Virus record (IMG/VR): IMGVR_UViG_3300031555_001437
DNA length: 64,000 nucleotides
Source of the DNA: a virus
Taxonomy: Duplodnaviria; Caudoviricetes
Strand: one strand, 5' to 3'
Shown: piece after piece, positions 1 through 64,000 of the stretch
How the letters are laid out: every line of letters starts with the position of its first letter
How positions within the stretch are numbered: the stretch's first letter is position 1
Made by a program: the position numbers and the translations under genes
Notes under the pieces: model-generated
What the model saw: the letters and a program-made list of their open reading frames with translations, nothing else
What the model was told of the DNA's origin: nothing
Databases searched by the model: none

Positions 1-3000
1 TACACTGACGCATCTAAGCCAGATACAGTAACGTATACATACGCAAAACAAGGTGCGGATGGTCAGCCTGGTGTGGCAGGAACGTCTGTGACAGTTATAT
101 CTATTTTATATCAGGTTGGCAGCTCTGCTACTCAGGCACCAACGGGAACAAATTGGAGTCAAAACGTTGTTGCTGTTCCACAAGGTAAGTATTTGTGGTC
201 TAAGACGACGTTCTCTGATGGCAACGTTGCATATGGAGTATCCAGACAGGGCCAAGATGGTCTAGAGGGATCGTCAATTGTTTGGAAGGGCGAATTATCT
301 GCACGCCCAGCGTCTGGCGAAAAGAATTGGGTATATAAGGATGCTGAAGATGGCATTGTGTATATTTGTACAGGTAATGGACTTTGGGAGCCCATGGTTC
401 TAGATGGAAATGATGGTGCGGATGGTGCACCAGGAACAAATGGTTTGTCTGTTTTTATTACCTACAATGATAGTGCGACCACTCCAAATACTCCTACGGG
501 CAACGGTACGTCTAACGGATGGCACACAAACGCAACGTCGAGTGCCATTTGGATGAGCCAAAAAGTTGCTAAGGATGCAGCATCTGGTTCGTGGGGTGCG
601 CCTATTAAAATTCAAGGTAAAGACGGCAAGGACGGTGTTGGCGTCAGCTCAACCACCGTTTCTTATGGAACGTCTACGTCGGCTACAACGCAGCCGACAT
701 CATGGCAGTCTACGATGCCAAATGTAACAGATGGACATTATTTGTGGACGCGCACGATCACAGACTATACGGATTCTTCTGTTGCAGATACTGTGACTTA
801 TACTTATGTAAAACAGGGTTCAAAGGGTGAGACAGGATCTCCAGGAACATCTGTTACTGTTACGTCAATTCAGTATCAGGCTGGCGAGTCATCTACAACG
901 GCTCCGACTGGTACGTGGAGCGATACAATTGTATCCGCTGCGGAGGGTAAATATTTGTGGACAAAGACGACATTCTCTGATGGAAAGGTTGCCTACGGCG
1001 TTGCAAAACAGGGTGTGTCTGGTAAAGATGGCTCTGGTATTAAAAAGGTGAATACTCATTTGCGCAGTTACCCACTCGCGTGGTGGAAAGAACATGCAGA
1101 CCCAGAATGTACTGATGTGAATTGGACGACTGGAACTTCTTATGACAACTCGCATATTAAGCAGGGTGACACAATATATATAGTCGGCGTAGCGTCAGAC
1201 GTTCTTAGCGCTAGCGGAACTGCGGTAACAGTCACTCTTTATGGCGTTGCGCAGTCTATTACGAGCTCTAACGTTACAATCGTTCCATCTCACTTAATAA
1301 CAAGTGGCGAAAAGGGTGATGGCGGTAAAGATGGAGTTGGTGTTAAGTCTTCGACCGTTACATATGGAGTTTCTGATTCAGCGTCTGTAAAGCCAACCAG
1401 TTGGGGATCGTCGATGCCAGTGATTGGTGAAAATCAATATTTATGGACATGTACTGTAATTGACTATACTGATGCGTCTATCCCAGACACTGTAACGTAT
1501 ACATATGCGAAGCAGGGAGCTAAGGGAGAAACTGGTTCGCCAGGAACTTCCGTTAAGGTTTCTTCGATTCAATATCAGGCTGGAACTTCTGCTACGGTTG
1601 AGCCTACTGGTAATTGGAGCAATAATGTTGTTCCTGTAAATGAGGGGCAGTATCTGTGGACAAAGACTACATTCTCCGATGGCAATGTTGCATATGGCGT
1701 GGCTAAGCAAGGTACATCTGGTCAAAAGGGAGACGATGCGCCGAAGGTAACAAAGGTTACGAAGCAGTATTATTTGTCTTCGTCTAGTACTTCGTTGACT
1801 GGAGGAAGTTGGTCCACATCGCCTTCTGACTTTACTAAAGGACGATATATGTGGACGCGTGATGTCTATAGCATGTCTGACGGCTCAACAATTAACGGAG
1901 AACCTGTTATAGATAAAACGTTTACGACTATTTCTGGTTGGTGTTCTGCAAACAATATGACTTTGATTGATGGTGCTAACATCGCAACTGGAACCATAGA
2001 CGCCGAGCAGATTGCTGCCAAGGCAATTAAGGCAGATAAAGTTGATGTTGATGGAGTCATTACTGCTGCAGAGGGCGATATTAAAAAGTTGGCGTCTGAG
2101 GAAATCACTTCTACCTATGTAACTGCTCAAAACTTAAAAGTGAAGGCGGCCAACGTTGAAGATAAATTGACAGCAACTCAAATTGATGTTACTGGTTTGT
2201 TGACTGCCGCTGAAGGAGATATTAAAAATTTAGTATCAGAGACGATTGCGGTAACGGAGTTGAATGCCGACAACCTTACGTCTGGTACGATTAATGCCAG
2301 TGTTGTAGATGTAACTAATTTAAGCGCTGATAATATTACCTCGGGAGCAATTGATGCTAGTGTAATAGATGTGACTAACTTGGACGCTGACAACATTACT
2401 ACTGGAGCAATATCTTTTAATGGTGGAGACTATTATATATCCGTCACAGGAGATTCTGGTAACTATCTTGTTTTGCCAGGACTCAAAATCAGCCAAGAAA
2501 AAGCACAGTTTAGTGGATCAATTGATGTTAATAAGAATTTTATTGTTGATGAATACGGCAATGTGACGCTAAACGGTAGTATTTCATGGGGTGCTGGCTC
2601 AAGCCCGACTCAGATTGTATACGCGAGAGACGCCATTGCAGCACCCGAAAGCGGTACACAGTTGTCAGATTTTCCTGCAACTGACGCAGATGGATGGCAT
2701 ACAAGCTTCTCTCAAACGTATGATTATTTTGCTTCGTATACTTATGATGGCGGTAAAACATGGACTGACGCTGTAAATATTCAAGGTAAAGACGGGTCTA
2801 AACCTTATGTGGAAGACGGTTATTGGTATGTTGATGGCGTCTCCACTGGCGTTCAGGTAACGTATTATACGTGGGTTAAGTATGCAGATACTCCCACAAG
2901 CGGCATGTCTAATATTCCAGACGGGAAGGCGTATATTGGTTTGGCTCACAACAAGACGTCGACGGAAGCATCGGAAGATTACGACGATTATACGTGGTCT

Positions 3001-5010
3001 TTGATGAAAGGCGAAGATGGAAAAGATGGTAAGACTTACTATACATGGGTTAAATATGCCGACGATGCATCAGGTACTAATATGTCAAACGACCCGACGG
3101 GTAAAGAATATATCGGTTTGGCGCACAATAAGGAAACTCCCACAGAAAGCACGAATGCTTCTGATTACTCATGGGCGTTGTTCAAAGGCTCTGATGGTGT
3201 AGACGGAACCGATGGTAAGGACGGCGAGACTCCTTACATTAAAGAGAGTTATTGGTGGATTGGCGCTACCAACACAAACATTAAAGCCGAAGGAGTAGAT
3301 GGCGCAGACGGCCAGAATGGCGACACTCCTTACATTAAAGATGGCTATTGGTGGATTGGTGATGTCAATACTAACATTCAGGCAGAAGGTAAGGACGGCC
3401 AAGATGGTAAGGATGGAAACAACGGGTCTACCGTTAAAGTGGAGTACCTGTATTATAGCAAACAAGATTCGAGTGCTCCATCCAAACCAGTATATCCTGG
3501 GAACGCATTGACGTTGGGATGGAGTTTTGAGCCGCAGAGTGCATCGCTGTCGTCCCCATATGTGTTTGTATCTCAATGTACGGTAATCGACGATGTGTAT
3601 GGTACTTGGTCAACTCCTACGTGTTGGGCGAAGTATGGGATAGATGGTAAGAACGGCAGTGATGCAAGTGTAACAACCATCAATATGTTTAATGCTGTTA
3701 CGAACAATGGGGCAAAGCAAGGATGTTTTGAGCTTGACAATGGTGACTTGGCTATTAATGCTTCGTATATCAAGTCTGGGCAGATTGATACAAGCTTGCT
3801 AAACGTAGATGAAATTATTAGTTCTGGAAAAATTGCTGTTATGTCGGAAATTCCAACTACAACCAGTGATTTAACCAATGACAGCGGCTTTGCATATACT
3901 TCAGATATCCCAACGGATACTCAGATTACTATTATTACGGGCGAGTACATTAAAACTGCAAGTATATATGCACAAAACTTAGAGGTCGATGCGGCTCATA
4001 TCAAGGGTTCTTTAACTATAGGACAACTACCAGATACTGTTGCTGAAAAATCAGATGTGCCAACCAAAACCAGTGATCTAACAAATGATAGTGGATTCCA
4101 GAATGCGAGTGAAGTTACAACTATTACAAATGACACGATTTCTACCACAAACGTTGTTGCACAAAATTTAACAGTCAAGGCGGCGAATATTGACGGACAG
4201 CTTACGGCAGATCAGATTAATGCGGATGGTATTAGTGCAAATAATGCCAACATAAGCGGAACGTTGACTGCTGGTAATGGTAGTTTTATTGGTCCTTTTA
4301 ATATATATGAAGATGGCATGGGAGCAGTTGGCGACTATGGAATGTCTGGAACATGGATTAGTAAACAGGGAGTGACTTGTGACAAACTAACTGCTGAGTC
4401 TGCTGAGATTAATGGAGGTAGTATTACGGCAAGTAGCGGTAGTTTAAGCGGCATGACTAGCATATCTACGGATTGGGTAGCTATTGATAGCAATAGTGTC
4501 AGCATTAGACACCCCGACGATCCATATCATTTTTGGTATCTTAGTATGTCGGCAGGAGATTCGTCTGCGTCTATTGGTGGTACTGGAGGGTCAATAAGCT
4601 TTGGGTCTGTAGTAACTCTTAATGGCACATGGGCAGCTTCGTCGTGTCTTGGGACATCTTCTGATGAAAGGGTTAAAAATAGCATACAGTCAATATCAAC
4701 CGACGAACGCTACGATGTAATGTTTGATGCTCTTGCTCCATCTGTCTACAAGTATAATGATGGAACTAGCGGAAGAACACACACTGGCTATATTGCTCAG
4801 GATGTTCTTGCTGCTGTGGAATCGGCGGGGCTAACAAGTACGGATTTTGCTGGTTATATAAAAGCTCAAACAATAAATCCAGAAACTGGTGAAGAAACAG
4901 AAACTTGCTATTTACGTTATGAGGAGTTCATTGCGTTGAACACCGCCCAAATTCAAAAGCTCAAGGCTCGTGTTGCCGAGTTGGAAGCAAAATTATTAGG
5001 AGACGCATAA
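1..5010 (+). CDS. Tail fibre / receptor-binding protein with collagen-like and tandem beta-repeat modules and C-terminal intramolecular chaperone (peptidase S74-like); 5'-truncated by window edge
   Basis: Frame is open from nt 1 (YTDASKPDTVTYTYAKQG...). It has repeated G-x-D-G-x-D-G linkers and YLWTKTTFSDG repeats, and ends in SSDERVKNSI...HTGYIAQDV...LRYEEFIAL...IQKLKARVAELE, the typical S74 chaperone plus coiled coil. Confidence 0.85.
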   Translation, partial: YTDASKPDTVTYTYAKQGADGQPGVAGTSVTVISILYQVGSSATQAPTGTNWSQNVVAVPQGKYLWSKTTFSDGNVAYGVSRQGQDGLEGSSIVWKGELSARPASGEKNWVYKDAEDGIVYICTGNGLWEPMVLDGNDGADGAPGTNGLSVFITYNDSATTPNTPTGNGTSNGWHTNATSSAIWMSQKVAKDAASGSWGAPIKIQGKDGKDGVGVSSTTVSYGTSTSATTQPTSWQSTMPNVTDGHYLWTRTITDYTDSSVADTVTYTYVKQGSKGETGSPGTSVTVTSIQYQAGESSTTAPTGTWSDTIVSAAEGKYLWTKTTFSDGKVAYGVAKQGVSGKDGSGIKKVNTHLRSYPLAWWKEHADPECTDVNWTTGTSYDNSHIKQGDTIYIVGVASDVLSASGTAVTVTLYGVAQSITSSNVTIVPSHLITSGEKGDGGKDGVGVKSSTVTYGVSDSASVKPTSWGSSMPVIGENQYLWTCTVIDYTDASIPDTVTYTYAKQGAKGETGSPGTSVKVSSIQYQAGTSATVEPTGNWSNNVVPVNEGQYLWTKTTFSDGNVAYGVAKQGTSGQKGDDAPKVTKVTKQYYLSSSSTSLTGGSWSTSPSDFTKGRYMWTRDVYSMSDGSTINGEPVIDKTFTTISGWCSANNMTLIDGANIATGTIDAEQIAAKAIKADKVDVDGVITAAEGDIKKLASEEITSTYVTAQNLKVKAANVEDKLTATQIDVTGLLTAAEGDIKNLVSETIAVTELNADNLTSGTINASVVDVTNLSADNITSGAIDASVIDVTNLDADNITTGAISFNGGDYYISVTGDSGNYLVLPGLKISQEKAQFSGSIDVNKNFIVDEYGNVTLNGSISWGAGSSPTQIVYARDAIAAPESGTQLSDFPATDADGWHTSFSQTYDYFASYTYDGGKTWTDAVNIQGKDGSKPYVEDGYWYVDGVSTGVQVTYYTWVKYADTPTSGMSNIPDGKAYIGLAHNKTSTEASEDYDDYTWSLMKGEDGKDGKTYYTWVKYADDASGTNMSNDPTGKEYIGLAHNKETPTESTNASDYSWALFKGSDGVDGTDGKDGETPYIKESYWWIGATNTNIKAEGVDGADGQNGDTPYIKDGYWWIGDVNTNIQAEGKDGQDGKDGNNGSTVKVEYLYYSKQDSSAPSKPVYPGNALTLGWSFEPQSASLSSPYVFVSQCTVIDDVYGTWSTPTCWAKYGIDGKNGSDASVTTINMFNAVTNNGAKQGCFELDNGDLAINASYIKSGQIDTSLLNVDEIISSGKIAVMSEIPTTTSDLTNDSGFAYTSDIPTDTQITIITGEYIKTASIYAQNLEVDAAHIKGSLTIGQLPDTVAEKSDVPTKTSDLTNDSGFQNASEVTTITNDTISTTNVVAQNLTVKAANIDGQLTADQINADGISANNANISGTLTAGNGSFIGPFNIYEDGMGAVGDYGMSGTWISKQGVTCDKLTAESAEINGGSITASSGSLSGMTSISTDWVAIDSNSVSIRHPDDPYHFWYLSMSAGDSSASIGGTGGSISFGSVVTLNGTWAASSCLGTSSDERVKNSIQSISTDERYDVMFDALAPSVYKYNDGTSGRTHTGYIAQDVLAAVESAGLTSTDFAGYIKAQTINPETGEETETCYLRYEEFIALNTAQIQKLKARVAELEAKLLGDA

Positions 5011-5012
5011 AT

Positions 5013-5219
5013 ATGGAAAACAAACAAGAAAAGCGTCGCAGCTTCATCCTTGACGTTGAAGACGCAAAAAACGAATTAATCAAAGCTTTTAATGATATTA
5101 TTAAAAAGTACAATATGCCGTGCTATTTCTTGGAACCGACTTTGCAAAAGCTTACTTCGGAGGCTCATAACATTGCGCTCCAAGAATTAGCTGCGGCTCG
5201 ACAGGGTGATAATTCATGA
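5013..5219 (+). CDS. Hypothetical phage protein (68 aa)
   Basis: AGGAG RBS upstream; stop overlaps the next ATG (ATGA). Confidence 0.7.
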   Translation: MENKQEKRRSFILDVEDAKNELIKAFNDIIKKYNMPCYFLEPTLQKLTSEAHNIALQELAAARQGDNS

Positions 5220-5710
5220 GAATAATCGGTATAGATGCAAGTACAAACAAGACTGGTATTGCTGTGTTAGATGACGGCAAGTATGTTACCAGTACGCTGA
5301 TTGACTTGCACAAAATGACAGATGCCAAAGTACGAATACCAAAGATGATGATGGAGATATGCGCGTATTTAGACGAGCACAAGGCAGATAAGATTGTCAT
5401 GGAGGAGTCTTGGTATGTCTCCAACATCTCTACGGTTAAGATGCTGGCGGAATTAGCAGGGGCGGTACGTTATTATGCCGCCTCTCACGGCATTGAGATT
5501 GAGTTTATGCTGCCCACGGCGTGGAGACGACGTGTGGGGCTTGTTCAGTCTGCAAAAGTAAAAAGAGAGAAATTAAAAGAAGAGGCTCTTGAAGCCGTTA
5601 AATATGAGTTCGGGTTAGATATTCCAGAAGACGAAGCTGAAGCTACGTTGATCGCAAAGGCTGGATTTAGTGTTGTTGTTGAAGAAGACGTCAACGAGTG
5701 GGTTATTTAA
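5216..5710 (+). CDS. ruvC: RuvC-like Holliday junction resolvase
   Basis: RNase H-fold motifs IIGIDASTNKTG, IVMEE, PTAWR, EDEAEA. Confidence 0.85.
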   Translation: MRIIGIDASTNKTGIAVLDDGKYVTSTLIDLHKMTDAKVRIPKMMMEICAYLDEHKADKIVMEESWYVSNISTVKMLAELAGAVRYYAASHGIEIEFMLPTAWRRRVGLVQSAKVKREKLKEEALEAVKYEFGLDIPEDEAEATLIAKAGFSVVVEEDVNEWVI

Positions 5711-5754
5711 CACGACAAAATGATTTATACATGGAGTACAAGGAGAAAAATATT

Positions 5755-6318
5755 ATGAATATTCAAGATTTTGTTCAGGATTTTAAAAACAAGGGCATCA
5801 AGAATACTCAACTGAAGCCCAACGCAATCGGAGAATATCTCCAGGAGCACTTGGAAATTAAGACCTATATTCCGTTTGATATGAAGCGTAGACTTGCGGA
5901 AATGGTCGTTGATGTAAATACGGAAGAGGTAGATGGTGTGTGGAAGCACGACTCTATTAATGCGTATTTATCTTTTATTGTCGCAATGGTGCAGAGCCAC
6001 ACGAACTTGGAGTTTTCTGGCGACCCCGTTGCGGACTATGATATCCTTGCGGAAAACGAGTTGCTGGCTCCTATTATTGAGCTGTTCCGCACAGATTATA
6101 ATGAGTGTGACGTTGTGCTAAAGATGGCGCTCGCAGCTAAGCTAGATGAGAACAATATCAGTGCTATTATCGGCAGATTTTTGAACGGCGTGCTTGTTAA
6201 GCTTGACGGCGTCGGAGAAGTGTTGAAGTCTGCTGTTGGCGATTTTAACATTCAGGATATTATGGGAAAATTTAACGAGGAAGATTTGACCAAGCTAGTT
6301 GGTCTTTTGAATAAGTAA
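5755..6318 (+). CDS. Hypothetical protein (tail region, possible tail assembly chaperone)
   Basis: AAGGAG RBS supports ATG at 5755; position upstream of the tape measure gene. Confidence 0.6.
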   Translation: MNIQDFVQDFKNKGIKNTQLKPNAIGEYLQEHLEIKTYIPFDMKRRLAEMVVDVNTEEVDGVWKHDSINAYLSFIVAMVQSHTNLEFSGDPVADYDILAENELLAPIIELFRTDYNECDVVLKMALAAKLDENNISAIIGRFLNGVLVKLDGVGEVLKSAVGDFNIQDIMGKFNEEDLTKLVGLLNK

Positions 6319-6340
6319 AATTTGAAGGAGTTGATGGTAT

Positions 6341-6898
6341 ATGGCTAGGACCAAAACCATAGAAGAAATACTGCAAGAACTGAAAGATGATTATAAATCT
6401 GTATTACTTAAGGCGGTTAATAAAGCCACAGATGTTGCGTGTGAGGATGTGTATAAGGTTTCTATGTCGTTATTAGATCGTTATTATGCTAACTATATGC
6501 CATCAAGTTATAACCGCACGGATAGTTTATATAAGGCTGCTGTTCCAATTGCCGAAGTTAAAGATCACGGCGACGAGATTATTAGTACGTTTGGTATTGG
6601 GTATGATGCGTCTTTGCTGTCTGGGGCATATGATGGTATGGAACCGTGGGAATCAAAAATGGTCAACGTTCGAGGAGAGATGGTGCAATTTGACACGTTC
6701 GAAGATTGGGTTATCGGAAACTATTTGTATGGCATACATCCAGCAACGAACGGAAGCAGCGACCCAGACACGGTTGTGTATACTCCGTGGTATGACAAAA
6801 TGGCTCCAGACCACTTTTTGAAAAAATACTTACAGTGGTATCAGAAAAGATTTAGCAATAATGTTAATAATTACATTATTAAGCATATTACAAAATAA
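6341..6898 (+). CDS. Hypothetical phage protein (YxPxxYxRT motif)
   Basis: AAGGAG RBS; YYANYMPSSYNRTDSL motif seen in proteins preceding tape measure genes of large Firmicutes siphophages. Confidence 0.6.
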   Translation: MARTKTIEEILQELKDDYKSVLLKAVNKATDVACEDVYKVSMSLLDRYYANYMPSSYNRTDSLYKAAVPIAEVKDHGDEIISTFGIGYDASLLSGAYDGMEPWESKMVNVRGEMVQFDTFEDWVIGNYLYGIHPATNGSSDPDTVVYTPWYDKMAPDHFLKKYLQWYQKRFSNNVNNYIIKHITK

Positions 6899-6919
6899 CG
6901 ACAGAGAGGAGGAATTTAT

Positions 6920-9900
6920 ATGGCTCTAGGTTCAGATGTTCAATATAAAGCCAGCGTATTGTTTCAGGCTGCGTATGACAAAGAGTCTGCGAAAAATTTT
7001 GAAAATCGTCTCGTAGATCTTTCAAAAAACGCTGCGGAGATGTCAAAAAAAGAATTTGCCAAAGCTTTTAAGGGGCTAGGCAATATAATTAACGAGGCTC
7101 TCCGTACTTTGAAAATGCCAGAGATCGATGTGTCTAATATCTTAAAAACAAATACAAACATTGAGGCATTTAGCAAATTGGGCGAGGAGTTTGGTGAGAG
7201 TTTTAACGCGGGCATTGAGCTTGCTTTAACGAATAACGGAAACATTAACAAACTTTTAGAAATAAAAAGAAGAGAGCTTGAGAAAAGTTCTTTGTATAAA
7301 GCAACACAACGCGCACATGCCATCAAACATCTCACAAAAGATGGAGAAGCATACAATATTAGATCTGGAAATATCCGTGGTAGAGACTTTTCAAATACAG
7401 AAACTGAGAACATTGCTGCGGAGATGGATGATATTTATAAAAATATCGAAAATCTTGCGGTTGCTTTAAAGTCGATAAATAGTAAAACACATCCAGATGA
7501 GTTCAGAGCAAAATTTAATAGTTTGCAAGACGAGATTACGAAGTACATAGAAGGCGTTGTTGGATTACAAGATATCCCCTCTTTGTCTACAAATCCTAAA
7601 TACACAGTTAAATCACTTAGACAGCTGACAGCTAAATATGGTTTTGATGAAGAATATTGGGAAACAGTATTTAAAAGTTATCAAAAAAATCTCAAAGAGA
7701 AACAAGGGACAGAAGCATACACTAGAATGCTTGAACTCGAAGATGCTATCAGTAAACTAGAAGCACAAGCTAAATACGCATCAAAGTCTATTCGAGATAT
7801 TACTCAGGCAGTAGGGGAAATGTCTTCTTTGAGTCGACCAGAGCAAAAGAAAAAAGTTAAGGGTGTTGAGCAAGTAATTTCTGATGTTGAAAGCGGAAAA
7901 GCTGGACAGGTTGGAAGGGCGTTTAATCAATATAAGGATGCTAAGGATGCGGGCTCTGACTGGGTTACGATGTATTCAAAAGCCCTGAAGTTCTTGACTG
8001 CGTTCAACGCAATGAACCCAGAAAAACAGTTAACTGCAGAAAGAGACTGGCGTATACTGGCGGAACGTCTTAACCCGATGTTTGACCAGATAAAGAGTTC
8101 ACTGGAGTTATTTGTTCAGACTGCAAATGCGCGTCTATATCCTCCTTCTGGAGGTGGAGATGGCACTGGCGGAGGCACAGGTGGCGGTTCTGGCTCTGGT
8201 ATAGGTGCTGGAGGAAGCGGCTCTGGAGGCGTTGGTGCTGGTACACAGCCAGAGCAATCTAATAACGCTCCTAAAATAGAAGAAGAGAACAATGCTCTTA
8301 AAGAAAAACTAAATCTTCTCAAACAAATTGCTGCTGCATATGAATATCAGGCGGATGCCGAATTGGACGACAATGACCAAGAGTGGGATAACGCTAGAGA
8401 GTCAGTAGAGGAGTTTGAAAATGCATATTATTCGGCTATTGTCACTATGCAAGATGGCTCTAAGGTTGAGTTGTTGCTGGACGATGAATTTGCTGAAACG
8501 GCTCAGAATATTTTGGCTGATGCAAAAAATATTCAAAATATAGACCTTGTACCGAAGAGCGCCGAAGCTGCGATTCAAGCATATAATCATGTTGAGCAAG
8601 TACAAGCAAATATTCGTTCTTCTTTGAGTAGGTCGTGGAGTCAGCCAATTAATGGCAAAACAGAAGATGCTCTATTGTATTTAGGTCGGACGAGAACGAT
8701 GTTGGAAACTGCTATTTCCAACATGAACCAGGGTGATCCAGACGGTTCATGGGATTTCTCTGGCGCACAACAAACCGCAACCCAGTTGCTGTCTACAATT
8801 GAAGACATGCAGCAAAAGTTTGCGATGATGTTGCAAACAGAGCATAAGTTAAAAGAAATGAATATCACCCCTGACGCAGAACATTATTATGATGTTGTTG
8901 AAGGAATTAAAAATAACACGCTTACTACTGTCGACCAGTGCATTGCGAAGTATAAAGAGCTAGCTGGAATTGTTGATGTTGTAGACGATAAGACGGATAC
9001 AACTCCCGAAACTGGCAGAGGCGCAGGAGATGAAAGTGGCTCTGGTGGTTTTGGTTCTGGTTCTGGCGATGGAGGTGGCGGTGGTCCAAATGATGGGGAG
9101 CTCAAAAACCTCGAGGCTATTGAATCTGTGGTTGGACGTATTAAAACGGCGGTAGGTGAAAAATCGAAAGCGTTCTTAGAAGAGCAGGTCATTGTAAAGA
9201 GAGTCGCACAGTCTGAAGTCCATTCTTTGGGTGAAGTAGAGAAAAAAGTTAATGCCGTAAGAGTAGCGCTAGAGCGTATTTGTGGTGGTAAGATTAGCTC
9301 TGGCATGATGACCATCAACATCAAGACTAGCGGAAATGGCAGTGGCAAGAAGCCTGGAACTGCTAAGAGCGGTATGGATGATGAGATTTTTGACGCTAAA
9401 ATCGCAACACAATTCTCAAAGTTATTTTTAATGACAGAGCAACTCAGAGCGTCTGGTAAACTAACCGACACGGTTAGAGACAAACTAGATTTACTCTGGG
9501 ATGATTTAAATAATGTGAGCGACGCTAAGTCTCTTACACTATGGAGAGAAGAGTTTGCTCAGATTAATAATGAGATTAAAGAAATTGCTCTTGCAAATAA
9601 ATCTGTTGAAGATGTTGACGTAGACCCGTTTAGTGCTGCACTTGAAAATGCAAAATTATATAACAAGTTTGTGCTGAAAATGCACGGAACTAATGACGCC
9701 GAACTCAAGAATAAATACGAAACGATGGCAAACGATCTTCTAGTTGAGCAGTCTCAGTTGTTAAATGGGATTGTACTAACCAAAGAGCAAGAGAAGCAGC
9801 TAGATGATTTGAAAAATCAAAGAGAGCTTGATATTCTTGAATTACAAAAGAAGCAGGAACTGCAGGCCAAAAAGGCTGCAGATGCAAAAGCCAAAAACGA

Positions 9901-11176
9901 GATAATAGAGGCAAATAAAAAACTGGGTCAGTTGCAAGCGCAGCAAGAACAAGCTCCAAAAGAAATTCAAGGTTCTTTTGACTACTTAATTAACCAACAG
10001 AAACAAATCATAGAAGACAAGTCTAAGTTGTTGAGTATAGATAAAGAATTGTACGATGCAGATCGTGTTAAAGCGTACAATGAAGCAATCGGAAGACTTA
10101 AGATTGAAGAGGCTAAAGCTAATCACAGAGAGGATATTAGTGAGTCCAATCGTACGTTTAGACGCCAAGTAGCAAACTCTAGAACGAATGCGCAGTTATC
10201 AAGATCTCGCTCTACGGTTTTTGCAGGGCAGGAGATTATCAGTAATCTTGATAAGATAAAAAATGCCGTTGGTGTCACAGAAGCCAGCAAGGCAAAAATA
10301 AATGAATTGCGCGGCGCTTTGGATGACCTAAAGCAAACATATAACACTCTTAATAATCAGGCTGAACCAATTTCTAAAGAAGACGCCGATAAAGTTATTA
10401 GTCAAACAAACAATGTTCGTCTGCTAAATGCAGAAATGAAAAAGCTGTTAGAGCAACATCAGAAATTGAGCGGAGACAATGTTGATGTTATTGGGGTATA
10501 TAGCCCCAAAATGACCAGAAAAGATATAGAAGATCAAACCCTAGAATGGTACAAAAAAATGCACCAGCAAAACCCAGACGAATATAAGGGTATTAATATC
10601 AAAGGGTTTGACGATAACGGGAATTTAATTGCATCGCTAAAATCTGGTGCAAAAGAGTTTACTAATATTTCTGTAGCTGTCGACAAACTGTCTGGTAACA
10701 TAGCTGTTGTTCGTGGCCAGGTCAAAAAGACTCTTGGCCCTGTTGATTTGATTATCGATAAAACAAAACAGTTAGGATATTATTTAACTGGTTCATTTTT
10801 GATTAATTTTGCTAGGCAGCAGGTTCAAAAGGGAATTCAGTATGTAAGAGAAATTGATAGTGCTTTAACTGACTTAAAAAAAGTAACAGATGAAACAGAA
10901 GAAACATATGAAAAATTTTTGGATACAGCGAGTAAAACTGCAGACAAGGTAGGAAGTACGATAAAGGAAATTGTAAGTTCTACTGCAGATTGGAGCCGTC
11001 TTGGTTATTCTCTCGAAGATGCGGCAAAGCTTGCAGAAACAACTTCTGTTCTGTTGAATGTATCTGAATTTTCAAGTATAGACGAAGCAACGAGTGCACT
11101 GACCAGTACGTTGCAGGCGTTTGGATATACGGCAGATAACGCTATGGGCGTTGTAGATGTCATGAACGAAGTGGGT
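6920..11176 (+). CDS. Tail tape measure protein, exon 1 (1419 codons)
   Basis: GAGGAGG RBS; long coiled coil; TP901-type TMP core (IDSALTDLKKVTDET...STADWSRLGYSL...VVDVMNEVG) breaks off at the intron 5' splice site. Confidence 0.9.
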
Positions 11177-12169
11177 AAATATATTGCCCGTAGATAACTA
11201 TATCGGTTAAAGGCTGGGGACAGCTTAGACCGAGGTAAGATGAATTAAAACATTAAACATTATTAAATAAAGGAGTGGAATGAGATATGTTAGAAAGCAT
11301 AACTTTGTCACGAGAACAACAGCAAATTATTTTGGGTGGACTATTAGGGGACGCGTATTTTAATCAAAAAAGAAAAATTATTAGGTTTTCTCATAGCATC
11401 AAACAAGAAGAGTATTTGAATTGGAAGTACTCTTTTTTTAATGCAGACGATATTAACGGGATATATACTAGACAATATAAAGAAGGGCATATTAACAAGT
11501 ATTTCGAATTAACAAACAAGAATAAGTGCGTAGATATATTTTATGATTATTTTAAAAAATATTTATACAGTAACGATGGTCGTAAAAAAATTTCTTTGAA
11601 ATACTTAAAAAATATCGATGCATTTGGATTGGCCATTTGGTGGATGGATGATGGTAGCCTGTCTATCCACAAAGGTAATAGATATGGGAAATTATGTACT
11701 GAATGTTTTAATTACGAAGAACAAATATTGTTACAAAAATATTTTAAAGATATTTGGAATATTAATGTGGACATAAAGTCTGAAAAAAACAAATATTACT
11801 TCTTGCGTTTTAACGTCGGCGCATTACGAAAATTAATTCCTATTATTTATCAATATGTTTGTATGGTTCCAAGTATGATTTATAAAATAGATTTGGACTA
11901 TACGAATCAAAAATGTATTGGAGATTTGAAGGAAATTTATGATTACATCAAAATCCATCAATCAAATAATGTTTTAATTACATCAACTTTAACGACTGCA
12001 GGGTGTGCATAGTAATATGCATGCTGAAGTTATCCTTATGAAAGTAAGTAATATACAGTCTGATCTCACACTATAATCTAACAATGAAATGTGAGAGGTA
12101 GGATGAAAGTCCTATCCGCCACTTCAAGTGGTCAGTAGTTATTGTGAAATAACGAAAGTAACAGATTCG
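11177..12169 (+). mobile_element. Group I self-splicing intron (993 nt) in the tape measure gene
   Basis: P1 GGGU/GCCC with U.G at the 5' splice site; P4 (UCGGU.../...GACCGA); P7 GACUG 11994-11998 / CAGUC 12056-12060 preceded by S-like AAUAUA; several P9 hairpins; terminal G at 12169. Removal restores in-frame EVG|NNFAVSS. Confidence 0.92.
11287..12012 (+). CDS. Intron-encoded LAGLIDADG homing endonuclease (double motif)
   Basis: Motifs IILGGLLGDAY and GLAIWWMDDG; AAGGAG RBS; AT-rich; 3' end overlaps intron P7. Confidence 0.9.
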   Translation: MLESITLSREQQQIILGGLLGDAYFNQKRKIIRFSHSIKQEEYLNWKYSFFNADDINGIYTRQYKEGHINKYFELTNKNKCVDIFYDYFKKYLYSNDGRKKISLKYLKNIDAFGLAIWWMDDGSLSIHKGNRYGKLCTECFNYEEQILLQKYFKDIWNINVDIKSEKNKYYFLRFNVGALRKLIPIIYQYVCMVPSMIYKIDLDYTNQKCIGDLKEIYDYIKIHQSNNVLITSTLTTAGCA

Positions 12170-15100
12170 AATAATTTTGCAGTATCAAGTGACGGAATAG
12201 CTACAGCGTTGCAAGATTCTGCGAGCTCGTTGATGGCCGCAAACAACAGCTATGAAGAGGCGGTTGCGTTAATAGCAGCTGCAAACCGAGTCGTTCAGGA
12301 CCCAAATAGCGTAGGCAGCGCCCTGCGTACGATTTCATTACGTTTGCGCGGAACAAGTGTAAAAGAACTCGAAAGCGCAGGCGAAGACACGTCTGGTGTT
12401 ATCGAGTCTAAGAGTAAACTCAGAAGTAAAGTAAAATCACTCTCTGGAGTAGATATATTAACAGATACTGGCGCATATAAGAGCACCTATGAAATCTTAT
12501 TGGAAATCTCAAAAGTTTGGTCTGATATTTCTGACACTGACCAAGCCGCATTACTTGAGATTCTCGCTGGTAAAAACCGCGCTAATACTGCAGCGGCTAT
12601 ACTTGGTAACCAAAAAGACCTAGAAGAAGCATATGCTAGCGCATTAAAAGCAGAGGGTAGTGCATTAAAAGAAAACGAAAAATACCTCGACTCTATCCAG
12701 GGCCGACTTGACCAGTTTACTAACGCAGTACAAACAATGTGGAGCAATACCATTTCAAGCGAATTGATTAAAAATGTTGTTCAATTCGGTACTGGGGTGG
12801 TAAACATTGTAGAGGATATTGGATTAATCCAGACCGCCCTATTAGCTACATTTGCAATTATCATGAAAACTCAAAAACTTTCTATCAAAGAGTTTTTGGT
12901 AGATATTTGGAAATGGATAGTTAACCTAAATGATTCTTTATCAAGATTGCCAGATAAATTACAGAATGTTAAATCTGTTTTATCTGGGATTAAAGAGTCT
13001 GTGTCTGCGACTATCAAGTCTATGGCTGAATATGCTAAGGCATTGCGCAGCATAGACAGTGAGTCTCTAAACTCTGTTTTGGGCAAAGCTGGTCTCAGTG
13101 GCCCGACAAAAGAATTGTCGGCACAACAGAAACAGACAGCGATGTCAGTTCTTGGTGAAGCCGCTGCGAATAAAGAGCTTACAGGCCAGCAAGCTGTTGC
13201 ATTAGCTCAAAAATATAAGCTAATTAAAGCTGAAGATGGCCTAAATGTTGCATACGCATCTAATGTGATGCGCGTAGCTGGAGTAAATCGTGAAACTCGT
13301 AAGTCAATTATTTCCACTCTAGGATTGAGTACGTCTACAAAAAAACTAACAAAAGATGAAATTATTAACGCTGCGGCTAAGGCTGGCATTACAGACGCAG
13401 CCGAGCAAGAAACAATAGCCAATATTCTTTTAGCTAAGTCAAATATGACTCTTAAAGAGTCTATCGGTGGCTTATTAAAGACAATGGCTCCGATGCTTGC
13501 AATTGCTGGTGTTATTGCTGTAGTTACTTTGCTAAGAAAAGCAATCGATTGGGCCACCGAAACAATGGAAGAAGCGCAAGAGGCATTTGATGAAATGTCT
13601 GATGAGTTGTCTGATATTAAACAAGACTTACAAGACCTGGAATCTCAACTTGAAACTATAAATGACCAGATAGACGAATTACAAAATAAAGGAACGCTAT
13701 CGTTCACAGAAGAGGAAGAACTTAGTAGACTCAAAGAAGAGAGCGCGGAACTTGAGCGCCAGATATCTTTGAAAAATCAGCTATATTCTCAACAGCAAAA
13801 AAAGGTAAACAGTGAGGCTGTTGATATTGCTAACAAATATAAAAACGTCGGTGTGAAGTCTGGTAAAACTACTGGCGAGCGAGCTGCATCTTGGGGAAAA
13901 GGCGGGGCAGTTGCTGGTGCCATAGGTGGAGTCGCAGCGGCCGCTATTTTAGCTATCGCTGGAGCGGTAACTGGAGGTGTAGCGTGGGGCGTAGCTGCCG
14001 CTCTCGGAGTTGCTGGCGCTGTAAGCGGAGCTAGTTCTGGAGGTATGATTGGCGGAATACTTGGCGCTGCAGAAGAAAAAGTTGACGACTCTCTTGATAA
14101 TATGAGAGAAAGATACGCCGAGCTTGAGAAGGAATACTCTGAGGCACAAACAAAATATCGGGAAACTGGCAAAGATAAACACAAGGAAAAATATGATGAG
14201 GCTTCTGAGGCACTGTCTGAATATGAAGCCGAAATGGCTCAGTATCTGAGCGAAATGGACGCTTATTATAGCTCCATAGACCTTAGCGTTTATGATCCAG
14301 TAAAAGACGCAGAAGAAATTGCTCGTTTGCGCCAAGAAATGAATGATTTCTACGACACTCAGGATAAGTGGGCTATTCAAACTGGCGGAGCTGATGCAAA
14401 ATACAACGCTATAACTCGCATATTTGGTCAAAATGCAGATGAGACATTAAAAGATATTAAAGCGGACATTGAAGGCGTAATAAAATCAACAGAGTCAACT
14501 GGAAAAGATGTTGATATCAATCTTGAGGATATGTTCCCAGGTGATGAAGAGTTTAATAAATTTAAGCAAAGACTCTACGATATGGGCATTTATGTCTCAG
14601 ATGTTGAACGATACTTCAATGACTTAGCAGAGGCTAAAGACGACGCTTTGAACACTGACGATTATATTGGTGTTGCGAAAAACATATCGTCGATAACGGA
14701 TAAGCTAGAAAGCTTGAAGAGTGTCATTTCCGAGATAAGAGAAAACGGCATAGTCTCGTCAAAAACAATGGATGAGCTCAATGAATCTTTTGGTTCGATT
14801 GATGCAATATCCGACGAATGGAATAGATTTGTTGAAGTAATGATGCTTGGGTCTGCAAGTACAGCAGAAATGAAGGCTGCAGTTGAAGACCTTGTTGGAG
14901 CATGGTTGGACAATCAGGTTCTTAATGGGCCGATGACAGAATATGAAAAAGTGGCAATATCTTTACAGCTTGCTGCACTCGGTGTTAAGAATGCTTTCGA
15001 AGTTGTAAATGACGCCCAAAAAGAAGCTGGTCTTAATGCGGTGTCTGACGCAATTCAAGATAAGTTACAAAAGAAAGACGCAATCGAGGCCGTTGACGCA

Positions 15101-18100
15101 AAAGATAGAACAAAAGAACAAAAAGAACAACTGAAACAGCTAACCGAAGAATTAAAAAATGTTGACGTTGATTCTGATTGGATAGCTAGCATTGCAGAAC
15201 AGTATGGGTTGACAAATGATGAATTAAGAGACCATATTGATTTGCTAAAACGCAAAGCAGAATTGGAAAAGCAGCAAGCAGAAATAGATGCTTATAATAC
15301 CGCAAAAGAAAACAAAGAAACGCTAGAAAAACAATTAGAAGAAGAGAAGGACAAATATACCGTCAAAACCGACCGTAAGGGAAATACTAGGAGAACTAGA
15401 CATACCGAAACAACATATTTTGATTCGGAAGGCAATAAAGTATCGAAAGAAGAATATGAAGCTCATAAAGCAAAAATCGATGAACTGCAAGATAAGATAG
15501 ACAAAGAAGAGAAAATTATCGTTGATTTGAAGCCGTCTGCAAATGAGAATGAAATTAGCGAAGAACTTGAAGATATTAACAAACAAATCGAATCTGGAAT
15601 TACGGATAGTGTTGAAATAAAGTTAGATTTTGAAGATTTTGATGCTGATATAGATTCAATACAAAATGCTTATTCTACATTAACTGATGCTGTAAAAGAA
15701 TATAATAAAAACGGCTACCTGACGCTTGATAATTTGCAGTCTTTGTTATCGTTGAGCCCAGAGTATTTGGCATGTCTCCAAATGGAAAACGGACAGCTTA
15801 GTATTAATAGACAAGCTCTCGAGGCGATGATACAGGCTAAACTAGCAGATGCCAAGGCTACCGTTGTTCAAAAAGCAATAACGCAACTAAATGAACTAGC
15901 AACAAGAAAAGAAACTGATGCCATTAATAATAGTAGTGTAGCAGCGTCAAACGCAGTTGGTGGCTTGGGGACATATGCGGCGGCTCTTAGCAATGTATCG
16001 AAAGATGCGATTACTGCGGCTGGCTCTGTTGCCGCATTTAATGCCGCGGTTGCTGGCGCGCAAGCAAATGAATTGGTTGACCAGGCTGAAATTGATGCTA
16101 TATTAAGTAGCATGGATGCTCAGCTTCAGATGATAGACGATGTTAGCCTAAATCTCAACACTAATTTTAAATCAATTGTTTCGCCAAACGGCGGCGGAAG
16201 CGGCAGTGACAAAACAGATGAAGCAAATGAAGCTCTCGACAATCTCACTAAAAAATACGAACGCAAAGTTAATAACCTTGAGAACCAACAAGAATATCTC
16301 CAAAATAAAATCGATACGCTCGAGGCTCAAAAAGAATACGATCCGCAGAATGCTAAAGGTATATCTACCGATTATTACGAAGAGCAAATACGTCTGGAAA
16401 ACGAAAAATTGAAGCTATATCGTGCAGAGTATGCCGAACTTTCTAAACTCGAAAAAACAGATGAAGTAGCTGAACGTATGTGGGAACTCGAACATGCCAT
16501 TCAAGAGTCTGCACAACGTACTCTCGAATTCAGACAGAGTATCGCAGAACTCTATAACACAGCGTTCGAAGACATTCAAACCGCTGGGGACAACAAGGAT
16601 GATTATCTCCAAGACCAAAAGGATTACATCGAGGCATACATTGAGGCTCAAGGTAGAGACACGACAAAAGCTGACCTTGAGCAATTGCGCACTATCACAG
16701 AGCAACAAAGAAAAGATCGCGAGGAAACACTTGAAGACCTAAAGGCAACACTGAAACAAGGTGTTGACTCTGGTGCAATCAAAGAGGGTTCTGACATCTG
16801 GATTCAGATGAACGACGAAATCCGTGCAACAGAACTCGCAATTCAAGACGACACCAAAGCTATCAATGAATATAGCGAGGCTATCAAGAGCATTCCAGTT
16901 GAAGTGTTTGACCGCATGCGCGAGGCGTTTGGGTTCAGAGACCAGGTATATAACAATCAAATTGATTATATCGAAGGTTGGATGGAGCTTGCAGAAAAGC
17001 AGGGGTACGACGTTCCTAATGAAGCTCTTGACAAGATTCTTGCTATCTATGGCAATGCAAAAGAAAATAATCTAGCAGACATTTACAGCGCCATGGAAGA
17101 CCTGCCTAAGATAGAGGCTGAATTCGGAGTTAACAGCGAAGAGTATCAAAACGCATACCTGAAATTGTCAGATTTAATCAAGCAGGGTCTTGATATCGAT
17201 AACGCAATTGCAGATACGCAGCAACGCCAAAAAGAACAACCGATTAATGAGTTTGAAGATACTAAAGACTGGTTCGCGTTTGAAGACAGTTTGATTGAGA
17301 AGCGAAAAGAATCTATTGAGAACTACATCTCGAAGTTAGAAGAAAGCGGAGATTTCGACGGTCTTGAGACAAAGTATGGTGAGTTGATTCAGGCAGAGCA
17401 AGACGATATTGATATGAACATGCAGGAGCTCACAGCGACAGAGGCGGCAATCAAAGCGGCTATTGACGCTGGATATACTATGGAGGATGAAGAGCTCCAG
17501 AATTTAATATTGCACTATGGCGACGTTGAAAGCGAAATTGCAGCCAGCAGAGACCGACAGGCTGAGCTTAACAAAGAGATTGACTCTATTCCAGTTAAGA
17601 AGCTCGAGGAGTTGAAAAACGGATATGCGTTTATCAATGATGTTCTTGGTTCTTATCGTGATGTCACTAAGGGCTGGATAGACTTGTTTAAAAACGTTGG
17701 AAGCGCTATTCCAGATGAGCTATATAATGAATTGTTCGAAATCAACGAGCTCATGCAGGGGCACAATACCAATAACCTCGCAGATTCACTTGCTGCGTTT
17801 GAAGACATTAAAGCTAAGTACGCTCCTAACACAAAAGAATACCAAGATGCGGTTAATCATATTGCCTCTCTGTATATGGAAGAAGTTAATCTTGCAACAG
17901 AGGCGCAGTCTTACAATCAAGAAATGGCAGAAGCAAACGAAGAGGCGGGTAACATTCCAGTTGAGAATTTCGAAAGAATGCGAGATGCCTTTGCGTTTAT
18001 TGCAGATGTATTAGCAAGCACTCAGGGCTATATCGAAAGCTATATTAGTCTCTTTGAAGAACTTGGCGTTGATGTCCCAATGGAATTATATGACAAGCTA

Positions 18101-20584
18101 ATTGACCTCGAGAAGCAAAAGAAGAGCAATGCAGAGTCTGATTTGGCTAGTGCACTGACTGGTTTTGAGGAAATTAAGGCCGCTGGTTATACTGCTGCGG
18201 ACGAAGAATACCGCAGCGCAGAGCAAGCAATTCTTGACCTAAAGCAATCTATCCTTGATAGTGATATCGCCATGGTTAAATGGGGTAAAACTATCCGCGA
18301 TCTTGAGTTTGAAAAATTCGAGCGTGGTGTTTCTCGTGCGAATGATGCAATCGATGAGGTGCAAAAGATATACGACCTGACATCAAAAGATGACGTTGCA
18401 GACGAAGACGGTTCTTGGACCAAAGATGGTATCACGTCTCTTGGCCTTATGTATGAGCAGATGGAACTTGCCCAGCAAATAGCTGCTAAATATGCCGACG
18501 AAATCAAAGAGCTTGACGAGGCATACGCAAACGGCGAGATGTCTGAAAAAGAATATTATGAGCGTCTGCAGCAGCTAAAAGACGGGCAGTGGGGCGCTAT
18601 CGATTCTTATGAGGCCGCAAGAGAGGCCATAGTCGATATGGAAGAAGCCCGAATCGATATGGTCGAAGAGGGAATTAACAAAGAAATCGAAGCATATCGT
18701 GAACTCATTGAGACCAAAAAAGAAGAGCTAGACGCAGAACGTGATCTGCATGGTTTTAGAAATAAGATTAAGGATCAAACAAAAGATATTACATCCTTAA
18801 CCCGCAAAATAGCGGCTTTGTCTGGTAGCGACAATGCTGCTGATATCGCGGAACGTCGCAAATTGCAAGCTCAGCTGGCAGAAGCACAAGAACAACTAGA
18901 TGAAACCTACTACGACCACTCGAAAGATCAGCAAGGCAAAGCTCTCGATGATGAACTTGAGTCCTTCCAAGACATAAAAGAAAATTACGTTGAAACTCTT
19001 AGGGAGTCTCTTGATGATACTGCTGCTATCATCAGTGCGAAGATTAACGAATTGCTTGTCAACGCAGACACTGTACAGCAGGGTATCAACAACACGGCTG
19101 CCGAATACGGCATTACGTTGACTGATTTGTTAACAAATCCTTGGAATTCTGGTTCTAACAGTGCGGACGATTTTGCGGCACAAGTTGGGCTCGACTTGGC
19201 ATCTTTGCTTGGCGAAAGTGGTGCGATTACTCTGTTCGAAAATCAAGCAACTACTGCCATTCAAGGTGCATTTGGTGCGGCAAGACAGTCGTCTACCGAC
19301 TTCTCAGGTGGTGTAAGCATTGATGTTAATTCGTTGATGGCTGAGCCAGATGGTCCACTATATAAACTAAAACAGTTCTTAACAGACAATGTTCCTAATG
19401 CGTTCGATGCTGCTGGAGATGCTTCTGACGAGACTAAAAATGATATCGGAGAAGACGCAGATGAATCTGAGACGTCGGTTACAGATTTTGAAAAATTATT
19501 AAATCAGGTTCTTGACAGAATTGCAGAGAAGCTTGGCACAGACAAAGAAACTGTGCTCAGTGACCTAAAATACCCGTGGGAAAATGCTGGCGCTGTCTTA
19601 GATATGTTGTTTGGCGATAAAATCACTGGCGAAAATGGTTTGTTGAAAAAGATTCTTACAGAGACTCAGACCTGGGCCGACAACATGAAAAACGGTCTTG
19701 GCTCCGCTTTTGATATTCCACAGAGCACTCTCAATACCTTTAGCACAAAGGTTGGAGAGATTTTAGATAAACTGCAGAGCAAAGCAGAAGAGTTGGCGAA
19801 AGAACTCCAAAATGCTGCAAACACCGAAACTCCAAGCCACACTGGTAATGGAAGCGGCAATTCTGACGAAGACGATTTTGGAAGTGTAGACGGAAGTCAG
19901 ACAAAGCAGCCAAGCTCAGCAGTTAAAGCTATCCAGAAATATCTCAATCAATACTTTGGTGAAAATCTAACAGTTGATGGTCTGTGGGGAGCAAATACTA
20001 CACTAGCGGTTAAGCGCGCGCAAGCTAAAGCTGGTACTGCCTCAAATGGTAAATGGGACGCAAAAACTGTTAAGGCAATAGCAAACTATTGGACAGAAAA
20101 GTTACATGAAACAAGATACAACAATAATGGGTCTAGTATGATTGGCCAGGCATTAAGAGTTTATCAAAACGCTGCGACTTCTATTCCTGTTGCGTATCAC
20201 GCTAAAGGTACTCTCGGCACTAAAAAAGACGAATTCGCGATCACAGACGAAAGTTGGATAGGTGAAGAGATTACTCTTGCCGCTGGAAAGAACGGTCAAA
20301 TCCAGTACCTCAAGAAAGGCTCCTCCGTGATGCCTTCGGATATCAGTACAAACCTAATTGAGTGGGGTAAGCTCAATCCAGAGATGATGAATCTCAACGG
20401 CGGAGTAAACTTCAATATGATTAACAATGCTACAACTAAGCCAGAATTCAACCTAACGTTTGATAGTTTGGTTCACGTAGATAAGTGTTCTCAGGATACT
20501 TTAAAAGATCTTGAAAAGATGGTGGATGTCAGAATCAATAACCTAATGAAACAGGTTAATTATGCAATAAATAGATTCAAATAA
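12170..20584 (+). CDS. Tail tape measure protein, exon 2 (2804 aa), with C-terminal peptidoglycan-binding domain
   Basis: Continues the TMP core (NNFAVSSDGIATALQ...VGSALRTISLRLRG); hydrophobic Gly/Ala segments; coiled coils; VKAIQKYLN...LTVDGLWGANTTLAVKRAQ PG-binding motif. Confidence 0.9.
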   Translation, partial: NNFAVSSDGIATALQDSASSLMAANNSYEEAVALIAAANRVVQDPNSVGSALRTISLRLRGTSVKELESAGEDTSGVIESKSKLRSKVKSLSGVDILTDTGAYKSTYEILLEISKVWSDISDTDQAALLEILAGKNRANTAAAILGNQKDLEEAYASALKAEGSALKENEKYLDSIQGRLDQFTNAVQTMWSNTISSELIKNVVQFGTGVVNIVEDIGLIQTALLATFAIIMKTQKLSIKEFLVDIWKWIVNLNDSLSRLPDKLQNVKSVLSGIKESVSATIKSMAEYAKALRSIDSESLNSVLGKAGLSGPTKELSAQQKQTAMSVLGEAAANKELTGQQAVALAQKYKLIKAEDGLNVAYASNVMRVAGVNRETRKSIISTLGLSTSTKKLTKDEIINAAAKAGITDAAEQETIANILLAKSNMTLKESIGGLLKTMAPMLAIAGVIAVVTLLRKAIDWATETMEEAQEAFDEMSDELSDIKQDLQDLESQLETINDQIDELQNKGTLSFTEEEELSRLKEESAELERQISLKNQLYSQQQKKVNSEAVDIANKYKNVGVKSGKTTGERAASWGKGGAVAGAIGGVAAAAILAIAGAVTGGVAWGVAAALGVAGAVSGASSGGMIGGILGAAEEKVDDSLDNMRERYAELEKEYSEAQTKYRETGKDKHKEKYDEASEALSEYEAEMAQYLSEMDAYYSSIDLSVYDPVKDAEEIARLRQEMNDFYDTQDKWAIQTGGADAKYNAITRIFGQNADETLKDIKADIEGVIKSTESTGKDVDINLEDMFPGDEEFNKFKQRLYDMGIYVSDVERYFNDLAEAKDDALNTDDYIGVAKNISSITDKLESLKSVISEIRENGIVSSKTMDELNESFGSIDAISDEWNRFVEVMMLGSASTAEMKAAVEDLVGAWLDNQVLNGPMTEYEKVAISLQLAALGVKNAFEVVNDAQKEAGLNAVSDAIQDKLQKKDAIEAVDAKDRTKEQKEQLKQLTEELKNVDVDSDWIASIAEQYGLTNDELRDHIDLLKRKAELEKQQAEIDAYNTAKENKETLEKQLEEEKDKYTVKTDRKGNTRRTRHTETTYFDSEGNKVSKEEYEAHKAKIDELQDKIDKEEKIIVDLKPSANENEISEELEDINKQIESGITDSVEIKLDFEDFDADIDSIQNAYSTLTDAVKEYNKNGYLTLDNLQSLLSLSPEYLACLQMENGQLSINRQALEAMIQAKLADAKATVVQKAITQLNELATRKETDAINNSSVAASNAVGGLGTYAAALSNVSKDAITAAGSVAAFNAAVAGAQANELVDQAEIDAILSSMDAQLQMIDDVSLNLNTNFKSIVSPNGGGSGSDKTDEANEALDNLTKKYERKVNNLENQQEYLQNKIDTLEAQKEYDPQNAKGISTDYYEEQIRLENEKLKLYRAEYAELSKLEKTDEVAERMWELEHAIQESAQRTLEFRQSIAELYNTAFEDIQTAGDNKDDYLQDQKDYIEAYIEAQGRDTTKADLEQLRTITEQQRKDREETLEDLKATLKQGVDSGAIKEGSDIWIQMNDEIRATELAIQDDTKAINEYSEAIKSIPVEVFDRMREAFGFRDQVYNNQIDYIEGWMELAEKQGYDVPNEALDKILAIYGNAKENNLADIYSAMEDLPKIEAEFGVNSEEYQNAYLKLSDLIKQGLDIDNAIADTQQRQKEQPINEFEDTKDWFAFEDSLIEKRKESIENYISKLEESGDFDGLETKYGELIQAEQDDIDMNMQELTATEAAIKAAIDAGYTMEDEELQNLILHYGDVESEIAASRDRQAELNKEIDSIPVKKLEELKNGYAFINDVLGSYRDVTKGWIDLFKNVGSAIPDELYNELFEINELMQGHNTNNLADSLAAFEDIKAKYAPNTKEYQDAVNHIASLYMEEVNLATEAQSYNQEMAEANEEAGNIPVENFERMRDAFAFIADVLASTQGYIESYISLFEELGVDVPMELYDKLIDLEKQKKSNAESDLASALTGFEEIKAAGYTAADEEYRSAEQAILDLKQSILDSDIAMVKWGKTIRDLEFEKFERGVSRANDAIDEVQKIYDLTSKDDVADEDGSWTKDGITSLGLMYEQMELAQQIAAKYADEIKELDEAYANGEMSEKEYYERLQQLKDGQWGAIDSYEAAREAIVDMEEARIDMVEEGINKEIEAYRELIETKKEELDAERDLHGFRNKIKDQTKDITSLTRKIAALSGSDNAADIAERRKLQAQLAEAQEQLDETYYDHSKDQQGKALDDELESFQDIKENYVETLRESLDDTAAIISAKINELLVNADTVQQGINNTAAEYGITLTDLLTNPWNSGSNSADDFAAQVGLDLASLLGESGAITLFENQATTAIQGAFGAARQSSTDFSGGVSIDVNSLMAEPDGPLYKLKQFLTDNVPNAFDAAGDASDETKNDIGEDADESETSVTDFEKLLNQVLDRIAEKLGTDKETVLSDLKYPWENAGAVLDMLFGDKITGENGLLKKILTETQTWADNMKNGLGSAFDIPQSTLNTFSTKVGEILDKLQSKAEELAKELQNAANTETPSHTGNGSGNSDEDDFGSVDGSQTKQPSSAVKAIQKYLNQYFGENLTVDGLWGANTTLAVKRAQAKAGTASNGKWDAKTVKAIANYWTEKLHETRYNNNGSSMIGQALRVYQNAATSIPVAYHAKGTLGTKKDEFAITDESWIGEEITLAAGKNGQIQYLKKGSSVMPSDISTNLIEWGKLNPEMMNLNGGVNFNMINNATTKPEFNLTFDSLVHVDKCSQDTLKDLEKMVDVRINNLMKQVNYAINRFK

Positions 20585-20598
20585 GATTAAAGCAATTT

Positions 20599-20622
20599 GG
20601 AGGAGAGCAATCTCCTCCTTTT
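20599..20622 (+). terminator. Rho-independent terminator after TMP
   Basis: GGAGGAGA-GCAA-TCTCCTCC followed by TTTT. Confidence 0.75.
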
Positions 20623-20645
20623 GCTATATAAAAAGGAGAAAATAT

Positions 20646-20837
20646 ATGATTTCAAATGAAGATGTGTATAGATGTTATAGCGTCAATTTGATGCAACTGT
20701 TGTCTAAAAATAATGTGAGATATTTTTTGATAGCACGCGATATAAAATCAAACCGCACATTTTGGGCATATGAAAAAACAAACGAATTTAACATGATATT
20801 AGATCAATGGATTAAGAATAATCCAAAACACATATGA
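20646..20837 (+). CDS. Small hypothetical protein (DUF5659-like)
   Basis: AAGGAG RBS; YRCYSVNLMQLL...TFWAYEKT pattern. Confidence 0.6.
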   Translation: MISNEDVYRCYSVNLMQLLSKNNVRYFLIARDIKSNRTFWAYEKTNEFNMILDQWIKNNPKHI

Positions 20838-20864
20838 ATAGTTTGCTTGGGAGGTATATATTAT

Positions 20865-22166
20865 ATGAGGAAACAGCTAGGTTTTTTACATGAAACAGAT
20901 GCGAGTCTGATGGAGTATATGGTTGACTTAAATGACGCCTATAAGTACAAAAGATATGCTAAAGAATATATTTGGGTGCGCTGCCCAGCGTGCGGTAGGC
21001 TGTCATATAGAGCAGTGTATGACTTTGTGCAACGACCAACGTATTGCAAGTTCTGTTGTGATGGTATGTCATATCCTAATAAATTTATGTTAAATTTCTT
21101 GCTGCAACTTGGACTGAATGTTGAACCAGAAAAGATTTTTGATTGGTCTGAAAAGAAGAGATATGATGATTACATAGAAAGCCACAATTTAATTATAGAA
21201 AATCACGGTATACAGCATTACGAAAATATTAATAAAAAAATTTACCTTCCGTTGGAGAAACAAATGGAGATAGATGCGTATAAAAAACAATTGGCGCTTA
21301 ACCACGATATAGAACACTACGTCGAAATAGATTGCAGACATTCAGAAATGGAGTGGATTCGTCAATCTATTATGACATCTAAATTGCCTACAATTCTGTC
21401 TTTTCAAGAACAAGATATAGATTGGAACGAATGTGATTGTCGGTCGAAAAAAAGTGTGCTTATCGAGGCTTGCAATCTGTGGAATGATGGAATACACAAC
21501 ACTATGGAAATAGCAAGCGAATTGCACATTTCAAGATCAACTGTAAGTAAGTATTTAAAAAGTGGCGCAAAATTAGGTTTGTGTGAATATGACCCGTATG
21601 TAGAAATGCAAAAAGTATGGGATCTTGGTAGGACTGAGGAAGTGCAAAAGAAGAAGTGTAAACCAGTCGCCGTATATAATACGATTGGAATTGTCGCCGT
21701 ATTTGAGAGCGCAGTGCAATTGTCAAACGAATCAAAGCGATTATTTGGCGTATATATTAGCCGACCAATGACCACAAGCGTTTGTAACGGCAATAGCAAA
21801 ACACACGTTGGATTACGTTTAGAATTTATCACAAAAGAAGAATACGCCATGTATTATAATGTTTTTGGCGGCAATGTTAATTTAGAAAACTTTAACCCGA
21901 ATATTAGATATTCCTCTAGAGAAAAACCTATCGCGGCGTTTTACCAAGAAGTTCTTGTTGATACGTTTGGCGGAAGGATGGAGGCTGCGCTCGTTTTAAC
22001 AGAAAGGTTTGGTGTGACATTTTCTCCTAACGGCATAGTTCATGTATGTCTTGGTCAACAAAAACAGCACAATGGTTTTATTTTTAAACACATTACCAGA
22101 GAAGAATACGAACGCAACAAAATGAATAATACTGAAATAATTTTAAAGGAGGTTTTGGCTGTATGA
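20865..22166 (+). CDS. Free-standing homing endonuclease (Zn ribbon + Vsr/DUF559-like nuclease + HTH + NUMOD1-like repeats)
   Basis: GGAGGT RBS; CPACG...CKFC; SYPNKFM...RYDDY...IIENHGIQHY; two C-terminal KP(V/I)AxY...VC.G..K.H.G repeats. Confidence 0.75.
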   Translation: MRKQLGFLHETDASLMEYMVDLNDAYKYKRYAKEYIWVRCPACGRLSYRAVYDFVQRPTYCKFCCDGMSYPNKFMLNFLLQLGLNVEPEKIFDWSEKKRYDDYIESHNLIIENHGIQHYENINKKIYLPLEKQMEIDAYKKQLALNHDIEHYVEIDCRHSEMEWIRQSIMTSKLPTILSFQEQDIDWNECDCRSKKSVLIEACNLWNDGIHNTMEIASELHISRSTVSKYLKSGAKLGLCEYDPYVEMQKVWDLGRTEEVQKKKCKPVAVYNTIGIVAVFESAVQLSNESKRLFGVYISRPMTTSVCNGNSKTHVGLRLEFITKEEYAMYYNVFGGNVNLENFNPNIRYSSREKPIAAFYQEVLVDTFGGRMEAALVLTERFGVTFSPNGIVHVCLGQQKQHNGFIFKHITREEYERNKMNNTEIILKEVLAV

Positions 22167-23131
22167 TTAGTCCGCAAAGAATCAAGTGGATGGGGATATC
22201 ATCATTAGAAATGGATGTGCATACACACCTAAGTTTTGAAGGGGATAGCGGAGACGTTGAAACCGCACTTGGTAGAGAAGCCGTCATATCTGAAACATAT
22301 AACAATACATTTAAAAGACCTCATGGGTATAGTTGGAACAACGACTTTACTTCGACCGTGACCTTTATTAAGAATGATTTCTCTGACATCACACCTGAAG
22401 AGAATAGAAAAATCCTTACGTGGCTGACAAGGAGTAAAAACGCCTCCTTTTTGGATGTTTATCACGACGACTCCGAAGTAATCTCCTATTCCATATTAGG
22501 TAACTGGACGTCGATCTCGCAGTATAAAATGGGTAATGGCCGCGTAGTGGGTATAATTGCTACGTTCGACTCGGCGTTTCCGTGGGCCCTGTCTCCGTTG
22601 CGTACAGTCATAAAAGAAATTGGTGAAACAGAAATCGTCCTTGACGACTATAACGCAGTCCACACAGACTGTCCAGAAGATGCAATTTACCCTCGCATCA
22701 CTATCGAACAGAATGAAATTACATCTGTTGTCGAGATAGACCACTCGATGACCGAAGAGGACGAGTGGGTTGATGGAACTGTATATCACCACGGCGGCAC
22801 TTATTACTGGCGCGATGCTAAAGGCGTTAAGCAAACGTCTGTAACAAAACCAACGGGCATTGAGACTACTAGTGTGACAATAACCAATGTTTACGACGAC
22901 GAGAGTAAATCTATAAGCACCACTGTAAAAAACAATATCAAAGGTGAGACAGTTGTTCTCGACGGTGCAAATCGAATAGTGTCCAGCGATAGAATGTCTG
23001 GCCGCATTTTTGGCGACGACTTTGATTGGGATTGGCTGCCGCTGTTTAACGGCTCTAATAAGATTTATGTCATTGGTAATTGCAAACTAACCTTGGAATG
23101 GCGAGAGCCAATTAAGTGCGGCTCTCTGTAA
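22163..23131 (+). CDS. Distal tail protein (Dit-like)
   Basis: First structural gene after TMP; ENRKILTWL, FDWDWLPLFNGSNKI...LEWREP are typical of Dit. Confidence 0.75.
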   Translation: MISPQRIKWMGISSLEMDVHTHLSFEGDSGDVETALGREAVISETYNNTFKRPHGYSWNNDFTSTVTFIKNDFSDITPEENRKILTWLTRSKNASFLDVYHDDSEVISYSILGNWTSISQYKMGNGRVVGIIATFDSAFPWALSPLRTVIKEIGETEIVLDDYNAVHTDCPEDAIYPRITIEQNEITSVVEIDHSMTEEDEWVDGTVYHHGGTYYWRDAKGVKQTSVTKPTGIETTSVTITNVYDDESKSISTTVKNNIKGETVVLDGANRIVSSDRMSGRIFGDDFDWDWLPLFNGSNKIYVIGNCKLTLEWREPIKCGSL

Positions 23132-23143
23132 GGTGGTGTAATT

Positions 23144-26100
23144 ATGTATTTAAGATTACCCAAAGACTTGTTTGATAATTATAGTCCACCGCAGATGTTC
23201 TTATGTACTGCTGGAGGCAAAATCATTGGTGAACTGCCAGCGTATGCGGTGAGTCTTGACGCAAAGTGGAACGCATATAGCGAAGCAAGTTTCTCTATCG
23301 ACCGACAGTATGTAGATGTACTGACTGGCGAGACAAAAGTTCATCCATTGTTTGACAAAGCAGAAGGGTTGCGACAGGTTTATATGCGCAATATGGGATA
23401 TTTCATCATTCAAGACCCAGATTATACTAGTGGCGATAATGATTCAAAAACCATATCAATGTTTAGCACAGAATATTCAACTGGAAGTAAGTATCTCGAA
23501 AATTTCTACATTAATACTGGCGAAGTTGACTCAAAGGAAGTTACGTATTTGGCAAGTATTTATGGTGAAAATTATACGATAGATACCCCGTACGAGAGAG
23601 CTGTGTCTGGCGCATACGACTCATATCAAAGCTATTATATCAAAGAATATTCTGATAATGATTCATATGTTTATTCTCAGATGCAAATAGCTGATGAAGA
23701 CATATACCAATCACACTTTAATGGTGGGGCAAATTCTGGTATTTTGTTGTATGTGAAAAAATACCCAAATGTCAGATTTTATTATCCTACAACGCCAGAG
23801 CTAAGCTTGTTGCATTTGATATTTGAAAAGATTCCAGATTGGTCTATCGGCAATGTTGACTCATCTTTGTGGCGTAAAGAGCGTAAGTTTGATGAAGAGC
23901 GCGTTGCGGTTTATGACTTTTTGATGAATCAGGTTGCTGATACGTTTAAGTGTGTCGTTGAATGGGATACTATTAATCGTCGAGTTAATTTTTACGAAGA
24001 GGCAGAGGATGGTATTACAGAAGATAATACAGTGCAAACAAGATTTGAAACAGATGTGTATATTAGCAAAAATAATCTTGCAAAAGAAATAAATATCTCT
24101 TACTCTGCCGATGATATCAAAACAAAATTGAAAGTAACTGGCTCTGACGGTCTGACTGTTCGTGAGGTAAACCTTGGCAGAAATTACATCTTGAATCTTG
24201 ATTATTATCATGATTTAGACTGGATGGAACAAGATTTATACGACGCATATCAAAACTACCTTGATACGTGTGAAGCGTACTCTCCGAAATACACGGAGGC
24301 GGTGCAAGGTCGTGTGTCGGCGTATAATAAATGGAACGATTTGATGCATGCGGTGCCAGTTACCGACGATGTCGTTCTTATTGGAGACGAATTTAAGAAA
24401 CTTTATTGTTTGTTTACCCCAATCAGCACTGCGTATGTGTCGTATACTATCAGCGACAGTAATCTTGGAGGAACGATTGATAATTTGTACGCCGACCCAG
24501 AATGCGCAACGGTTATTGATAAGACTACACTTGAAGATGGGGTCGAGTTTACTGTACAAGGATACGCATATGCATACCAGGCAAGCAATGATGTTTATGT
24601 TTGTAAGCGAAATATTTCAACGTCAAGCGCTATGGAAGCATTAACAAAACAACTTGGTTTATATCTTGTCAATGAAGACACTGAAGCAAATAAGAAAGAT
24701 AATGTGCTTTTGACATTAAAAAATGTTAATTCTGATACTGCGACAGTACGTATTTACAATAATGGGTCAAAGGGCGAGCCAGAATATATGATTCAGGTGG
24801 TTGTCGTTCAAGCTGGAAGTGGCATAACAGAACAACCTTCTTTATTTACAATGAAACAATGGATTACTGGAGCTTTGACTGCACAAGTCATGGGTTTGAT
24901 TGACTACACGGTTGCATCTATTGGAACTATGGGAGCATATTTCGTACTTGCCAAAGATGAGAGAATAAAGGCCAATCTTGAGGATTATGGTGTAAATCTA
25001 TTACAAGAAAAATATGATACATATATGACTATTTTTAAGGTGCAGACCGAGGGGATGTTGTCGCAAGATAAATATCAATGCACCGCAAGCGACGAAGCTC
25101 CGACTGGATCAATTGCAGAAAATACTATGTGGTTAGACACAAATTCTAGCCCAGTAAAGTTGTATAAATATACTGGAGGCAGATGGGCGGAGTACGAGGG
25201 CGACCCAAAAGACTTTGAGAATTATATACGATACAAGGACAATTATGACAAATTGATTGCCGTTCAAGAGGTTTTGCTGGCAAAGAAGTCGAAGGCTGAA
25301 TATATCTTAAACGGATATGCAGTGCCAAACAGAAAGATTGTCATTGGTGTAAACGATGGATCTTCTCTTGAGGGTAACATGTATAGAGCAGCACTTCAAC
25401 ACTTTGATGGATATTCTGTTACCAGACAAGATATGGACACGTCTTTGCCGTTATATACGTTTACAACGTCCAAATATCCAGAAGAAACTTTTGTCGTGTA
25501 TCTTAATGGTACAACTCCGTATGTCTCATATGCAAACTCTCAGGGCGTATATCAGGCAACTATGAATCGTATTAACCAAATGACCGACTTGGAGAAGTTC
25601 TTTACGGCAGAACAGTGGCGCGATTTGACTCATTTTATTCGCGAAGACGAATACAGTGATGATAATTTCTTGTTGACAGGGTATGAATCTGAAGAGGAAA
25701 TTATTGAAATCAGCAAAGAACTCATGGAGACTGCAAGCAAAGAGCTCAAGACGTTGTCGCGTCCAAGCCTGAAGTTCTCGATGACTATGGCTAATATTTT
25801 GGCATTATCAGAATTCGAACCTCTTATGAGTCAGTTCCAGCTTGGCAATTTTGTACGAGTTCATATTAGAGATAAGTATGTAAAGAGAGCAAGGCTACTT
25901 GAGGTTCACTTGAATTTCGATGACCTGAGTGATTTTAGTGCAGATTTTGGTGACCTTGTTACGACGCGAAGCGAAATTGATAAACACGCTGAACTGTTAA
26001 AACAGGCTGTTACAGCTGGTAAGCAAGTGGCGGCATCGGCTGGAGAGTGGCAGAAAGCGGTTGACAAGTCAAATAGACTTGAAGAATCTATTGCTGCTGG

Positions 26101-26818
26101 TCTTCAAGATGTTACTTTGGAAATTGGCAAGGCAAGCGGCCAAAGTATTGAGTTTGGACCATATGGATTGCGCGGAAGAAAGTTAGTTGATGGAACTACT
26201 GATCAATACGAACAAGAACAGGTCGCTCTGATGAACAATAAATTGGTATTTACTGCGGACGGTTGGAAAACAAGTGCATCTGCATTTGGTAAATTTACAA
26301 TTGATGGTGTTGACCAGTGGGGTCTGCTCGCTAAGGCGATGATCGGAGGGTATATCGAGGGTGCTATACTGAAGGGCGGAAGTCTAGAGGTTGGAGGCGA
26401 AGGTGGCACGTTTCGAGTTTATCCTAACGGTTCTGTTCAAATTCTTGGCCCAAACAACGACAATGTCTATGCTTCTTCTGGTGACGTTCATACATTAACC
26501 AAGGCACTACAGTATCAGACCGAACTCGTTTACGATGGCTCGACTATATTTTCTGACTTAAACGACGAATGTATCGTCACTTGTAAAGTTTTAAGACTCA
26601 ATAGCACTACTGAACAATACGACGATATCACGGAGCAACTGAATGGTATTGCTACGTTTACATGGAGACGTATTCCGTCTCCTTGGAAACCAAGCGCAAC
26701 GCCAGCGACAGATGCAAGTTTGAAATTCAATCAAATCAAAATAACACACGAAGATGTTGTGAAGAATGCACAATTTACATGCCAAGTAGAGTTTGATGAC
26801 TCTGCGCTAAGTTCTTAA
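23144..26818 (+). CDS. Baseplate hub / Tal-like tail protein
   Basis: Follows Dit; C-proximal ELKTLSRPSLKFSMTM...FQLGNFVRV...FSADFGD segment typical of siphophage Tal. Confidence 0.7.
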   Translation: MYLRLPKDLFDNYSPPQMFLCTAGGKIIGELPAYAVSLDAKWNAYSEASFSIDRQYVDVLTGETKVHPLFDKAEGLRQVYMRNMGYFIIQDPDYTSGDNDSKTISMFSTEYSTGSKYLENFYINTGEVDSKEVTYLASIYGENYTIDTPYERAVSGAYDSYQSYYIKEYSDNDSYVYSQMQIADEDIYQSHFNGGANSGILLYVKKYPNVRFYYPTTPELSLLHLIFEKIPDWSIGNVDSSLWRKERKFDEERVAVYDFLMNQVADTFKCVVEWDTINRRVNFYEEAEDGITEDNTVQTRFETDVYISKNNLAKEINISYSADDIKTKLKVTGSDGLTVREVNLGRNYILNLDYYHDLDWMEQDLYDAYQNYLDTCEAYSPKYTEAVQGRVSAYNKWNDLMHAVPVTDDVVLIGDEFKKLYCLFTPISTAYVSYTISDSNLGGTIDNLYADPECATVIDKTTLEDGVEFTVQGYAYAYQASNDVYVCKRNISTSSAMEALTKQLGLYLVNEDTEANKKDNVLLTLKNVNSDTATVRIYNNGSKGEPEYMIQVVVVQAGSGITEQPSLFTMKQWITGALTAQVMGLIDYTVASIGTMGAYFVLAKDERIKANLEDYGVNLLQEKYDTYMTIFKVQTEGMLSQDKYQCTASDEAPTGSIAENTMWLDTNSSPVKLYKYTGGRWAEYEGDPKDFENYIRYKDNYDKLIAVQEVLLAKKSKAEYILNGYAVPNRKIVIGVNDGSSLEGNMYRAALQHFDGYSVTRQDMDTSLPLYTFTTSKYPEETFVVYLNGTTPYVSYANSQGVYQATMNRINQMTDLEKFFTAEQWRDLTHFIREDEYSDDNFLLTGYESEEEIIEISKELMETASKELKTLSRPSLKFSMTMANILALSEFEPLMSQFQLGNFVRVHIRDKYVKRARLLEVHLNFDDLSDFSADFGDLVTTRSEIDKHAELLKQAVTAGKQVAASAGEWQKAVDKSNRLEESIAAGLQDVTLEIGKASGQSIEFGPYGLRGRKLVDGTTDQYEQEQVALMNNKLVFTADGWKTSASAFGKFTIDGVDQWGLLAKAMIGGYIEGAILKGGSLEVGGEGGTFRVYPNGSVQILGPNNDNVYASSGDVHTLTKALQYQTELVYDGSTIFSDLNDECIVTCKVLRLNSTTEQYDDITEQLNGIATFTWRRIPSPWKPSATPATDASLKFNQIKITHEDVVKNAQFTCQVEFDDSALSS

Positions 26819-26834
26819 GAAAGGAGGATATGCT

Positions 26835-29183
26835 ATGGCACAACAAACACTAACAACTAATCCTGTAACATTTTTGGACTACACGGATAGTCGTAAGTTG
26901 GATGTTTATATTACATCTAATTTACCGCAAACACAAATTTACAATCCTAACAGCGGAGCATATTCTCCAGACTGGAAGGCTACTCCACTAATATTGAGCT
27001 CTGATATCTTTTTAGATTATGAAGAAATTACTGGAGCCACAATAACTTGGTACGAACAAATAGGCTCTGATACAGAGGCACAAATTGGCACTGGCGAGTC
27101 TATCACAATAAGCGGAAATAGAATGCACGGAGCTACAGCATCCGTCACGTATACATGTAAAGTTGCATATCAAAACACATCTGCGTTTTCTAAAATAACT
27201 TTTGTTCGCTCCGATACTGGTTTGAACGGTTCGGATGGTACGTCTGTTACCATTAAAGATACTGCGTATTACAAAGGCACATTAACGGATGTAAACGTTG
27301 GTGAAGTTGTCGTGATTTATTCCGACGTTGATTGTAAAGATGCTTTGATCACAGATGAGTTAATTGATGGAGACGCATATATCGTTCAAGGGTATTTGTG
27401 CGTTTATAATGGCACAAAAAACGGTTTTATCTGTGCGGGAGAAATACGTGGACCAGAAGGCAAAAGCGCTCAAAGCATAATTCTAAATTCAACATCTCAA
27501 GTGTTCAGAATTAGTAAAAATAACGTTATGTCTCCTTCGTCAATTGTTATTACGGCGCAAGCCATCAATACGACTGTAACCAGTTGGACGTATAGTACAA
27601 ACGGCGGTGTTACGTTCGTAAGTGCCGCCCCTGCTGGTGTTGTACAATCTGGCGACCAGGTGACTATTACTGGCGCCGAGCTTGAATACAATGTGCTTGT
27701 TGTGAAGGCCTCCGACGGAACATATAGCGATATTTATACTGTGTATAAAATATCCGACGGCACAGATGGTAGACCTGGAGATGCTGGTCAATCAGCCTCT
27801 ATGGCGTTTTTAACGAATGAGAATATAACGTTTAGTGCTGATGAACAGGGGCAAGTCCCTTTGACGTCCGTAAGTACAAATGTTGTAGCATACAGTGGTA
27901 CAACAAAAGTTACCCCAACGCTAGGAACTATTAACACAGATTTGTTACCATCTGGAATGACAATTGAGAGCATTACCGAGGTGAGCAATGAGCTCATGAT
28001 TACTATTAAAGTTGGTAGCTTGGCTACGCTTGGCTCATCTCTCAGCAATAGCGGAACCATTAACATCCCTGTTGTCAGCCCAGTTAGTACTGTTCTTACA
28101 TTAGGATGGAGCAAAATAAACACTGGCGCTACTGGCGCCGATGGCACTGATGCTGTTACTTTTCAGGTATATTCTGCGAATGGCTATGTGCTATCAAAAG
28201 ATACACCGTCGGTACTGCTGCAGACATTTGCATACAACGGGGATGCTCTAATTGAGGCTGGTGCAACATATCAGTGGTACGTCCAGCCAAAAACTACACA
28301 ATATAATTTGGCAAAAGCGACTGAATATGATTCCGTAGAAGTTTACTATATTTTAGACACCGATGGAACATATAAACAGATATATATTGCAGATGAAGAT
28401 ACGTATAACACTCACTTTGGCAGTGGAGCTAACGCTGGTGTTCCTCTCTACGTCGAAGTTGAGTGGATAGAGTTAACAGAAACAAAAATCGAAGAAGTTG
28501 TCGATGAAAATACTGGCGCGGTAACTTTGGTGACGTCGACCGTTCTGGCGACGTCTCCATACACGACGATACGCCACACTGATGTTTCGTTTAGCACAAG
28601 CTATATGTGTAAGATGAAATTTGGAAATGCTGAATACGTTGATGTCGTTACTATTGATGACAAGAACGATGCCAATATCGTATTTACGTCTAAGCCTACG
28701 TCTTATGCTGCTGGCGATATTTGGATTGTTGGCACAGATTACGCTCCACGTGGAGTAGAGATTGGAACTGTATTAAAAGCCCAACATGCAAACAGCTCGT
28801 ATGCCGATGCGGACTGGGTGGCAGGTACTAAATACGACGATAAATTAATTGATTTAGAAACAGACGTTGGTACTTATAAACAGTTTATTTCTTTAGATAC
28901 CAAGTATGGAATTACAATGAATGCAATAGACGAGAGTGGTCGTGCTTCGGAATTTTCGACAACGTTATCGAACACCCAATTATCTTTTAATCAGGCGGGT
29001 GAGGCTGTTGCTTATATTAATAATCATAAAATGCATATTACTGAGGCTGAGATCGAGTCGCCGCTGACGGTTACTGGTAAGTATTCTGGTAACGCAATGT
29101 TGCAAGCGCCAACTATTAATCTTGGCAATTTTAGTTTAGTAGTTGAGGGCAACGGTAGCTTCTCAATAGTTTCTAATTTGTAA
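26835..29183 (+). CDS. Minor tail / baseplate protein with Ig-like and collagen-like segments
   Basis: AAGGAGG RBS; QIYNPNSGAYSPDW, YQWY, YMCKM beta-rich modules. Confidence 0.65.
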   Translation: MAQQTLTTNPVTFLDYTDSRKLDVYITSNLPQTQIYNPNSGAYSPDWKATPLILSSDIFLDYEEITGATITWYEQIGSDTEAQIGTGESITISGNRMHGATASVTYTCKVAYQNTSAFSKITFVRSDTGLNGSDGTSVTIKDTAYYKGTLTDVNVGEVVVIYSDVDCKDALITDELIDGDAYIVQGYLCVYNGTKNGFICAGEIRGPEGKSAQSIILNSTSQVFRISKNNVMSPSSIVITAQAINTTVTSWTYSTNGGVTFVSAAPAGVVQSGDQVTITGAELEYNVLVVKASDGTYSDIYTVYKISDGTDGRPGDAGQSASMAFLTNENITFSADEQGQVPLTSVSTNVVAYSGTTKVTPTLGTINTDLLPSGMTIESITEVSNELMITIKVGSLATLGSSLSNSGTINIPVVSPVSTVLTLGWSKINTGATGADGTDAVTFQVYSANGYVLSKDTPSVLLQTFAYNGDALIEAGATYQWYVQPKTTQYNLAKATEYDSVEVYYILDTDGTYKQIYIADEDTYNTHFGSGANAGVPLYVEVEWIELTETKIEEVVDENTGAVTLVTSTVLATSPYTTIRHTDVSFSTSYMCKMKFGNAEYVDVVTIDDKNDANIVFTSKPTSYAAGDIWIVGTDYAPRGVEIGTVLKAQHANSSYADADWVAGTKYDDKLIDLETDVGTYKQFISLDTKYGITMNAIDESGRASEFSTTLSNTQLSFNQAGEAVAYINNHKMHITEAEIESPLTVTGKYSGNAMLQAPTINLGNFSLVVEGNGSFSIVSNL

Positions 29184-29203
29184 AATAAACGAGGTGAAAA
29201 GAA

Positions 29204-30907
29204 ATGGCTATTACAGGAAGTTTTTCAACAAGTACTGGTGTTGCATTCAATCTAATCGCATATTATTCGTATACGCAAGATACTGCAGCCAACACTTCCA
29301 AGGTTACCGTTACATTAAAATTGGCGCATAAATCTATTAGCGCATCTGCTTTGAGTGGATCTTATTTGTCTGTGGCTGGAAACAAGACCTCATATAGTAA
29401 GTATATTTCTCAGAGCAGCAATACTTTGACTGAGACTACATTGGCAACAAATACTGTTACGGTGGCTCATAGCAGTTCTGGCAAGGGAACATGTGCTATA
29501 AAGGCAACTTTTGTTCTAAATGGTTCGTATAGCGGTAAATCGATTGGAACGTTAACACTGAGCGAAACACTTACGCTTAAAACAATCCCCAGAGCCTCAG
29601 CTTTGAGTGTGGTTAGTAGTATGAACACTGGGTCAACTCTCAACGTGTCCATATCTCCATCGGATAGTTCTTTTAAACATAAGGTTAAATTTATTGTAGA
29701 TGGAGTAGATAAGCATACTAGTGATTTCATAGCCGCTGGAACAACATCATACGGCTATAAAATTCCTCACGCATGGTCGCCAGATAAGCCTAGCAAAACC
29801 ATGACTGTGCGTTTATATACATATGCATCGAATGGCACTCTGATTGATACAGCGGAGAAGACGGTGACTATCAACGTCCCAGCTACTATCGTACCGACAA
29901 TTTCGTCGGTCAAAGCAGGTGTGTCTGCTGGGTTGGACGGCAAATATGTGCAAAACAAATCGAAAGTAACAATCACTATTACGGCTAGCCACAATGGAGA
30001 ATCGACCATTACTGGCTATGAGTACAGCGGTAAAAATATTGCTGGTACTAGCGATTCGTACGCTGGCACTGCTGCATCTAAAACAAGTGGAGTCATTCAG
30101 TCCTCTGGAACCCAAACGTATAAGGTTAGAGCGAAGGATGCAAGAGGACGCTATTCTGATTGGAAGTCTGTGGATATATATGTGTATCCATATACAGCTC
30201 CAAAAATAACGTCTTTGCAGGCACAAAGATGCTTACAAAATGAGACGCTAGACAATAACGGCACATATGCAAAGCTCACAATAAAAACGTCACACGCTGA
30301 CGTCGGTGGTGCAAACACTGCGACAATAACCGTCGCAACCAGCAAAGATAATTATGCGACTTCTGTAACTATTGCGTCGTCTTCAAGCGCATCTAATACA
30401 TATTCAGAAGTTTTGGGAGATGGGTTTAAGGTTGACGCGGCTTACACTATACGGGTTGTTGTTACTGATGAATACGGCGCCGAAGACACTGAATATGTTG
30501 AATTGAAATCTGCGCAACGGTCTTTAAATATAGCGAAATACGGAAACGGAGTTGCTATAGGCGGTTTAAGCACAGTAACAAGTGCAAGTGCAAAAGGGCT
30601 ATTTGAATGTAACTGGGATACAGAAATCAAGGCGAAATTAACGGTTGAAGGATTTAGGGTGCCAGAGGTTCAACATGGAAATGTGAGCATAACGCCTAGC
30701 GCGGCCAATACTCCCACTTCTAAAGTGGTTACTTTTACGCGACAGTTTTCTGGCAGCCCAGATATTGTAGCGTCTGCCCACACATCTGTACCTGGTACTA
30801 CTGTTTTAGGTGTTGGAACGGCAAGCCGCAGTGCAACCGAATGTACAATCTGGTTGACAAGAACAAATACAACAGCAACGACAATCAATTGGGTGGCGGT
30901 TTATTAA
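29204..30907 (+). CDS. Siphovirus minor structural protein (DUF859-like) with C-terminal H-type-lectin-like domain
   Basis: YTQDTAANTSKVTV, TLKTIPRAS, ARGRYSD...YPYTAPKI motifs; VTFTRQFSGSPDIV...INWVAV C-terminus. Confidence 0.7.
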   Translation: MAITGSFSTSTGVAFNLIAYYSYTQDTAANTSKVTVTLKLAHKSISASALSGSYLSVAGNKTSYSKYISQSSNTLTETTLATNTVTVAHSSSGKGTCAIKATFVLNGSYSGKSIGTLTLSETLTLKTIPRASALSVVSSMNTGSTLNVSISPSDSSFKHKVKFIVDGVDKHTSDFIAAGTTSYGYKIPHAWSPDKPSKTMTVRLYTYASNGTLIDTAEKTVTINVPATIVPTISSVKAGVSAGLDGKYVQNKSKVTITITASHNGESTITGYEYSGKNIAGTSDSYAGTAASKTSGVIQSSGTQTYKVRAKDARGRYSDWKSVDIYVYPYTAPKITSLQAQRCLQNETLDNNGTYAKLTIKTSHADVGGANTATITVATSKDNYATSVTIASSSSASNTYSEVLGDGFKVDAAYTIRVVVTDEYGAEDTEYVELKSAQRSLNIAKYGNGVAIGGLSTVTSASAKGLFECNWDTEIKAKLTVEGFRVPEVQHGNVSITPSAANTPTSKVVTFTRQFSGSPDIVASAHTSVPGTTVLGVGTASRSATECTIWLTRTNTTATTINWVAVY

Positions 30908-30918
30908 GGAGAGTTTAT

Positions 30919-31122
30919 ATGAAATTTTATGATAAGAACGGTATTGAGTTAAATATTGGAGATACAATTTCACCAGACGCAGGAAGAAAACTTTTGATTG
31001 TATCTGTTTTTTATGTAGAAGATTACCAAGAAGAATGTATGTTCGGTCAGCAAATAGAAGACCCGCTGGCGTTTTCTGTGCTGACGAAGGACAATCTTAA
31101 ACTACAATGGACAAAAAATTAA
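30919..31122 (+). CDS. Hypothetical protein (67 aa)
   Basis: AAGGAG RBS before ATG at 30919 (MKFYDKNG...). Confidence 0.6.
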   Translation: MKFYDKNGIELNIGDTISPDAGRKLLIVSVFYVEDYQEECMFGQQIEDPLAFSVLTKDNLKLQWTKN

Positions 31123-31152
31123 AACAATTAAAAGTTAGGAGGTGAAAAAAGA

Positions 31153-31617
31153 ATGGAGCTCCTAAAAGATATTGGCGCGGTCGTTGGACTTGTTTTGTCT
31201 GCTGTTTCGTTAATCACGATTTGTGTAAGACCTATACGTAGACGTGTGGTTAATTTCATCGCAACCATTTCAGACAAAGCTGCAACTGCAGAAACGTTAC
31301 GTGAAATCAAGTACGAAATCAAAGAAATGAAAGAGCATATATCACAAAACACAGTAGAGCGTCGTCAGCAAATCGCAGAAATGCAGGATCAAATCAACGA
31401 TATTATTACGTTTGATAAAAAGAACCACGAAGCGTTAAAAGATATGATACGCGAAAAAATCGTCAGCGTATATTACACCAATCTAGAAAATAAGTCTCTA
31501 CACTATGAAGAGTGGGAGAGTGTTTCTGAATTGGCAAATTCTTATTTCTCGCTTGGTGGCAACCACTTTATTAAAGGGTTGATGGATCAGATGAAGAACT
31601 GGACGATCATGAGATAA
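31153..31617 (+). CDS. Holin-associated membrane protein (N-terminal TM + coiled coil)
   Basis: AGGAGG RBS; one TM helix; C-terminal YFSLGGNH motif common in Firmicutes phage lysis cassettes. Confidence 0.65.
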   Translation: MELLKDIGAVVGLVLSAVSLITICVRPIRRRVVNFIATISDKAATAETLREIKYEIKEMKEHISQNTVERRQQIAEMQDQINDIITFDKKNHEALKDMIREKIVSVYYTNLENKSLHYEEWESVSELANSYFSLGGNHFIKGLMDQMKNWTIMR

Positions 31618-31633
31618 AAAAGGAGATGATAAT

Positions 31634-31939
31634 ATGGATGCGCTTCAATTGGTTGTTTCTATTTTGTCTGGATTGATTACATGCATACCGCTTGTAATTG
31701 AACTAATTAAGTACATAGAAAAAGCAATGAAGGAAAAGAATTGGACAAGCCTAATGCAAATGACGTTGCAATTAATGTCAGAAGCTGAAGGGAATTTCCA
31801 AACTGGGGAAGAAAAGAAAGCGTATGTCATGAATACTTTGGGCGCACTTCAGCGCACTCTGAATTATGACATTGATGAACAAGCTGTCAGCGATATGATA
31901 GATTCTATCTGCTTGGCAAGTAAAAAGATAAACACATAA
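31634..31939 (+). CDS. Phage holin (LLH-like)
   Basis: N-terminal TM; EAE...GEEKKAYV...IDS motif. Confidence 0.7.
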   Translation: MDALQLVVSILSGLITCIPLVIELIKYIEKAMKEKNWTSLMQMTLQLMSEAEGNFQTGEEKKAYVMNTLGALQRTLNYDIDEQAVSDMIDSICLASKKINT

Positions 31940-31946
31940 TACAACG

Positions 31947-31980
31947 GGGCTGCGGAGAAATCTGCAGCCCTTATTTTTTT
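31947..31980 (+). terminator. Terminator at convergence of late (+) and early (-) arms
   Basis: GGGCTGCGGA-GAAA-TCTGCAGCCC followed by TTATTTTTTT. Confidence 0.85.
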
Positions 31981-32126
31981 GCGTTTTCGAGATATTGTTT
32001 TGCAACATTCAAGAACCATGAATTTAGCGTACGAGACTCCTCGTTGGCGCTCTTCTCTATCTGAAAATGCAAATCTTGAGGAATACGCAACGTGAATACT
32101 TTTCGTGGTTGTTTATCTTTTTCCAT
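31971..32126 (-). CDS. Arc-like ribbon-helix-helix DNA-binding protein (51 aa; not in ORF track)
   Basis: MEKDKQPRKVFTLRIPQDLHFQIEKSANEESRTLNSWFLNVAKQYLENAKK; GGAGAGGTG RBS; FTLRIP...R(S/T)LN Arc signature. Confidence 0.8.
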   Translation of the reverse strand: MEKDKQPRKVFTLRIPQDLHFQIEKSANEESRTLNSWFLNVAKQYLENAKK

Positions 32127-32322
32127 CTTATCACCTCTCCCCCCCTATAATATCACAAATATATTTTGACTGCAAATTTTGACTAAATAACTTCACGTTT
32201 TGAATAATATTATGCAGGGTGGGCAACAATACAAATAACACAATTTAATCTCCAAGTACTTATTGGTTTTGTGATCTTTTTTTGAAGTGGAGTCGCTTAT
32301 TGCGGCTCTTATTTTTTACGCG

Positions 32323-32346
32323 AAAAAAAGAGCGGTAGCCCCGCTC
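32323..32346 (-). terminator. Terminator downstream of integrase
   Basis: On - strand GAGCGG-GGCTA-CCGCTC followed by a T run. Confidence 0.7.
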
Positions 32347-32376
32347 CGCTTATATGCTCGTAACAAGTATTTTATT

Positions 32377-32428
32377 GTGGTGAAAGTTTCTAACATGACA
32401 CCAATGACAGGTTTAAAACTAGCTCCAC
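32377..32428. other. Candidate attP site of the large serine integrase
   Basis: 52-bp imperfect inverted repeat centred on CCAA (32401-32404): AGTTTCTAACATGACA / TGACAGGTTTAAAACT (12/16 symmetric) with outer GTGG / CCAC; lies just downstream of the integrase stop. Confidence 0.6.
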
Positions 32429-32459
32429 TTAAAACACAGAATCTTCGGCTGTTACGAGC

Positions 32460-34007
32460 CTATAGAAAATTTACTTTAATATCAATGTCGTCTCCCTTTC
32501 TTGTCCAAGTTATATATTCAATGATAGTCTTATATAGTTCATTGAGTTCTGGATCTGTCAATTCTTTGTTCTTTTTCTTTTCTCTATACTCTTGGATATA
32601 ATGTAGCTTTTCATGGTTGGAAACAGATGATGCCTTCTTGAGTTTTAGATTTTCAATGTTAAGTTGATTCTCTAAATCATCCATCTCTTTTAATATTCTA
32701 TCTTTTGCTGTTCTATACTCATCAAGTGTATCAACGCCTTCGTCGTAGGCAATACGTGCTCTTTTTAGTGCGGCATCTTTTTTATTTATTTTATCCATAA
32801 TGTTTTTAATTTGGAATTGGATAAGGTCTGTAGATTGGTCTTCGCATTTGTCTATCTCTGCTCTAATTTGTGCCTCGTATTCATTTAACTGTTCTTCAAT
32901 TGCATCTAAAATGTATTGTCCTCCACCTGCTGAGTTGCCACATTTATTTCCTAAATGATCTTGATGCCAGCAAGTTTTCACCATCAGTCTTTTGCCTCTT
33001 TTATACTCTAACGTCATGCCGTACCCACATAGTCCACATCTAACTAGGTTTTTTAATGGATTTGCTTCTTTGGCTCTTCTGTTTGGACATATATTATTTT
33101 TTTGAACTTGAATTAAAATCCTTTCGTGTTCGTCTTGCGTCTTAACTGCTTCATGCCTATTCTCAACAACAGTCCATTGGTCTTTAGGAATACGCTCCCA
33201 TTTAGGCTTGTTGGGTCTGTTCTTGTGGCCATCACCTTTTGTTTTGTTGTAAATAATTTTGCCCAAATGAGTCTCGTCAACTAACATTCTTTTTATTGTA
33301 ACATTGCACCATCTTGCTCCCTTTGGTGACAAAATCCCCATACCATTTAATGTCCATGCAATTTCGTTTGTACTCTTCTTTTCATTGAGGAAAGAATCAA
33401 CCATAAATCTATAAATTTTTAATTTTTGTAAATTTACAACTAGTCCTTTTTCATTGTAATATCTTTTCCCTGTTTCTGGGTCAAACCATTCTTGATACTC
33501 ATAAGGGAATGGAGGCGTGCCATTTGTCCATGCACCTAATTTAGCTCCAACCTTTTTACCCATAGATAGCCTTTGTGTAATTTTTTTATATTCTCTTCTT
33601 GCGAATACTGTTTGAAGGTCTACGGCAAATTCATCGTTATCATCAGATAAATTGTATAGTGAACTTGGAGTTACTATGTAAGTATGCGTTTTCTGAAACA
33701 CTCTTTTAATTTCATCCCACTCGCCAAGAGTGCCTCTTCCCAATCTATCTAAATCTACACAAACAACTGCGTCATACATATTATCAGATATGTCTTTTAA
33801 TAACTGCTGCATTACTGGTCTTGCATATAAAGACTCTCCAGTTTCTATTTCTTCATACGCTACATAGACCCACCCTCTGCGATTACACAGCTCTTCCAAC
33901 ACGGTTTTGTGCTTGATAAGATCTTCTGTAGACTCTCCTCTAGATTTTCTTAGGTATTCTGCTACGTATTTAATAATAACCTCGTTGTATCCAACTCTCA
34001 TTTCCAA
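32460..34007 (-). CDS. Large serine recombinase (integrase)
   Basis: YLRKSR catalytic motif, DLDRLGRG, PPFPY recombinase domain, CGLCG Zn ribbon, coiled coil. Confidence 0.93.
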   Translation of the reverse strand: MEMRVGYNEVIIKYVAEYLRKSRGESTEDLIKHKTVLEELCNRRGWVYVAYEEIETGESLYARPVMQQLLKDISDNMYDAVVCVDLDRLGRGTLGEWDEIKRVFQKTHTYIVTPSSLYNLSDDNDEFAVDLQTVFARREYKKITQRLSMGKKVGAKLGAWTNGTPPFPYEYQEWFDPETGKRYYNEKGLVVNLQKLKIYRFMVDSFLNEKKSTNEIAWTLNGMGILSPKGARWCNVTIKRMLVDETHLGKIIYNKTKGDGHKNRPNKPKWERIPKDQWTVVENRHEAVKTQDEHERILIQVQKNNICPNRRAKEANPLKNLVRCGLCGYGMTLEYKRGKRLMVKTCWHQDHLGNKCGNSAGGGQYILDAIEEQLNEYEAQIRAEIDKCEDQSTDLIQFQIKNIMDKINKKDAALKRARIAYDEGVDTLDEYRTAKDRILKEMDDLENQLNIENLKLKKASSVSNHEKLHYIQEYREKKKNKELTDPELNELYKTIIEYITWTRKGDDIDIKVNFL

Positions 34008-34040
34008 GCGGCAACACTCCTTCTAATAGTCTATACTTAT

Positions 34041-34069
34041 ATCTTAACCTGACGTCACTTTACTGTCAA
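34041..34069 (-). promoter_or_regulatory. Sigma-A-type promoter for integrase
   Basis: TTGACA-17-TAAGAT inside the 3' end of the upstream small ORF. Confidence 0.55.
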
Positions 34070-34184
34070 TTATATTCTTGAGTTTTTTGGCATAAGTTTT
34101 AATGCCGTCTTGTGATGGTTCGTTGTTATAAGTGATTGTTACTGTAATATTTTTTGGGTAATGTTTAACAATAGTTTTACTCAT
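34044..34184 (-). CDS. Small protein, candidate recombination directionality factor (46 aa; not in ORF track)
   Basis: MSKTIVKHYPKNITVTITYNNEPSQDGIKTYAKKLKNIIDSKVTSG; GGAGGT RBS; immediately upstream of the integrase. Confidence 0.55.
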   Translation of the reverse strand: MSKTIVKHYPKNITVTITYNNEPSQDGIKTYAKKLKNIIDSKVTSG

Positions 34185-34217
34185 AGTTCTTACCTCCATT
34201 CATTTTGTCGTGTATAG

Positions 34218-34245
34218 AAAAAGTGGCGATATTTCTACCGCCACC
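34218..34245 (-). terminator. Terminator after dUTPase
   Basis: On - strand GTGGCGGTA-GAAA-TATCGCCAC followed by TTTTT. Confidence 0.7.
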
Positions 34246-34250
34246 AATAT

Positions 34251-34754
34251 TTAGTTTGTGCTACCTAGCTGGCCAGTGCCGCGCTCAGTTTGTCTGTTTT
34301 GAATTTCGCTATAATCGACGATGTTAATGTCAACCTTTGGGACCTGAACAAGCAGAGCCTGTGCGATTGCTTTATTGTACGGATATAGAATTGCGTCTGG
34401 ATGCTCTGCAAGAGGAGACTGTTCGCCAGTTTCTCCAATCTTAGAGATGAACAGAGGCACATCGTTGCCGTTATAGATGCATACGAACCACTCTCCGTTG
34501 AAGCCTTGATCTATCACTCCTGCTGACACCTTTATATTCTTTGATCCAGTACTTCCACGCTCACGCAGTATAAACGCCCAGCCATCTTCCAACGCCGATG
34601 CAATACCAGTAGGAATGAGTTTGTTAGCATGCGCTGGAATTTCAATGAAATCATCATCAAAGCAAGAGTAGATATCGAAACCAGCATCCTCGTCTCTCTT
34701 GTTAGGAATCACCGCACCTGGTCTTACTTTTGCAAATTTTACACTTGTTGTCAT
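34251..34754 (-). CDS. dut: Trimeric dUTPase
   Basis: AGFD, RGS, GVID, IAQ, RGTGQLGST motifs; GAGGTG RBS supports start at 34754. Confidence 0.93.
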   Translation of the reverse strand: MTTSVKFAKVRPGAVIPNKRDEDAGFDIYSCFDDDFIEIPAHANKLIPTGIASALEDGWAFILRERGSTGSKNIKVSAGVIDQGFNGEWFVCIYNGNDVPLFISKIGETGEQSPLAEHPDAILYPYNKAIAQALLVQVPKVDINIVDYSEIQNRQTERGTGQLGSTN

Positions 34755-34765
34755 ACTATCACCTC

Positions 34766-35080
34766 TTATAGAAACATGCGCCAAGGCTTGCTACCGAACA
34801 TAAACGGGAAAATATCCGCATCGTCGCCGTCAAAACATCTTGTAACATCGTAGCTACCATAGTCATGGATGTACGCTGTCAGCAGCTGTCTGTAGTGCTC
34901 CTCAGCTGCCTTAACTTCTTGCTTTCTTATCTCCTTGATCTCTGCAAGCTCCTTTTCGCGAGCCTTCTCCTCTTCAATCTTTTTCTTGTCCTCGCAAGCA
35001 AGGATGCAATGAGCTAGGTCTGCAGGAGTCGCATGCTTCTTCTTGCAATAAGGGCACGCATAAGTATTGTTGTTGTTCAT
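34766..35080 (-). CDS. Hypothetical protein with C2HC Zn finger + coiled coil
   Basis: CPYC...HCILAC; GGAGG RBS. Confidence 0.65.
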   Translation of the reverse strand: MNNNNTYACPYCKKKHATPADLAHCILACEDKKKIEEEKAREKELAEIKEIRKQEVKAAEEHYRQLLTAYIHDYGSYDVTRCFDGDDADIFPFMFGSKPWRMFL

Positions 35081-35083
35081 AAG

Positions 35084-35302
35084 TTAATCCTCCTCTGTAA
35101 TTGTTGCAATGTAACGACCACAAGTGCATTCATGGACACCTGGAGTGTTACTGCTTATAATCTCTCGAAATGCCTCGCACATGCACTTGTCCAGACTTGG
35201 GTCTTTACGAATACTGCACGGACACATGTAATTGTTAGCTTCGAGTTGTTTTAAAATTTCATTGAGTAATTCTTTGTCTTCTGTTTGTTTGATCCGAACC
35301 AT
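35084..35302 (-). CDS. Ferredoxin:thioredoxin reductase catalytic-subunit-like protein
   Basis: CPC...CMC...CTCGRY pattern (CPC/CxC/CxC of FTR-beta). Confidence 0.8.
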   Translation of the reverse strand: MVRIKQTEDKELLNEILKQLEANNYMCPCSIRKDPSLDKCMCEAFREIISSNTPGVHECTCGRYIATITEED

Positions 35303-35763
35303 TAATAATCTACACCTTTCTTGTAAATACGCTGATTAGAAGTAGCAAGTTTAATACCGTGTTGAATATTTCCATTGGTACTTAGACTTTCTTCGTATCT
35401 GCCGCATTTTAGATAATCACAATGTTCTTTAATAATTTGCGGAACATTTTCAAAGTCGTATCTAGTAAAAATCCAAACCTTTTTACCGAATTGCTTGAGC
35501 CATTTCAAAAAGTTAGACATTTCAGTAATATCCTGGTCTAATGGTTCTCCGCCAAAAATCATTATGTTCTCAATAAGTTCATCAAATGATTTTATTTTAG
35601 TTTGCATGGACGCAACATACATTTCGTCCATTTTATCTCCGCGATTAAAATCCCAAGATTCTGGATTGTGACATCCTTTGCAGTGTGGCGAGCCATTACA
35701 ACCCGCCACGTATATCTCAAACGCTTTATGCTTTAGTGTATATTGCGTTCCTATTATGTTCAC
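35302..35763 (-). CDS. nrdG: Anaerobic RNR activase (radical SAM)
   Basis: GCNGSPHCKGCHNPESW, GGEPL, SNQRI; adjacent to nrdD. Confidence 0.92.
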   Translation of the reverse strand: MNIIGTQYTLKHKAFEIYVAGCNGSPHCKGCHNPESWDFNRGDKMDEMYVASMQTKIKSFDELIENIMIFGGEPLDQDITEMSNFLKWLKQFGKKVWIFTRYDFENVPQIIKEHCDYLKCGRYEESLSTNGNIQHGIKLATSNQRIYKKGVDY

Positions 35764-37673
35764 ACCTTTAACTCCTCTGCGTTATAAAACTTTCTGTTCG
35801 GATAATCAACTTCTCTTCTGGTTTTGTTCCAGTGCTTTACATTTGTAAGGAAGCCAACCACTCTGGTATATTCCTCAACAATGGGCTTTCCGCATGTCGC
35901 ACAAACTCCGCTCTTTCCAACAGACATATGTCCATCTTCACATAGCTGTAAGACATAGTTGATTGCATGATAGATAACGCCCTTCTTGGCAGTGACACGA
36001 ATCAAATCCATAATATCTTCATAGTTTTCGATGCGTGTATCGCAATTCAAGTGCAGAATACTACCGCCAGAAAAATGCTTATCAAGTGCGCCCTGAATGT
36101 CAATTCTATCAAGCAAATCTGCGCTTGCAATTAGCGGAACAAACTGGTTGGAATAAAGGTCATACTGGTTCTGGTATCTCATCACCTTGTCCTTCTGCGC
36201 AAATTTAACGCTTAGGGACTCGCCAGGAATTTGCTCACAGTTGTGCGGAGCTCCATACTGCTTTTCATATCTTGCATTTTCGGCATTGATTGTATTAATG
36301 ATTCGAAGAGCGAAATCTCTGCCCTCATTCGTCGTTATATCGTACCCCATTTGCTCAAGGCTCTCATACATTGCGTTGACTCCACAAGTAGAGTACTGCT
36401 TCGACAAATCCATAAACTCATGTGTATAAAGAGGTTCATTGCCGTTTCGAATTCTCTTATCCACAATCTTTCTCTTTGCATTGTTCACTCTAGCACAGAC
36501 ACCAACAAGATACTTCAACTCTTCGAAATATCCATCAATGTCGTCCTTATGCTTAAACGCAAGCCGTGCAAAGTTAATAGAACATACGCCAAGACTACCA
36601 ATCTTGCTGGAGCCAGAACCAAATGAGTTAAAGTACTCAGACTTTTGCTCTGATCTTAGGCGGCAGCAGCTGGACAAGGTCGAACTGTCTCCGCAGTAAA
36701 TATTGATGAAACCAAACTCAAGATTTTTCTTAGCAATCATTTCGAGGAATTCTTCGTCCTTGATATTCTTATTTTCATCGATACTAAAGCATGCTGTAGT
36801 AACTGGGAATGTCAACGGCACTCCACGTCTAAGCTCTGAGTTCATAACATCAAGATAAATGTCCTGGAGTCTCTGAATAATCTCCTTATTAGGAGAGGAG
36901 CCATCTGGAAAAATGTAATCATCGCAAAGTTTGTCAAGGAAGTAGTTGTCGTACACAGATACGTTCGTAAATGGGCTTTGGTTTGCTCGAAGGTCGAAGT
37001 TTACGCTGTAAATAAAGCTGTCTAGCATCTCTTTTACATACGTCCAACAATCTTCCTCTGATGCAAACTTAAAGTGTGCGTCAGACTTACTATCTAAAAT
37101 ATTTGCTACATAGTATGACATTGTAACAAGCAAGTCTGCTAGACCAGTAGCGCCAAGCGTAGAGTTGGATGCAATGATAACAAACTGCTCTAGCTGAGAC
37201 TTAAAAGCATGCAAGTACTTAGGAGGCTTGCTCTTTACTTTACTCGCCATACACAAACCCTTCATCAAAATGTCATATGTTGAAAAGTTAAAACAGTAGG
37301 GTTTACCAGCAGCAATACCGTGCATGTCATGGATATAAATATCTCCGCAAAGATTTGCCTCGATCACCATGTTTGCTGTCTCAAGACCATAAAGTCTTTT
37401 CATCTCTTTCCACAGAACATAATAACTATTCAGTCTCTGGAATGGCTTCGGTAGCTCTACATCATAAGCAACAACGCTATTGCTTGATACATTCGCATTG
37501 GCATCAACGCTAGCATCTGCTGTTACGTTTGATGCAAAGAAGTTGCGGCTAAACTCGGACATATCCATCTGCTTACCAATGCCGTCTAGATCGAATAAAG
37601 TGTCTGGATACTTTGCCTTTAGGTGCATATAAAGGTCATCAAATTCTTGGTCATAAGTTGTCTTAAAGTACAT
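35760..37673 (-). CDS. nrdD: Class III anaerobic ribonucleotide reductase, no ATP cone
   Basis: IYIHD, PYC, TFPV, SCCRL, EQIPGES, TRVVGFL glycyl-radical motif. Confidence 0.95.
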   Translation of the reverse strand: MYFKTTYDQEFDDLYMHLKAKYPDTLFDLDGIGKQMDMSEFSRNFFASNVTADASVDANANVSSNSVVAYDVELPKPFQRLNSYYVLWKEMKRLYGLETANMVIEANLCGDIYIHDMHGIAAGKPYCFNFSTYDILMKGLCMASKVKSKPPKYLHAFKSQLEQFVIIASNSTLGATGLADLLVTMSYYVANILDSKSDAHFKFASEEDCWTYVKEMLDSFIYSVNFDLRANQSPFTNVSVYDNYFLDKLCDDYIFPDGSSPNKEIIQRLQDIYLDVMNSELRRGVPLTFPVTTACFSIDENKNIKDEEFLEMIAKKNLEFGFINIYCGDSSTLSSCCRLRSEQKSEYFNSFGSGSSKIGSLGVCSINFARLAFKHKDDIDGYFEELKYLVGVCARVNNAKRKIVDKRIRNGNEPLYTHEFMDLSKQYSTCGVNAMYESLEQMGYDITTNEGRDFALRIINTINAENARYEKQYGAPHNCEQIPGESLSVKFAQKDKVMRYQNQYDLYSNQFVPLIASADLLDRIDIQGALDKHFSGGSILHLNCDTRIENYEDIMDLIRVTAKKGVIYHAINYVLQLCEDGHMSVGKSGVCATCGKPIVEEYTRVVGFLTNVKHWNKTRREVDYPNRKFYNAEELKV

Positions 37674-37674
37674 A

Positions 37675-37896
37675 TTAGTGCTGCTCCTTAATCCATTCTT
37701 GAAGTTTTTTTACATCATAATATACACCGTCAATAAGAGCAAACGGCGCAGATTTAATATTGTTTTCATCTGCCACGGACATTACTGTGTCTTTATCGTC
37801 AATAACGTCAAACTCAATATTCTTTTTCTTCATTATCATTTGAAGCGCATTACACTTCGGACAATGAATTGTATAAAACTTTACTCTTTCTCCCAT
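37675..37896 (-). CDS. Glutaredoxin/NrdH-like protein
   Basis: HCPKC, SAPF; directly upstream of nrdD. Confidence 0.85.
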   Translation of the reverse strand: MGERVKFYTIHCPKCNALQMIMKKKNIEFDVIDDKDTVMSVADENNIKSAPFALIDGVYYDVKKLQEWIKEQH

Positions 37897-38450
37897 AGTT
37901 GATTCTTCCTTTCAATTTCTTTGATTTTATTTACAATATCTTTCCAGTTGTATGCTCTGTAGATATCATAAACTTTGTCAATGCGCTCATTGTGGTTCCA
38001 CGCATAATCCAACACGACTCTGTCACAAATAATCTTTGTCAATTGATCCAAACAGTCGTCAACAAGCACGTCTGTTGTCAATAGACTCTTATCCATAATG
38101 CGGATAATATTATTCGCGTCAAAAAACGGATAATATTTAGCAATCCAGTCAACCTTCCACGCAAAATTCATTGGAGATGTTGCTGTCGCAAGATAGACTT
38201 CGTGCCCGCTATTAACGAGTGTCTGTAGCCCCCACTGCGAGTCGGGAATTGGCTCAAGCATATCCCACAACTCTTTTTTTGAGAAAAGACTGACCATATA
38301 ATCGGCATCATCTTTTGACATGCAACCGTAGTAATCATACGTTGTTAGGTCTTCCATTTGAACGCTCTTGCCAGTATGCGCGTTGAACATCTTAAGGACA
38401 CACTCTGATAGATTATTCAATACACTATCTATGTCCACGCAAATTCTCAT
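37881..38450 (-). CDS. 5'(3')-deoxyribonucleotidase (HAD family)
   Basis: VDIDSVL, DK...DVLVDD, AWN motifs; GAGGAGG RBS supports start at 38450. Confidence 0.85.
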   Translation of the reverse strand: MRICVDIDSVLNNLSECVLKMFNAHTGKSVQMEDLTTYDYYGCMSKDDADYMVSLFSKKELWDMLEPIPDSQWGLQTLVNSGHEVYLATATSPMNFAWKVDWIAKYYPFFDANNIIRIMDKSLLTTDVLVDDCLDQLTKIICDRVVLDYAWNHNERIDKVYDIYRAYNWKDIVNKIKEIERKNQLWEKE

Positions 38451-39028
38451 GTCTCGTCCTCCTCGTGGTTCTTCCACACTCCCTCTACGTTTGCAATCCA
38501 TTTAAGTACAGAATATGATTTTGCAAAGTCGATGTTTGGAATTGCATAATCAAAATCAAGACTTCTAGCCATATCGCGGAATTGCTCACGTTCGTCGATG
38601 GAACGCTGTTTGAATTTCATTCTGTCGTCTTTGCGTTTGTTGATAGCTCTGTGCTCCCGAACTGAATCTGGAACATTAACAAAAACCGTTACTAAACGCA
38701 GGTTAGGCAAATTCAGTTCTCTCAGATGTTTTACGCCGATCGGATCAATTACATAAATGTCATTTTCGTATAACTGATTAACTGTACAGCAGTACTTATA
38801 ATTGCCAATCTTAGTGAACGCTGCGATGCTACCAGAGTTCTCAAGTTCTTGATATTCTTCATCGGAAATAAATACATGAGTATCTCCCTCACCGACTCTT
38901 CGCTCGCGCGTAGTATAACTGATTATTTGACGAAGACCTGCGCGTTCACACAATTTATTCGCGAGAGAGTCCTTCCCGCTGGCGCTTTTGCCAATCAAAC
39001 AAAGAAGCACATGTTCTTTATTCTTCAT
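38447..39028 (-). CDS. gmk: Guanylate kinase-like
   Basis: GKSASGKDS P-loop; SYTTRERRVGE; VIDPIG. Confidence 0.88.
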   Translation of the reverse strand: MKNKEHVLLCLIGKSASGKDSLANKLCERAGLRQIISYTTRERRVGEGDTHVFISDEEYQELENSGSIAAFTKIGNYKYCCTVNQLYENDIYVIDPIGVKHLRELNLPNLRLVTVFVNVPDSVREHRAINKRKDDRMKFKQRSIDEREQFRDMARSLDFDYAIPNIDFAKSYSVLKWIANVEGVWKNHEEDET

Positions 39029-39752
39029 CGCCACAAATCAACTCCTTTGCATAAGGTAGTGTTTCAATCCAATCACACACGACGTGCCATTCAGTCAACT
39101 TGTGATGTTTTCTGGCATGATAGATATTAAGCAGATTTTCATAGCTCATAGTCACAGTACGCATTTGGTTATAAGAAGAGGGAAGAATTTCAATCATTTG
39201 CCGCCAGTACTTCTTATCTTTAGTTTGGTTGTACTTATTGCGTAAGCCATTTAGTACGGCAATAGTAAGATTAGCAATCCCTCTTGTGCTCAAAGGATAG
39301 CATCCATACACAATTGGCGTCTGTTCGTTTGTCTCATCGGTAAGATTATCATAACTAAAGTCTTCCAACGCAAACTCTTTGCTGTGGATCTTGTGCATAG
39401 TGGAGCAGGAGTTTGCCACCGTTCCTACCTTATAGGTATCCATTTCTTTCCACCAATACAGAGGCGCAGTGATATCCACGCTGACAAAAATCTGACGCAA
39501 AAACTTTCTGTGATCTGACCCAGCTCTAACAAGTCTTTTGGCAAGGTCCAAATCATTTTCTCCAAGAGTCATCCAGTCTGTTGTTATGCCGTCATAAGAA
39601 TCTAACTGCTTATATGTCATTCCGCTTGCATCTGTATAGTTAGCAAAATAACTATCGCTCTTATCCCAGCTATTCATTGGATTTCTTGCTCCACGAATAG
39701 CGTTTTCAAAATTCATTACGCTCGTTCTTTCAAGTTTAATCATCTTAGTCAC
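39018..39752 (-). CDS. ThyX-fold-related phage protein
   Basis: GARNPMNSW, HRKFLRQI, APLYWWKEMDTYK, SCSTMH, LPSSY, RKHHKLTEW; lacks the canonical RHR motif. Confidence 0.6.
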   Translation of the reverse strand: MTKMIKLERTSVMNFENAIRGARNPMNSWDKSDSYFANYTDASGMTYKQLDSYDGITTDWMTLGENDLDLAKRLVRAGSDHRKFLRQIFVSVDITAPLYWWKEMDTYKVGTVANSCSTMHKIHSKEFALEDFSYDNLTDETNEQTPIVYGCYPLSTRGIANLTIAVLNGLRNKYNQTKDKKYWRQMIEILPSSYNQMRTVTMSYENLLNIYHARKHHKLTEWHVVCDWIETLPYAKELICGDEE

Positions 39753-39936
39753 CCACTAAACAATCTTCTGCGCGGCGAATACCATGGAAAATCATTGCGC
39801 ACTCACATCCACAGAAATAATTTTGCTCGTCGTCTAAGTAAATTTCATCTGAGTCATCATAGATAAGCTCACCGCACTCGGCACATCTACCTATCGGCTG
39901 CTGCTCATCTTCATAATCAATTTTTTCATCATACAT
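39745..39936 (-). CDS. Small Zn-finger protein
   Basis: CAECG...FCGCEC. Confidence 0.6.
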   Translation of the reverse strand: MYDEKIDYEDEQQPIGRCAECGELIYDDSDEIYLDDEQNYFCGCECAMIFHGIRRAEDCLVGD

Positions 39937-40273
39937 GGTCTTCACCATCCTTTGGCGCGAATTTTTGCTTTTCATATAAAACACCGTTAATTGGCTGAGC
40001 CATAATCGCATCCCGCGGCATCAATCTTTGCCCTCTCTGCAAGTCTCTGTACGCCTCATTCATAACATCATCCAATTGCGCTTTTGTTAGAACACAAAAT
40101 CTTTCATCGTCATAAAAAGGCGCTCCATAAGGCATAAGTTCGTGGTCGAAATGTGTAAAATTATATCCGCGCTTTCGAATGCGTTCAACCAAAGCTTTCT
40201 TTCTGTCATTATTAAATGGAGCAATGCGATACGAGCGGTTATAAGAATCGACCCATCCGATTACTGTATTCAT
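39929..40273 (-). CDS. Hypothetical protein
   Basis: GGAGGAG RBS; coupled overlaps with neighbours. Confidence 0.6.
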   Translation of the reverse strand: MNTVIGWVDSYNRSYRIAPFNNDRKKALVERIRKRGYNFTHFDHELMPYGAPFYDDERFCVLTKAQLDDVMNEAYRDLQRGQRLMPRDAIMAQPINGVLYEKQKFAPKDGEDHV

Positions 40274-40578
40274 GCCTGCTCCTCCTGCTGCGCTGCGGCA
40301 ACCTCTGCTTCATTTTGTTGTGTTTTGATCTGCTTTTCAACAATACCTGTAATCTCTGCGATGCAGCGGCGATAATCTCTCAGCGTTGCTTTACTTGCCT
40401 TCATGGTAATATGCTTCCGAATTGCGGCATATACTGCTGCGCTAATAAAACTTGCGCCAATCTTTAATCCCTGTGTTCTCGTTTTATCAAACCACTCCTC
40501 AATGACTTTCTGCAACGACTCCTCGTCCGCCGCCTTGATTTCAGAAATTACTTCTGACATGTTGTTCTTCTTTTCCAT
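40270..40578 (-). CDS. Hypothetical protein
   Basis: AAAGGA RBS; operon context. Confidence 0.6.
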   Translation of the reverse strand: MEKKNNMSEVISEIKAADEESLQKVIEEWFDKTRTQGLKIGASFISAAVYAAIRKHITMKASKATLRDYRRCIAEITGIVEKQIKTQQNEAEVAAAQQEEQA

Positions 40579-40600
40579 GTGTTAATATCCTTTCTTATTT

Positions 40601-40873
40601 TTAATATACAATTACTGGTCTGCCGTCACTAGAAATATATGGCAAAGTCCTAATTGTATTATATTCAATCCACTCAATTGCATCAGTTATAGCATCATCA
40701 GAATCTGTATATTCTGCAGCCAAACTCTCAATCATTTTGTCGTAGCCATATACGAGAACTGGCAATCCATGTTCGTTGAACGTATACCCTATAATTGCTG
40801 ATAAAAAGTCTGGGCCTCTAAACATCTGCGCGTCTGGATTTTCAGAACTCACGTAGTCAATGACGTCTTTCAC
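40601..40873 (-). CDS. Hypothetical conserved phage protein
   Basis: AIIG...VYGYDKM...AIEWIEYNTI...PVI pattern. Confidence 0.65.
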   Translation of the reverse strand: MKDVIDYVSSENPDAQMFRGPDFLSAIIGYTFNEHGLPVLVYGYDKMIESLAAEYTDSDDAITDAIEWIEYNTIRTLPYISSDGRPVIVY

Positions 40874-41016
40874 GCACTCGCCATTACCTTTCTCAGTTCG
40901 TCAAGCATGTTCTCATAATTGCCTCGCGAAACGACCCATTGCTTATCTACATACAAGTCGTAAACACCATCGCCTCTAAGTTTAATCGTAAAATTGTGTA
41001 CAGTTGAGTTGTTCAT
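40870..41016 (-). CDS. Hypothetical protein (48 aa; not in ORF track)
   Basis: MNNSTVHNFTIKLRGDGVYDLYVDK...; GGAGG RBS; fills the gap between neighbours. Confidence 0.55.
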   Translation of the reverse strand: MNNSTVHNFTIKLRGDGVYDLYVDKQWVVSRGNYENMLDELRKVMASA

Positions 41017-41034
41017 AGTTTCCTCCGTTTTTCA

Positions 41035-41901
41035 TTACATGGCATGTCCGTCTTTAATTTCCCAATAAAAATCTCCGAACGCAATACGCTTGCCGTTGGC
41101 TCTTATAATACCATTGACAACCGCATCGATATCTCCTTGTTTCTTTGGACTTCTGTTCTTTATCAAATACTTAATAGCCCACAACGCTGCAGTGTCGATA
41201 GTGTCGAAATATTTTCTGTCACCGCTTTTGTTGTAGCATTTTACTTGATAATTTGATTCATCAGCAAGAGTATCTGCGTCAAATTTCTTATGCGGCCACT
41301 GAATGAAGATTTCTGGAGCATGTTTACTGTTTCCGCTCGGTGTCAACTTTGGCTGTCTCGACGGCAGCTTGGTTGCATCTTCGGCTGTGCATTTTATAAA
41401 CATATTCTCAGCAACCTCTCGTAACATCTTAGCATCTTCAAGAGCGTCGTGATGTTGTACTGTTTCCTCTCCGTGAACTAACGCGAAAATTCTTTGCAAT
41501 GAAATTTGACCAGCATTAAAATAGTCCCTTACAGTCGTAGAATAGTCAGTCAGCATACCTTTGATTGATGATACAAATATCATTGCTTTGGTATCTTTCA
41601 TATGACTGATTGTCCTGTCTAAGAATGTTTTATCGGAGTCGCCATAACAGAAGTACTCTGGGGCATTGTCGTCGTTGATGTTTAACACCCAATCATAAAA
41701 CTTGCCAAAAGCCTCGTCGGCACCTGGGGCGTTTGCTATCATCTCGTTTGTGATGCCAGTAAGAGTTGTAATAAAATTACTGACTTTATCCTTGTACGGC
41801 TTTACTAGTGTGGCAAAAGTATCGCCGTTTTCTGCAACACACCCAATGGAAATAATCCTTTGAGAAAACTGCGTTGCTTCAAAATCTAAATAAAACTTCA
41901 T
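41035..41901 (-). CDS. DEDDh 3'-5' exonuclease with C-terminal extension
   Basis: YLDFEAT, LTGIT, YGDSD, HDALEDA. Confidence 0.88.
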   Translation of the reverse strand: MKFYLDFEATQFSQRIISIGCVAENGDTFATLVKPYKDKVSNFITTLTGITNEMIANAPGADEAFGKFYDWVLNINDDNAPEYFCYGDSDKTFLDRTISHMKDTKAMIFVSSIKGMLTDYSTTVRDYFNAGQISLQRIFALVHGEETVQHHDALEDAKMLREVAENMFIKCTAEDATKLPSRQPKLTPSGNSKHAPEIFIQWPHKKFDADTLADESNYQVKCYNKSGDRKYFDTIDTAALWAIKYLIKNRSPKKQGDIDAVVNGIIRANGKRIAFGDFYWEIKDGHAM

Positions 41902-41907
41902 CTTTTG

Positions 41908-42153
41908 TTATCCTTCTTCTCCAAGTTCCATGTGTTGCCAACAGCTTTCGCAATACCTATTACCATCTGTCGTTTTGATATAATCCCCTAAAATCCATTC
42001 ATCGCACGAGTCGCACACAAAAGCATCTGCATATGCTCCACCACAATGTGGGCAGCCATATCGTTGTTCATATGGCGGAGTATCCAGTCCATGTGTCTCG
42101 ACGTATATCTTTGGTTCTCGGAACCTACTTAAGCAATCTAAGCATACATACAT
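41908..42153 (-). CDS. Multi-Cys Zn-finger protein
   Basis: CLDC, CPHC, CDSC, CESC; AAGGAG RBS supports start at 42153. Confidence 0.65.
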   Translation of the reverse strand: MYVCLDCLSRFREPKIYVETHGLDTPPYEQRYGCPHCGGAYADAFVCDSCDEWILGDYIKTTDGNRYCESCWQHMELGEEG

Positions 42154-42187
42154 TTTGTCACTCCTTGTTTCATTTTGTTGTGTACAT

Positions 42188-42216
42188 ATTATATCATACA
42201 TTGTTAAATTTGTCAA
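42188..42216 (-). promoter_or_regulatory. Consensus sigma-A promoter
   Basis: TTGACA-17-TATAAT with extended TG. Confidence 0.85.
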
Positions 42217-42248
42217 TATATGTATGTTATTATTCACAATTTGTTTAC

Positions 42249-42272
42249 AAAAAGGACGATGTTACTCGTCCT
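42249..42272 (-). terminator. Terminator after amidase
   Basis: On - strand AGGACGA-GTAACA-TCGTCCT followed by TTTT. Confidence 0.7.
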
Positions 42273-42278
42273 GTGTTG

Positions 42279-43025
42279 TTAGCTTATATGGAGAAGTTTA
42301 CTCCACGTAGCAAAGCCGATTGCTCCATCTATCGTTAAGCCATGTGTCTTTTGAAACTTTCTTATTGCAGCATCGGTATTTTTGCCGCATAGACCGTCTT
42401 GCTCTACGCCCAATAATCTTTGCGCAAGCTTTGTAGCGTTCTTATATTTATAGAAAAGTCTCCTTTTAATTACGCATTGTTGCATAATTTTTTTGGTCTC
42501 ATCGCCGAATTTGCCGTCACATCCGAATTTAGGAAACTTAAATCCATCAGCCGTTGCAGCTCTTTGGAATGATAATATTGGGTTTTCTTTGCCATCTTTA
42601 ACGATAGACTCAAACGGAAATAACTTGCCTGGGCAATCTGTCTGCATGAGATCTCTGTGCCCAACAACTTGGTATATGTTGTATTTCTTTTTTAGATATG
42701 ACACTAACCATCTGCCCGCCTCTATTTGCGCTTGTGGCATTATCTCTTTGTTATATCTTCCCTCAAAACATATACCAAGACTTGTTGAGTTATATCCTTT
42801 TGCGTGAGACCCTATTGCGTCATCTGGTCTACCTTTGAATATCTTACCTTGTTTGTTTACGAAATAGTGGTAACCAATTCCACTCCAGCCATTTTGGATA
42901 TGCCACCAGTTGATGTCTTTTGCGGAGCAAGTAGATGCATCGGCATGATGTAAAACTATCATATTAATAGTATTCCTCTTTGCTAAAGCTCCAGCCCAAT
43001 CATATTTTACTTCTTGAATTTCCAT
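42279..43025 (-). CDS. N-acetylmuramoyl-L-alanine amidase (Amidase_2) with PG-binding repeats; probable endolysin
   Basis: IVLHH, GWSGIGYHY, GSHA, GHRD, CPG; DGKFG / DGLCG / DGAIG PG-binding repeats. Confidence 0.92.
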   Translation of the reverse strand: MEIQEVKYDWAGALAKRNTINMIVLHHADASTCSAKDINWWHIQNGWSGIGYHYFVNKQGKIFKGRPDDAIGSHAKGYNSTSLGICFEGRYNKEIMPQAQIEAGRWLVSYLKKKYNIYQVVGHRDLMQTDCPGKLFPFESIVKDGKENPILSFQRAATADGFKFPKFGCDGKFGDETKKIMQQCVIKRRLFYKYKNATKLAQRLLGVEQDGLCGKNTDAAIRKFQKTHGLTIDGAIGFATWSKLLHIS

Positions 43026-43069
43026 GTAAAATCACGCTCCCAGTATAATTCATTTTGTTGTGTAAAATT

Positions 43070-43098
43070 ATTATACCAGGAGCGAATTAAATCGTCAA
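43070..43098 (-). promoter_or_regulatory. Dedicated promoter for amidase, overlapping an RBS-sequestering hairpin
   Basis: TTGACG-17-TATAAT with TG; the -10 lies in the 5' arm of a 15-bp hairpin (43035-43084). Confidence 0.75.
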
Positions 43099-43220
43099 TT
43101 CATTTTGTTGTGTGCTCTAATTTTGCGCAGTTCTCTTTCAAGCTTTGCCACGATGTTACCGTTATCTGCCTTTCTTGACTGCAGTAGTGCGATACGATTG
43201 ATAATCATCTGTTCTCTCAT
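43095..43220 (-). CDS. Hypothetical basic protein (41 aa; not in ORF track)
   Basis: MREQMIINRIALLQSRK...; AAGGAG RBS; ATGA overlap with upstream gene. Confidence 0.5.
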   Translation of the reverse strand: MREQMIINRIALLQSRKADNGNIVAKLERELRKIRAHNKMN

Positions 43221-43885
43221 GCCTTATTCTCCTTTGACATTGCCATTGCGCGAGCCATAATCTCAGCCTGCGTCTTAATGTACTCTTCTCTCTTTTGAGC
43301 CTTACGCTCTGCTCTCTTCTTTGCTGCCTTTGCAGCGTTCTCTTTTGCTACAGCCTCGTCTGCAATCTTCTGCTGCAGTGCTTTATCTTTCTTGTCTACA
43401 ATATCAAGCGCATATTCAATCACCTTGTTGTAGATTGAACTGCTACCCATCAGCTTCTTCGCAAGACAAATAGAGATGCCCTGTTCAATAGTAAACTTAT
43501 CGTCGGGGTACAGGACTGCTTTCTCCTGCGTGCCATCTACGAACTTCACAATAACAACTCTATCGTTGTATGTGATAATATCTTTGATATCAGGCAGAAG
43601 ATTCTTGGTTGCTTTTTTGAAACCATTGTCGTAAGTTGTGATTGAAATGTTGCGGCCATCGTGATGCATTGTAGACTTTACCTCGGGCGAGACGTCTGGC
43701 TGCTTAGGCGTTGTTGCATCTTGAACGGCTTTCTTTAACTGGTCTTGGGTGACATAATTATCCCCTATGCTAATCGTCTCAGAAATGTACGAAGAGCATG
43801 AAGTCAAGCCGTCGCAAACGTTGTATCCTGTGACTTTAGTAGCGGTTGCTGATACGGCTGAATCCCATGTAGTCTTATTACTCAT
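43217..43885 (-). CDS. Hypothetical protein
   Basis: AAGGAG RBS; VIVKFVDG...D.F..EQGISICLAKK motif common in Firmicutes phages. Confidence 0.65.
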   Translation of the reverse strand: MSNKTTWDSAVSATATKVTGYNVCDGLTSCSSYISETISIGDNYVTQDQLKKAVQDATTPKQPDVSPEVKSTMHHDGRNISITTYDNGFKKATKNLLPDIKDIITYNDRVVIVKFVDGTQEKAVLYPDDKFTIEQGISICLAKKLMGSSSIYNKVIEYALDIVDKKDKALQQKIADEAVAKENAAKAAKKRAERKAQKREEYIKTQAEIMARAMAMSKENKA

Positions 43886-43901
43886 ATTTTTGTTCTCCTT
43901 T

Positions 43902-44519
43902 TTATTTTTTATCTGCAAATAACCATTTATAACAGTCTGCCTTTGTCAGCCACGACACACCAAAGAAAAATAGCGCGATAGTTTCCATTAACCAGACTTG
44001 AATATCAAACGCGGGAAGTAGCAACAATCCAAACGATAGCACCATACCAATTCCGCAAATTCGATAAATGATATTTCTAATCTTCTTGTTTCTCGTCATA
44101 TTTCCAGAGCTTTTTGTAAATTGGAAGAATGAATTATATGCCAAAATGCCAAAGAACAGAACAGCGCAGATGTAGTGTAATGTGTCGCTGATATGCATGG
44201 GAATTAAGAATGTGCCAACCAGATCGTTTGCACTATATCCTGGCACCCAGCACGGGAATAGACAAATGCCAAGTCCACAGATTCCAGCACAGGTGTTTAA
44301 AATGTCATCCACGATGTCATAGCCTTTGTAGCACATCAGCAAAATGCCAGCGGCGCCTAAAATAATCATAAACGGAGTACATGCATTTGTATACCATGTC
44401 GCAGAGATAGATGTAGGCCACATAAATACGGCGTTACATAGTTGCAGGAGTACGACAATCCATGGCAGCGCCCATCCAAGCCATCCGATTGCGCATCTTA
44501 ATCTTGTTGTGTTAATCAT
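43902..44519 (-). CDS. Multi-pass membrane protein (DUF998-like)
   Basis: About 6 TM helices; SIS.TWY, LFP, LHYICAVLFF, ET.AL..FG.SWL.K. Confidence 0.75.
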   Translation of the reverse strand: MINTTRLRCAIGWLGWALPWIVVLLQLCNAVFMWPTSISATWYTNACTPFMIILGAAGILLMCYKGYDIVDDILNTCAGICGLGICLFPCWVPGYSANDLVGTFLIPMHISDTLHYICAVLFFGILAYNSFFQFTKSSGNMTRNKKIRNIIYRICGIGMVLSFGLLLLPAFDIQVWLMETIALFFFGVSWLTKADCYKWLFADKK

Positions 44520-44550
44520 AAAACTGTCTCCTTATATTGTTCAATAAGTA

Positions 44551-44625
44551 TGGTCGAGATGACAGGAATCGAACCTGCTTGATCTAGTTCCCAAAACTAG
44601 CGCGTAGCCAATACGCTACATCTCG
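44551..44625 (-). tRNA. tRNA-Pro(UGG)
   Basis: Cloverleaf; CTAGT-TTTGGGA-ACTAG; GTTCGATTC; encoded CCA. Confidence 0.92.
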
Positions 44626-44628
44626 ATA

Positions 44629-44704
44629 TGGCTGGGAGTACTGGATTTGAACCAGTGTAATGCGGCAGTCAAAGTGCCGTGCCTTGCCTCTTGGCGAACT
44701 CCCA
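44629..44704 (-). tRNA. tRNA-Gln(UUG)
   Basis: CGGCA-CTTTGAC-TGCCG; GTTCAAATC; CCA. Confidence 0.92.
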
Positions 44705-44712
44705 ATGTTGAA

Positions 44713-45385
44713 TGGTGATTTTTAACTATTTCTAGAGGTCAACCACCTTAACCTTGTTGTCTGCGCCAACAGACAACGAAAGGACTTTATATGACGAACA
44801 TTGACGCGCCCAACAACCGCTAATGATAAGTAGCGATACGGTATTTTTAGATGCTCCGCAGCCTCAAATAATGTGAACCCGACCTTTTATGTGTCGTATA
44901 TCGGGTAACGACTATCCCTGTTGTTGGCTTTTGCCCTTGTCGGGCTAACTTGTAGTTCAATATGGTTCACCGCTCCATATCAGTTCTCTTATGAACTTCT
45001 CAATCTGCGACTTTCATCTCATATTTATTACCCGCATTCGATGTTGTCTGTTCTTATGAATGATTGAGTTCTGCACTTTCAACCGCCAGTCGTTTGCGGT
45101 TTACGCTACTTTTAAAGCCGTGCGATTGCAACATACTTGTCTAACGTTGGGCCGTTCATCTCACTCCGTTACCACAGCTCTTATCACCTATCCGTTTATC
45201 AGCTTACGTATTTTTTAATTATTAACCACTTCTCACAAAACGGCGTCGGCTTCGTGGCACCCAACTCTTGATTAGGCGCAAGAGAACGCCACTTTGGATG
45301 GGTTTTAGGTCTCCAGCCCGACTTTGAACTTTCTTGTTCTGGCAACCCAAGAGAAGGCTACGGGGAACATCCCCGTTCGACGCCA
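44713..45385 (-). ncRNA. Large ornate structured ncRNA candidate (ROOL/GOLLD-like context)
   Basis: ~670 nt with no ORF of 60 aa or more, inside the tRNA operon; many hairpins and long-range pairings (GGCGTCG/CGACGCC, CCAACAAC/GTTGTTGG, GTTGTCTG/CAGACAAC, CCCGA/TCGGG, AACCGC/GCGGTT); ends in ACCA. Confidence 0.6.
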
Positions 45386-45390
45386 GGAGC

Positions 45391-45507
45391 TAGTCACTTT
45401 TAGATTGGATTCGAACCAATGTCTCCAGTTTATCCGACTGGTGTTCTACCTCTAAACTACATCTCTAATTATTTGCAGAGACAACATGATATTGCTGTAA
45501 GTGACTA
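45391..45507 (-). ncRNA. ACAGCAA-stem RNA E1 enclosing tRNA D/anticodon(GAU)/T arms (Y-RNA-like)
   Basis: TAGTCACTT-ACAGCAA...AAGTGACTA terminal stem; internal TAGTTTAGAGGTAGAAC, CCAGT-CGGATAA-ACTGG, ATTGG-TTCGAAT-CCAAT; no acceptor stem or CCA. Confidence 0.7.
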
Positions 45508-45510
45508 TTA

Positions 45511-45584
45511 TGGCAGGGGAGGAGAGGATTGAACTCCCAGTCGCGGTTTTGGAGACCGCTGGTTTACCATTAACCGACTCCCCT
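45511..45584 (-). tRNA. tRNA-Trp(CCA)
   Basis: GCGGT-CTCCAAA-ACCGC; CCA end. Confidence 0.92.
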
Positions 45585-45590
45585 GTGTGA

Positions 45591-45666
45591 TGGTGTGCCC
45601 TGGGAGATTTGAACTCCCGACACCATGATTAAAAGTCATGTGATCTACCATCTGATCTAAGGGCAC
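45591..45666 (-). tRNA. tRNA-Lys(UUU)
   Basis: CATGA-CTTTTAA-TCATG; GTTCAAATC; CCA. Confidence 0.93.
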
Positions 45667-45671
45667 ATATT

Positions 45672-45772
45672 TGGAGCGGAGTGACAATTTCAGTCATATT
45701 CGTACTTCTTAAGTTTCAAAAGAGTAACTATCCAGTCTACTTTCATAAGAAGCCAACTTATTAAGTTTCCGC
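45672..45772 (-). ncRNA. Atypical tRNA-like RNA with CCA end (101 nt)
   Basis: GCGGA/TCCGC + T-CCA; D-like hairpin, long GCTTCTTA/TAAGAAGT arm, TGAC-TGAAATT-GTCA T-like arm; abuts the tRNA-Arg CCA. Confidence 0.5.
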
Positions 45773-45848
45773 TGGTACCACTTGAGAGACTCGAACTCCC
45801 GACACAAGGATTAGAAATCCTTTGCTCTTCCGTCTGAGCTAAAGAGGC
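45773..45848 (-). tRNA. tRNA-Arg(UCU)
   Basis: AAGGA-TTTCTAA-TCCTT; GTTCGAGTC; CCA. Confidence 0.92.
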
Positions 45849-45851
45849 GTA

Positions 45852-45929
45852 TGGTCCTCGTGGGTGGGTTCGAACCACCGACCCTGCGCTTATAAGGCAC
45901 AAGCTCTAACCAACTGAGCCTACACGAGG
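45852..45929 (-). tRNA. tRNA-Ile(UAU)
   Basis: Ile-type body; GTGC-CTTATAA-GCGC; GTTCGAACC; A73 + CCA. Confidence 0.85.
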
Positions 45930-45932
45930 ATG

Positions 45933-46008
45933 TGGAGCAGCAGACGGGGCACGATCCCGCAACAATCAGTTTGGAAAACTGAGACTCTACCAATTGAGCT
46001 ACTGCTGC
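45933..46008 (-). tRNA. tRNA-Gly(UCC)
   Basis: TCAGT-TTTCCAA-ACTGA; U73 + CCA; variant T-loop ATCGTGC. Confidence 0.88.
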
Positions 46009-46015
46009 ATAAACT

Positions 46016-46111
46016 TGGTGCTGGAAAGGCTGGCTAGTTCTTATGGTGCCCTGCAATTTAATACACTAACTGGGGATTATGTGTAACCTTTTTTACTTGC
46101 TTAAAACCAAC
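46016..46111 (-). ncRNA. Possible CCA-ended structured RNA (96 nt)
   Basis: 5' GTTGG pairs with 3' CCAGC + ACCA; internal AAAGGT/GCCTTT and TACAC/GTGTA stems. Confidence 0.35.
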
Positions 46112-46117
46112 ATTATA

Positions 46118-46936
46118 TCAATCTTCAATTACTAATACATTTACCTTTTTGCTATACGCAGTACATGCGTCAATCGCAATAACACGTTCATCAACAAACG
46201 GCTCGAAAGATTTACTCCAATCTGCATGGGTCGGCTTCGGAAACTCTTTATACATTAGTTTCAAGTGCGACCAACCCCACGAACAGTGCCAGTGTCCACA
46301 CACGATTTGCTTTGACGGCTCATACACATCGTACCGCCATGCAAGTTCCATGCCGTTAAACCATCTTGCGGTATTCCACTCAGACGCGTGAACTTCTCTC
46401 CAATTCGGATTATACTGATACGTTCTGCCTTTACGATAGTGCGCTGGCATGTCTGTATTTGTCTCACAAGGAATGCTGCCATGGACAAACACATAATGCT
46501 CAGTCTCGTAATAATCAATACTTGCAGGAATGAGAGTTTTGCAGAAATCAGAGTTTAAAACCTTAGAGACGAACTTATTTCGATTTCTCAGAGCCTCGGT
46601 CTCTGTCATGCCGCTAAGTTGCAGCGCACTGCTCCAAGTGCCGTTGCTGACATGATGAGAATAACCCCAGGCAATAGCATCTGCGTACTTGTCGAAACCA
46701 TTAAGCATATCAAGCAACAAATCTTCGTGATTGCCACGTATGAAAATTAGCTCGTCGCGGTTATACAAGTCCATCATGAAGTCTTGCATCTCCACAGACT
46801 CTAGACCCCTGTCAAGAGCATCGCCACAAATGATTAACTTCTTGGGGTCAGAGTCCGTGAAAAAGCCTTTATCGTCAAGAGCTTGTTTGAACTCACTGTA
46901 AAAGGAATGTACGTCTGACGTTACATAATATTTCAT
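46118..46936 (-). CDS. Calcineurin-like metallophosphoesterase
   Basis: SDVH, GDALDRG, RGNHE, VHG, GHWH motifs; ATGA overlap with the upstream TROVE-like gene. Confidence 0.9.
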   Translation of the reverse strand: MKYYVTSDVHSFYSEFKQALDDKGFFTDSDPKKLIICGDALDRGLESVEMQDFMMDLYNRDELIFIRGNHEDLLLDMLNGFDKYADAIAWGYSHHVSNGTWSSALQLSGMTETEALRNRNKFVSKVLNSDFCKTLIPASIDYYETEHYVFVHGSIPCETNTDMPAHYRKGRTYQYNPNWREVHASEWNTARWFNGMELAWRYDVYEPSKQIVCGHWHCSWGWSHLKLMYKEFPKPTHADWSKSFEPFVDERVIAIDACTAYSKKVNVLVIED

Positions 46937-48468
46937 CTAATTGCCTCTTCTACTGCTCTATATCTTTCCGAATTCAGTTGCTCGAGCAAACACTCATACG
47001 GGTCAAGTTTACCCGACATAACCATCTTCGCAACGTTTACAGAGAAACCACTGACAAGGGCTACTCCCAAATCATTCTGCTTAACAGGAATTGCGCCAGT
47101 TCTAGAATTAACATTCCAGAACACGAGCCTTGGGAGTTGATATCCATGTGCTGCGTATTTTTGAGCGATAGCGTCAAAGAGAGTGGCGGTCGGGCGAGAG
47201 CCTCTGCTGGAGTACCAACTGGAAGACGTAGCTGGACCCATCGTTGCACATGAATCGAACTCCATGTCCGAAATGACCAGCACATTCGCAGGCATATCCC
47301 TCTGAGACATGTTGTTGTTAATAGCAGTCTGCAAAATCAAATCGAACGTTGCTTCGATATTAGTGTTTGCAACCTCGTTATGTCTACGTGCGATGGCAAT
47401 CTTCTCTCTCAGAGTAGAAGCGCCGCTAAAATCAACCAGCTGAGGTCTGCTGCTAAAAGTAATGTACTTATCCTTGAACTCGCCAGAAGATCTCTCTGCG
47501 AAGTAAATTGCAAGTGCGTTAGCAACCTCAAGAGCAGTTACACCAGTGTTGCCGCCAACAGTACACTGCATACTACCTGAACCATCTGCAACTACGATTG
47601 TATTACCGCAACCCTGTACAGTGTCTGGAAGAGCCTTCCACATAGCCTCGATACCTTTGTCTACACTGCGGCTATAAGCGTAAGAATGAACTAAGTCATG
47701 AGGAAACAGAACACTTGCATTGATCTTTGCCTCGCCCTTTTCAAGCGCACCAAGATATGCTCTGCGTCTATCCTCGTCGTTGCGTAAGAACGCACCGTTG
47801 TAAATCAAGTTTGCACGGCTAGGAACGGCCTCATAGTCAATATCTCCCCACTGCTTTGCAGACATCTTTCGCTCTACAACATCAATGTAGTTGCGCATCT
47901 TAGACAGCATCTTACGATACTCCTTAGAAGACATACCAAGACCGTTGCGAATAATTTTTGCAAGACGCTTGGTTTCTGCGGAAGACGCGTTTTCGGACGG
48001 AGCCCATTTGCTACAGAGGGAAATTGACTCCTTGTTCTTCATCGCTTGCTTGTCTGCTGCAAGCTGTTCACGAATATGGACAATAATATCATCTTTAAGG
48101 CTAGTATCAAGCAGACACCACAGGTCATCGTATCTGCCATACTCACTTACAAGTCTAATAACTGCCTTGATAATCTCTGGCTTCTCAGTAGCCAGATGCT
48201 TCATAACAATTCTGAACAGGCGTCTCTCGCCAATTCCCTGTCTTGCATCGCGGCAATAGAACAGCCACTTGATTGCGGTTACCTTGTCCTCATAATAAGC
48301 ATCCATAAACTTGTTGATGATTTGCTGCTCAGAAGCGCCTCTTAGAGAGGCCACAGCGAAATTCAAATCGAGCAACTTCTTACCAGTAGTTCGCCACGCT
48401 ACCGCGCCGTTCTCTGTCAAAACCTTTTCATTGTTAAGTTCGTTTTTGATTGCGTTCATGAAACTCAT
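46933..48468 (-). CDS. TROVE/Ro60-like protein with C-terminal vWA domain (DUF2828-type)
   Basis: TENGA, RDARQGIGER, EYGRYDDL, KWAPSE, YRK helical region; vWA MIDAS DGSGSM, ISDMEFD, VFWNV, LVSGFS; GGAGGA RBS supports start at 48468. Confidence 0.82.
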   Translation of the reverse strand: MSFMNAIKNELNNEKVLTENGAVAWRTTGKKLLDLNFAVASLRGASEQQIINKFMDAYYEDKVTAIKWLFYCRDARQGIGERRLFRIVMKHLATEKPEIIKAVIRLVSEYGRYDDLWCLLDTSLKDDIIVHIREQLAADKQAMKNKESISLCSKWAPSENASSAETKRLAKIIRNGLGMSSKEYRKMLSKMRNYIDVVERKMSAKQWGDIDYEAVPSRANLIYNGAFLRNDEDRRRAYLGALEKGEAKINASVLFPHDLVHSYAYSRSVDKGIEAMWKALPDTVQGCGNTIVVADGSGSMQCTVGGNTGVTALEVANALAIYFAERSSGEFKDKYITFSSRPQLVDFSGASTLREKIAIARRHNEVANTNIEATFDLILQTAINNNMSQRDMPANVLVISDMEFDSCATMGPATSSSWYSSRGSRPTATLFDAIAQKYAAHGYQLPRLVFWNVNSRTGAIPVKQNDLGVALVSGFSVNVAKMVMSGKLDPYECLLEQLNSERYRAVEEAIR

Positions 48469-48506
48469 TTTGTTTTCCTCCAAAATTTCATTTATAATAA
48501 CAATCC

Positions 48507-48566
48507 AAGACACATTAGGTTATATAGATTAAAAGTCTATTCCATTAAGATTGCTGTATGTGTCTT
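48507..48566 (-). ncRNA. ACAGCAA-stem RNA E2 carrying a tRNA-Lys-type anticodon stem-loop
   Basis: AAGACACAT-ACAGCAA...ATGTGTCTT; internal ATAGA-CTTTTAA-TCTAT. Confidence 0.7.
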
Positions 48567-48584
48567 AAGATATAGTTGACATGC

Positions 48585-48718
48585 GAGACACCATAATGAT
48601 ATGCATACACGACATTTACTGTCATGCAATTTTAAGCATGCCATTCGTCTTCAATATAGAGTGAACGGCAAGTTCCATTTACTATTATTTTCATCATTAA
48701 AATTGCTGTCGGTGTCTC
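48585..48718 (-). ncRNA. ACAGCAA-stem RNA E3
   Basis: GAGACACCG-ACAGCAA...TGGTGTCTC; internal hairpins TGCCGTTC/GAATGGCA and GCATGACA/TGTCGTGT. Confidence 0.7.
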
Positions 48719-48724
48719 TTTATC

Positions 48725-48793
48725 GAGATGCTATTAAACTATAAAATCATCATTCTTTAATTTCTTAGTAAATAACATTGCTGTTAGCATCTC
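48725..48793 (-). ncRNA. ACAGCAA-stem RNA E4
   Basis: GAGATGCTA-ACAGCAA...TAGCATCTC. Confidence 0.7.
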
Positions 48794-48803
48794 TTTTTTA
48801 AAC

Positions 48804-48862
48804 AAGGCACAATATAATTTCATTCCCAGCAGAAATATGTATTAAGTTGCTGTGTGTGCCTT
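48804..48862 (-). ncRNA. ACAGCAA-stem RNA E5
   Basis: AAGGCACA-C-ACAGCAA...TGTGCCTT. Confidence 0.7.
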
Positions 48863-48867
48863 TAAAG

Positions 48868-48994
48868 TGGTACGCGGACGATGAATCGAACATCGAACAT
48901 TTAGTCCCCATCTTTCTGTGAAAATTGCGGTTAAGGTTTATGTCTAAACCCATTCACAATACTACTAACGCTCTACCAGTTGAGCTATCCGCGC
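48868..48994 (-). ncRNA. tRNA-scaffold RNA E6: anticodon loop replaced by a permuted ACCGCAA-stem module
   Basis: Full acceptor (GCGCGGA/TCCGCGT + ACCA), D and T arms; TTAGT/ACTAA stem encloses TGTGAA-T-GGGTTTA-GACA-TAAACCT-TA-ACCGCAA-TT-TTCACA. Confidence 0.75.
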
Positions 48995-49002
48995 ATATTA
49001 AG

Positions 49003-49120
49003 TGGGGGCTGCAAGACTCGAACTTGCGACCTCGGAGTTACCAGCTCAAATGTAAAATTGCAGTTTAAGATTTTGTCAAACCTCAATTATACGCGCTCTA
49101 TCCAACTGAGCTAAGCCCCC
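49003..49120 (-). ncRNA. tRNA-scaffold RNA E7: Ile-like body, GGU anticodon loop, 44-nt ACTGCAA-stem insertion in the anticodon stem
   Basis: GGGGGCT/AGCCCCC acceptor with no encoded CCA; CG|insert 49048-49091|GAG-CTGGTAA-CTCCG; insert contains TGAGGTTT-GACA-AAATCTTA-A-ACTGCAA. Confidence 0.75.
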
Positions 49121-49162
49121 ATATTCACGGCAGAACATTCATTCTGTCGTGTTTGCTTGTAT

Positions 49163-49191
49163 ATTATAACATAATTTACTTAATTTGTCAA
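49163..49191 (-). promoter_or_regulatory. Consensus sigma-A promoter heading the RNA/TROVE/tRNA operon
   Basis: TTGACA-17-TATAAT with TG. Confidence 0.85.
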
Positions 49192-49224
49192 GTGCTTTTG
49201 TAATCGTTTACAATTTATTTACAA

Positions 49225-49629
49225 TTACCATTTCTCTTGAGCAAACCCATTTTCGATACTGTAATATATTTTTTTAATTTTGCACTCTTTGATTAACTGC
49301 TCACATCCACAACATGGCTTTGCCATTGCAAGTCGTCCGTCTTTATGCTGACGATAAACATAAATAGATGCTTTGCTTAAATCTACACCGCGTCGAATCA
49401 ACGGAATAAGAGCGTCAACCTCTGCGTGTTTGTACCCTGGACATGTGCAGCCAAATCGCCTTGTATCAATCTGAGCTTGAATACTATGCGTTCTACTATG
49501 GCTGTTCCGTCCAGATGAAATAATTTTGTGCCTATCTACAACAACACACCCAAGTTTATATTGCTTATGATCGCTCAATTCCGACATAGCCTTGGCAGCG
49601 TTAAAATACGAGATTTCAGTACGCGTCAT
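49225..49629 (-). CDS. Cytidine/dCMP deaminase-superfamily protein
   Basis: LGCVVV, HAEVDA, PCCGC Zn motifs. Confidence 0.85.
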   Translation of the reverse strand: MTRTEISYFNAAKAMSELSDHKQYKLGCVVVDRHKIISSGRNSHSRTHSIQAQIDTRRFGCTCPGYKHAEVDALIPLIRRGVDLSKASIYVYRQHKDGRLAMAKPCCGCEQLIKECKIKKIYYSIENGFAQEKW

Positions 49630-49841
49630 ACCACGAAATCTGCAATGTGCGAATAAATATCATGTTCACACTCTACATATACTTCAGACCAGTCCATGGT
49701 CGCCACAGCGCCAATTAGTGACTTTGCGCTCACACGATAACTGTCACCGTCAATCAAGTCGATCTTGTGTGTAAACTGAGAGCAAATACTTACAAATCTA
49801 TTAATATCACTTAGAGTGTCCAATCTAATCTTATGTTTCAT
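49626..49841 (-). CDS. HPr-like protein lacking His15
   Basis: FVSICSQFTHKIDL...RVSAKSLIG (Ser46 motif). Confidence 0.75.
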   Translation of the reverse strand: MKHKIRLDTLSDINRFVSICSQFTHKIDLIDGDSYRVSAKSLIGAVATMDWSEVYVECEHDIYSHIADFVV

Positions 49842-49899
49842 CTTTTATCCTTTCTGTGGTGGTTGCGGAGCCCGAAGGCCCCACAACCTATATGCTTAA

Positions 49900-50868
49900 T
49901 TACTTAGACAGAATGTCGGTAGGAATAACCACGCTGCCATCGCCAGAGACCATAGGCAGATCACCGCTCCACTGCTCAATGAGAAGCTTATTGATAAGCT
50001 CATCAGTAAGAGACTCTGCAATCTTCTGGTTTGCCTCCGCCTCAGCCTCAGCTGCAATACGAACCTTCTCTGCGTCTGCCTCTGCTGCAATCAGCACCTT
50101 CTCTGCCTCAATTGCTGCAACTTCCTTGTCTCTGTTCGCGTTGGTAAGAGCGACTTCCTTATCCTTCTCTGCATTCATGAGTGCTACATTCTTGTCCTTC
50201 TCCGCCTGGATCAGTGCAGTCTTAGCCTCAATCTCAGCCAGCTCCAGCTCCTGCTGAGCTGTTACCTTCTTCTGAATTGCCTCTGCAGTTTCATCATCAA
50301 CGGAGATGTTAGTAAAGTTAACGGTGTCGATGATAATGCCGTAAGGCTCGAACTTCTCTCTCAAATAAACATCAAGCTCTGCGTTGATCTGCGTTCTCTT
50401 GTCACCAAAGATATCAGTTACAGGATAGTTTGCTGAAATCTCCTGTGTCCAAGCAATAATCTTAGGCTTGATGAACGTATCCTTAATCTCCTCACCAGAA
50501 CGACCCTTGAATGCTACGAAGGTATCAGTTACTCTGGCTGCATCAAACTTGTAAGAAAACTCAAGGTCAACACGGACAGTCTTACCATCTGCGGTAGGAA
50601 TGTTAAAGCTTTCGTCCTTCTTAGAGTCGCCCTTACTTGCTTCAGTTAGATACGACTGCTCGATACCGATAGAATATGCCGTAACCTTCTTAGTAGGAGC
50701 AACGAAGTGCCAGCCCTGCGTAAGAACCTCACCATCAACGCCACCACTCATGTTGTAAACAACACCGACATAACCAGCGTCAACCTTTGTCAAGCACGAA
50801 AGGCAGACAATCAGACCGATAAAAATGATTGCGCCAAGAATAATTGCACCAATATAACCCTTTTTCAT
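49900..50868 (-). CDS. SPFH / band-7 (prohibitin-like) membrane protein
   Basis: N-terminal TM; AGYVGVV...GWHFVAP; AEAEAEAN coiled coil; W.G.LP C-terminus. Confidence 0.9.
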   Translation of the reverse strand: MKKGYIGAIILGAIIFIGLIVCLSCLTKVDAGYVGVVYNMSGGVDGEVLTQGWHFVAPTKKVTAYSIGIEQSYLTEASKGDSKKDESFNIPTADGKTVRVDLEFSYKFDAARVTDTFVAFKGRSGEEIKDTFIKPKIIAWTQEISANYPVTDIFGDKRTQINAELDVYLREKFEPYGIIIDTVNFTNISVDDETAEAIQKKVTAQQELELAEIEAKTALIQAEKDKNVALMNAEKDKEVALTNANRDKEVAAIEAEKVLIAAEADAEKVRIAAEAEAEANQKIAESLTDELINKLLIEQWSGDLPMVSGDGSVVIPTDILSK

Positions 50869-50870
50869 TA

Positions 50871-51035
50871 TTAATTCTCCTTATCTTCTTCTTTTGTTTT
50901 TTCTCCGAACATTGCTTCTTTTGCATCGTCAACCAATCTAGAACCGAGCTTTCCTAGCGGTCTATATAAGAACGAACACAGCAGCCACAGCAATGCTCCT
51001 GCTGCAAATGCACCTAAAATCAATACTGGATTCAT
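50871..51035 (-). CDS. Small membrane protein (54 aa; not in ORF track)
   Basis: MNPVLILGAFAAGALLWLLCSFLYRPLG...; GAGGTG RBS. Confidence 0.65.
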   Translation of the reverse strand: MNPVLILGAFAAGALLWLLCSFLYRPLGKLGSRLVDDAKEAMFGEKTKEEDKEN

Positions 51036-51045
51036 GATGCACCTC

Positions 51046-51300
51046 TTACTTCTCGTTGATGAGAATCGTGTTGAATGAACTTGCTAGATAAACAGTGCCA
51101 TCATCTGCGATGATTTGAAGTTGCTCTCCGTCGTAGTCTCGCCACTGCTTGATGTTGACGTCAAACGTCTGACCGTCGCCGTAAGTGATGATTGCTCGCG
51201 TGTACGTTTTGTTGGTATCAAACAGGTCTTGGTTGCCACAAGATACCAGCATTGTTGATAACGCAATCACTGCAATGATAAACGCAATAATTCTTTTCAT
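51046..51300 (-). CDS. Putative lipoprotein
   Basis: MKRIIAFIIAVIALSTMLVSC lipobox; AAGGAG RBS. Confidence 0.75.
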   Translation of the reverse strand: MKRIIAFIIAVIALSTMLVSCGNQDLFDTNKTYTRAIITYGDGQTFDVNIKQWRDYDGEQLQIIADDGTVYLASSFNTILINEK

Positions 51301-51336
51301 GTGTTCTCCTTTCATTTTGTCGCGTTTTGTGAACAT

Positions 51337-51365
51337 ATTATAACATAGTTTCCACAATTTGTCAA
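51337..51365 (-). promoter_or_regulatory. Consensus sigma-A promoter
   Basis: TTGACA-17-TATAAT with TG. Confidence 0.85.
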
Positions 51366-51371
51366 GTACTT

Positions 51372-51605
51372 TTAGAAACCGTTTACAAATTGTTTACATT
51401 CTTCATATGTGCCGAACAGATACGACTCTGGCCACAGACCAGTATCCTGTAGAAGCTCGTAAAATATCTTTACGTCGTCTTCTATTTTGATTACTATTCT
51501 GCAAACAGTATACGGCATTGTGCTTATGAATGTCTCTCCGTCATAACAATATGATTTGTATACGGAGTCTTCTACATTGAATTTTGTGTTAACGTTAATG
51601 TTCAT
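51372..51605 (-). CDS. Hypothetical protein
   Basis: GAGGAG RBS; has its own promoter. Confidence 0.65.
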   Translation of the reverse strand: MNINVNTKFNVEDSVYKSYCYDGETFISTMPYTVCRIVIKIEDDVKIFYELLQDTGLWPESYLFGTYEECKQFVNGF

Positions 51606-51634
51606 AATCGCTCCTCGTGTTCTGAAGTGCCTAT

Positions 51635-51663
51635 ATTATAACATATTTGTCGAAATTTGTCAA
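51635..51663 (-). promoter_or_regulatory. Consensus sigma-A promoter
   Basis: TTGACA-17-TATAAT with TG. Confidence 0.85.
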
Positions 51664-51722
51664 GCGCCTTGTTGATTTATTTACAATTCGTTAACAATTA
51701 GCCGCCTTGCGGCGGCCGCATG

Positions 51723-54700
51723 TTAAACGACAGTGTAGCTGGAGAGCCAAAGGTCTTCCTTACTGTAGTCTTGAGACCAAGTACCGTCCTCAAGTCTTTT
51801 CCAGCCAGGTTTTTTATCAATAAAATACTTGATTACTTGTCCTACGGCAATAGGCATTTGCTCGTAAGATTTTTTCTTGAGTTTGACAACTGTTGTTTGA
51901 CCGTTGCTAAGGCAATAAAGTTGTGCTCTGAATGTACTATAACGAGTGTCAATATCCATGATTACCGCCGTGTTCTGCGCAGATGGGTCTACATATGATA
52001 TATAACCACACATTTCCTGCTGCGTTTGCAGTTTTGTCTGCAATGGGATATCTGTATCTGGGATACAAGAGCACAAATAAGTAAGCATAGTGTTCATGTT
52101 TTCATCATCAAACTTATACATTTTTGCAGTTTCAGACACGCAATACTTACCTAAAATTTCAATTGGAATTGCCGTATTGTCTTTTTTTATTTGTTTTTTG
52201 CCACGAAGTGCGTTATATAGATCAATAATCTTTAAGAGCTTCTGCGCCTTTCCGAACTCAGAGAAGAAATCGAGCTTTACGAGTAAGTCGAGCTGTCTTG
52301 AATCAAGCGGAGAGATATCCAGAAAATCTATGAAACTATTAAACTTCATATCTTTCATTTCGTACAACTTATCGGATGCACTAGAATTCATGTATTTGAT
52401 TGACTCTAGCCCTTTATAGATAGAATTCGTTTCCTTGCTCATATGATAACCGCTGCGTGAATAGCGGAATTTTGGAGGAGAAATCTTAATACCAACTTTA
52501 TTTGCATATTTTGTGATAGCTACAATCTTGTCTTCCTTGCCAGTAAACGTATTAAAGGCTGCGGTTAGAAACTCAAGAGGATAATAGTGGCGCAAAAATC
52601 CACACACATAACCAATACAACTATATGCATCGGAATGATTCCAGCTAAACCCGTATGAAGATGCATCGAGAATAATCTGCAAGAACGGCTTAATAACTTC
52701 TTGGCATCTTTCTTTGGTTATATCGTAGTGCGTTGACGAATACTCAATAAATCTACGTTCGATTTCAGGAAGAAGCTGTTCTGTGCCTTTTTTCTTCGCA
52801 ATACCACGACGAACATTATCGGACTCCGCACTAGAATATCCACAAAACTTAACAAGAAACTGCATAATGGTTTCCTGCATACATACTCGCCCAGCCTCTG
52901 GAGCAAGAAACTCATTTAATTCCTTGAAGCCATTATCGTAGAATACTCCATCTGCTACCTCATCACGATAACTTGCGCAAGCTGGTCTCAACAATCCATT
53001 ACCAAACGAGAACCACTTAATATAAGAAAAATTCTTGCTTTGCTCTTTCGCTTTAGCAACTACAGCGTCTGACATAAATCTCTTAAGATAAGCTGCTGCA
53101 CTATCAGACTCCCACTGGAATATCATCGTGGTGTCATCCCTAATACTACGCCAAACGGCCTCGTCCTCAAGATCTACGTTATCTGGGGTTAATCTATCAA
53201 TGCCAACAAGTTTACAACATTCATTGATTACGCCAATATTATCCAGACCAAGGATGTCTAACTTGACATACATCTGGTCATCTAACCCATGCATATCCAA
53301 CATTGATACAGGATAGTCAGATGTAGAAAGGCTACACAATCCAACATCGGCCTCGATCTCCCTGTCGCTTACAAGAACGCCGCTTGGGTGTGAGCCAATA
53401 GAAACAATTGTCCCAGAAACAATGTTAACATATTTGAAAACTTCTGGATACTTTTCCTTCCACTTGTCATCAATAGTTCCATCAATATTTACGGCATCGC
53501 TAATCTGTTGTGCTTCATCAAGAGAAATACTTAGCGCTCTGCACACATCCTTAATTGCTCCCTTTGTGGCAATAGTGTTAAACGTAATAATCTCGCTTGT
53601 CTTGATATGCGGTAAGTTCATTCTGTCGTGTAGTAGGAAGTATTTAATTTTTTCTCTATCTTTTGAACAGTAGTCTGTATCAATATCTGCATTGGTGACA
53701 CGCCCAGGATTCATAAAGCGAAAATAGTTAAGATTAAACTTTAAACTATCCATCTGGGTGATACCTAGCACATAAGCAATCAAACTGCCCGATACAGAAC
53801 CACGCCCATATCCACACTGGATGTCATTTTCGTGCTCCCACTCTCTCAAATACGTCTCAAGAAGCATAAAGTCAATTGCCCCGACCTTCTTGTAAACATC
53901 ATATTCTTCTCTGATTTGTTTCATAACTTGCGAGCTTGGATAGCGAGTCTTCAAGAACGGATGCTTATTGTAAGCATTATTTATTTTTGTTTTAAATGTT
54001 TTATCTGGATCATCATAAATATGAGGATATTTTGTACGCCTATCTACCTCAAACGTTTCAACCATGTCCGCTATCTTATTTGTGTTCTCAATTGCTCTAA
54101 GATAGACATCTCTTGGCAACGACCCCTGCTCTTCGTAAGCAGAGCATAACTCTTCATAAGACTTGAAAGTTAAATCCCATCCGTCTTCATCGTCAAACCT
54201 AATACTTTTGCTTAATTGTAGGATTTTTCTCCCTTCTGCGTGCTCACTATTAAGAGAGTGCGTATCTGTACCAGCTACGAGTTGTAAATCATACATCGTG
54301 CTAAGTTCATAAAGTTTCTTGTTATAGACTTTTTGATCATCGACGTCGTGGTGCTGCACTTCCAAGAAACACCTCTCTTTATTTCGAATGATGAAATCAA
54401 GAAATTGTCTTTGAATTGCTTCCGATGCTCGATTCAAAATGCCACCAAGACACGCAGTGGATACAATAATATTGTCAGACGTTCCAAGCAAATCACCCAA
54501 TTCAATTCTTGGAGCATAGTAATAATGACCATCTTTGCGGTTAAACGACTTACTTGCTAGCCTGTTAATTTCTTTTACGCCATCAAAATTACGAGCAATA
54601 AGTAAGCAGTGCCAATTGTCACGAATTTTAATCGGATTACCCTTTTCGTCTATAGATATCTTTTCTGTTACATAAAACTCTGCGGCGTGAATATACTTCA

Positions 54701-54893
54701 TCCCAGCCTTTTCAATTGCCTCTTTCTTGCCATGCCAGTCAAAAACCGAGCCATGCTCAGAAAATGCAAGAGCGGTCATATTGAGTTCTTTGGCTCTATT
54801 AACGTAATCTTGGTATTTTGTGATACTGTCGATGTTTGTCACGCAGTTTGACATATCTGAATGCAAATGCAGTACCGTATAGTTATTGCTCAC
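51723..54893 (-). CDS. dnaE: DNA polymerase III alpha subunit (DnaE-type)
   Basis: PHP LHLHSDMS; GRGSVSGSL; ADIDTD; HPSGV; KLDILGL; YGFSWNHS. Confidence 0.95.
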   Translation of the reverse strand: MSNNYTVLHLHSDMSNCVTNIDSITKYQDYVNRAKELNMTALAFSEHGSVFDWHGKKEAIEKAGMKYIHAAEFYVTEKISIDEKGNPIKIRDNWHCLLIARNFDGVKEINRLASKSFNRKDGHYYYAPRIELGDLLGTSDNIIVSTACLGGILNRASEAIQRQFLDFIIRNKERCFLEVQHHDVDDQKVYNKKLYELSTMYDLQLVAGTDTHSLNSEHAEGRKILQLSKSIRFDDEDGWDLTFKSYEELCSAYEEQGSLPRDVYLRAIENTNKIADMVETFEVDRRTKYPHIYDDPDKTFKTKINNAYNKHPFLKTRYPSSQVMKQIREEYDVYKKVGAIDFMLLETYLREWEHENDIQCGYGRGSVSGSLIAYVLGITQMDSLKFNLNYFRFMNPGRVTNADIDTDYCSKDREKIKYFLLHDRMNLPHIKTSEIITFNTIATKGAIKDVCRALSISLDEAQQISDAVNIDGTIDDKWKEKYPEVFKYVNIVSGTIVSIGSHPSGVLVSDREIEADVGLCSLSTSDYPVSMLDMHGLDDQMYVKLDILGLDNIGVINECCKLVGIDRLTPDNVDLEDEAVWRSIRDDTTMIFQWESDSAAAYLKRFMSDAVVAKAKEQSKNFSYIKWFSFGNGLLRPACASYRDEVADGVFYDNGFKELNEFLAPEAGRVCMQETIMQFLVKFCGYSSAESDNVRRGIAKKKGTEQLLPEIERRFIEYSSTHYDITKERCQEVIKPFLQIILDASSYGFSWNHSDAYSCIGYVCGFLRHYYPLEFLTAAFNTFTGKEDKIVAITKYANKVGIKISPPKFRYSRSGYHMSKETNSIYKGLESIKYMNSSASDKLYEMKDMKFNSFIDFLDISPLDSRQLDLLVKLDFFSEFGKAQKLLKIIDLYNALRGKKQIKKDNTAIPIEILGKYCVSETAKMYKFDDENMNTMLTYLCSCIPDTDIPLQTKLQTQQEMCGYISYVDPSAQNTAVIMDIDTRYSTFRAQLYCLSNGQTTVVKLKKKSYEQMPIAVGQVIKYFIDKKPGWKRLEDGTWSQDYSKEDLWLSSYTVV

Positions 54894-54926
54894 ATTATCA
54901 CCCCAAATTCATTTTGTTGCGTCGAT

Positions 54927-54955
54927 ATTATAACATATAATATTCATTTTGTCAA
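54927..54955 (-). promoter_or_regulatory. Consensus sigma-A promoter for dnaE
   Basis: TTGACA-17-TATAAT with TG. Confidence 0.85.
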
Positions 54956-54983
54956 GTACACCATTGCATTGTTTACAATTTAT

Positions 54984-55979
54984 TCATTTTGTCGTGTTGT
55001 TCTTTTCCTTGCAAAACTCTCTGTATTTTCTTGTATACTCATAAGCGCCACCAAAAATATTATTAACTGCAACAGACAGGCGCGGTTCGTGTTTATTGAT
55101 GACCTCTAACTCGTTTTCAAAATCCCTACCATAAGGACAACCGCAGCAACCAGTTCTCTTTAATCTGTATTTAGAATAACATTCGCTATGAACTACTCCA
55201 AAATGTTTCTCATATTCGCACTTATCGTTATCGGAATACCAAAACAGCGGTCTATAATTATCTGTCCCATTGTCATTGTTATCAAAACAGTTTTTATATA
55301 CAGTTTGTCTAAATCCACCCTCGGCCCTTCTTACACCAACAATGTTTAGATCATAGTTATTGTTTTTGATTAATTGTATTGCAACTTTCTTCTTTGCGTA
55401 ATTACAGCATTTATTAGAAATATAAAAATCGGGAGGATTTGCGATAATAAACTCCTTGAGCCATTTGTTGTATTTGATGTTAAAAGCAACACATGGTCTT
55501 TTGTTGCACCACCACTCCAACGCAGATTTACATTTTGGATATCGTGCATATAAAACATCAAAGTCTTCATCTTCCCATTTAAATCCGTGACGCTGTAGTC
55601 TCTCCATATATTCACTTACTCTTTTGCTCATAAATGGTTGTCCAAATTGTCTGCACGATGTTGGAATAGACACAATTGGCTTGCACGCTGTAATTTTTAT
55701 GTCATACCTTTTCTCCAAAAACTTTAAGTGTTCTTTTGTTGCGTTATACTCTAATCCAGTATCAAACCAAACATATTCTACCTTATTGCTTTTGTCACAT
55801 CTCCAACAAATATCAAGCATCACATCACTATCAGACCCACCCGACACAGAGCATATAATCTTTTTATATTTATCATCATTAATATATGTCCAAGCCTTAA
55901 TCATATTATCAATAATAACATCGTTCTTTGGACATTGCTTAATTGCGTCTTCTACGCCTTCAAATTTCTTTACTTCCAT
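54984..55979 (-). CDS. PAPS-reductase-family (PP-loop, Fe-S) protein, copy A
   Basis: SVSGGSDS, FDTGLEY, KCC..AKK, GVRRAEG..R, RTGCCGCP. Confidence 0.88.
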   Translation of the reverse strand: MEVKKFEGVEDAIKQCPKNDVIIDNMIKAWTYINDDKYKKIICSVSGGSDSDVMLDICWRCDKSNKVEYVWFDTGLEYNATKEHLKFLEKRYDIKITACKPIVSIPTSCRQFGQPFMSKRVSEYMERLQRHGFKWEDEDFDVLYARYPKCKSALEWWCNKRPCVAFNIKYNKWLKEFIIANPPDFYISNKCCNYAKKKVAIQLIKNNNYDLNIVGVRRAEGGFRQTVYKNCFDNNDNGTDNYRPLFWYSDNDKCEYEKHFGVVHSECYSKYRLKRTGCCGCPYGRDFENELEVINKHEPRLSVAVNNIFGGAYEYTRKYREFCKEKNNTTK

Positions 55980-55988
55980 ATTTATACC

Positions 55989-57065
55989 TCATCTTAACAA
56001 AGATATTGTTTGTACTAATGCGTCAACAACGAAATCAACTTCCTCTTTCGTGTTATTGTCAAACGTAAATCTGATCACATTGTTTTCCTTGATCCCAATC
56101 GCTCTAAGAACATGAGACCCGCTTGCATTGTTGCTATTACACGCAGAGCCAGACGACACACATATGCCTCGTTGCGCCAACATCAATACAAGCGTTTCTC
56201 CGTTGATACCATCAAAATAAATTGACGCATTATTTTTCAATCTATTATCATCGCAGGCACACCCAACCAACGAACAACCACTAATTGATGATAAAACTTT
56301 ATTCACAAAACAATCTCTGCATTCTGCTGTTGGGTATTCGATGGTTGCAATGGCTGCACTGAGACCAGCAATATATGGAACGTTTTCTGTTCCACCTCTA
56401 CGCGCATTCTCTTGCGACCCATAAATCAGAGGAGGCAGCTTTATCCCACGCTTTACATACAGCACACCAATGCCCTTTGGAGCTCCAAACTTTTGCCCAC
56501 TGAAAGACATCATATCGACGCCTTTTACATTAATTTTTCTATCTGGAATAATCTGTGTTGCGTCAGTATGCAAAATGCATTTGTACGAATGCACTAATCT
56601 GCTGATCTCAGCGATGTTTTGGATTGTTCCAATTTCATTATTCGCATATTGAATGCTTACTAAAGACGGTTGACTTTCTAATGCCCAACTCAATTCTTGC
56701 ATGTTAACAAACCCATTACTGTCTACGCCGATGATGGTTGTTCTGTCGCTATATGCCTCTGCAATGTTCATGATCGACTTGTGCTCAATTGATGTGGTAA
56801 CAAGACGATGATCACTTTCTTTTAAATAACCACAGATTGCATGGCTATTTGCTTCACACGCTCCAGATGTAAAAATAATTTCAGACGGATGAGCCCCAAT
56901 AAACTTCGCCACAGTTTTTCTGCCGAAATCAAGGATGTTTTTTGCATTACGGCCTAAAGGATGCAGAGAAGACGGATTTCCCCAGTGCTCTGTTAGGCAC
57001 TTGGTTATTTCCTCTACGACTTCTTTCTTGGGCTTGGTCGTAGCCGCATTGTCCATGTATATCAT
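55989..57065 (-). CDS. iscS: Cysteine desulfurase (IscS/DndA-like)
   Basis: YMDNAATT, GNPSS, NNEIG, HTDATQ, SGQKFGAPKG, RGGTEN, SSGSAC. Confidence 0.93.
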   Translation of the reverse strand: MIYMDNAATTKPKKEVVEEITKCLTEHWGNPSSLHPLGRNAKNILDFGRKTVAKFIGAHPSEIIFTSGACEANSHAICGYLKESDHRLVTTSIEHKSIMNIAEAYSDRTTIIGVDSNGFVNMQELSWALESQPSLVSIQYANNEIGTIQNIAEISRLVHSYKCILHTDATQIIPDRKINVKGVDMMSFSGQKFGAPKGIGVLYVKRGIKLPPLIYGSQENARRGGTENVPYIAGLSAAIATIEYPTAECRDCFVNKVLSSISGCSLVGCACDDNRLKNNASIYFDGINGETLVLMLAQRGICVSSGSACNSNNASGSHVLRAIGIKENNVIRFTFDNNTKEEVDFVVDALVQTISLLR

Positions 57066-58102
57066 CCCTTGGTCTCCTTTTTCTGTTTCTTCTTTTCGTC
57101 GCGAAAAGCCCTATATCTTCTTGTGTAATCGTATGCGTCCTTAAAAATATTGCTAATAGCCTTATAAAGCTTAGGTTCATATTTTTCAATCGCTAGCAGA
57201 TCTATTTCGAACCGAGCATTAAAGGGGCAGCCAGCACATCCAGTTCTCAAAAAACCATAATCTGTATAACATCTACTATGCTCTACTTTATAAAACTCTT
57301 CATATTCCAATCTGTCTTGATTGGTGAACCAATATATCGGATAAAAATCATCATATGCCTTTGATTTGTCAGAGCTATCTGATGTATTGTCCGAAAAACA
57401 AGACTTAATAGCTGTTGCTCTGACTCCACCCTCGGCTTTTCTCAATCCTAAGCACTTTAAATCTATGTGAGACTCTTTTTCATATAATTTACTGGGGTTC
57501 TTTTTCGCTCCTTCGCAGCATCTTGGAGAAACCAAAAAGGTGGGAGGGTTTGCGATCATAAATTCTTTCAAAAACGCCATGTGGTTAATGTTGTAGTCTG
57601 GCTTAGTATTACACCACCATTTTAAAGCGCTTTTACAATGCGGATACTTGGCAACCAACTCTTCATAACTCTTTGGACCATCGTTTGCAAAATCAAAATT
57701 ATTGTTTTGTAACGTTCGTATTTTACCAGACGCATCTTTACTTAAAAACGGAATGCCATACTGTCTACATCCAAGAGGGACAGGCACCGACGATCTCAAT
57801 CTTTTAATTGATATATGGTATTTCTCTTCAAGATACGTAAGATGGTCTTTGGTTGCTTGGTACTCGATTCCAGTGTCAAAAAACACATACTCAATTTTAT
57901 TGTCCTTATCCACTCTCCATAACACATCCAGCATCACGTCACTATCGGCTCCACCAGAGACAGAGCAGAAAACTTTCTTATATTTATCGTCATTAATTAC
58001 GCTGTATGCTTTTATCAAACTTTCTTTTATTGTTTTATTTTGAGGGCAATTCTCAAGCAAATCCGTCAGATCTGACACCCTCTTTATTTCTTGCGCGCTC
58101 AT
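57062..58102 (-). CDS. PAPS-reductase-family (PP-loop, Fe-S) protein, copy B
   Basis: SVSGGADS, FDTGIEY, RCC..AKK, GLRKAEG..R, RTGCAGCP. Confidence 0.88.
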   Translation of the reverse strand: MSAQEIKRVSDLTDLLENCPQNKTIKESLIKAYSVINDDKYKKVFCSVSGGADSDVMLDVLWRVDKDNKIEYVFFDTGIEYQATKDHLTYLEEKYHISIKRLRSSVPVPLGCRQYGIPFLSKDASGKIRTLQNNNFDFANDGPKSYEELVAKYPHCKSALKWWCNTKPDYNINHMAFLKEFMIANPPTFLVSPRCCEGAKKNPSKLYEKESHIDLKCLGLRKAEGGVRATAIKSCFSDNTSDSSDKSKAYDDFYPIYWFTNQDRLEYEEFYKVEHSRCYTDYGFLRTGCAGCPFNARFEIDLLAIEKYEPKLYKAISNIFKDAYDYTRRYRAFRDEKKKQKKETKG

Positions 58103-58117
58103 AACATTGCCTCCGAT

Positions 58118-59758
58118 TCATTTTGTCGTGTAAAAATCATAGTCGCTCATAGTTAGCTGCAGATAATTGTTTCTGCCATATCTTACTTTGCTCAGAGTTC
58201 CAACTCCAACGATCTCTCCATTTTGCGGAGCACTCTCCCAAGTTCTATCATTCCAAGATACAAGCAATAGCCCGCTGTCATTATCTATGAACTTGCTGTG
58301 CTTTCCACCGCTCATGAACGCAGACTGATAATCATCACTTCTGATTAACACCGTTACGGGTTCAAAATCTGCTCCAGAGATACGATTGATTGCAGATAGC
58401 TGACGAATTAAATATTCGTTAACTTGGTTTGCATAAATCTCAATGTCGGCTTCAACTTTGACCGAGAACTCGACATCAGTAAGAACATCCTCGATTGCAA
58501 TCTTAAAATCTTCAAATTTATCTACGTCAATAAATGCTCCGCTTGCAAGAGGATGCCCTTGACATACACATAACCCAGTTTGATTAGCAATGTCAAGCAT
58601 ATCCTCTACCCCTATTGCACGCATACTGCCACTATATTCATGTTTAATAATTTCGCCAGTTTCATCATCTAGTTCAATTTTTTCGCGCAAAACAAACAGC
58701 GGTCGCTGATATTGGCTGAGGAGCTTATTCGCAACTAATCCAGAAACCGATGCGTCCACATCGTTTGGCAACATGAAAAACATACACTTTCTGTCAAGTT
58801 GATCTTCTGCCTGTTGAACGACGTTGTCCATCAACTCCGCAACAATATTGTTCTGCAACTCTCTACATCCTCTCAAATCTGAAATCAGCGCATCCATCTC
58901 ATCCTCGTCATCTGTGAGAAAAAGTTCCATGGCTTTTGTGTTTTGACCAATTCTCATAGCCGCATTAACAAGAGGCGCCACGCTAAAACTGATTGCTGTA
59001 CTGTCGAACGCATAGCTGCCCACCACCTTTTTAATCAGCTGATGGTCGTAATATTTTAATCCTCGATATACGATATACCGATTTTCTGGCGAGTTCATCG
59101 ACGTCATATCCGCCACCAGGCCAAACGCACCATACAACCATAGGTTAAGTTCATTTGCATAGTCTTCAAGATTCATGTGGTCTGCATATAACACATACTT
59201 CAACGCCACACCAGCTCCCGAAAGCTCTTTATTTGGATAATAGTTAGCCGAACTTACCAACACAAACGGCAAATCTGACTCCAATAATCTTCTCTCTGGA
59301 ATGTGATGGTCAAACACACAGAGTCTCACGCCAGTAGAAAGTATTTTCTCATATACCGCAGGATCATTATTTATAGAATCGACAATTATCATCACATCAA
59401 CATCTTTGAGTAACTCCAAGTCAAAATTCTCTGCTCCGTGCTCCTTGCCTTGATTGATTACGCACTGTACGTCTGCTCCACGTGCTCTCAGATATCTAAC
59501 CATGATTGCGTTAGCACTACATCCGTCGACGTCAACGTCAGCCAGCACCAAGAATTTCTCTCCCATAGTAATTGCGTCTTCTATGGTAACATACGCTTCG
59601 TGTAGACCAATAAGTTCGTCAAAGTCAACCATATCGTCTTCTGTAGGAGCCAAAAACGCGCTCAAATCATCAATACCGCGACTTTGAAGTATTGCCTCGA
59701 TAATTTCTTCATCGTCCATACTCGTTCCGTCAATACGAGCAGTTAATTGTTTAATCAT
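58118..59758 (-). CDS. recJ: RecJ-like DHH ssDNA exonuclease
   Basis: DVDVDG, DHH, SGAGV, ADM, GSMR, GH motifs. Confidence 0.9.
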   Translation of the reverse strand: MIKQLTARIDGTSMDDEEIIEAILQSRGIDDLSAFLAPTEDDMVDFDELIGLHEAYVTIEDAITMGEKFLVLADVDVDGCSANAIMVRYLRARGADVQCVINQGKEHGAENFDLELLKDVDVMIIVDSINNDPAVYEKILSTGVRLCVFDHHIPERRLLESDLPFVLVSSANYYPNKELSGAGVALKYVLYADHMNLEDYANELNLWLYGAFGLVADMTSMNSPENRYIVYRGLKYYDHQLIKKVVGSYAFDSTAISFSVAPLVNAAMRIGQNTKAMELFLTDDEDEMDALISDLRGCRELQNNIVAELMDNVVQQAEDQLDRKCMFFMLPNDVDASVSGLVANKLLSQYQRPLFVLREKIELDDETGEIIKHEYSGSMRAIGVEDMLDIANQTGLCVCQGHPLASGAFIDVDKFEDFKIAIEDVLTDVEFSVKVEADIEIYANQVNEYLIRQLSAINRISGADFEPVTVLIRSDDYQSAFMSGGKHSKFIDNDSGLLLVSWNDRTWESAPQNGEIVGVGTLSKVRYGRNNYLQLTMSDYDFYTTK

Positions 59759-60020
59759 ATTCACCACGCTCCAACTCTTTAATTCTTCTATCTAAAGCGT
59801 CTCTTTGCTTCTTCAATAGCTGTACATCAATTGGTTTAAACATACCCCAATCGCCGTGCGCACCACACCACCAATGGTCTTCACAACCTTCGGAAGAGAT
59901 TGATCCTGAGCCAAACCAATAAAAATCTTCAACCATCTCAATACAGTCTGTCTCTCTTGGACTTCCAACGTGATTGGCGCACAAGTGTCTTCTTTGACAT
60001 TGACTGCTACAACAAACCAT
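59751..60020 (-). CDS. Hypothetical Cys-rich protein
   Basis: GGAGG RBS; operon coupling. Confidence 0.6.
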   Translation of the reverse strand: MVCCSSQCQRRHLCANHVGSPRETDCIEMVEDFYWFGSGSISSEGCEDHWWCGAHGDWGMFKPIDVQLLKKQRDALDRRIKELERGEYD

Positions 60021-60352
60021 TATTTGCCCTCCGTATATGTTCCATATTTATTCCATTCTGAATTAATATCAGTTGCCGTAGACTGTGACCCGCCATTACT
60101 ATTTAACGACGTTACAGTTCCATATGTAATCTCCCAATTACCCTGGCATGGGCATACATCTACGTGAGGAGCTACCCCTCGTCCACACACAGGACAAATC
60201 CACCCTTTCTGTTGCCAAAAACCATCTGGTAAAGGTAGGTCGCAATTTGAAGGTCTATATACTAAATCATTAACCGCGAAATTACACTTTGGACAATGTT
60301 CATTGCCGCCAGTAGTGCTTACCATCTCTTTCCCACATCTAATACACTGCAT
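60020..60352 (-). CDS. Zn-ribbon protein
   Basis: CIRCG, CPKC, GWICPVCGRGVAP...CPC. Confidence 0.7.
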   Translation of the reverse strand: MQCIRCGKEMVSTTGGNEHCPKCNFAVNDLVYRPSNCDLPLPDGFWQQKGWICPVCGRGVAPHVDVCPCQGNWEITYGTVTSLNSNGGSQSTATDINSEWNKYGTYTEGK

Positions 60353-60364
60353 AATTAATCCTCC

Positions 60365-60541
60365 TTAATCAACCAAATCATATATGCCTAACTTGTTTTT
60401 TAAATTATACACCTCATCACGATAATCACCAGAGTGGAAGAGCCGTCTTTGTTCATCTATTGCAATGTCCAACATTCTAAATGCCATTATTAAAAGAACC
60501 AACTCATCTTCTGTGAAATCTTCTTTAGTGAACTCCCTCAT
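60365..60541 (-). CDS. Hypothetical protein
   Basis: GGAGGA RBS before MREFTK. Confidence 0.55.
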   Translation of the reverse strand: MREFTKEDFTEDELVLLIMAFRMLDIAIDEQRRLFHSGDYRDEVYNLKNKLGIYDLVD

Positions 60542-60725
60542 CTTCATCCTCCACGTAATCATCAATAATCACACAACCGTCCATCTCGTTGACCCCTCTT
60601 GCAACATGCTCTGCCGCAACATAGAAAAATGCGTTTCGATCCTTATATAAATTTTCGTTTGGAACTAACACCACGCAGTTATCTGGAAACTGCTCTAACT
60701 TTTCTTTGAGTTCTTTGACCGTCAT
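60525..60725 (-). CDS. Hypothetical protein (MTVKELxExL family)
   Basis: Common phage N-terminus MTVKELKEKLEQFPD. Confidence 0.65.
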   Translation of the reverse strand: MTVKELKEKLEQFPDNCVVLVPNENLYKDRNAFFYVAAEHVARGVNEMDGCVIIDDYVEDEDEGVH

Positions 60726-61762
60726 ATCTCATACTCACCTTCTGTTAAATTTTCTATCGGTTCAATTTCGTTCTTCAATATATATTCAAATTCCGCCTTT
60801 GTATCGTCGCAAGGTGCCGACTTGTTCGCAAGCGAAATATTGTTCTCCCAATTCCAGTATTTGATACATATTTGTCGCATTGTGCAAAATGTTTTCAGTA
60901 GGTCTGCATTTCGCTTTGTGTTCTCAATCGGTAGGCCCTTGTCTAAAAGAAAAGTGACACTCTTAGGGTTTAGAGATAATAGCAGCTTGACTTGAGTAGA
61001 ACTTAATGAGTTGCTCCCCAAAGCGACAACATTGTTGTAACCCCATGAGTCTAGTTTAAGTACTGACTTCTCGCTTTCTACAACAAAAACGTCGCTCTCG
61101 TATAATGAACTGTAGTTTTCAGAGTACCCAAAAAGAGTCTGAGACATTGGACACGATGGAGTCAAATACAAATACTTTGCTTCATACTCATCTGGCTCGT
61201 AGTTGCATCGACCCTTTATGCCAAGGAGCTCAGCTGTGCTTGTCCTAATTGGTAGCGTTATGCGTTGCGACTCCACACAGTATCCGACGCCCCACTTACG
61301 CTGCGTTGCGAGGCTTATTCCATCTCGTAACCATAGTAGACAAGGCGTGTTGCCATATTGCTTCAAGGTCGTTTCTGGATATGTTGTCACCTCAATTTCA
61401 CTATTTGAACGCGATATCTTATCATACAGACCACCAAACAATCCAGACCTACGCTTATAGCTATATAGCGAATCAAGATGCAACTCCTGCTTTACGGCAT
61501 TCATTACATCTCTAAACGGAATATTCTTGCTTTTCACAAGATAGTTGAATAGATCACAAGACAAATTACGCTCGTAGTCTTTGACAAATAAACTGTCGTT
61601 GTCTTGTAACCTAACAACAACTGCGGTGGGGTTCATGCCTTGTTCAAAAGCGCAGCGCAGTTCCTTGTGATTCCTGCGTATGCTATCAAAACCAAAGGCT
61701 TCAAGGATATGCTCTATGGACTCTGGTTGTTCTAACAGTTTTTCTTTGATATCTTCAAACAT
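60722..61762 (-). CDS. dnaG: Phage DNA primase (TOPRIM)
   Basis: RITLPIR, GIKGR, KYLY, VVESEKS, FLLD; GGAGG RBS supports start at 61762. Confidence 0.85.
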   Translation of the reverse strand: MFEDIKEKLLEQPESIEHILEAFGFDSIRRNHKELRCAFEQGMNPTAVVVRLQDNDSLFVKDYERNLSCDLFNYLVKSKNIPFRDVMNAVKQELHLDSLYSYKRRSGLFGGLYDKISRSNSEIEVTTYPETTLKQYGNTPCLLWLRDGISLATQRKWGVGYCVESQRITLPIRTSTAELLGIKGRCNYEPDEYEAKYLYLTPSCPMSQTLFGYSENYSSLYESDVFVVESEKSVLKLDSWGYNNVVALGSNSLSSTQVKLLLSLNPKSVTFLLDKGLPIENTKRNADLLKTFCTMRQICIKYWNWENNISLANKSAPCDDTKAEFEYILKNEIEPIENLTEGEYEI

Positions 61763-61781
61763 ATCCTTTTGCCTCCTATCT

Positions 61782-63122
61782 TTATCCCATTTTTGCTGCC
61801 GCTTGTAATAAAACATTGTGTTCATTTTGGATTTCTCCATCAATTACCATCTGCAATAACGTGCTCAATGTATGCCCTAATTTTTTCCCAGTTTCATATC
61901 CGATACTAATTAAATCATTACCGTTAATCGCTAAATCTTTAGCGGAAAAACACTCGCCCTCTTGAAGCACATCTTCAAGTAGTTGCTCAATCACATCTAC
62001 TTTTTCAATTCTTTCTGCACCGTATTCTTTCTTTTGCCCTTTGATATCTGCTCTACGTACATTCAAAAGTCTTCTAAATTGTTCTTCTCCAATTTTATTG
62101 AGCCATCTTTTAATGTACTTACGTCCGACTTCAAATGTGGCATCGTGATAATGAACCAATCCTGCTACGTCGTGTCGAGTTTTATTATCAAATCTCAGGC
62201 CTAGCATGATAGCGTCGGCTATCTCAGCACTTACTCTACCATGTCCTTTAAAATGCCTTGTCCCATCCTCGTCGTCTTGGTAACAATGCGGCTTTCCAAA
62301 GTCATGGAACAAAATAGCAAGTCGAGTTGTTAAGTCGCAAGACTCGTCATAACTTAATGCTTTTGCAGTATGGGTGAACACATCATAATCATGATACGGG
62401 TTGTTCTGCTGAAAATCTACGATGTCACACATTTCGGGTATAATTTGGCAAAACACTCCGACATATAAACGTAGAACAAACGGGAATCTGTTGCATATTA
62501 CCATTTTACACAACTCACTATTGACGCGCTCTTTCGAAATATTCTTTAATAACTGTGCGTTTGAAATAATTGCGTACTTCGTGTGTTCCTCTATTTCAAA
62601 GTCCATCTGACAAGAAAATCTCAGCGCCCGCAATACTCTCAATGCGTCTTCTTGAAATCTATCATTTGCATTTCCAACGCATCGAATTTTCATATCTTTG
62701 ATATCATCTAAGCCACCAAACGGGTCTATTAATCCCTCTTCATCATTGTAGGCAATAGCGTTAATAGTGAAGTCTCGTCTACTTAAGTCTTCTTCCAGGT
62801 TTGAAGTAAACGTTACTGTATCTGGTCGACGATTGTCAGAATAATCTCCGTCAATTCGAAATGTGGTTACTTCGTAAGACTCATCACCAACAACTACAGT
62901 TAGAGTGCCGTGCTGCAATCCAGTTTCAATTATTCTTTTATCATTAAAAATATTCAGCATCTCGCTCGGAGTGGCGGACGTGCAAATATCCCAGTCATTA
63001 GGAGTTCGACCAAGAATACTATCTCTTACACATCCTCCAACTATATATGCAGCGTGTCCATGGCTTTGTAACATATGAATTAAATCATTTGCATGGTTTG
63101 GAATGTTAATATTAAATTTCAC
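61782..63122 (-). CDS. cca: CCA-adding enzyme / tRNA nucleotidyltransferase with HD domain
   Basis: VGGCVRD, DWDI, EVTTFR, DLSRRDFTINA, EDALRVLRALRF, HDFGKP. Confidence 0.92.
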   Translation of the reverse strand: MKFNINIPNHANDLIHMLQSHGHAAYIVGGCVRDSILGRTPNDWDICTSATPSEMLNIFNDKRIIETGLQHGTLTVVVGDESYEVTTFRIDGDYSDNRRPDTVTFTSNLEEDLSRRDFTINAIAYNDEEGLIDPFGGLDDIKDMKIRCVGNANDRFQEDALRVLRALRFSCQMDFEIEEHTKYAIISNAQLLKNISKERVNSELCKMVICNRFPFVLRLYVGVFCQIIPEMCDIVDFQQNNPYHDYDVFTHTAKALSYDESCDLTTRLAILFHDFGKPHCYQDDEDGTRHFKGHGRVSAEIADAIMLGLRFDNKTRHDVAGLVHYHDATFEVGRKYIKRWLNKIGEEQFRRLLNVRRADIKGQKKEYGAERIEKVDVIEQLLEDVLQEGECFSAKDLAINGNDLISIGYETGKKLGHTLSTLLQMVIDGEIQNEHNVLLQAAAKMG

Positions 63123-64000
63123 CCTTTACCACCCTTTCATTTACGCTTGCAACAAACTCATTGATTGCTTTATAATTAGGCCCATCTGGAAGATTTGTAT
63201 TTTTCTTTGCGTATTCAAGTCGCTTTTCACATTCATCAACCATTTCATAAAACTCTGCAATTGGCTGCCTATTATCGTCAAGATATTTACCGTTACGAAT
63301 ATCCATCAATAAGTCATGATCTGCATCTCGATATGTAATAATTTGCTCTTTTTCAAGGATATCAAAACACATCATGTAAAGACGTATGAGGTGCATCATG
63401 TGCTTACCCAATTTATCATGACTGATTGCTTTTTCGTTTCTGCTACCAATTTTGCCATACGACTTGACTATTTGCTGCATTTCAGCCCACATACCAGCAT
63501 AATCCCTCAAAGGATAATGGTTCAAATGCGCGTCCATAAAGATCTCGGTATCATATCCGTCTTGCACCGCCTTATCAATATATAATTTGATAGCATCATC
63601 TGGCATAGTTAAGTATCTGTCTTTGAACACATACTGGGCGTTTTCAATTGTTTTATAAATATGCTCTTCGTTTTGTGCTTGACCAACGAGTCGATTTGAT
63701 TTGTTTTCAAGCCTTCTAAGCTGCTGATTAGCATATCCGCCAAAAGAATGAACTGCTCTCTTAGAAAGGAACAGATGTGCGTTGTCAAGAAGTTCGCGCC
63801 CAACAGGAGATATATAAAGATAGTGCTCTGGTTTATTGCCGAGCATCTCAATTGTGTTTGGATTGACATTGCTCAGCAGAGAGACCAACTTGTTAAAAGC
63901 ATAAATAGTGGTGTCTGTTTCTTCGTTGACAAACTGCTCAAAATTCTCGTTAGTCAAAATCTGCATCTTACTATTCAGAGCACACCCACGAATATCCAAG
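63112..64000 (-). CDS. Pol-beta-superfamily nucleotidyltransferase (Nuc-transf/RlaP-like); 5'-truncated
   Basis: DIRG, NPNTIEML, FGGYA..Q, KHMMHLIRL, IRNG, LP..P. Confidence 0.78.
   Translation of the reverse strand, partial: LDIRGCALNSKMQILTNENFEQFVNEETDTTIYAFNKLVSLLSNVNPNTIEMLGNKPEHYLYISPVGRELLDNAHLFLSKRAVHSFGGYANQQLRRLENKSNRLVGQAQNEEHIYKTIENAQYVFKDRYLTMPDDAIKLYIDKAVQDGYDTEIFMDAHLNHYPLRDYAGMWAEMQQIVKSYGKIGSRNEKAISHDKLGKHMMHLIRLYMMCFDILEKEQIITYRDADHDLLMDIRNGKYLDDNRQPIAEFYEMVDECEKRLEYAKKNTNLPDGPNYKAINEFVASVNERVVKGEI

Follow-up and report, generated by a model that had tools for sequence, protein, structure and literature searches.

The species 1 and 2 RNAs of phage T4 are small, stable and structured non-tRNA RNAs of the phage tRNA cluster that are co-transcribed with the phage tRNAs and released by tRNA-processing enzymes. 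In the tRNA islands of large phages of gut Firmicutes, GOLLD and ROOL are, to our knowledge, the only non-tRNA RNAs named so far. GOLLD (RF02032) is a large, ORF-free structured RNA of phage tRNA islands that consists of separate 5' and 3' domains split by a variable linker, which sometimes holds tRNAs (bioRxiv 10.1101/2024.12.08.627333). ROOL (RF03087) is of the same size class as the RNA described here and also occurs in phages and prophages near tRNA islands. A catalogue of 8,495 covariation-supported candidates, tRNA-like ones included, has been drawn from IMG/VR (Fremin et al. 2023, PMC10690425), the same source as the viral contigs searched in this work.

The DNA analysed (the window) comprises 64,000 nt of a large gut phage with a contig of approximately 165 kb (contigs of relatives, 155–177 kb). 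The genome encodes a DnaE-type polymerase, NrdD, an amidase endolysin and a serine recombinase, and from approximately 32 kb on all genes of the window are located on the minus strand. Like GOLLD, the stretch under study is located inside the tRNA array of a phage contig. The elements of the stretch and its boundaries are listed below, 5' to 3' along the minus strand.

46008-45511, minus strand: genes for tRNA-Gly, Ile, Arg, Lys and Trp (ARAGORN and Rfam tRNA model)
45506-45392, minus strand: tRNA-like RNA with no acceptor end, the 5' boundary (Rfam tRNA model; closing stem read directly)
45391-44705, minus strand: the ORF-free stretch, approximately 690 nt, with the tRNA-like RNA 5' and tRNA-Gln 3' of it
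45329..45386, minus strand: module C, a 58-nt pseudoknot (iterated nhmmer)
45386-45382 with 45343-45339, minus strand: 5' pentamer of module C paired with the loop of its hairpin C2 (compensatory pair sets)
45376-45360, minus strand: hairpin C1, between the pentamer and C2; also present in L109 and L167
45356-45329, minus strand: hairpin C2, its stem with one compensatory change
45265..45284, minus strand: hairpin H1, immediately 5' of A-B, with a stem of 6 bp and an 8-nt loop that is conserved
45146..45265, minus strand: A-B scaffold module, approximately 120 nt (covariance model R1 and alignment A2)
45265-45260 with 45151-45146, minus strand: helix P1, which closes A-B
45261-45248, minus strand: conserved 5' strand of A-B, a 14-nt word beginning GGUGC
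approximately 45247-45181, minus strand: variable insert of A-B, enclosed by helix P2
45180-45149, minus strand: conserved 3' strand of A-B, approximately 30 nt ending AGCC and containing the 3' side of P2
44929..45145, minus strand: segment X, approximately 215 nt with several predicted hairpins, the interval from A-B to D
44808..44928, minus strand: module D, approximately 120 nt, pseudoknotted (compared with G001/L167, L095 and L223)
44927-44920 with 44817-44810, minus strand: closing helix of D, conserved
44756..44777, minus strand: 8-bp local hairpin in the spacer (read from the sequence)
44714..44754, minus strand: pre-tRNA-Gln pseudoknot, 41 nt with three helices (alignment A4)
44629..44704, minus strand: tRNA-Gln(UUG), the 3' boundary (ARAGORN and Rfam tRNA model)

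A preliminary description of this DNA had proposed a non-coding RNA without ORF in an otherwise tightly packed genome and within the tRNA operon, and both statements hold. The longest ORFs inside 45391-44705 comprise at most 52 aa and none is credible; no match to a PHROG family was obtained for them, and the genome around the stretch is packed with minus-strand genes. The stretch is flanked by tRNAs of the same strand, and a tRNA-Pro also belongs to the array, following tRNA-Gln on the minus strand. At the 5' boundary, the Rfam tRNA model matches 45403-45460 with 44.8 bits at model positions 7-64 only, indicating a tRNA body without acceptor stem, which is enclosed by a 9-bp outer stem (45503-45495 with 45400-45392). 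A scan of the minus strand between the flanking tRNAs yielded no promoter-like or terminator-like site, indicating that the stretch would be part of the tRNA operon transcript. Upstream of the array, a promoter-like site matching 12 of 12 consensus positions is present at 49191-49163, and transcription of the stretch would most likely start there. A metallophosphoesterase gene and a DUF2828/TROVE-like gene lie upstream in the same operon, the latter 1.5 kb from the stretch. The fold energy gave a weak signal that was not strand-specific (z = -2.2 for the minus and -3.9 for the plus strand). Elsewhere in the window, the tRNA model matched 49003-49120 on the minus strand with 45.7 bits across 118 nt with no ARAGORN call; the spread of this match indicates a tRNA scaffold with an insertion of approximately 45 nt.

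The preliminary description had left the choice between ROOL, GOLLD and a new family. When the 64-kb window was searched against Rfam 15 at gathering score, only tRNAs were obtained, and with permissive filters (E≤10, 44500-45800) the stretch was overlapped by chance-level matches only. The models of ROOL, OLE, RNase P RNA, tmRNA and group I/II introns had no match in the stretch at E≤10. The GOLLD model, with a gathering score of 150 bits, matched neither the window at gathering nor 44500-45800 at E≤10. As a positive control, the same search recovered GOLLD in locus L136 at 155.3 bits, so that ROOL, GOLLD, OLE, RNase P RNA, tmRNA and the introns are excluded as far as the models reach. An Rfam scan of the homologous loci L090 and L095, of 16 further loci and of the array in L099 likewise gave no ROOL or other family for the modules. 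Thus ROOL and GOLLD were not borne out, and the part of the proposal that stands is the absence of a known family. Rfam holds no family for any of the modules, and a limited search of the literature found no description of them. The stretch is real structured non-coding RNA of no known family.

Relatives of the stretch were reached through short conserved words, and the set of homologues is ascertained accordingly. When the whole stretch, the A-B module and the GOLLD match in L136 were compared by blastn with 50,697 deposited phage genomes, nothing useful was returned, and the 86 loci anchored on the DUF2828 gene (53–78% protein identity) had almost no sequence in common with the stretch. The best matches to the whole stretch were L090 (nhmmer E 6e-15, covering most of the query) and L095; a single metagenome scan yielded three loci, with no close relative of the full stretch among them. 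In locus L004, the DUF2828 protein is 97% identical and the DNA 92% identical to that of the window up to 46015 (L004 3036-4068), and precisely from the first tRNA of the array on all similarity is lost, which marks the island as a hot spot for exchange. The array of L004 carries instead a different tRNA-Ile(UAU) and an ORF of 227 aa. The tRNA arrays of L001, L002, L005 and L167 contain many gaps of 500–1500 nt without tRNA or ORF; an Rfam scan of these gaps in L001 and L002 gave no match, and some gaps hold isolated fragments of a T arm plus CCA, e.g. L005 8620-8692.

The best documented element of the stretch is the A-B scaffold, a widespread phage RNA motif that is absent from Rfam. P2 runs on from P1 along the 5' strand and encloses the insert, P1 and P2 being coaxial, and whole modules range from 71 to 195 nt. 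In alignment A2 (33 copies, MAFFT, no structural input), 97.8% of the cells in the helices are paired, compared with 20–61% in controls with slid partners, and 78 cells are altered on both sides, a number reached by none of 500 shuffles. Four columns of P1 have AU, UA, GC and CG all at high frequency, and the central pair of P2 occurs as UA in 16 copies, CG in 14, AU in two and GC in one. One U-G and one G-U pair, both invariant, identify the minus strand of the window as the RNA strand. Approximately 60 nt of the junction are near-invariant across phages that have little else in common. Mutual information among 53 distinct copies revealed no pairs outside P1 and P2. An A-B copy of L099 (9447-9554) carries A-U in place of the invariant G-C at the inner end of P1, with both sides changed.

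Covariance model R1 matches the window at 45269-45142 with 81.8 bits (E 2.6e-18), which holds by construction as this copy is in the seed alignment; independent support for the motif comes from the matches outside the seed. In total, R1 identified 59 copies in 46 loci at E of approximately 1e-7 to 1e-24, with one to four or more per locus. The 64-kb window contains a single copy. Tandem copies occur in L126 and L138 (three each) and in L099 (up to five), where 8980-10144 is a 1.2-kb tandem array of five A-B modules and one module C with no tRNA within 1.5 kb. The nearest tRNA is encoded on the same strand as A-B for 49 of 49 copies with a tRNA found in the locus, and lies within 500 nt for 34 of the 59 copies. 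At seven loci (L128, L129, L141, L148, L150, L152 and L156) a perfect TTGACA-17-TATAAT consensus precedes P1 by a few bases, and A-B is followed by more than 700 nt of ORF-free, hairpin-rich sequence; no Rfam match was found in this sequence in the three loci scanned (L128, L141 and L150). Copies of A-B were also present on contigs, probably of phages, that had been binned in gut MAGs of Clostridia, Eubacteriales, Acholeplasmatales and Bacteroidales from sheep, goat, rabbit and human. The main text of the IMG/VR catalogue (PMC10690425) describes no motif of this kind, and A-B may be among the candidates left unnamed there.

The TROVE-like DUF2828 gene in the same operon recalls the bacterial Y RNAs, the partners of Ro60/TROVE proteins. 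However, A-B occurs in only 4 of the 86 DUF2828 loci, and DUF2828 is near only 7 of 38 A-B loci. ORF clustering within 6 kb of these 38 loci identified no regular neighbour that would qualify as a partner protein, and the Y RNA models had no match in 44500-45800 at E≤10. In L136, the GOLLD match (5016-5531) shares a tRNA island with two A-B copies (3176-3313 and 4456-4607), the nearer of which ends 409 nt upstream of GOLLD. The 15 other A-B loci scanned lack GOLLD, and A-B was thus rejected as the 5' domain of that RNA. Further candidates were dropped by eye: a tRNA minihelix mimic, given the mirrored strand topology and the lack of a CCA after P1; and a crRNA-repeat mimic, since P2 covaries and its sequence is therefore not fixed. 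A k-turn, a sarcin-ricin loop and a kissing interaction of the C1 loop with the A-B junction were likewise weighed by eye and given up for want of fit or of a test. Self-cleaving ribozymes were dropped as no Rfam match was present.

Module C was matched in L099, L132 and L151 by iterated nhmmer (E 1e-13 to 1e-18). The pairing between its pentamer and the C2 loop is held through three different sets of pairs, in the window, in L099 and in L132/L151, indicating that C is a pseudoknot; the number of homologues behind this module, as behind module D, is only four. C is located 5' of A-B in the window and in L099, and 3' of an A-B copy in L132 and L151. The loop and stem of hairpin H1 are kept in L090, L095, L005, L164, L165 and L166, with substitutions on both sides of the stem; in L111, L115 and L106, A-B follows a hairpin that resembles H1.

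Inside its closing helix, module D contains an H-type pseudoknot, a part that varies and a terminal hairpin with 5 bp and a loop of 8 nt. The copy in G001/L167 is 84% identical (E 4e-32), and further copies are present in L095 and L223. The pairing of the hairpin loop with a downstream pentamer occurs in three unrelated sets of sequence, in the window/L167, L095 and L223. D precedes tRNA-Ser(GCU) in L095 and L167; in L223 it follows a protein gene and stands immediately 5' of tRNA-Gln, with no A-B nearby. In three of four loci it ends 8–10 nt from tRNA-Ser or tRNA-Gln. In the window, alignment with L167, L095 and L090 showed that the spacer containing the hairpin 44756..44777 replaces the tRNA-Ser(GCU) of the relatives. 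The same arrangement, likewise lacking tRNA-Ser(GCU), is found in L173, a JGI metagenome contig reached through the 205-aa protein encoded downstream, which covers only the last 186 nt of the stretch and is identical there. No homologue of segment X was found in more than 220 loci with nhmmer and filters off, and its fold z-score is -1.9; in L095 and G001 its place is taken by linkers of other lengths (95 to approximately 200 nt) and other sequence.

The pre-tRNA-Gln pseudoknot ends 10 nt before the 5' end of tRNA-Gln. In alignment A4 (nine loci, eight distinct sequences), all 14 of its 14 pairs are 100% standard, with three changes on both sides, and slid controls pair at 35–49%. The window differs from the other loci at seven positions, six of which form three compensating pairs, the seventh giving G-U. 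In every locus with a downstream tRNA found, the distance between pseudoknot and tRNA is 4–14 nt. The pseudoknot occurs without the remaining modules in L005, L161, L162 and L166. In L161 and L162 it fronts tRNA-Ser(ACU) and not tRNA-Gln, indicating that it is not tied to one tRNA identity. L166 (reverse complement, approximately 1080-1600) carries between H1 and the pseudoknot an ORF with its own ribosome-binding site, at the position at which related islands have A-B, D and tRNA-Ser.

With these modules defined, the architecture of the preliminary description, a single ornate RNA of approximately 670 nt with a 5' domain of 145 nt and a second domain of approximately 520 nt, was not upheld. 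The complementary words on which it was based are present (45383-45377 with 45247-45241; 45229-45217 with 44732-44717). However, the helix said to close the 5' domain has no counterpart in L099, the only homologue with the same module order (C, then A-B), where the complementary word is missing; its 5' strand overlaps the covarying C pseudoknot, and its 3' strand is taken from the beginning of the A-B insert. The closure of the larger domain would join the A-B insert to one strand of the covarying pre-tRNA-Gln pseudoknot. The ACCA described as its 3' end belongs to that same pseudoknot and reads GCCA or GCCC in relatives, indicating that it is not conserved. Instead of two domains, the homologues exhibit independent, self-closed modules. 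Of the checks proposed at the time, the comparison with Rfam assigned no family, and the covariation expected among collected homologues was found within modules (A-B, C, D and the pre-tRNA pseudoknot) and not seen between them. There is thus a structured RNA region here, and the preliminary observation is confirmed in part.

The stretch contains at least five autonomous modules: C, H1, A-B, D and the pre-tRNA-Gln pseudoknot. Other phages carry them in varying combinations, order and number of copies; more than 40 loci have A-B and no D, and L223 has D and no A-B. These modules are conserved autonomous folds that assort independently and accompany same-strand tRNA genes. The explanation that we favour, as probable though by no means secure, is that the stretch consists of autonomous structured RNA modules in a mosaic array, co-transcribed with the phage tRNA genes. 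Each module would close on itself by its own helix or pseudoknot, and related phages would have gained, lost and reshuffled modules, in which case the 690 nt would not be one co-evolving fold. Cuts by RNase P and RNase Z at the flanking tRNAs would free the stretch, that of RNase P at the 5' end of tRNA-Gln generating its 3' end, and the released modules may persist as small stable RNAs. In trans, they could bind a protein or tRNA, as a platform or as a decoy; alternatively, they may be leaders guiding the maturation of the adjacent tRNA. Judged from genomic context, small stable RNAs freed by tRNA processing are our best guess as to function. The T4 species 1 and 2 RNAs offer a parallel by description; the modules found here are different RNAs, several of them pseudoknotted.

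For A-B, the coaxial helices P1 and P2 would hold the near-invariant junction nucleotides around a freely variable insert. An invariant junction around an arbitrary insert argues for a specific partner recognising the scaffold, and since A-B keeps so strictly to a tRNA context, the simplest guess is that this partner has to do with tRNA. Candidates would be a processing or repair enzyme, a host anticodon nuclease and tRNA itself. Tentatively, A-B could represent a new functional RNA class of large gut phages, with a junction that forms a specific pocket or platform binding a protein, a small ligand or the tRNA elbow, or that is catalytic; used as single copies or as tandem arrays, with interchangeable inserts, it would serve as display or decoy tied to tRNA islands. 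Some observations run counter to the mosaic reading. Segment X, one third of the stretch, has no homologue or supported structure, and the order A-B, linker, D is common to three phages (the window, L095 and G001). In addition, C and A-B are found together in several loci, so that some higher-order unit is possible.

It appears unlikely that the modules are merely cis-acting leaders or spacers of the tRNA operon, directing or protecting processing by RNase P, Z or E or stabilising transcript 5' ends, and functionless once cut off. The short distances of the pre-tRNA pseudoknot and of D from the following tRNA would fit such a role, as would loci of the L128/L141/L150 type, at which A-B begins a few nucleotides from the start expected of the promoter-like site. 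However, the approximately 60 near-invariant unpaired nucleotides of A-B suggest a specific partner and not a generic stabiliser, the A-B array of L099 is remote from any tRNA, and the window keeps D though its tRNA-Ser is gone.

We regard as quite improbable a single large RNA of a new, GOLLD-like class, in which C, H1 and A-B would form the 5' part, D the 3' part and X the variable linker, functioning as a whole unit and perhaps as a multimer. The shared order of the three phages, which continues after D with tRNA-Ser (where present), the pseudoknot and tRNA-Gln, leaves this alternative some weight; co-transcription of the stretch, the absence of internal signals and the comparable division of GOLLD into two domains and a variable linker, sometimes with tRNAs, are in line with it. 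Against it stand the independent occurrence of A-B and D, the position of C on either side of A-B, tandem arrays of three to five A-B copies, the lack of visible covariation between modules and the failure of both proposed long-range closures. That the stretch is non-functional sequence, left by tRNA gene decay and recombination within a hypervariable island, is very hard to credit: the island is indeed hypervariable, tRNA-Ser has been lost here and X has no homologue, but four modules are kept across divergent phages with compensatory changes, and neither ARAGORN nor the Rfam tRNA model (E≤10) detected a tRNA remnant inside 44705-45391, only the flanking elements, so that this explanation is largely refuted for C, A-B, D and the pre-tRNA pseudoknot and possible for X alone.

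Large phages of gut Firmicutes give kilobases of their tRNA islands to RNA other than tRNA, and the stretch described here shows that apparently empty regions of such islands can hold a library of small folds, each autonomous and several pseudoknotted, which shuffle between phages. With its number of copies, its covariation and covariance model, approximately 60 invariant nucleotides and a tolerated insertion site, A-B is ready for work at the bench, and as a natural insert-tolerant scaffold it might serve RNA engineering. Should a host or phage factor prove to be bound by the scaffold, a new player would join the tRNA-centred arms race between phages and bacteria.

What the first reader, a model, noticed from the sequence alone, without database searches (positions are those of the whole stretch)
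48507..48566. E2 displays an isolated tRNA-Lys(UUU) anticodon stem-loop: possible decoy for anticodon nucleases
Seen: ATAGA-CTTTTAA-TCTAT (48524-48540) is a 5-bp stem with a 7-nt loop identical to that of the phage tRNA-Lys at 45591-45666. Established: tRNA-Lys(UUU) is the target of the anti-phage nucleases PrrC and PARIS AriB. Inference: a sponge or damage sensor. Because it sits ~40 nt upstream of the TROVE start, its cleavage or binding could also regulate that gene.
Basis: partly seen in the sequence, partly recalled or inferred. Interest (0 to 1): 0.7.

Follow-up and report, generated by a model that had tools for sequence, protein, structure and literature searches.

The report
Anticodon-arm mimic on a phage Y-like RNA
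A 60-base phage RNA just upstream of a Ro60-like gene carries a conserved copy of a lysine-tRNA anticodon arm on a protein-binding "handle"; it belongs to a widespread, apparently undescribed class of small RNAs that probably present anticodon loops to enzymes acting on tRNA.

Summary
On the minus strand, 48540-48524 reads ATAGA-CTTTTAA-TCTAT. The loop matches the phage tRNA-Lys(UUU) loop, and 11 bases (GACTTTTAATC) are shared. Shuffled windows give 0.03 such hairpins per 128 kb.

E2 (48566-48507) has four parts: a 9-bp closing stem, an unpaired ACAGCAA, a short middle helix and the anticodon-like hairpin. Orthologues before homologous genes keep all three helices through compensatory changes.

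Across 68 distinct relatives, the loop frame is nearly fixed: A31-U39, C32, U33, U or A at 36, A37 and A38. Positions 34-35 vary freely. The triplets seen are UUU, GUU, GCU, UGA and UGU, so the display is not specific to lysine.

The gene product (DUF2828/DUF7788) is predicted to fold like Ro60. A search using the RNA motif alone found at least 109 viral loci with Lys-type copies, and about half have the gene nearby.

My best reading is a Y-RNA-like small RNA whose cargo is an anticodon-arm mimic. It most likely acts as bait for host enzymes that read anticodon loops. The nuclease-decoy idea stays plausible but untested. The leader-regulation idea is weakened, because identical elements lie elsewhere in these arrays.

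This scan had already noted the handle-RNA system in at least 17 other genomes.

The parts
48507..48566 (-). E2: 60-nt handle RNA with an anticodon-arm mimic (whole element)
   Evidence: Sequence. Fold. Covariance model R1 scores 75.6 bits, E 1e-16. Orthologues aligned.
48558..48566 (-). Closing stem, 5' strand (AAGACACAT)
   Evidence: Pairs with 48507-48515 at probability 0.88-1.0. In orthologues 7 of 7 pairs are kept and 5 of 7 show compensatory changes.
48551..48557 (-). Unpaired ACAGCAA motif; with the closing stem it forms the 'handle', the inferred docking site for the Ro60-like protein
   Evidence: Invariant in all 29 orthologues. Shared by 443 distinct handle elements in related loci. 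Also present upstream of the DUF2828 gene of Bacillus phage Tsamsa.
48541..48543 (-). Middle helix 5' strand (GG) plus a single A that sits where tRNA position 26 would be
   Evidence: GG pairs with CC at 48518-48519. The middle helix covaries in orthologues, with all 3 pairs showing changes on both sides. The 5' linker is one nucleotide, usually A.
48524..48540 (-). Anticodon-arm mimic: 5-bp stem ATAGA/TCTAT and 7-nt loop CTTTTAA ('anticodon' UUU)
48518..48523 (-). 3' linker ATAA (where the variable region would be) and the CC of the middle helix
   Evidence: The 3' linker is 3-4 nt in nearly all relatives.
48507..48515 (-). Closing stem, 3' strand (ATGTGTCTT)
46933..48468 (-). Gene for the Ro60-like protein (511 aa; Pfam DUF2828 + DUF7788, vWA-like C-terminal half). 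The Shine-Dalgarno GGAGG lies at 48477-48481.
   Evidence: Pfam. AlphaFold model with pLDDT 87.5. Its best PDB matches are all Ro60 (2i91, 1yvp, 9kop, 9l5y, 2nvo), over the full length, TM about 0.6.
49163..49191 (-). Consensus sigma-70-type promoter (12/12 match, extended -10) at the head of the RNA array that ends with E2
   Evidence: No terminator-like site was found on the minus strand between it and the gene.
48585..48860 (-). Three further handle + ACAGCAA hairpin RNAs (48806-48860, 48725-48793, 48585-48718), none with an anticodon-like loop
   Evidence: Sequence, folds, R1 hits of 38 and 32 bits.
48871..49120 (-). Two tRNA-like scaffolds, each with an insert of about 50 nt in the anticodon region
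   Evidence: Rfam tRNA scores 47.9 and 45.7 bits. ARAGORN does not call them.
45392..45506 (-). E1: handle + ACAGCAA closing a permuted tRNA-like body that has an anticodon arm (loop CGGATAA) and a T arm
   Evidence: Rfam tRNA partial match, 44.8 bits, model positions 7-64. Fold.
45591..45666 (-). Canonical phage tRNA-Lys(UUU), the comparator for the E2 loop

Best explanation
E2 is a small non-coding RNA of the 'closing stem + ACAGCAA' family that travels with phage Ro60-like (DUF2828/DUF7788) proteins. It has two modules.

The handle is the 9-bp closing stem with the unpaired ACAGCAA. It is the likely docking site for the ring protein, as the bulged stem of a Y RNA is for Ro60.

The apical module is a selected mimic of a tRNA anticodon arm. 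It has a 5-bp stem, a 7-nt loop with C32, U33, U36, A37 and A38, an A31-U39 closing pair, one nucleotide where position 26 would be, and 3-4 nt where the variable region would be.

I think the particle presents this arm as bait to a host factor that reads the 3' side of the anticodon loop (U36-A37-A38-U39) of tRNAs decoding A-starting codons. The most likely such factor is an anti-phage anticodon nuclease. Binding would titrate it, or report its activity.

Shown here: the mimic, its conservation and covariation, the Ro60-like fold, and the RNA-gene association. Inferred: RNA-protein binding. Hypothesised: the identity of the factor and the decoy or sensor action.
For: 1. The hairpin is real and beyond chance.

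2. In 29 orthologues aligned without structural input, 94% of cells pair, 12 of 15 pairs show compensatory changes, and 0 of 500 shuffles reach this. In the apical stem, 4 of 5 pairs covary.

3. In 68 distinct mini-elements found with covariance model R1, the loop frame is nearly fixed: C32 90%, U33 87%, A37 97%, A38 97%, A31-U39 84%, and position 36 is U in 74% and A in 19%. Positions 34-35 vary. Changes between close relatives concentrate in positions 34-36 (11 of 60 changes against 3 of 63 columns, p = 1e-4).

4. The triplet repertoire differs from that of the phages' real tRNA genes. UUU makes up 32% of mini-elements against 6% of real tRNAs, and GUU 16% against 2.5%. Leu, Met, Arg, Pro and Gly are almost absent. 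It overlaps the target set of known nucleases: AriB cleaves Lys-UUU, Thr-UGU and Asn-GUU, which share a UAAU motif at positions 36-39, and PrrC reads the Lys anticodon stem-loop (PMC12409363; PMC1484252).

5. The protein model matches Ro60 over its full length.

6. The handle is found next to DUF2828 genes down to 39% protein identity, as in Bacillus phage Tsamsa. A scan seeded only by the RNA motif found at least 109 viral loci. Of 118 matches, 111 had both stems, and 53 of the 109 loci had the gene within about 9 kb.

7. Several phages carry two or three mini-elements with different triplets.

8. Precedent: Y RNAs dock on Ro60, tether other proteins and mimic tRNA parts (PMC4201824; PMC12135203).
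Against: - There is no expression, binding or cleavage data.
- The apical stem is thermodynamically weak: -0.5 kcal/mol alone and pairing probability about 0.45.
- Variability at positions 34-35 is no greater than in the least constrained linker columns. It may reflect lack of constraint rather than selection for new specificities.
- AriB is proposed to make base-specific D-loop contacts that E2 cannot offer.
- Many last-position handle RNAs, and those of phage Tsamsa, have no anticodon mimic. The mimic is therefore optional cargo.
- The neighbouring phosphoesterase, which suggested RNA end-healing, is not conserved next to the gene in 171 related loci.
- The host and its defence systems are unknown.
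Confidence: 0.35

Rival explanations
1. Adaptor rather than decoy. The anticodon-arm mimic recruits a tRNA-modifying or tRNA-repair enzyme to the Ro60-like particle, as Y RNA tethers PNPase to Ro60. Candidates are the t6A37 or i6A37 machinery, which read U36-A37 and A36-A37-A38, a ligase, or the CCA enzyme. Alternatively it gates the ring's access to damaged tRNAs.
For: The conserved positions are 36-38 (U/A-A-A), not the whole triplet. From my own knowledge, these are the identity elements of t6A and i6A enzymes. YrlA tRNA-like domains are modified by tRNA enzymes in vivo (PMC4201824). The window also encodes a CCA-adding enzyme and an RlaP-family nucleotidyltransferase, and a phosphoesterase is coupled to the gene.
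Against: The phosphoesterase is not a conserved neighbour. No RNA ligase was seen among the ORFs scanned. The enrichment for Lys and Asn over other A37-A38 tRNAs such as Leu-UAA, Met and Arg-UCU is not predicted by a t6A or i6A enzyme alone.
Confidence: 0.2
2. Cis-acting leader. E2 is mainly an operator in the 5' UTR of the Ro60-like mRNA. The protein binds its own handle 38 nt before the start codon and autoregulates translation or mRNA processing. The anticodon hairpin is secondary, or serves as a cleavage-sensitive switch.
For: A handle element lies within 90 nt upstream of the start codon in most related loci (121 loci, 65 distinct sequences). One promoter heads the array and no terminator separates E2 from the gene. 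A second small hairpin between E2 and the Shine-Dalgarno sequence recurs in several related loci, as judged by eye only.
Against: The same mini-elements with anticodon hairpins occur at other positions, including directly downstream of the gene and several hundred bases upstream. About half of the last-position elements have no anticodon hairpin, so the hairpin is not needed for a leader role. The predicted fold does not sequester the Shine-Dalgarno sequence in E2.
Confidence: 0.15
3. Inert heirloom. Handle RNAs arose from tRNA genes, and E2 keeps an anticodon arm only as a structural spacer. Only the handle is functional, and the loop frame is kept because it makes a stable U-turn hairpin.
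For: There is a continuum from full permuted tRNA mimics (E1; handle + anticodon arm + T arm) down to anticodon arm only. Positions 34-35 drift like unconstrained linkers. Other handle RNAs work with unrelated inserts.
Against: Seven positions of the arm (31, 32, 33, 36, 37, 38, 39) stay nearly invariant across 68 distinct sequences, while the stem covaries and the linkers diverge. The triplet repertoire is skewed relative to the phages' tRNA genes. C32 and A31-U39 are more uniform than in the real tRNAs: A31-U39 is 84% against 39%. A mere spacer would not hold a thermodynamically weak hairpin.
Confidence: 0.15
4. Chance hairpin in AT-rich intergenic DNA.
For: The region is only 36% G+C and the stem has a single G-C pair.
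Against: Shuffles give 0.03 expected per window. The hairpin is conserved with covariation. It recurs in at least 109 independent viral loci.
Confidence: 0.01

Closest known systems
Bacterial and phage Y RNAs of the YrlA type with Ro60/Rsr (Rfam RF02553; Chen et al. 2014, PMC4201824)
   Same: A small RNA encoded next to, and on the same strand as, a Ro60-fold protein. Its 5' and 3' ends pair into a stem with a conserved unpaired motif. The distal part mimics part of a tRNA. Several copies occur per locus.
   Different: The protein belongs to a different sequence family: DUF2828/DUF7788, with no Pfam TROVE hit and no sequence match in the PDB. The conserved motif is ACAGCAA, not GNCGAA. YrlA mimics the D, T and acceptor arms and lacks an anticodon arm, whereas E2 is the reverse, an anticodon arm only. 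Rfam YrlA does not match E2.
Deinococcus radiodurans Yrn1
   Same: Chen et al. note that it can be drawn with an 'anticodon arm' of 5 bp.
   Different: Its loop has 6 nt, and no conserved U33/A37/A38 frame has been reported. E2 and its relatives keep a canonical 7-nt loop frame.
Thermus phage phiLo Ro60 with Yrl1/Yrl2 (PMC12135203)
   Same: A phage-encoded Ro60-fold protein with Y-like RNAs just upstream of its gene, proposed to hijack a host enzyme (PNPase) in counter-defence. It is among the structural matches of the window's protein (9kop, 9l5y).
   Different: Its RNAs use the CGAA motif, and the passages read do not mention a tRNA anticodon mimic.
Phage tRNA-based escape from anticodon nucleases (T5 tRNA-Lys/Thr/Asn variants against PARIS AriB, PMC12409363; T4 against PrrC, PMC1484252)
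   Same: It involves the same tRNA identities (Lys-UUU, Thr-UGU, Asn-GUU) and the same loop segment (UAAU at positions 36-39) that is conserved in E2-type RNAs.
   Different: Those are complete, functional tRNAs that replace cleaved host tRNAs. E2 has no acceptor, D or T arm and cannot be charged. Any action would be as bait, not as a replacement.
RNA anti-CRISPRs (phage-encoded solitary repeat mimics that sequester Cas proteins; cited from my own knowledge)
   Same: The concept of a phage small RNA that copies the recognition element of a host RNA in order to capture a defence protein.
   Different: The target and structure are unrelated, and no protein scaffold is involved.

Membership tests
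Y RNA (Ro60-associated ncRNA), broad sense | Encoded close to, and on the same strand as, a Ro60-fold protein gene | tested here: met
   E2 ends 38 nt upstream of the gene. The protein model matches Ro60 structures over its full length. The RNA-gene link holds in a scan seeded by the RNA motif alone.
Y RNA (Ro60-associated ncRNA), broad sense | 5' and 3' ends form a stem that carries a conserved unpaired or bulged protein-binding motif | tested here: met
   The closing stem covaries and ACAGCAA is invariant. The motif sequence differs from that of known Y RNAs.
Y RNA (Ro60-associated ncRNA), broad sense | Physically bound by the Ro60 protein | not testable with these tools
   No RNA-protein prediction or binding data are available.
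YrlA (Rfam RF02553) | Matches the family covariance model: GNCGAA motif plus a tRNA-like domain with D, T and acceptor-like arms | tested here: not met
   No RF02553 match overlaps E2 at E <= 1. The only weak hit (22 bits against a gathering score of 69) lies at 48947-49053. E2 has no D or T arm.
tRNA (Rfam RF00005) | Cloverleaf with acceptor, D, anticodon and T arms | tested here: not met
   Neither ARAGORN nor Rfam tRNA hits 48507-48566. Only the anticodon arm is present.
tRNA anticodon arm (as a mimic, not as membership) | 5-bp stem, 7-nt loop, pyrimidine at 32, U33, purine at 37 | tested here: met
   E2 has ATAGA/TCTAT and the loop C-U-UUU-A-A. In 68 relatives C32 is 90%, U33 87% and A37 97%. 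The frame is comparable to that of 162 real tRNAs from the same loci.
Ro60 / TROVE protein family (for the neighbouring gene) | Pfam TROVE (PF05731) sequence match | tested here: not met
   Only DUF2828, DUF7788 and a weak VWA_2 match were found, even at E <= 10. A profile search found no sequence hit in the PDB.
Ro60 / TROVE protein family (for the neighbouring gene) | HEAT-repeat ring plus a C-terminal vWA domain (fold) | tested here: met
   The top 12 listed Foldseek matches are Ro60 structures, with about 570 aligned columns and TM 0.5-0.6. The model has pLDDT 87.5.
   Only indirect evidence exists: the triplet repertoire and the UAAU segment match the AriB and PrrC targets, and the D-loop contact proposed for AriB is absent.

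The most novel reading that the evidence does not exclude
Phages use a Ro60-like ring loaded with interchangeable 'anticodon display' RNAs as a programmable sponge or sensor for host anticodon nucleases. The handle fixes the RNA to the ring. The displayed loop frame (U36-A37-A38-U39) and the swappable triplet set which nuclease is caught. Phages change or stack triplets (Lys, Asn, Thr, Ser and others) as host defences change. This would be an RNA-based counter-defence against tRNA-cleaving immunity and a first function for the DUF2828 branch of Ro60 proteins.
Probability: 0.2. Interest if true: 0.85.

Novelty: new variant of a known kind. Interest (0 to 1): 0.66.

Why it matters
Ro60 and Y RNAs are conserved from bacteria to humans, yet what the tRNA-like parts of bacterial Y RNAs are for is still unsettled.

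Here a distinct Ro60-like family, found in hundreds of cultured phages (706 GenBank phage records), comes with RNAs that display only the anticodon arm. The loop frame is fixed and the triplet is swappable.

That gives a sharply testable hypothesis linking Ro-like particles to the current arms race over tRNA, which involves PrrC, RloC, PARIS, Cas13 and phage tRNA genes. It also provides simple reagents: a 60-nt RNA, one protein, and point mutants in the loop or the handle.

If the bait idea is wrong, the family still marks an uncatalogued class of phage non-coding RNA that annotation pipelines miss. Neither Rfam nor ARAGORN sees it.

Tried and rejected
- DNA similarity to GenBank phages (blastn, distant mode) found nothing for the array.
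- No whole genome is held for this window.
No read evidence could be obtained.
- Profile search of the protein family against PDB sequences found nothing. The Ro60 relation appears only at the fold level.
- I tested whether the coupled calcineurin-like phosphoesterase is a conserved partner, which would support an RNA end-healing module. It is not found in any of 171 related loci, so I dropped it from the system.
- I looked for a link between the displayed triplet and the tRNA genes beside the locus. The flanks are too short to give a full tRNA complement. tRNA-Lys(UUU) genes occur beside elements showing UGU or AGU as well as UUU, so no conclusion was drawn.
- I considered positive selection on the triplet. 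Changes are enriched at positions 34-36 relative to the whole element (p = 1e-4), but they are no more frequent than in the most variable linker columns. I report hypervariability, not proven diversifying selection.
- A literature search for DUF2828 returned only unrelated plant and tardigrade papers. Searches on Y RNA, phage and anticodon decoys found no description of these RNAs. The library is not exhaustive.

Full report
**1. What is there**

All genes in this part of the window run on the minus strand. Read on that strand, 48566-48507 is AAGACACAT-ACAGCAA-TCTTAATGG-A-ATAGA-CTTTTAA-TCTAT-ATAA-CC-TA-ATGTGTCTT.

ARAGORN and Rfam place a canonical tRNA-Lys(UUU) at 45591-45666 (-). Its anticodon arm is CATGA-CTTTTAA-TCATG. 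The 7-nt loops are identical, and so are the two pairs next to the loop, giving 11 shared bases.

E2 ends 38 nt before the ATG (48468) of a 511-aa ORF. A GGAGG lies at 48481-48477.

**2. Is it more than chance?**

In the whole 64-kb window, on both strands, only two hairpins have five Watson-Crick pairs and a CTTTTAA loop: the tRNA-Lys and E2. One hundred dinucleotide-preserving shuffles gave a mean of 0.03.

RNAfold puts the hairpin in the minimum-free-energy structure of E2 and of three divergent orthologues. The stem is weak, however: -0.5 kcal/mol in isolation and pairing probability about 0.45. The case therefore rests on comparative evidence.

**3. Homologous loci**

The protein was used to fetch 171 related loci from viral and metagenome collections, at 46-74% protein identity.

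In most of them, the last element before the start codon is again a closing stem (AAGACNC.../...GNGTCTT) followed by ACAGCAA. In about half of the distinct sequences the interior carries a 5-bp/7-nt hairpin in the same place. The rest, mostly from human-gut contigs, are short and have no such hairpin.

I aligned 29 orthologues that have the hairpin, using MAFFT with no structural input. I chose these by eye, so the set is not unbiased.

On this alignment the three-helix structure pairs in 94% of cells. Twelve of 15 pairs show compensatory changes and 0 of 500 shuffles reach the observed values. Sliding the partners by 1-3 columns drops pairing to 31-56%. In the apical stem, 4 of 5 pairs covary. 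Examples are ATAGA/TCTAT, TTAGA/TCTAA, TAAGA/TCTTA, ATGAA/TTCAT, ACAAA/TTTGT and CTTAA/TTAAG.

**4. What is conserved and what varies**

A covariance model built from that alignment (R1) found 123 matches in 100 sources. Of these, 68 distinct sequences have a 7-nt loop on a stem of at least 4 bp.

| Position | Result in the 68 sequences |
|---|---|
| 32 | C in 90% |
| 33 | U in 87% |
| 36 | U in 74%, A in 19% |
| 37 | A in 97% |
| 38 | A in 97% |
| Pair 31-39 | A-U in 84% |
| 34 and 35 | vary freely |

The triplets seen are UUU (22), GUU (11), GCU (7), UGA (7), UGU (4), then AGU, GUA and GAU (2 each), plus several seen once.

The same stem, ATAGA/TCTAT, carries UUU in the window and in L012 and L013. 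It carries AGU in L092, GUU in L034 and GUA in L142.

In near-identical phages (L004-L011), a second mini-element just downstream of the gene reads UGU, GCU or GUU.

Along a minimum spanning tree of close relatives, 11 of 60 changes fall in the three triplet columns (p = 1e-4). Those columns are no more variable than the loosest linker columns, however.

So the frame of an anticodon loop is under constraint and the first two triplet positions are free. The display is anticodon-like, not lysine-specific.

A single nucleotide, usually A, precedes the stem, and 3-4 nt follow it before a short covarying middle helix. These sit where tRNA position 26 and the variable region would be.

**5. Relation to real tRNAs**

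The same loci contain 162 distinct ARAGORN tRNAs. Their anticodons are dominated by UAA, GCU, CAA and CAU. UUU makes up 6% and GUU 2.5%, and 26% have G or C at position 36.

In the mini-elements, UUU is 32%, GUU is 16%, and G or C at position 36 is 7%. A31-U39 is 84% in the mini-elements against 39% in the real tRNAs. Real tRNA-Ser(GCU) genes mostly have U32, whereas the GCU mini-elements have C32.

The mini-elements are therefore not recent copies of the neighbouring tRNA genes. They follow their own consensus, GA-CU-NN-U-AA-UC, which is the tRNA-Lys-type frame.

**6. The family and its protein**

Pfam assigns the ORF to DUF2828 + DUF7788 with a weak vWA signal. There is no TROVE hit and no sequence hit in the PDB.

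An AlphaFold model from a 37-sequence alignment (pLDDT 87.5) has Ro60 structures as its top 12 listed Foldseek matches. These include Xenopus, human and Deinococcus Ro60 and Thermus phage phiLo Ro60, aligned over the full length at TM about 0.5-0.6. 'TROVE-like' is thus supported by fold, not by sequence.

The protein family occurs in 706 GenBank phage records. In Bacillus phage Tsamsa (39% identity), the gap between the tRNA cluster and the gene holds two handle + ACAGCAA RNAs, one with its own promoter. Neither has an anticodon hairpin.

Across the 171 loci I counted 443 distinct handle elements. Their interiors range from nothing, through an anticodon arm only and an anticodon arm plus T arm, to nearly whole permuted tRNAs. 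E1 of this window is of the last kind.

Of 118 matches, 111 had both the apical stem and a 6-bp handle closure. Of the 109 loci with both stems, 53 had a DUF2828 homologue in the roughly 9 kb fetched.

The Lys-type mini-element is therefore widespread and linked to the gene, independently of how I first found it.

**7. Mechanism**

By analogy with Ro60 and Y RNA (PMC4201824; PMC12135203), the handle is the likely docking site and the interior is cargo. E2's cargo is an anticodon arm whose conserved face is positions 31-33 and 36-39.

The factor it meets should therefore read the loop frame and its 3' side rather than the full triplet.

Two classes fit. The first is anticodon nucleases. AriB of PARIS cleaves Lys-UUU, Thr-UGU and Asn-GUU, which share UAAU at positions 36-39, and PrrC reads the Lys anticodon stem-loop. 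The second is enzymes that act on A37 next to U36 or A36.

I favour bait for a nuclease, because the repertoire is skewed to Lys, Asn and Thr, and because some phages stack several triplets. This is inference.

Against a PARIS-type target in particular, AriB is proposed to contact the D-loop, which E2 lacks.

Identical elements occur elsewhere in the arrays, and many last-position elements lack the hairpin. A role of the handle as an autoregulatory operator cannot be excluded.

The coupled phosphoesterase is not a conserved partner.

**8. Known or new**

Rfam 15 has no family matching E2. Full-text searches found no description.

This scan had already noted the handle-RNA/DUF2828 system in at least 17 other genomes, and follow-up agents reached similar readings. 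Those notes are leads, not evidence.

Relative to the published Ro60/YrlA paradigm this is a new variant. The protein family differs, the motif differs, and the tRNA part that is mimicked is the one YrlA lacks.

**9. Verdict**

The display of an anticodon arm is real and selected. Lysine specificity and leader regulation are not supported. Decoy action is open.
- Approximate probabilities: a selected anticodon-arm mimic 0.9; a trans-acting RNA bound by the Ro60-like protein 0.65; bait or sensor for an anticodon nuclease 0.25-0.35.

Noticed in passing
window 48475-48506 (-), and the matching stretch in L001, L002, L004, L023, L028, L034, L074, L142: A second, small AU-rich hairpin sits between E2 and the Shine-Dalgarno sequence. 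It starts with the GG that follows the closing stem (for example GGATTTTA-GTAA-TAAAATC in L001). By eye it recurs with different stem sequences in several related loci. It could be a processing site or a 5' stabiliser for the mRNA.
   Followed up: partly
L004-L011, about 4490-4560 (just downstream of the DUF2828 gene): Nearly identical phages carry a second mini-element whose triplet differs between contigs: UGU, GCU, GUU, one with A38G, and one degenerate. This is a clear case of triplet switching on a conserved background.
   Followed up: partly
L172 (Bacillus phage vB_BanS-Tsamsa, NC_023007) 3455-3516 and 3844-3906: A cultured Bacillus phage has two unannotated handle + ACAGCAA RNAs in the 610-nt gap between its tRNA cluster and its DUF2828 'RNA-binding protein' gene. 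The first is preceded by a TTGACA...TATAAT promoter. This would be a tractable experimental system.
   Followed up: partly
window 46118-46936 (-): A calcineurin-like phosphoesterase gene overlaps the stop of the Ro60-like gene. No homologue is found in any of the 171 related loci, so it is a local addition rather than part of the conserved system.
   Followed up: yes
window 48871-48994 and 49003-49120 (-): Two tRNA-shaped RNAs with intact acceptor, D and T arms carry inserts of about 50 nt in the anticodon region. Each insert contains a short hairpin followed by CTGCAAT or CCGCAAT. Rfam tRNA scores them at 46-48 bits, and ARAGORN misses them.
   Followed up: no
window 45392-45506 (-): E1 is a handle + ACAGCAA closing a permuted tRNA-like body. 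It has an anticodon arm (CCAGT-CGGATAA-ACTGG, with G at position 33) and a canonical T arm. It lies inside the tRNA gene cluster, 1.4 kb downstream of the gene.
   Followed up: partly
window 61782-63999 (-): A CCA-adding enzyme (PolyA_pol head + HD) and an RlaP-family nucleotidyltransferase lie side by side. No RNA ligase was seen among the ORFs scanned.
   Followed up: partly
window 48507-48566 (-): Counted from E2's first base, the mimic's stem and loop fall on nucleotides 27-31, 32-38 and 39-43, the same numbers as in a tRNA. Related elements vary in length, so this may be coincidence.
   Followed up: no

What the first reader, a model, noticed from the sequence alone, without database searches (positions are those of the whole stretch)
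48868..49120. Two complete tRNA scaffolds carrying a circularly permuted copy of the ACNGCAA module in the anticodon arm
Seen: E6 and E7 have intact acceptor, D and T arms. In both, the handle stem is closed by a GACA loop (GGGTTTA-GACA-TAAACCT-TA-ACCGCAA; TGAGGTTT-GACA-AAATCTTA-A-ACTGCAA), so the ends that are free in E1-E5 are joined here. Established: in YrlA the Ro-binding stem takes the place of the anticodon arm and the acceptor end is looped. Inference: E6/E7 are the reverse permutation, with a free 3' acceptor end that could be CCA-tailed or aminoacylated. They may be evolutionary intermediates between tRNA and Y RNA.
Basis: partly seen in the sequence, partly recalled or inferred. Interest (0 to 1): 0.85.

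Follow-up and report, generated by a model that had tools for sequence, protein, structure and literature searches.

The report
Handle-tagged tRNA mimics for Ro60-like protein
Two phage genes fold as complete tRNAs, but each carries an extra hairpin-plus-ACNGCAA "handle" in the anticodon stem; the same handle marks small RNAs next to a Ro60-like protein gene in many phages, so these are most likely undescribed tRNA-shaped partner RNAs of that protein and not ordinary tRNAs.

Summary
On the minus strand, E7 (49120-49003) and E6 (48994-48868) have intact acceptor, D and T arms. Each has a 7-9 bp hairpin with a GACA loop, followed directly by ACUGCAA (E7) or ACCGCAA (E6).

In E7 the 44-nt module sits between nt 28 and 29 of the anticodon stem. 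Deleting it in silico gives a canonical tRNA-Thr(GGU). E6 gives a Pro(GGG)-like arm.

In 55 of 80 related phage contigs I found 93 such elements. They have 67 distinct hairpin stems, and the split anticodon stem shows compensatory changes. A covarying 15:48 tertiary pair is present in 85 of 88.

The helix next to the motif has the same position-specific signature as the free "handle" RNAs downstream, so it is the same module with permuted connectivity.

The adjacent DUF2828 protein models as Ro60 (TROVE ring plus vWA). Its Bas63 homologue is reported to counter a defence system.

My best reading (0.6) is unspliced tRNA mimics that dock this protein. I found no support for the "evolutionary intermediate" idea.

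This scan has noted the same design on other DNA (at least 24 genomes). I found no published description.

The parts
49163..49191 (-). Sigma-70 promoter with full consensus and an extended -10. It drives the whole array.
   Evidence: 12 of 12 hexamer matches, 17-nt spacer, TG before the -10. No terminator-like site lies between it and the DUF2828 gene on the minus strand.
49126..49151 (-). 10-bp leader hairpin between the promoter and E7.
   Evidence: One search lists the inverted repeat, and one search shows the sequence. Its function was not examined.
49003..49120 (-). E7: a 118-nt tRNA-shaped RNA. Acceptor stem 49120-49114 / 49010-49004; D arm 49111-49095; T arm 49027-49011; discriminator A at 49003; no encoded CCA.
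   Evidence: Rfam tRNA 45.7 bits over model positions 1-71. U8, A14, G18G19 and G15:C48 are present.
49048..49091 (-). E7 insert: a 44-nt tag arm between nt 28 and 29 of the anticodon stem. It consists of a 5-nt linker, a 9-bp hairpin with GACA loop (49086-49065), ACUGCAA (49064-49058) and a 10-nt linker.
   Evidence: The hairpin covaries among orthologues (L002, L004, L067, L080).
49033..49047 (-). E7 retained anticodon arm: 3 bp (GAG/CUC), the loop CUGGUAA with anticodon GGU at 49042-49040, and the 3' CG that pairs with C27-G28 (49093-49092).
   Evidence: After removal of the 44 nt, ARAGORN calls tRNA-Thr(ggt). The L004 orthologue has GCU/AGC with the same loop, which is a compensatory change.
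48868..48994 (-). E6: a 124-nt tRNA-shaped RNA plus encoded CCA (48870-48868). Acceptor stem 48994-48988 / 48878-48872 (G1-U72 wobble); T arm 48895-48879; A15:U48.
   Evidence: Rfam tRNA 47.9 bits; sequence.
48925..48951 (-). E6 tag: a 7-bp hairpin with GACA loop (48951-48934), UA, then ACCGCAA (48931-48925).
   Evidence: The hairpin is also in the MFE and centroid folds.
48901..48911 (-). E6 anticodon-loop-like AUGGGG(A), with GGG at 48909-48907, followed by the 3' strand of the anticodon stem (48905-48901).
   Evidence: A 2+2 split stem gives a canonical 7-nt loop, and ARAGORN then calls Pro(ggg). The contiguous 5-bp stem leaves a non-canonical loop. Relatives (L001, L018, L033) keep (A/U)UGGGG(A).
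48500..48862 (-). Each has a 5' strand before the motif and its partner strand downstream.
46933..48474 (-). DUF2828 + DUF7788/vWA protein gene, with a Ro60-like fold. It is the presumed binder of the tag.
   Evidence: Pfam. AF2 model with pLDDT 82.8. The 13 best PDB fold matches are all Ro60/TROVE, with E 6e-9 to 3e-5 and full-length alignments.
46118..46936 (-). Calcineurin-like metallophosphoesterase gene that overlaps the DUF2828 stop codon.
   Evidence: The same pairing occurs in Enterococcus phage H1. It is not conserved in the L001-L011 relatives.

Best explanation
E6 and E7 are stable, unspliced, tRNA-shaped members of the phage's array of Y-RNA-like small RNAs.

Proposed production. 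The array is transcribed from one promoter together with the gene of a Ro60-like ring protein (DUF2828 plus vWA). The elements are cut out like tRNAs, by RNase P at the 5' end and by 3' trimming. E7 needs CCA addition.

Proposed architecture. Each element is a full L-shaped tRNA body with a free acceptor end. One extra arm branches from the anticodon stem, after nt 28 in E7. The arm is a roughly 9-bp helix with a fixed signature, followed by single-stranded ACNGCAA. This is the same module that forms the 'handle' of the free small RNAs downstream, but here the far end is closed by a loop. I propose that this module is the docking site of the Ro60-like protein.

Proposed function. Because the arm leaves the helix three base pairs above an intact, natural-looking anticodon loop, the particle would display a whole tRNA, anticodon included, right beside the protein. 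The most likely use is as a tether or bait. It would bring the protein to, or soak up, factors that recognise tRNAs by their anticodon arm. Candidates are host anticodon nucleases or other tRNA-targeting defences, and repair or modification enzymes.

What is shown: the anatomy, its conservation and covariation, the identity of the module with the free handles, the protein fold, and the gene linkage.

What is inferred: binding, lack of splicing, and the bait or tether role. I give about 0.35 to the bait/tether role alone.
For: 1. tRNA core.
- The Rfam tRNA model matches both elements end to end.
- Across 88 tagged elements, U8 and the D-loop GG are present in 88 of 88.
- The tertiary 15:48 pair is G:C in 61 and A:U in 24, so it covaries.

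2. Tag.
- 91 of 93 elements have a hairpin directly 5' of the motif, with 67 distinct stems.
- 66 have a hairpin of 7 bp or more, against a mean of 13 in shuffles.
- The motif variants are ACAGCAA (75), ACUGCAA (11) and ACCGCAA (5).

3. Same module as the free handles. Both strands have matching position-specific frequencies, including G at register 10.

4. The anticodon arm is kept under selection.
- A perfect split arm (5 bp, U33, R37) occurs in 36 of 93 elements, against a mean of 3.8 and a maximum of 10 in shuffles.
- For the GUU group, the lower 3 bp take six different complementary forms while the loop stays invariant.
- E7 has GAG/CUC where L004 has GCU/AGC, with the same CUGGUAA loop.

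5. Linkage to the protein.
- 55 of 80 related contigs have at least one tagged element within 2.5 kb of the gene.
- In the complete genome G001, tagged elements occur only next to the gene.
- The handle-plus-ACAGCAA module lies beside DUF2828 genes in Bacillus, Escherichia, Enterococcus, Listeria, Staphylococcus, Mycobacterium and Campylobacter phages.
- A tagged tRNA follows the gene in Synechococcus phage B23, where it is annotated 'tRNA-Undet'.

6. The protein has a Ro60 fold.

7. The tagged elements are not needed for decoding. G001 has canonical tRNA-Thr(UGU) and tRNA-Pro(UGG) alongside tagged UGU and UGG elements. The tagged ones are not close copies of the canonical ones.

8. Context of conflict over RNA.
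- The window carries a CCA-adding enzyme, an RlaP-family protein and a phosphoesterase.
- All five near-complete relatives carry RNA ligase family genes.
- The Bas63 homologue gp130 (38% identity) is reported to counter the Ppl defence (PMC11482910).
Against: - There is no expression, binding or end-mapping data for any of these RNAs.
- Thermodynamic folding alone prefers another fold for the E7 insert (-40.7 against -29.5 kcal/mol for the comparative model).
- In E6 the anticodon loop is canonical only if the stem is read as 2+2 bp.
- About 60% of tagged elements lack a perfect anticodon arm, so display of an anticodon cannot be the whole story.
- Bas63 gp130 rescued T7 when expressed alone (PMC11482910), so at least one activity of the protein needs no phage RNA partner.
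- Exact restoration of a cloverleaf on deletion of the insert is also what an intron would look like.
Confidence: 0.6

Rival explanations
1. They are genuine tRNA-Thr(GGU) and tRNA-Pro(GGG) genes interrupted by a new kind of short intron. The hairpin plus ACNGCAA would be the recognition element of a protein-assisted splicing system, with the Ro60-like protein as cofactor, an unknown endonuclease, and a phage or host RNA ligase. The mature tRNAs would decode.
For: - In-silico removal of 44 nt from E7 gives a canonical tRNA-Thr(ggt), and removal of 53 nt from E6 gives a Pro(ggg) call.
- Anticodon loops obey natural rules: U33, A37 after U36, G37 after G36.
- CCA is encoded in E6 and in 19 of 88 elements.
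- RNA ligase families are present in the five related genomes.
Against: - The same module sits on at least 240 small RNAs that have no exons.
- More than half of the tagged elements restore no canonical anticodon arm.
- The insertion is in the stem (28/29), not in the loop.
- There is no archaeal-type splicing endonuclease and no RtcB in five near-complete relatives.
- No group I intron model matches, and 44 nt is far too short for one.
- Canonical tRNAs with the same anticodons coexist in G001.
Confidence: 0.12
2. The tRNA body is only a processing and stability scaffold. It lets RNase P and 3' trimming cut the tag out of the polycistronic transcript and protects it. On this reading the tRNA shape has no target of its own.
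For: - The elements lie in a co-transcribed array with spacers of about 8 nt, like tRNA operons.
- Acceptor, D and T arms are the most conserved parts.
- Tagged elements without a canonical anticodon arm are common.
Against: - A scaffold needs no anticodon loop. Yet loops stay canonical and lower stems change by compensation.
- Free handle RNAs in the same array manage without a tRNA body.
Confidence: 0.13
3. They are working decoding tRNAs that keep the extra arm, are charged, and act on the ribosome.
For: The acceptor end is free, and the anticodon loops and tRNA tertiary nucleotides are canonical.
Against: - A 44-nt arm (9-bp helix plus single strands) branching from the anticodon stem would probably clash with the ribosome's decoding sites (inference).
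- Discriminator bases vary within one anticodon group (sequences).
- The elements are redundant with canonical tRNAs.
Confidence: 0.05
4. They are decaying tRNA pseudogenes that were hit by a repeated or mobile element.
For: The module is repeated many times in the locus.
Against: - Every helix is conserved with compensatory change across proteins of 46-72% identity.
- The insertion point is fixed.
- The design is present in a distant cyanophage.
Confidence: 0.02

Closest known systems
YrlA-type bacterial and phage Y RNAs bound by Ro60/Rsr (Rfam RF02553; Chen et al. 2014, PMC4201824)
   Same: - A small RNA encoded on the same strand next to a Ro60-fold ring protein.
- It combines a protein-binding helix that carries a short conserved purine-rich motif (GNCGAA there, ACNGCAA here) with a tRNA mimic that has real T and D arms.
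   Different: - In YrlA the RNA ends form the protein-binding stem and the acceptor position is looped. Here the ends form a normal acceptor stem, the binding helix is looped, and an anticodon loop is kept.
- The motif is different.
- The protein is DUF2828, not Pfam TROVE.
- The YrlA model scores 22 bits against a gathering score of 69 in the window, and gives no gathering-level hit in nine DUF2828 phage loci.
Thermus phage phiLo Ro60 with Yrl1/Yrl2 (PMC12135203; PDB 9KOP, 9L5Y)
   Same: - A phage-encoded Ro60-fold protein with small partner RNAs encoded just upstream.
- It is the best structural match of the window's protein.
   Different: - The phiLo RNAs are stem-bulge-stem with a CGAA motif and no tRNA body.
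- Sequence identity of the proteins is about 17%.
Free handle-plus-ACAGCAA small RNAs of DUF2828 phages
   Same: The same helix signature and motif, the same locus and the same presumed protein partner.
   Different: In the free form the helix is made by the RNA's two ends. In E6/E7 it is closed by a loop of about 4 nt and grafted into a tRNA.
Intron-containing tRNA genes (bacterial group I introns; archaeal bulge-helix-bulge introns)
   Same: An insertion in the anticodon arm whose removal restores a cloverleaf.
   Different: - There is no group I fold.
- The position is in the stem.
- No splicing endonuclease was found in relatives.
- The insert is a module shared with RNAs that have no exons.
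Dictyostelid Class I RNAs (Rfam RF01414; Kjellin et al. 2021, PMC7919456)
   Same: A short stem joins the 5' and 3' ends, with a conserved 11-nt motif right after the 5' strand. The invariant positions given in the paper (T3, C6, C9, A10, A11) fit NNUNACAGCAA. The letters of the motif are from my memory, not from the text.
   Different: - These are eukaryotic RNAs with no tRNA body.
- RF01414 gave no hit at E up to 10 in the window.
- A link to DUF2828 in amoebae was not tested here.

Membership tests
tRNA (Rfam RF00005) | Covariance-model score above gathering, with acceptor, D and T arms | tested here: met
   45.7 bits (E7) and 47.9 bits (E6) against a gathering score of 29, over model positions 1-71.
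tRNA (Rfam RF00005) | Conserved tertiary nucleotides (U8, A14, G18G19, T-loop, R15:Y48) | tested here: met
   Both elements have them. Across 88 relatives, U8 is present in 88 of 88, the D-loop GG in 88 of 88, and a Watson-Crick-type 15:48 pair in 85 of 88.
tRNA (Rfam RF00005) | Continuous 5-bp anticodon stem closing a 7-nt loop | tested here: not met
   In E7 the stem is interrupted by 44 nt after nt 28. In E6 a 5-bp stem closes a 58-nt loop, or a 2+2 split stem is formed. ARAGORN at default settings calls neither.
tRNA (Rfam RF00005) | Aminoacylation and decoding | not testable with these tools
   This needs acid-gel or periodate assays and ribosome association.
YrlA Y RNA (Rfam RF02553) | Covariance-model score at or above 69 bits | tested here: not met
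   22.2 bits, and the hit spans the 3' half of E7 plus the 5' half of E6.
YrlA Y RNA (Rfam RF02553) | 5' and 3' ends pair to form the Ro-binding stem with GNCGAA, and the acceptor position is closed by a loop | tested here: not met
   The ends form a 7-bp acceptor stem. The motif is ACNGCAA after a looped helix.
YrlA Y RNA (Rfam RF02553) | Encoded within 4 kb of, and on the same strand as, a Ro60 orthologue | tested here: inconclusive
   The elements are on the same strand, about 400-650 nt upstream of a protein with a Ro60 fold. That protein matches Pfam DUF2828/DUF7788, not TROVE, and gives no sequence hit to PDB Ro60 chains.
Handle-ACAGCAA RNAs of DUF2828 phages (undescribed) | Helix of about 9 bp with the signature A(-8), C(-5), C(-3), partner G at register 10, then ACNGCAA | tested here: met
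   E7 and E6 fit, and the frequency tables of inserts and free handles agree.
Handle-ACAGCAA RNAs of DUF2828 phages (undescribed) | Lies beside a DUF2828 gene | tested here: met
   True in the window, in 55 of 80 related contigs and in cultured phages of at least eight host genera.
Handle-ACAGCAA RNAs of DUF2828 phages (undescribed) | Bound by the DUF2828 protein | not testable with these tools
   This needs EMSA, RIP or a structure.
tRNA with group I intron | Group I catalytic core, usually 200 nt or more, in the anticodon loop | tested here: not met
   No intron family matches at E up to 10, and the inserts are 44 and 51-53 nt.
tRNA with archaeal-type intron | Splicing endonuclease (PF01974) available, and a bulge-helix-bulge at the junctions | tested here: not met
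   PF01974 is absent from five near-complete related phage genomes. The bulge-helix-bulge was not modelled formally, and host genomes are unknown.

The most novel reading that the evidence does not exclude
The inserts are a new class of protein-dependent tRNA intron in bacterial viruses. The Ro60-like protein would recognise the hairpin-plus-ACNGCAA arm and direct its excision from the anticodon stem at nt 28/29. Ligation by a phage RNA ligase would follow, so the phage could switch particular tRNAs (Thr-GGU, Pro-GGG, Asn-GUU and others) on during infection. This would be the first tRNA splicing in the bacterial world that is not group I.
Probability: 0.08. Interest if true: 0.95.

Novelty: new variant of a known kind. 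Interest (0 to 1): 0.72.

Why it matters
Ro60 and its Y RNAs are conserved from bacteria to humans, but it is still unclear what the tRNA-like part of bacterial Y RNAs is for.

- **A new design.** Here a large, widespread group of phages has built the same kind of particle in a different way. It is a complete tRNA, with free acceptor end and authentic anticodon loop, carrying a small docking arm for a Ro60-shaped protein.
- **Experimental handles.** The anticodon identities are readable (Thr, Pro, Asn, Lys, Tyr and others), which gives direct ways to ask which tRNA-recognising factor is the target.
- **A link to phage defence.** A homologue of the protein is already reported to defeat an anti-phage system.
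- **Annotation.** The finding explains 'undetermined' or missed tRNA genes and small spurious ORFs in phage annotations.
- **A biotechnology parallel.** It is a natural precedent for the tRNA-scaffold strategy used to express RNAs.

Tried and rejected
- **Single-sequence folding.** The MFE fold of E7 pairs the motif with upstream bases. That helix is not kept in orthologues (L004, L080, L064), so I rejected it in favour of the covarying hairpin.
- **A closing helix between the 5' linker (AAUUG) and the CAAUU of the motif.** It is present only in a subset, with no compensation where it changes. I did not adopt it.
- **The YrlA hit at 48947-49053.** It merely joins the T arm of E7 to the D arm of E6. 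The acceptor strands of the two elements cannot pair.
- **A covariance model from the MAFFT alignment A2.** Hairpin and anticodon-arm columns were out of register. I did segment-wise counting in Python instead, so no R-scape-type statistic is given.
- **A whole genome for the window.** None is held. I used complete relatives instead.
- **GenBank phage DNA similarity to the array.** There was none.
- **Supplement of Chen et al. 2014, to see which phages they covered.** It is not held.
- **My first reading that a Bas63 handle encloses tRNA-Asn.** This was wrong. A nearer partner strand makes it a plain module of about 65 nt.
- **The lenient 'handle partner' test.** It is met at 49% of random positions. 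I therefore rely on the distance distribution and the register-10 G, not on the raw count of 247.
- **RtcB as a conserved partner.** It is absent from five related genomes, although it is adjacent to the gene in a faecal phage contig and in Listeria phage LMSP-25.
Full report
**What is there.**

The finding lies on the minus strand. A full-consensus sigma-70 promoter sits at 49191-49163 (12 of 12 matches, extended -10). It is followed by:
- a 10-bp leader hairpin;
- E7 (49120-49003);
- an 8-nt spacer;
- E6 (48994-48871, plus encoded CCA to 48868);
- four stem-plus-ACAGCAA modules;
- a gene at 48474-46933 whose product matches Pfam DUF2828 and DUF7788/vWA.

No terminator-like site interrupts this stretch on the minus strand.

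The Rfam tRNA model matches E7 (45.7 bits) and E6 (47.9 bits) over all 71 model positions, with 57-58 extra nucleotides in the anticodon arm. ARAGORN at default settings calls neither. With its intron option it calls both, with meaningless anticodons.

In both elements a hairpin with a GACA loop is followed by ACCGCAA (E6) or ACUGCAA (E7).

**The anticodon loop is still there.**

Another first-stage note (e1-5747595) said that removing 44 nt from E7 restores a cloverleaf. I tested this.
- C27-G28 (49093-49092) pair with C42-G43 (49034-49033).
- The next 44 nt are the insert.
- Then come GAG, the loop CUGGUAA and CUC.
- With the insert deleted, ARAGORN at default settings calls tRNA-Thr(ggt) with a perfect cloverleaf.

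E6 can be read in two ways:
- With a contiguous 5-bp stem, the module and a non-canonical remainder lie in a 58-nt loop.
- With a 2+2 split stem, the loop is AUGGGGA. After removal of 53 nt, ARAGORN calls Pro(ggg).

**Relatives.**

The DUF2828 protein found 11 and then 80 related IMG/VR contigs at 46-72% identity. A simple finder required T arm 5/5, acceptor stem 7/7 and D stem at least 3/4, and did not use the motif.
- It gave a bimodal length distribution, 70-90 nt and 110-140 nt.
- Of 132 unique long hits, 101 carry ACNGC(A/G)A in the middle.
- After removing nested calls, 93 tagged elements remain.
- By strict criteria, 55 of 80 contigs have at least one tagged element within 2.5 kb of the gene.

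Hairpin:
- 91 of 93 have a hairpin directly 5' of the motif, with 67 different stem sequences.
- Hairpins of 7 bp or more occur in 66 of 93, against a mean of 13 and a maximum of 23 in 200 shuffles.

tRNA core, across 88 elements:
- U8 in 88 of 88.
- GG in the D loop in 88 of 88.
- The tertiary 15:48 pair is G:C in 61 and A:U in 24. E7 has G:C and E6 has A:U.

**The split anticodon arm is selected.**

A perfect split arm (5 bp, U33 and a purine at 37) is found in 36 of 93 elements, against a mean of 3.8 and a maximum of 10 in shuffles. In these the insert sits after 2 or 3 bp, that is at 28/29 or 29/30. The loops look natural. Anticodons seen are GUU (many), GGU, UGU, UUU, GGG, UGG, GCU, GUA and GAG. 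A37 follows U36 and G37 follows G36 in most.

In the GUU group the three lower base pairs take six different complementary forms while the loop CUGUUAA never changes. E7 has GAG/CUC and its L004 orthologue has GCU/AGC around the same loop.

The other elements have a contiguous 5-bp stem that closes a large loop. E6's nearest relatives keep (A/U)UGGGG(A) before the 3' strand. So anticodon display is common but not universal.

**Same module as the free handles, permuted.**

I tabulated the 12 nt before the motif for 247 free sites and 93 tRNA inserts. The frequencies agree:

| Position | Free handles | tRNA inserts |
|---|---|---|
| A at -8 | 0.64 | 0.62 |
| C at -5 | 0.68 | 0.82 |
| C at -3 | 0.66 | 0.67 |

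Read in the same register, the partner strand also agrees:

| Position | Free handles | tRNA inserts |
|---|---|---|
| G opposite -3 | 0.74 | 0.93 |
| G opposite -5 | 0.76 | 0.81 |
| U opposite -8 | 0.68 | 0.69 |
| G at register 10 | 0.70 | 0.87 |

At random positions the register-10 G is 0.25. My lenient partner test is met at 49% of random positions against 83% of motif sites. Random partners show a flat distance distribution, whereas real ones peak at 20-79 nt.

In the free RNAs the partner strand lies downstream, so the RNA ends make the helix. In E6/E7 it lies upstream and a loop of 3-4 nt joins the strands. The conserved G is the first base of that loop in 58 of 91 elements. The GACA loop as such is not conserved.

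**The protein.**
- Sequence search of the PDB finds nothing.
- An AlphaFold2 model built on 36 homologues has mean pLDDT 82.8 and pTM 0.80.
- Its 13 best Foldseek matches are all Ro60/TROVE structures, aligned over their full length. They are Thermus phage phiLo, Xenopus, human and Deinococcus Ro60, with E from 6e-9 to 3e-5. vWA domains follow in the ranking.

**Distribution in cultured phages.**

tblastn finds the protein in 706 GenBank phage records. Handle-plus-ACAGCAA modules lie beside the gene in:
- Bacillus phage Tsamsa;
- Escherichia phage Bas63;
- Enterococcus phage H1;
- Listeria phage LMSP-25;
- Staphylococcus phage S-CoN_Ph7;
- Mycobacterium phage Samty;
- Campylobacter phage CP81;
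- a 735-kb uncultured phage.

In Synechococcus phage B23, the 110-nt feature annotated 'tRNA-Undet' right after the gene is a tagged tRNA with a 3+2 split stem. None of these loci reaches the Rfam YrlA gathering score.

**Splicing or not.**

Against splicing:
- The module is shared with hundreds of RNAs that have no exons.
- Most tagged elements would not yield a canonical tRNA.
- Five related genomes at least 90% complete have no RtcB and no archaeal-type splicing endonuclease.
- The complete genome G001 (170 kb, terminal repeats) has canonical tRNA-Thr(UGU) and tRNA-Pro(UGG) as well as tagged UGU and UGG elements. Tagged elements occur only next to the DUF2828 gene and are not close copies of the canonical tRNAs.

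For splicing:
- The restoration is exact.
- RNA ligase family genes are present in all five genomes.

I rate splicing at about 0.1.

**Function.**

What follows is inference. The closest frame is Ro60 with Y RNAs.
- Bacterial YrlA combines a Ro-binding stem with a tRNA mimic that tRNA enzymes recognise (PMC4201824).
- The phiLo phage Ro60 binds two upstream-encoded RNAs and host PNPase (PMC12135203).
- Bas63 gp130 is the DUF2828 homologue (38% identity, E 4e-80). A preprint reports that it counters the Ppl defence system, and does so even when moved into T7. Its authors guessed that some neighbouring 'tRNA genes' might be Y RNAs (PMC11482910).

The window and its relatives also carry a CCA-adding enzyme, an RlaP-family protein, phosphoesterases and RNA ligases. 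This is the gene set expected where tRNAs are being cut and mended.

I therefore propose that the arm docks the Ro60-like ring three base pairs above a natural anticodon loop. The particle would then act as a tether or bait for factors that read tRNA anticodon arms.

**Verdict.**
The permuted handle on a tRNA scaffold and the free acceptor end hold. Membership of YrlA and the 'evolutionary intermediate' idea do not.
- The key addition is the retained, selected anticodon arm.
- Other follow-ups of this scan reached similar readings on other DNA.
- Full-text searches found no paper describing this RNA-protein pairing. That library does not hold most subscription-journal papers.

Noticed in passing
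L007:2300-2640: An IS605-type transposon (end of a TnpB-like ORF plus a RAGATH-18 RNA, 67 bits at 2516-2579) occupies the place where sister contigs have their first tagged tRNA-like. Only the last ~30 nt of that element remain. This is a natural knockout.
   Followed up: partly
L115:3978-4108 (Escherichia phage Bas63, MZ501086): A handle-plus-ACAGCAA RNA encloses a T arm, a closed acceptor-like hairpin and a D arm (YrlA-like topology). It lies on the plus strand under two small minus-strand ORFs (bas63_0137 and 0138) that are probably mis-annotations. A plain module of about 65 nt lies at 3436-3500.
   Followed up: partly
L123:6872-6981 (Synechococcus phage B23, MN695335): The 110-nt feature annotated 'tRNA-Undet-???' directly after the DUF2828 gene is a tagged tRNA. 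It has a 7-bp hairpin, ACUGCAA and a 3+2 split anticodon stem, with anticodon UCG.
   Followed up: partly
L001:2650-2770: A handle-plus-ACAGCAA module whose two strands enclose a whole tRNA-Ile(GAU)-like sequence (Rfam tRNA 48.8 bits at 2691-2760). This is a third topology beside the free and the grafted forms.
   Followed up: no
window 45392-45506 (-): A partial tRNA-model hit (45403-45460, model positions 7-64) with an ACAGCAA at 45498-45492 lies inside the canonical tRNA cluster. It is another tagged tRNA mimic, away from the main array.
   Followed up: no
window 48507-48566 (-): The last free handle module before the gene carries a 5-bp stem with the loop CUUUUAA, which is the loop of tRNA-Lys(UUU). 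A canonical tRNA-Lys(UUU) is also present at 45666-45591.
   Followed up: partly
window 61782-63999 (-): A CCA-adding enzyme gene (PolyA_pol head, tRNA_NucTran2_2 and HD domains) overlaps an RlaP-family nucleotidyltransferase gene. An RNase T-like exonuclease gene is at 41035-41901 and a DHH phosphoesterase gene at 58118-59767.
   Followed up: partly
L014:1000-1905 (MT837221): In a faecal phage contig, an RtcB-like ORF (identified by reading its conserved motifs, not by a family search) ends just before the DUF2828 gene. Listeria phage LMSP-25 has RtcB and an RNA ligase a few genes downstream of its copy.
   Followed up: no
L011:5669-5965: Group II intron domain hits (152 and 50 bits) lie downstream of the tRNA array.
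   Followed up: no
handle modules in general: The stem-plus-ACAGCAA layout resembles the 6-bp stem and 11-nt motif of dictyostelid Class I RNAs (PMC7919456). The invariant positions given in that paper fit, but the Rfam Class I model (RF01414) does not hit the window.
   Followed up: partly

Follow-up and report, generated by a model that had tools for sequence, protein, structure and literature searches.

A three-gene cassette carried by a large gut phage encodes two PAPS-reductase-like PP-loop enzymes, P0003 and P0001, with a cysteine desulfurase, P0002, between them. The two PAPS-reductase-like proteins are not sulfate-assimilation enzymes, and we propose, at a little short of an even chance, that each of them modifies DNA with sulfur on its own, with a dedicated desulfurase as the source. 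The analysis shows the structure of the genes, the folds, the conserved catalytic motifs, the exclusion of CysH chemistry, the conservation of the cassette and the DNA-methylase context; DNA as the substrate, phosphorothioate as the product and the biological role considered below are inferred from these, and the sequence would also be compatible with a thio-base or another product.

Among the accessory genes of phages and prophages that still lack an explanation, stand-alone 'PAPS reductase' genes rank with the commonest, and recent papers describe the function of the phage proteins as unknown or as sulfur metabolism (PMC11437467; bioRxiv 10.64898/2026.02.18.706556). The cassette constitutes a natural experiment, in that it couples two family members firmly to a sulfur donor of their own; sulfur-transfer chemistry is therefore the obvious hypothesis, and the cassette provides a compact three-gene construct for testing it. 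If phosphorothioate writing is true, the cassette would represent a virus-encoded, DndD/E-independent phosphorothioation pathway, likely serving counter-defence against phosphorothioate-sensing host immunity in the gut microbiome, and the annotation of viral 'cysH' auxiliary metabolic genes would change.

The window, i.e. the whole stretch of 64,000 nucleotides that was analysed, displays the following features in and around the cassette.

60722-61843: primase, flanking gene of the cassette
58118-59767: RecJ, flanking gene of the cassette
58116..58129, minus strand: exact copy of the leader motif ACGACAAAATGAAT at the stop of recJ; GGAGG and the start of P0003 come next
57062..58102, minus strand: P0003, a-type PAPS-reductase-like PP-loop/[4Fe-4S] enzyme, 346 aa (PF01507, phrog_424, fold, clade a)
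55989..57065, minus strand: P0002, class-I (NifS/IscS/DndA-like) cysteine desulfurase, 358 aa (Aminotran_5, NifS model)
54984..55979, minus strand: P0001, b-type PAPS-reductase-like PP-loop/[4Fe-4S] enzyme, 331 aa (PF01507, phrog_424, clade b)
54982..54995, minus strand: another exact copy of this leader motif, within which the stop codon of P0001 falls; downstream boundary of the cassette
54927..54955, minus strand: sigma-70 promoter TTGACA-17-TATAAT (12/12 consensus, extended TG), from which the dnaE unit starts directly behind the cassette
51723-54893: DnaE, flanking gene of the cassette

An earlier note on this DNA had described three tightly spaced or overlapping genes between recJ/primase and dnaE, and the open reading frames lie exactly where it had placed them, all on the minus strand. 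P0003 and P0002 share 4 nt, at the stop of the former and the start of the latter, and the spacings are 15 nt between recJ and P0003 and 9 nt between P0002 and P0001. The gap of 90 nt between P0001 and dnaE holds the consensus promoter, and the leader motif is present in 16 copies in the window, as compared with 1.1 expected. The note had also reported that other sulfate-assimilation genes and DndD/E- or SspB/C-like genes are lacking, and this was borne out, as the scanned minus-strand ORFs of the window contained no cysD, cysN, cysC, cysI or cysJ and no DndD/E-, SspB/C- or BrxC-like partner; the lack of such a partner in the scanned part counts against modification of DNA with sulfur. Neither DndB nor BREX genes (BrxC/PglZ/BrxL neighbours) were found among the scanned ORFs of the window, which contains no unassigned minus-strand ORF longer than 250 aa, and a search of IMG/VR gave no close copy of the phage.

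P0001 and P0003 share 47% identity across 331 residues (E 1e-118) and match the PF01507 PAPS_reduct model (E 3e-13 and 6e-11, respectively) and the profile of phrog_424 (E about 4e-24, precisely 3.6e-24, and 1e-27), a large and mostly phage family without characterised members, to which both belong. The SGGxDS PP-loop, CC and CxxC motifs that had been noted in both paralogues are indeed present and are invariant across 64 homologues, the invariant residues of P0003 in this alignment being S49-G-G-x-D-S54, C195-C196, C235 and C289/C292. The AF2 model of P0003 (pLDDT 94) has APS/PAPS reductases as its best folds, with Z 17-18, and Foldseek matched 6vpu/2goy at E 3e-8. The CC...CxxC cysteines of both proteins align with the [4Fe-4S] ligands of Mycobacterium tuberculosis APS reductase. 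In addition, the proteins, of about 340 aa, have a helical insertion of their own at residues about 108-190.

Although P0001 and P0003 thus display the PAPS_reduct fold by PF01507, Foldseek and Z score, they fall far below the curated scores of CysH and APS reductases: 28.6-30.5 bits against the NF002537 cut-off of 154, 25.3-28.7 bits against the TIGR02055 cut-off of 235.3, and 21.1-23.7 bits against the TIGR00434 cut-off of 165.1. No cysteine after C292 is conserved among the 64 sequences (P0003 has none there and P0001 a single non-conserved one), and the proteins therefore lack the catalytic ECG(L/I)H motif that sulfonucleotide reductases have. Since both proteins are devoid of the C-terminal catalytic cysteine of CysH, they are not enzymes of sulfate assimilation.

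We compared the two proteins also with models of enzymes that transfer sulfur to nucleic acids. At E <= 0.01 neither protein matched the DndC models of PADLOC and NCBIfam. The SspD model PDLC02782 covers only residues 41-105 of P0001/P0003 (profile positions 2-64 of 277, 24-29 bits), the BrxP model PDLC02510 is matched only over profile positions ~123-215 of 779 (31-32 bits), and the TtcA model NF007972 only over the N-terminal 47 residues (18.5 bits against a cut-off of 272). No DndC, SspD, BrxP or TdpC structure was among the matches of the sequence and fold searches of the PDB, and in the ESM Atlas only members of the family itself were matched. The missed DndC model and the SspD/BrxP matches, confined to the first ~60-90 residues at 24-32 bits, speak against DNA sulfur modification, as does the finding that the family, being evenly conserved, shows no hypervariable target-recognition segment either between or within its clades. 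On the other hand, the cassette shows the trio of features of the DndC type, i.e. a PP-loop, [4Fe-4S] cysteines and an adjoining NifS-like desulfurase.

The IscS-type desulfurase that the note had seen between the paralogues proved to be a full-length class-V aminotransferase: P0002 matches PF00266 Aminotran_5 over residues 2-344 (E 1e-65), and its translation shows both the motif SFSGQKFGAPKG with the PLP lysine and the loop SSGSACNS with the catalytic cysteine. The best NCBIfam model was NifS (343.6 bits vs cut-off 530.75), followed by DndA (243.1 bits vs 480) and IscS (242.1 bits vs 643.2), and the SspA and DndA models of PADLOC gave similar scores (both E about 1e-100).

Coupling of the a-type gene to the desulfurase, or the whole triad, was found in about five related contig lineages with 71-99% identity. 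RecJ-a-desulfurase or the full triad is present in L182 (99%), L001/L002 (81%), L180/L181 (80%) and L179 (71%), and an overlapping desulfurase directly follows the a-type gene in all four a-subclade genes that were examined. The synteny survey thus showed that the cassette is kept as a unit in related lineages. In L001 the triad is instead located upstream of primase, indicating that it moves as a unit. The overlap, kept at each of the a-subclade loci examined, and the mobility of the triad argue for a direct functional link. The suggestion that the cassette is replication-coupled has its position as the sole basis and is weakened: the L001 triad sits elsewhere relative to primase and recJ, and, outside the cassette lineages, the nearest orthologues of the desulfurase are found in the recJ-dnaE slot without a PAPS-like gene.

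We propose that the cassette is a phage sulfur-transfer module acting on DNA. P0002 would draw sulfur from cysteine as a persulfide, build the [4Fe-4S] clusters of P0001 and P0003 and also supply these with sulfur. Each of the two enzymes would then adenylate an oxygen of the nucleic acid via its canonical PP-loop, and the adenylated oxygen would be exchanged for cluster-bound sulfur. A phosphate of the backbone is the likeliest target, so that a phosphorothioate would result, as is the case for DndC, SspD, BrxP and TdpC. An own desulfurase would make the reaction independent of the host's sulfur supply, and what the phage would likely gain is a self-mark or camouflage that protects its progeny DNA from host restriction, including systems that sense phosphorothioates. 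The idea of DNA sulfur modification, already put forward in the note, is favoured by the exclusion of sulfate assimilation, the fit of a desulfurase plus a PP-loop/[4Fe-4S] protein to the core of phosphorothioation, the retention of the cassette as a unit and the DNA-type context of the family described below; what weakens it is that the DndC, SspD and BrxP models are matched only at the PP-loop or not at all.

P0002 might instead be mainly a general supplier of sulfur and Fe-S clusters, to the NrdG activase, the two PAPS-like proteins and possibly host pathways, and the PAPS-like enzymes might act on DNA through adenylation, or in counter-defence in some other way, with a sulfur-free product. 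P0002 orthologues with 61-64% identity (L099, L100), the closest outside the cassette lineages, lie between recJ and dnaE without a PAPS-like gene, and more distant phage desulfurases (L012-L014) adjoin dnaE. Other phage desulfurases occur alone beside dnaE or among genes of no known function, and those of L007-L014 have no PAPS-like neighbour, their neighbours being uninformative. Since the desulfurases of L099/L100 and L012-L014 occur without a PAPS-like gene, a P0002-type desulfurase may have a role of its own. Conversely, complete sibling phages contain the b-type gene and lack the desulfurase. Both the solitary recJ-dnaE desulfurases and these solitary b-type genes weigh against DNA sulfur modification and in favour of a supplier, as do the presence of NrdD and its radical-SAM 4Fe-4S activase (NrdG) in the window and the precedent of DndA, which assembles the cluster of DndC (PMC8569181). 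However, the overlap of a-type gene and desulfurase, seen at all a-subclade loci examined, and the mobility of the triad as one unit speak against a mere supplier. To our knowledge, moreover, the characterised Fe-S PP-loop enzymes that act on nucleic acids are sulfur transferases, and two of them, TtuA and NcsA, are among the fold matches. We consider a supplier role with a sulfur-free product unlikely.

The context of the family points to DNA rather than tRNA as the target. C5 methylases overlap or adjoin family genes in L097, L003-L006 and L025/L027/L029/L041, and BLAST with methylase seeds found C5-methylase homologues within 10 kb in 15 of 78 family loci. One ORF encodes a fusion of a C5 methylase with the PAPS domain (P0126, L183), another family member is fused to an SNF2 helicase (P0127), and a double-PAPS fusion (P0124, L184) is followed by C5 and Dam-like methylases. 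Some members are encoded on small siphophage contigs, where their neighbours are terminase or methylase genes. By comparison, a tRNA gene was present within 10 kb in only one of 80 family loci.

These findings bear on the alternative that P0001 and P0003 thiolate phage or host tRNAs (s2U, s2C or s4U type), which would fit with the seven tRNA genes of the window, including Lys(UUU) and Gln(UUG), and with its CCA enzyme and RNA-repair toolkit (the window also encodes an RlaP-like nucleotidyltransferase, a Ro/TROVE-like protein and a phosphoesterase). The Fe-S PP-loop thiolases TtuA and NcsA are fold relatives (Z 10.8-12.7), and TtcA and TilS models gave weak matches to the PP-loop. Nevertheless, the APS reductase fold is closer (Z 17-18), the known thiolases belong to other PP-loop families with matches at only E about 1e-3, and the rarity of neighbouring tRNA genes, the small siphophage contigs and the DNA enzymes as fusion partners make tRNA thiolation quite improbable.

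A free (deoxy)nucleotide might instead be converted to a thio-nucleotide that DnaE incorporates, resulting in a thio-base in phage DNA, in analogy to the PP-loop/PLP pair YcfA/YcfC that makes 6-thioguanine. The cassette does lie in an arm for nucleotide metabolism and replication (NT5C deoxynucleotidase, guanylate-kinase-like protein, dCMP deaminase, dUTPase, NrdDG), and YcfA was a weak fold match (Z 8.6). That score is, however, far below those of APS reductases, most family members are solitary beside DNA methylases without a nucleotide-salvage context, and no phage DNA is known to contain a thio-base, so that we regard this route as very improbable. A long shot, too, is the boldest form of the view that stand-alone viral enzymes put sulfur on phage DNA, namely a thiolated nucleobase, for which the PP-loop would adenylate a base carbonyl to be replaced by sulfur from the desulfurase; if true, this would be a DNA modification known in no virus, and the two paralogues would serve two targets. 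That the cassette is a true auxiliary metabolic set for assimilatory sulfate reduction with CysH-type PAPS/APS reductases, as the names given by Pfam and PHROG and the nearest folds among solved structures (CysH and APS reductase) might imply, has a next to negligible chance in view of the missing catalytic cysteine motif, the canonical ATP-type PP-loop, scores of 21-30 bits against cut-offs of 154-235 with all cysH/APS-reductase NCBIfam models, and scanned window ORFs without the cys genes listed above.

Returning to sulfur transfer to DNA, the cassette resembles DndA/DndC and SspA/SspD in that a NifS-like desulfurase adjoins a PAPS-reductase superfamily member with a PP-loop and a [4Fe-4S] cluster. 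It differs from them in matching no DndC model and SspD over only ~60 residues round the PP-loop (24-29 bits), in the lack of DndB/D/E and SspB/C in the window, and in the ~340-aa size with its own helical insertion. TdpC is by itself enough for phosphorothioation (An et al., Nat Chem Biol 2025, cited in PMC12914056) and, by the account in PMC12914056, is a single PAPS-reductase-type enzyme that works via an adenylated intermediate without a DndD/E-like partner, which is the arrangement that we propose for the cassette enzymes. According to the same account, TdpABC is a host defence of extremophiles with TdpAB as restriction partners, unlike the present cassette, which is in a gut phage and has the enzyme doubled and linked to a dedicated desulfurase. 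By description, the cassette proteins also recall p0018 of Vibrio phage 44E38.1, a PAPS domain::Dam fusion belonging to an anti-Dnd determinant (Piel et al., bioRxiv 10.1101/2021.05.05.442762) and thereby ties a phage PAPS-reductase-domain protein to DNA methylation and to escape from phosphorothioate-based defence. The phrog_424 family includes p0018-like fusions and adjacencies (P0126, L097), whereas p0018 itself differs from the cassette in its fusion architecture and the lack of a desulfurase. The APS reductases of M. tuberculosis (CysH, PDB 7lhr) and Pseudomonas aeruginosa (2goy) are the best structural matches and have the CC...CxxC [4Fe-4S] site in common with P0001/P0003, which, unlike them, are without the C-terminal catalytic cysteine, have a canonical ATP-type SGGxDS loop and stand in no sulfate-assimilation context. 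TtuA, NcsA and TtcA likewise insert sulfur after adenylation by means of a PP-loop and a [4Fe-4S] cluster in a desulfurase-dependent manner, but they belong to another PP-loop family (ATP_bind_3) with a weaker fold score, and the phrog_424 family shows no association with tRNA genes.

The family is large, with 3769 relatives in a word-indexed search and 284 clusters (50% identity, E <= 1e-30). In a FastTree tree of 57 rows, from which about 70 redundant b-type rows were left out, the a and b clades are separate and old, each with 99% SH-like support. The note's 'clear paralogues' are thus upheld by their sequence identity, but not as products of local duplication, the tree having ruled out a recent tandem duplication as the source of P0001 and P0003. 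The possible heterodimer suggested in the note is not needed either: the clades are old and each type also occurs alone in other phages, and therefore an obligate a/b pair is not required. Prediction of the a+b complex with both alignments returned a score of 0.00, i.e. no answer, and bears neither way. The a- and b-type enzymes would accordingly act autonomously rather than as obligate partners, probably differing in target or context. P0001 is 62-66% identical to solitary copies in gut phages of about 150 kb and in prophages of Clostridia.

The earlier note had described, at 54984-58102, a cysteine desulfurase gene flanked by two paralogous PAPS-reductase-like genes with tight or overlapping junctions, and all three ORFs were recovered:

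57062-58102, minus strand: P0003, a-type PAPS-reductase-like protein, 346 aa (PF01507 PAPS_reduct, E 6e-11; phrog_424)
55989-57065, minus strand: P0002, class-V aminotransferase over its full length, 358 aa (E 1e-65; top NCBIfam model NifS)
54984-55979, minus strand: P0001, b-type PAPS-reductase-like protein, 331 aa (PF01507 PAPS_reduct, E 3e-13; phrog_424)
Near the cassette, replication side: DnaE, RecJ and primase
Near the cassette, RNA-related: CCA-adding enzyme, RlaP-like nucleotidyltransferase and Ro/TROVE-like protein

The stop of P0003 overlaps the start of P0002 by 4 nt, and gaps of 9 nt and 15 nt separate P0002 from P0001 and recJ from P0003, respectively; the 90-nt spacer between P0001 and dnaE carries a perfect TTGACA-17-TATAAT promoter. 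P0001 and P0003 are 47% identical (E 1e-118). The reading that we prefer, with slightly less than even confidence, is that a dedicated desulfurase feeds two autonomous DNA sulfur-modifying enzymes, which would probably be phosphorothioating.

The synteny survey proposed in the earlier note showed that RecJ/a-type/desulfurase or the whole triad recurs in the phage contigs L182 (99% identity), L001 and L002 (81%), L180 and L181 (80%), and L179 (71%), and that an overlapping desulfurase gene directly followed the a-subclade gene in all four cases examined. Since the triad lies upstream of primase-recJ-dnaE in L001 but between recJ and dnaE in the window, it has moved as a block; the cassette is a conserved unit. 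Desulfurase orthologues (61-64% identity) occupy the recJ-dnaE slot without a PAPS-like gene in L099 (4836-10167) and L100, and more distant phage desulfurases adjoin dnaE in L012-L014 (e.g. L012:5628-10756) with no PP-loop gene nearby; the link between desulfurase and replication module recurs in such phages. Because of these placements, the desulfurase seems to have resided in the replication module before both PAPS-like genes were recruited around it. This would be compatible with a general role in sulfur or Fe-S supply, with phage NrdG as one possible client. That such supply is its chief role and that the PAPS-like enzymes perform non-sulfur chemistry, we regard as unlikely but worth keeping in mind.

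The PAPS-like family is large and mainly viral, with 3769 matches in an indexed search, 284 clusters at 50% identity (E <= 1e-30), and Atlas clusters mostly from Uroviricota. A 57-sequence tree separated clade a (P0003) from clade b (P0001) with 99% SH-like support each; both clades are old, and local duplication as the source of the pair was ruled out. Clade b, the commoner form, was present as a single copy in 79 of 80 IMG/VR loci; these copies are 55-66% identical to P0001, and no desulfurase lay within 10 kb of them. It also occurs in Clostridia prophages, e.g. one in Coprococcus phoceensis. Two complete sibling phages lack a desulfurase genome-wide. Clade a is likewise found alone, in small siphophage contigs. 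The solitary copies suggest that neither enzyme depends on its counterpart or on a phage desulfurase; a heterodimer, considered possible in the earlier note, would not be required.

C5 DNA methylase genes overlap or adjoin PAPS-like genes in L097/L098, L003-L006 and L025/L027/L029/L041, and 15 of 78 loci had a C5-methylase homologue no more than 10 kb away, 5 of them within three genes. Fusions also occur: P0126 (L183:2977-5034) is a single ORF with an N-terminal C5 DNA methylase and a C-terminal b-type module 54% identical to P0001, and in P0127 the fusion partner of the PAPS module is an SNF2 helicase. In L184:6001-10057, the 654-aa ORF P0124 contains two complete modules, one b-type and one divergent, each with PP-loop, CC and CxxC; genes for a C5 and then a Dam-like methylase come next, all within the DnaE/RecD2/RNR/dUTPase module of another phage. 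In sibling phages of the window (L027:8136-12428, and also L025, L029 and L041; RlaP 68-73% and CCA 58-59% identical), the gene order is c44, a conserved 118-aa gene that belongs to no known family, the b-type gene and then the C5 methylase. The 429-aa c44 product is a PAPS_reduct protein very unlike the b-type (SMGKDS, CC, CxCxxxC, Cys-rich tail), and the pair represents a second kind of layout with two PAPS-like enzymes. This context favours DNA over RNA as the target, only moderately; the surroundings are accessory islands, and the family alignment contained no hypervariable recognition segment. Thiolation of tRNA by the PAPS-like enzymes is rather improbable, as just one of 80 loci had a tRNA gene within 10 kb, and synthesis of thio-nucleotides is more doubtful still.

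The AlphaFold model of P0003 (pLDDT 94) most resembled APS/PAPS reductases, CysD and the FAD synthase PAPS domain (Z 17-18), whereas Fe-S tRNA thiolases scored 10.8-12.7, and MnmA and ThiI lower. SGGxDS, C195-C196, C235 and C289/C292 were invariant in 64 homologues, and in an alignment with M. tuberculosis APS reductase the CC and CxxC pairs fall on its [4Fe-4S] ligands. No cysteine was conserved past C292 in this alignment; thus, the C-terminal catalytic cysteine of sulfonucleotide reductases is missing. Scores against CysH and APS-reductase profile models were all far under the cut-offs. These features place P0001 and P0003 among the PAPS-reductase superfamily's Fe-S enzymes that use ATP, and not among sulfate-assimilation enzymes; true sulfate assimilation is hardly credible.

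Phosphorothioation by Dnd, Ssp and BREX type 4 requires both a PAPS-reductase-type enzyme and a P-loop ATPase. The portion of the window that was scanned contained no such ATPase, consistent with the earlier note, which had seen no DndD/E or SspB/C-like gene; hence only a route like that of TdpC would fit. In the Tdp system, TdpC alone is reported to suffice, via an adenylated intermediate (PMC12914056). P0001 and P0003 did not match DndC, SspD or BrxP profiles outside the PP-loop. In a Vibrio phage, a fusion of a PAPS domain with Dam is a component of an anti-Dnd determinant (bioRxiv 10.1101/2021.05.05.442762), and a 2026 survey proposed PAPS reductases from phages as candidate anti-defence proteins (PMC13551039); other recent papers still read such genes as sulfur-metabolism genes or unknowns (PMC11437467; bioRxiv 10.64898/2026.02.18.706556). 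The DNA sulfur-modification system proposed in the earlier note is partly supported: the observation itself holds and the methylase adjacency and fusions moderately favour DNA, whereas the profiles of known systems are unmatched beyond the PP-loop.

The motif ACAC(G/A)ACAAAATGAAT occurs 16 times in the window (<=2 mismatches; 1.1 expected), on the minus strand at 34198, 40730, 43048, 43098, 49137, 54907, 54942, 54982, 58116 and other positions, 10-25 nt ahead of Shine-Dalgarno sites and start codons or directly after consensus promoters. Two genes, recJ and P0001, take their stop codons from exact copies (both proteins end ..TTK*), and therefore the motif brackets the cassette. A leader, processing or regulatory function is more probable for it than one as a recombination site.

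Other features of the window were:

32460-34007: large serine recombinase, at the coding-strand and GC-skew switch (about 32000)
34251-34784: dUTPase
35302-37673: NrdD and radical-SAM 4Fe-4S activase NrdG (anaerobic ribonucleotide reductase)
37881-38501: NT5C deoxynucleotidase
38447-39034: guanylate-kinase-like protein
44551-46008: seven tRNA genes, ~9 kb from the cassette
49225-49629: dCMP deaminase

The five nucleotide-related entries constitute a full nucleotide-supply module, one Fe-S client included. Six of the seven tRNAs have a wobble U (Pro UGG, Gln UUG, Lys UUU, Arg UCU, Ile UAU, Gly UCC), the other being Trp CCA; tRNA-Ile(UAU) is unusual for bacteria. The recombinase may indicate a temperate phage or serve inversion or integration. 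Since giant structural ORFs are present and the relatives are IMG/VR contigs of ~150 kb, the window is a piece of a large phage.
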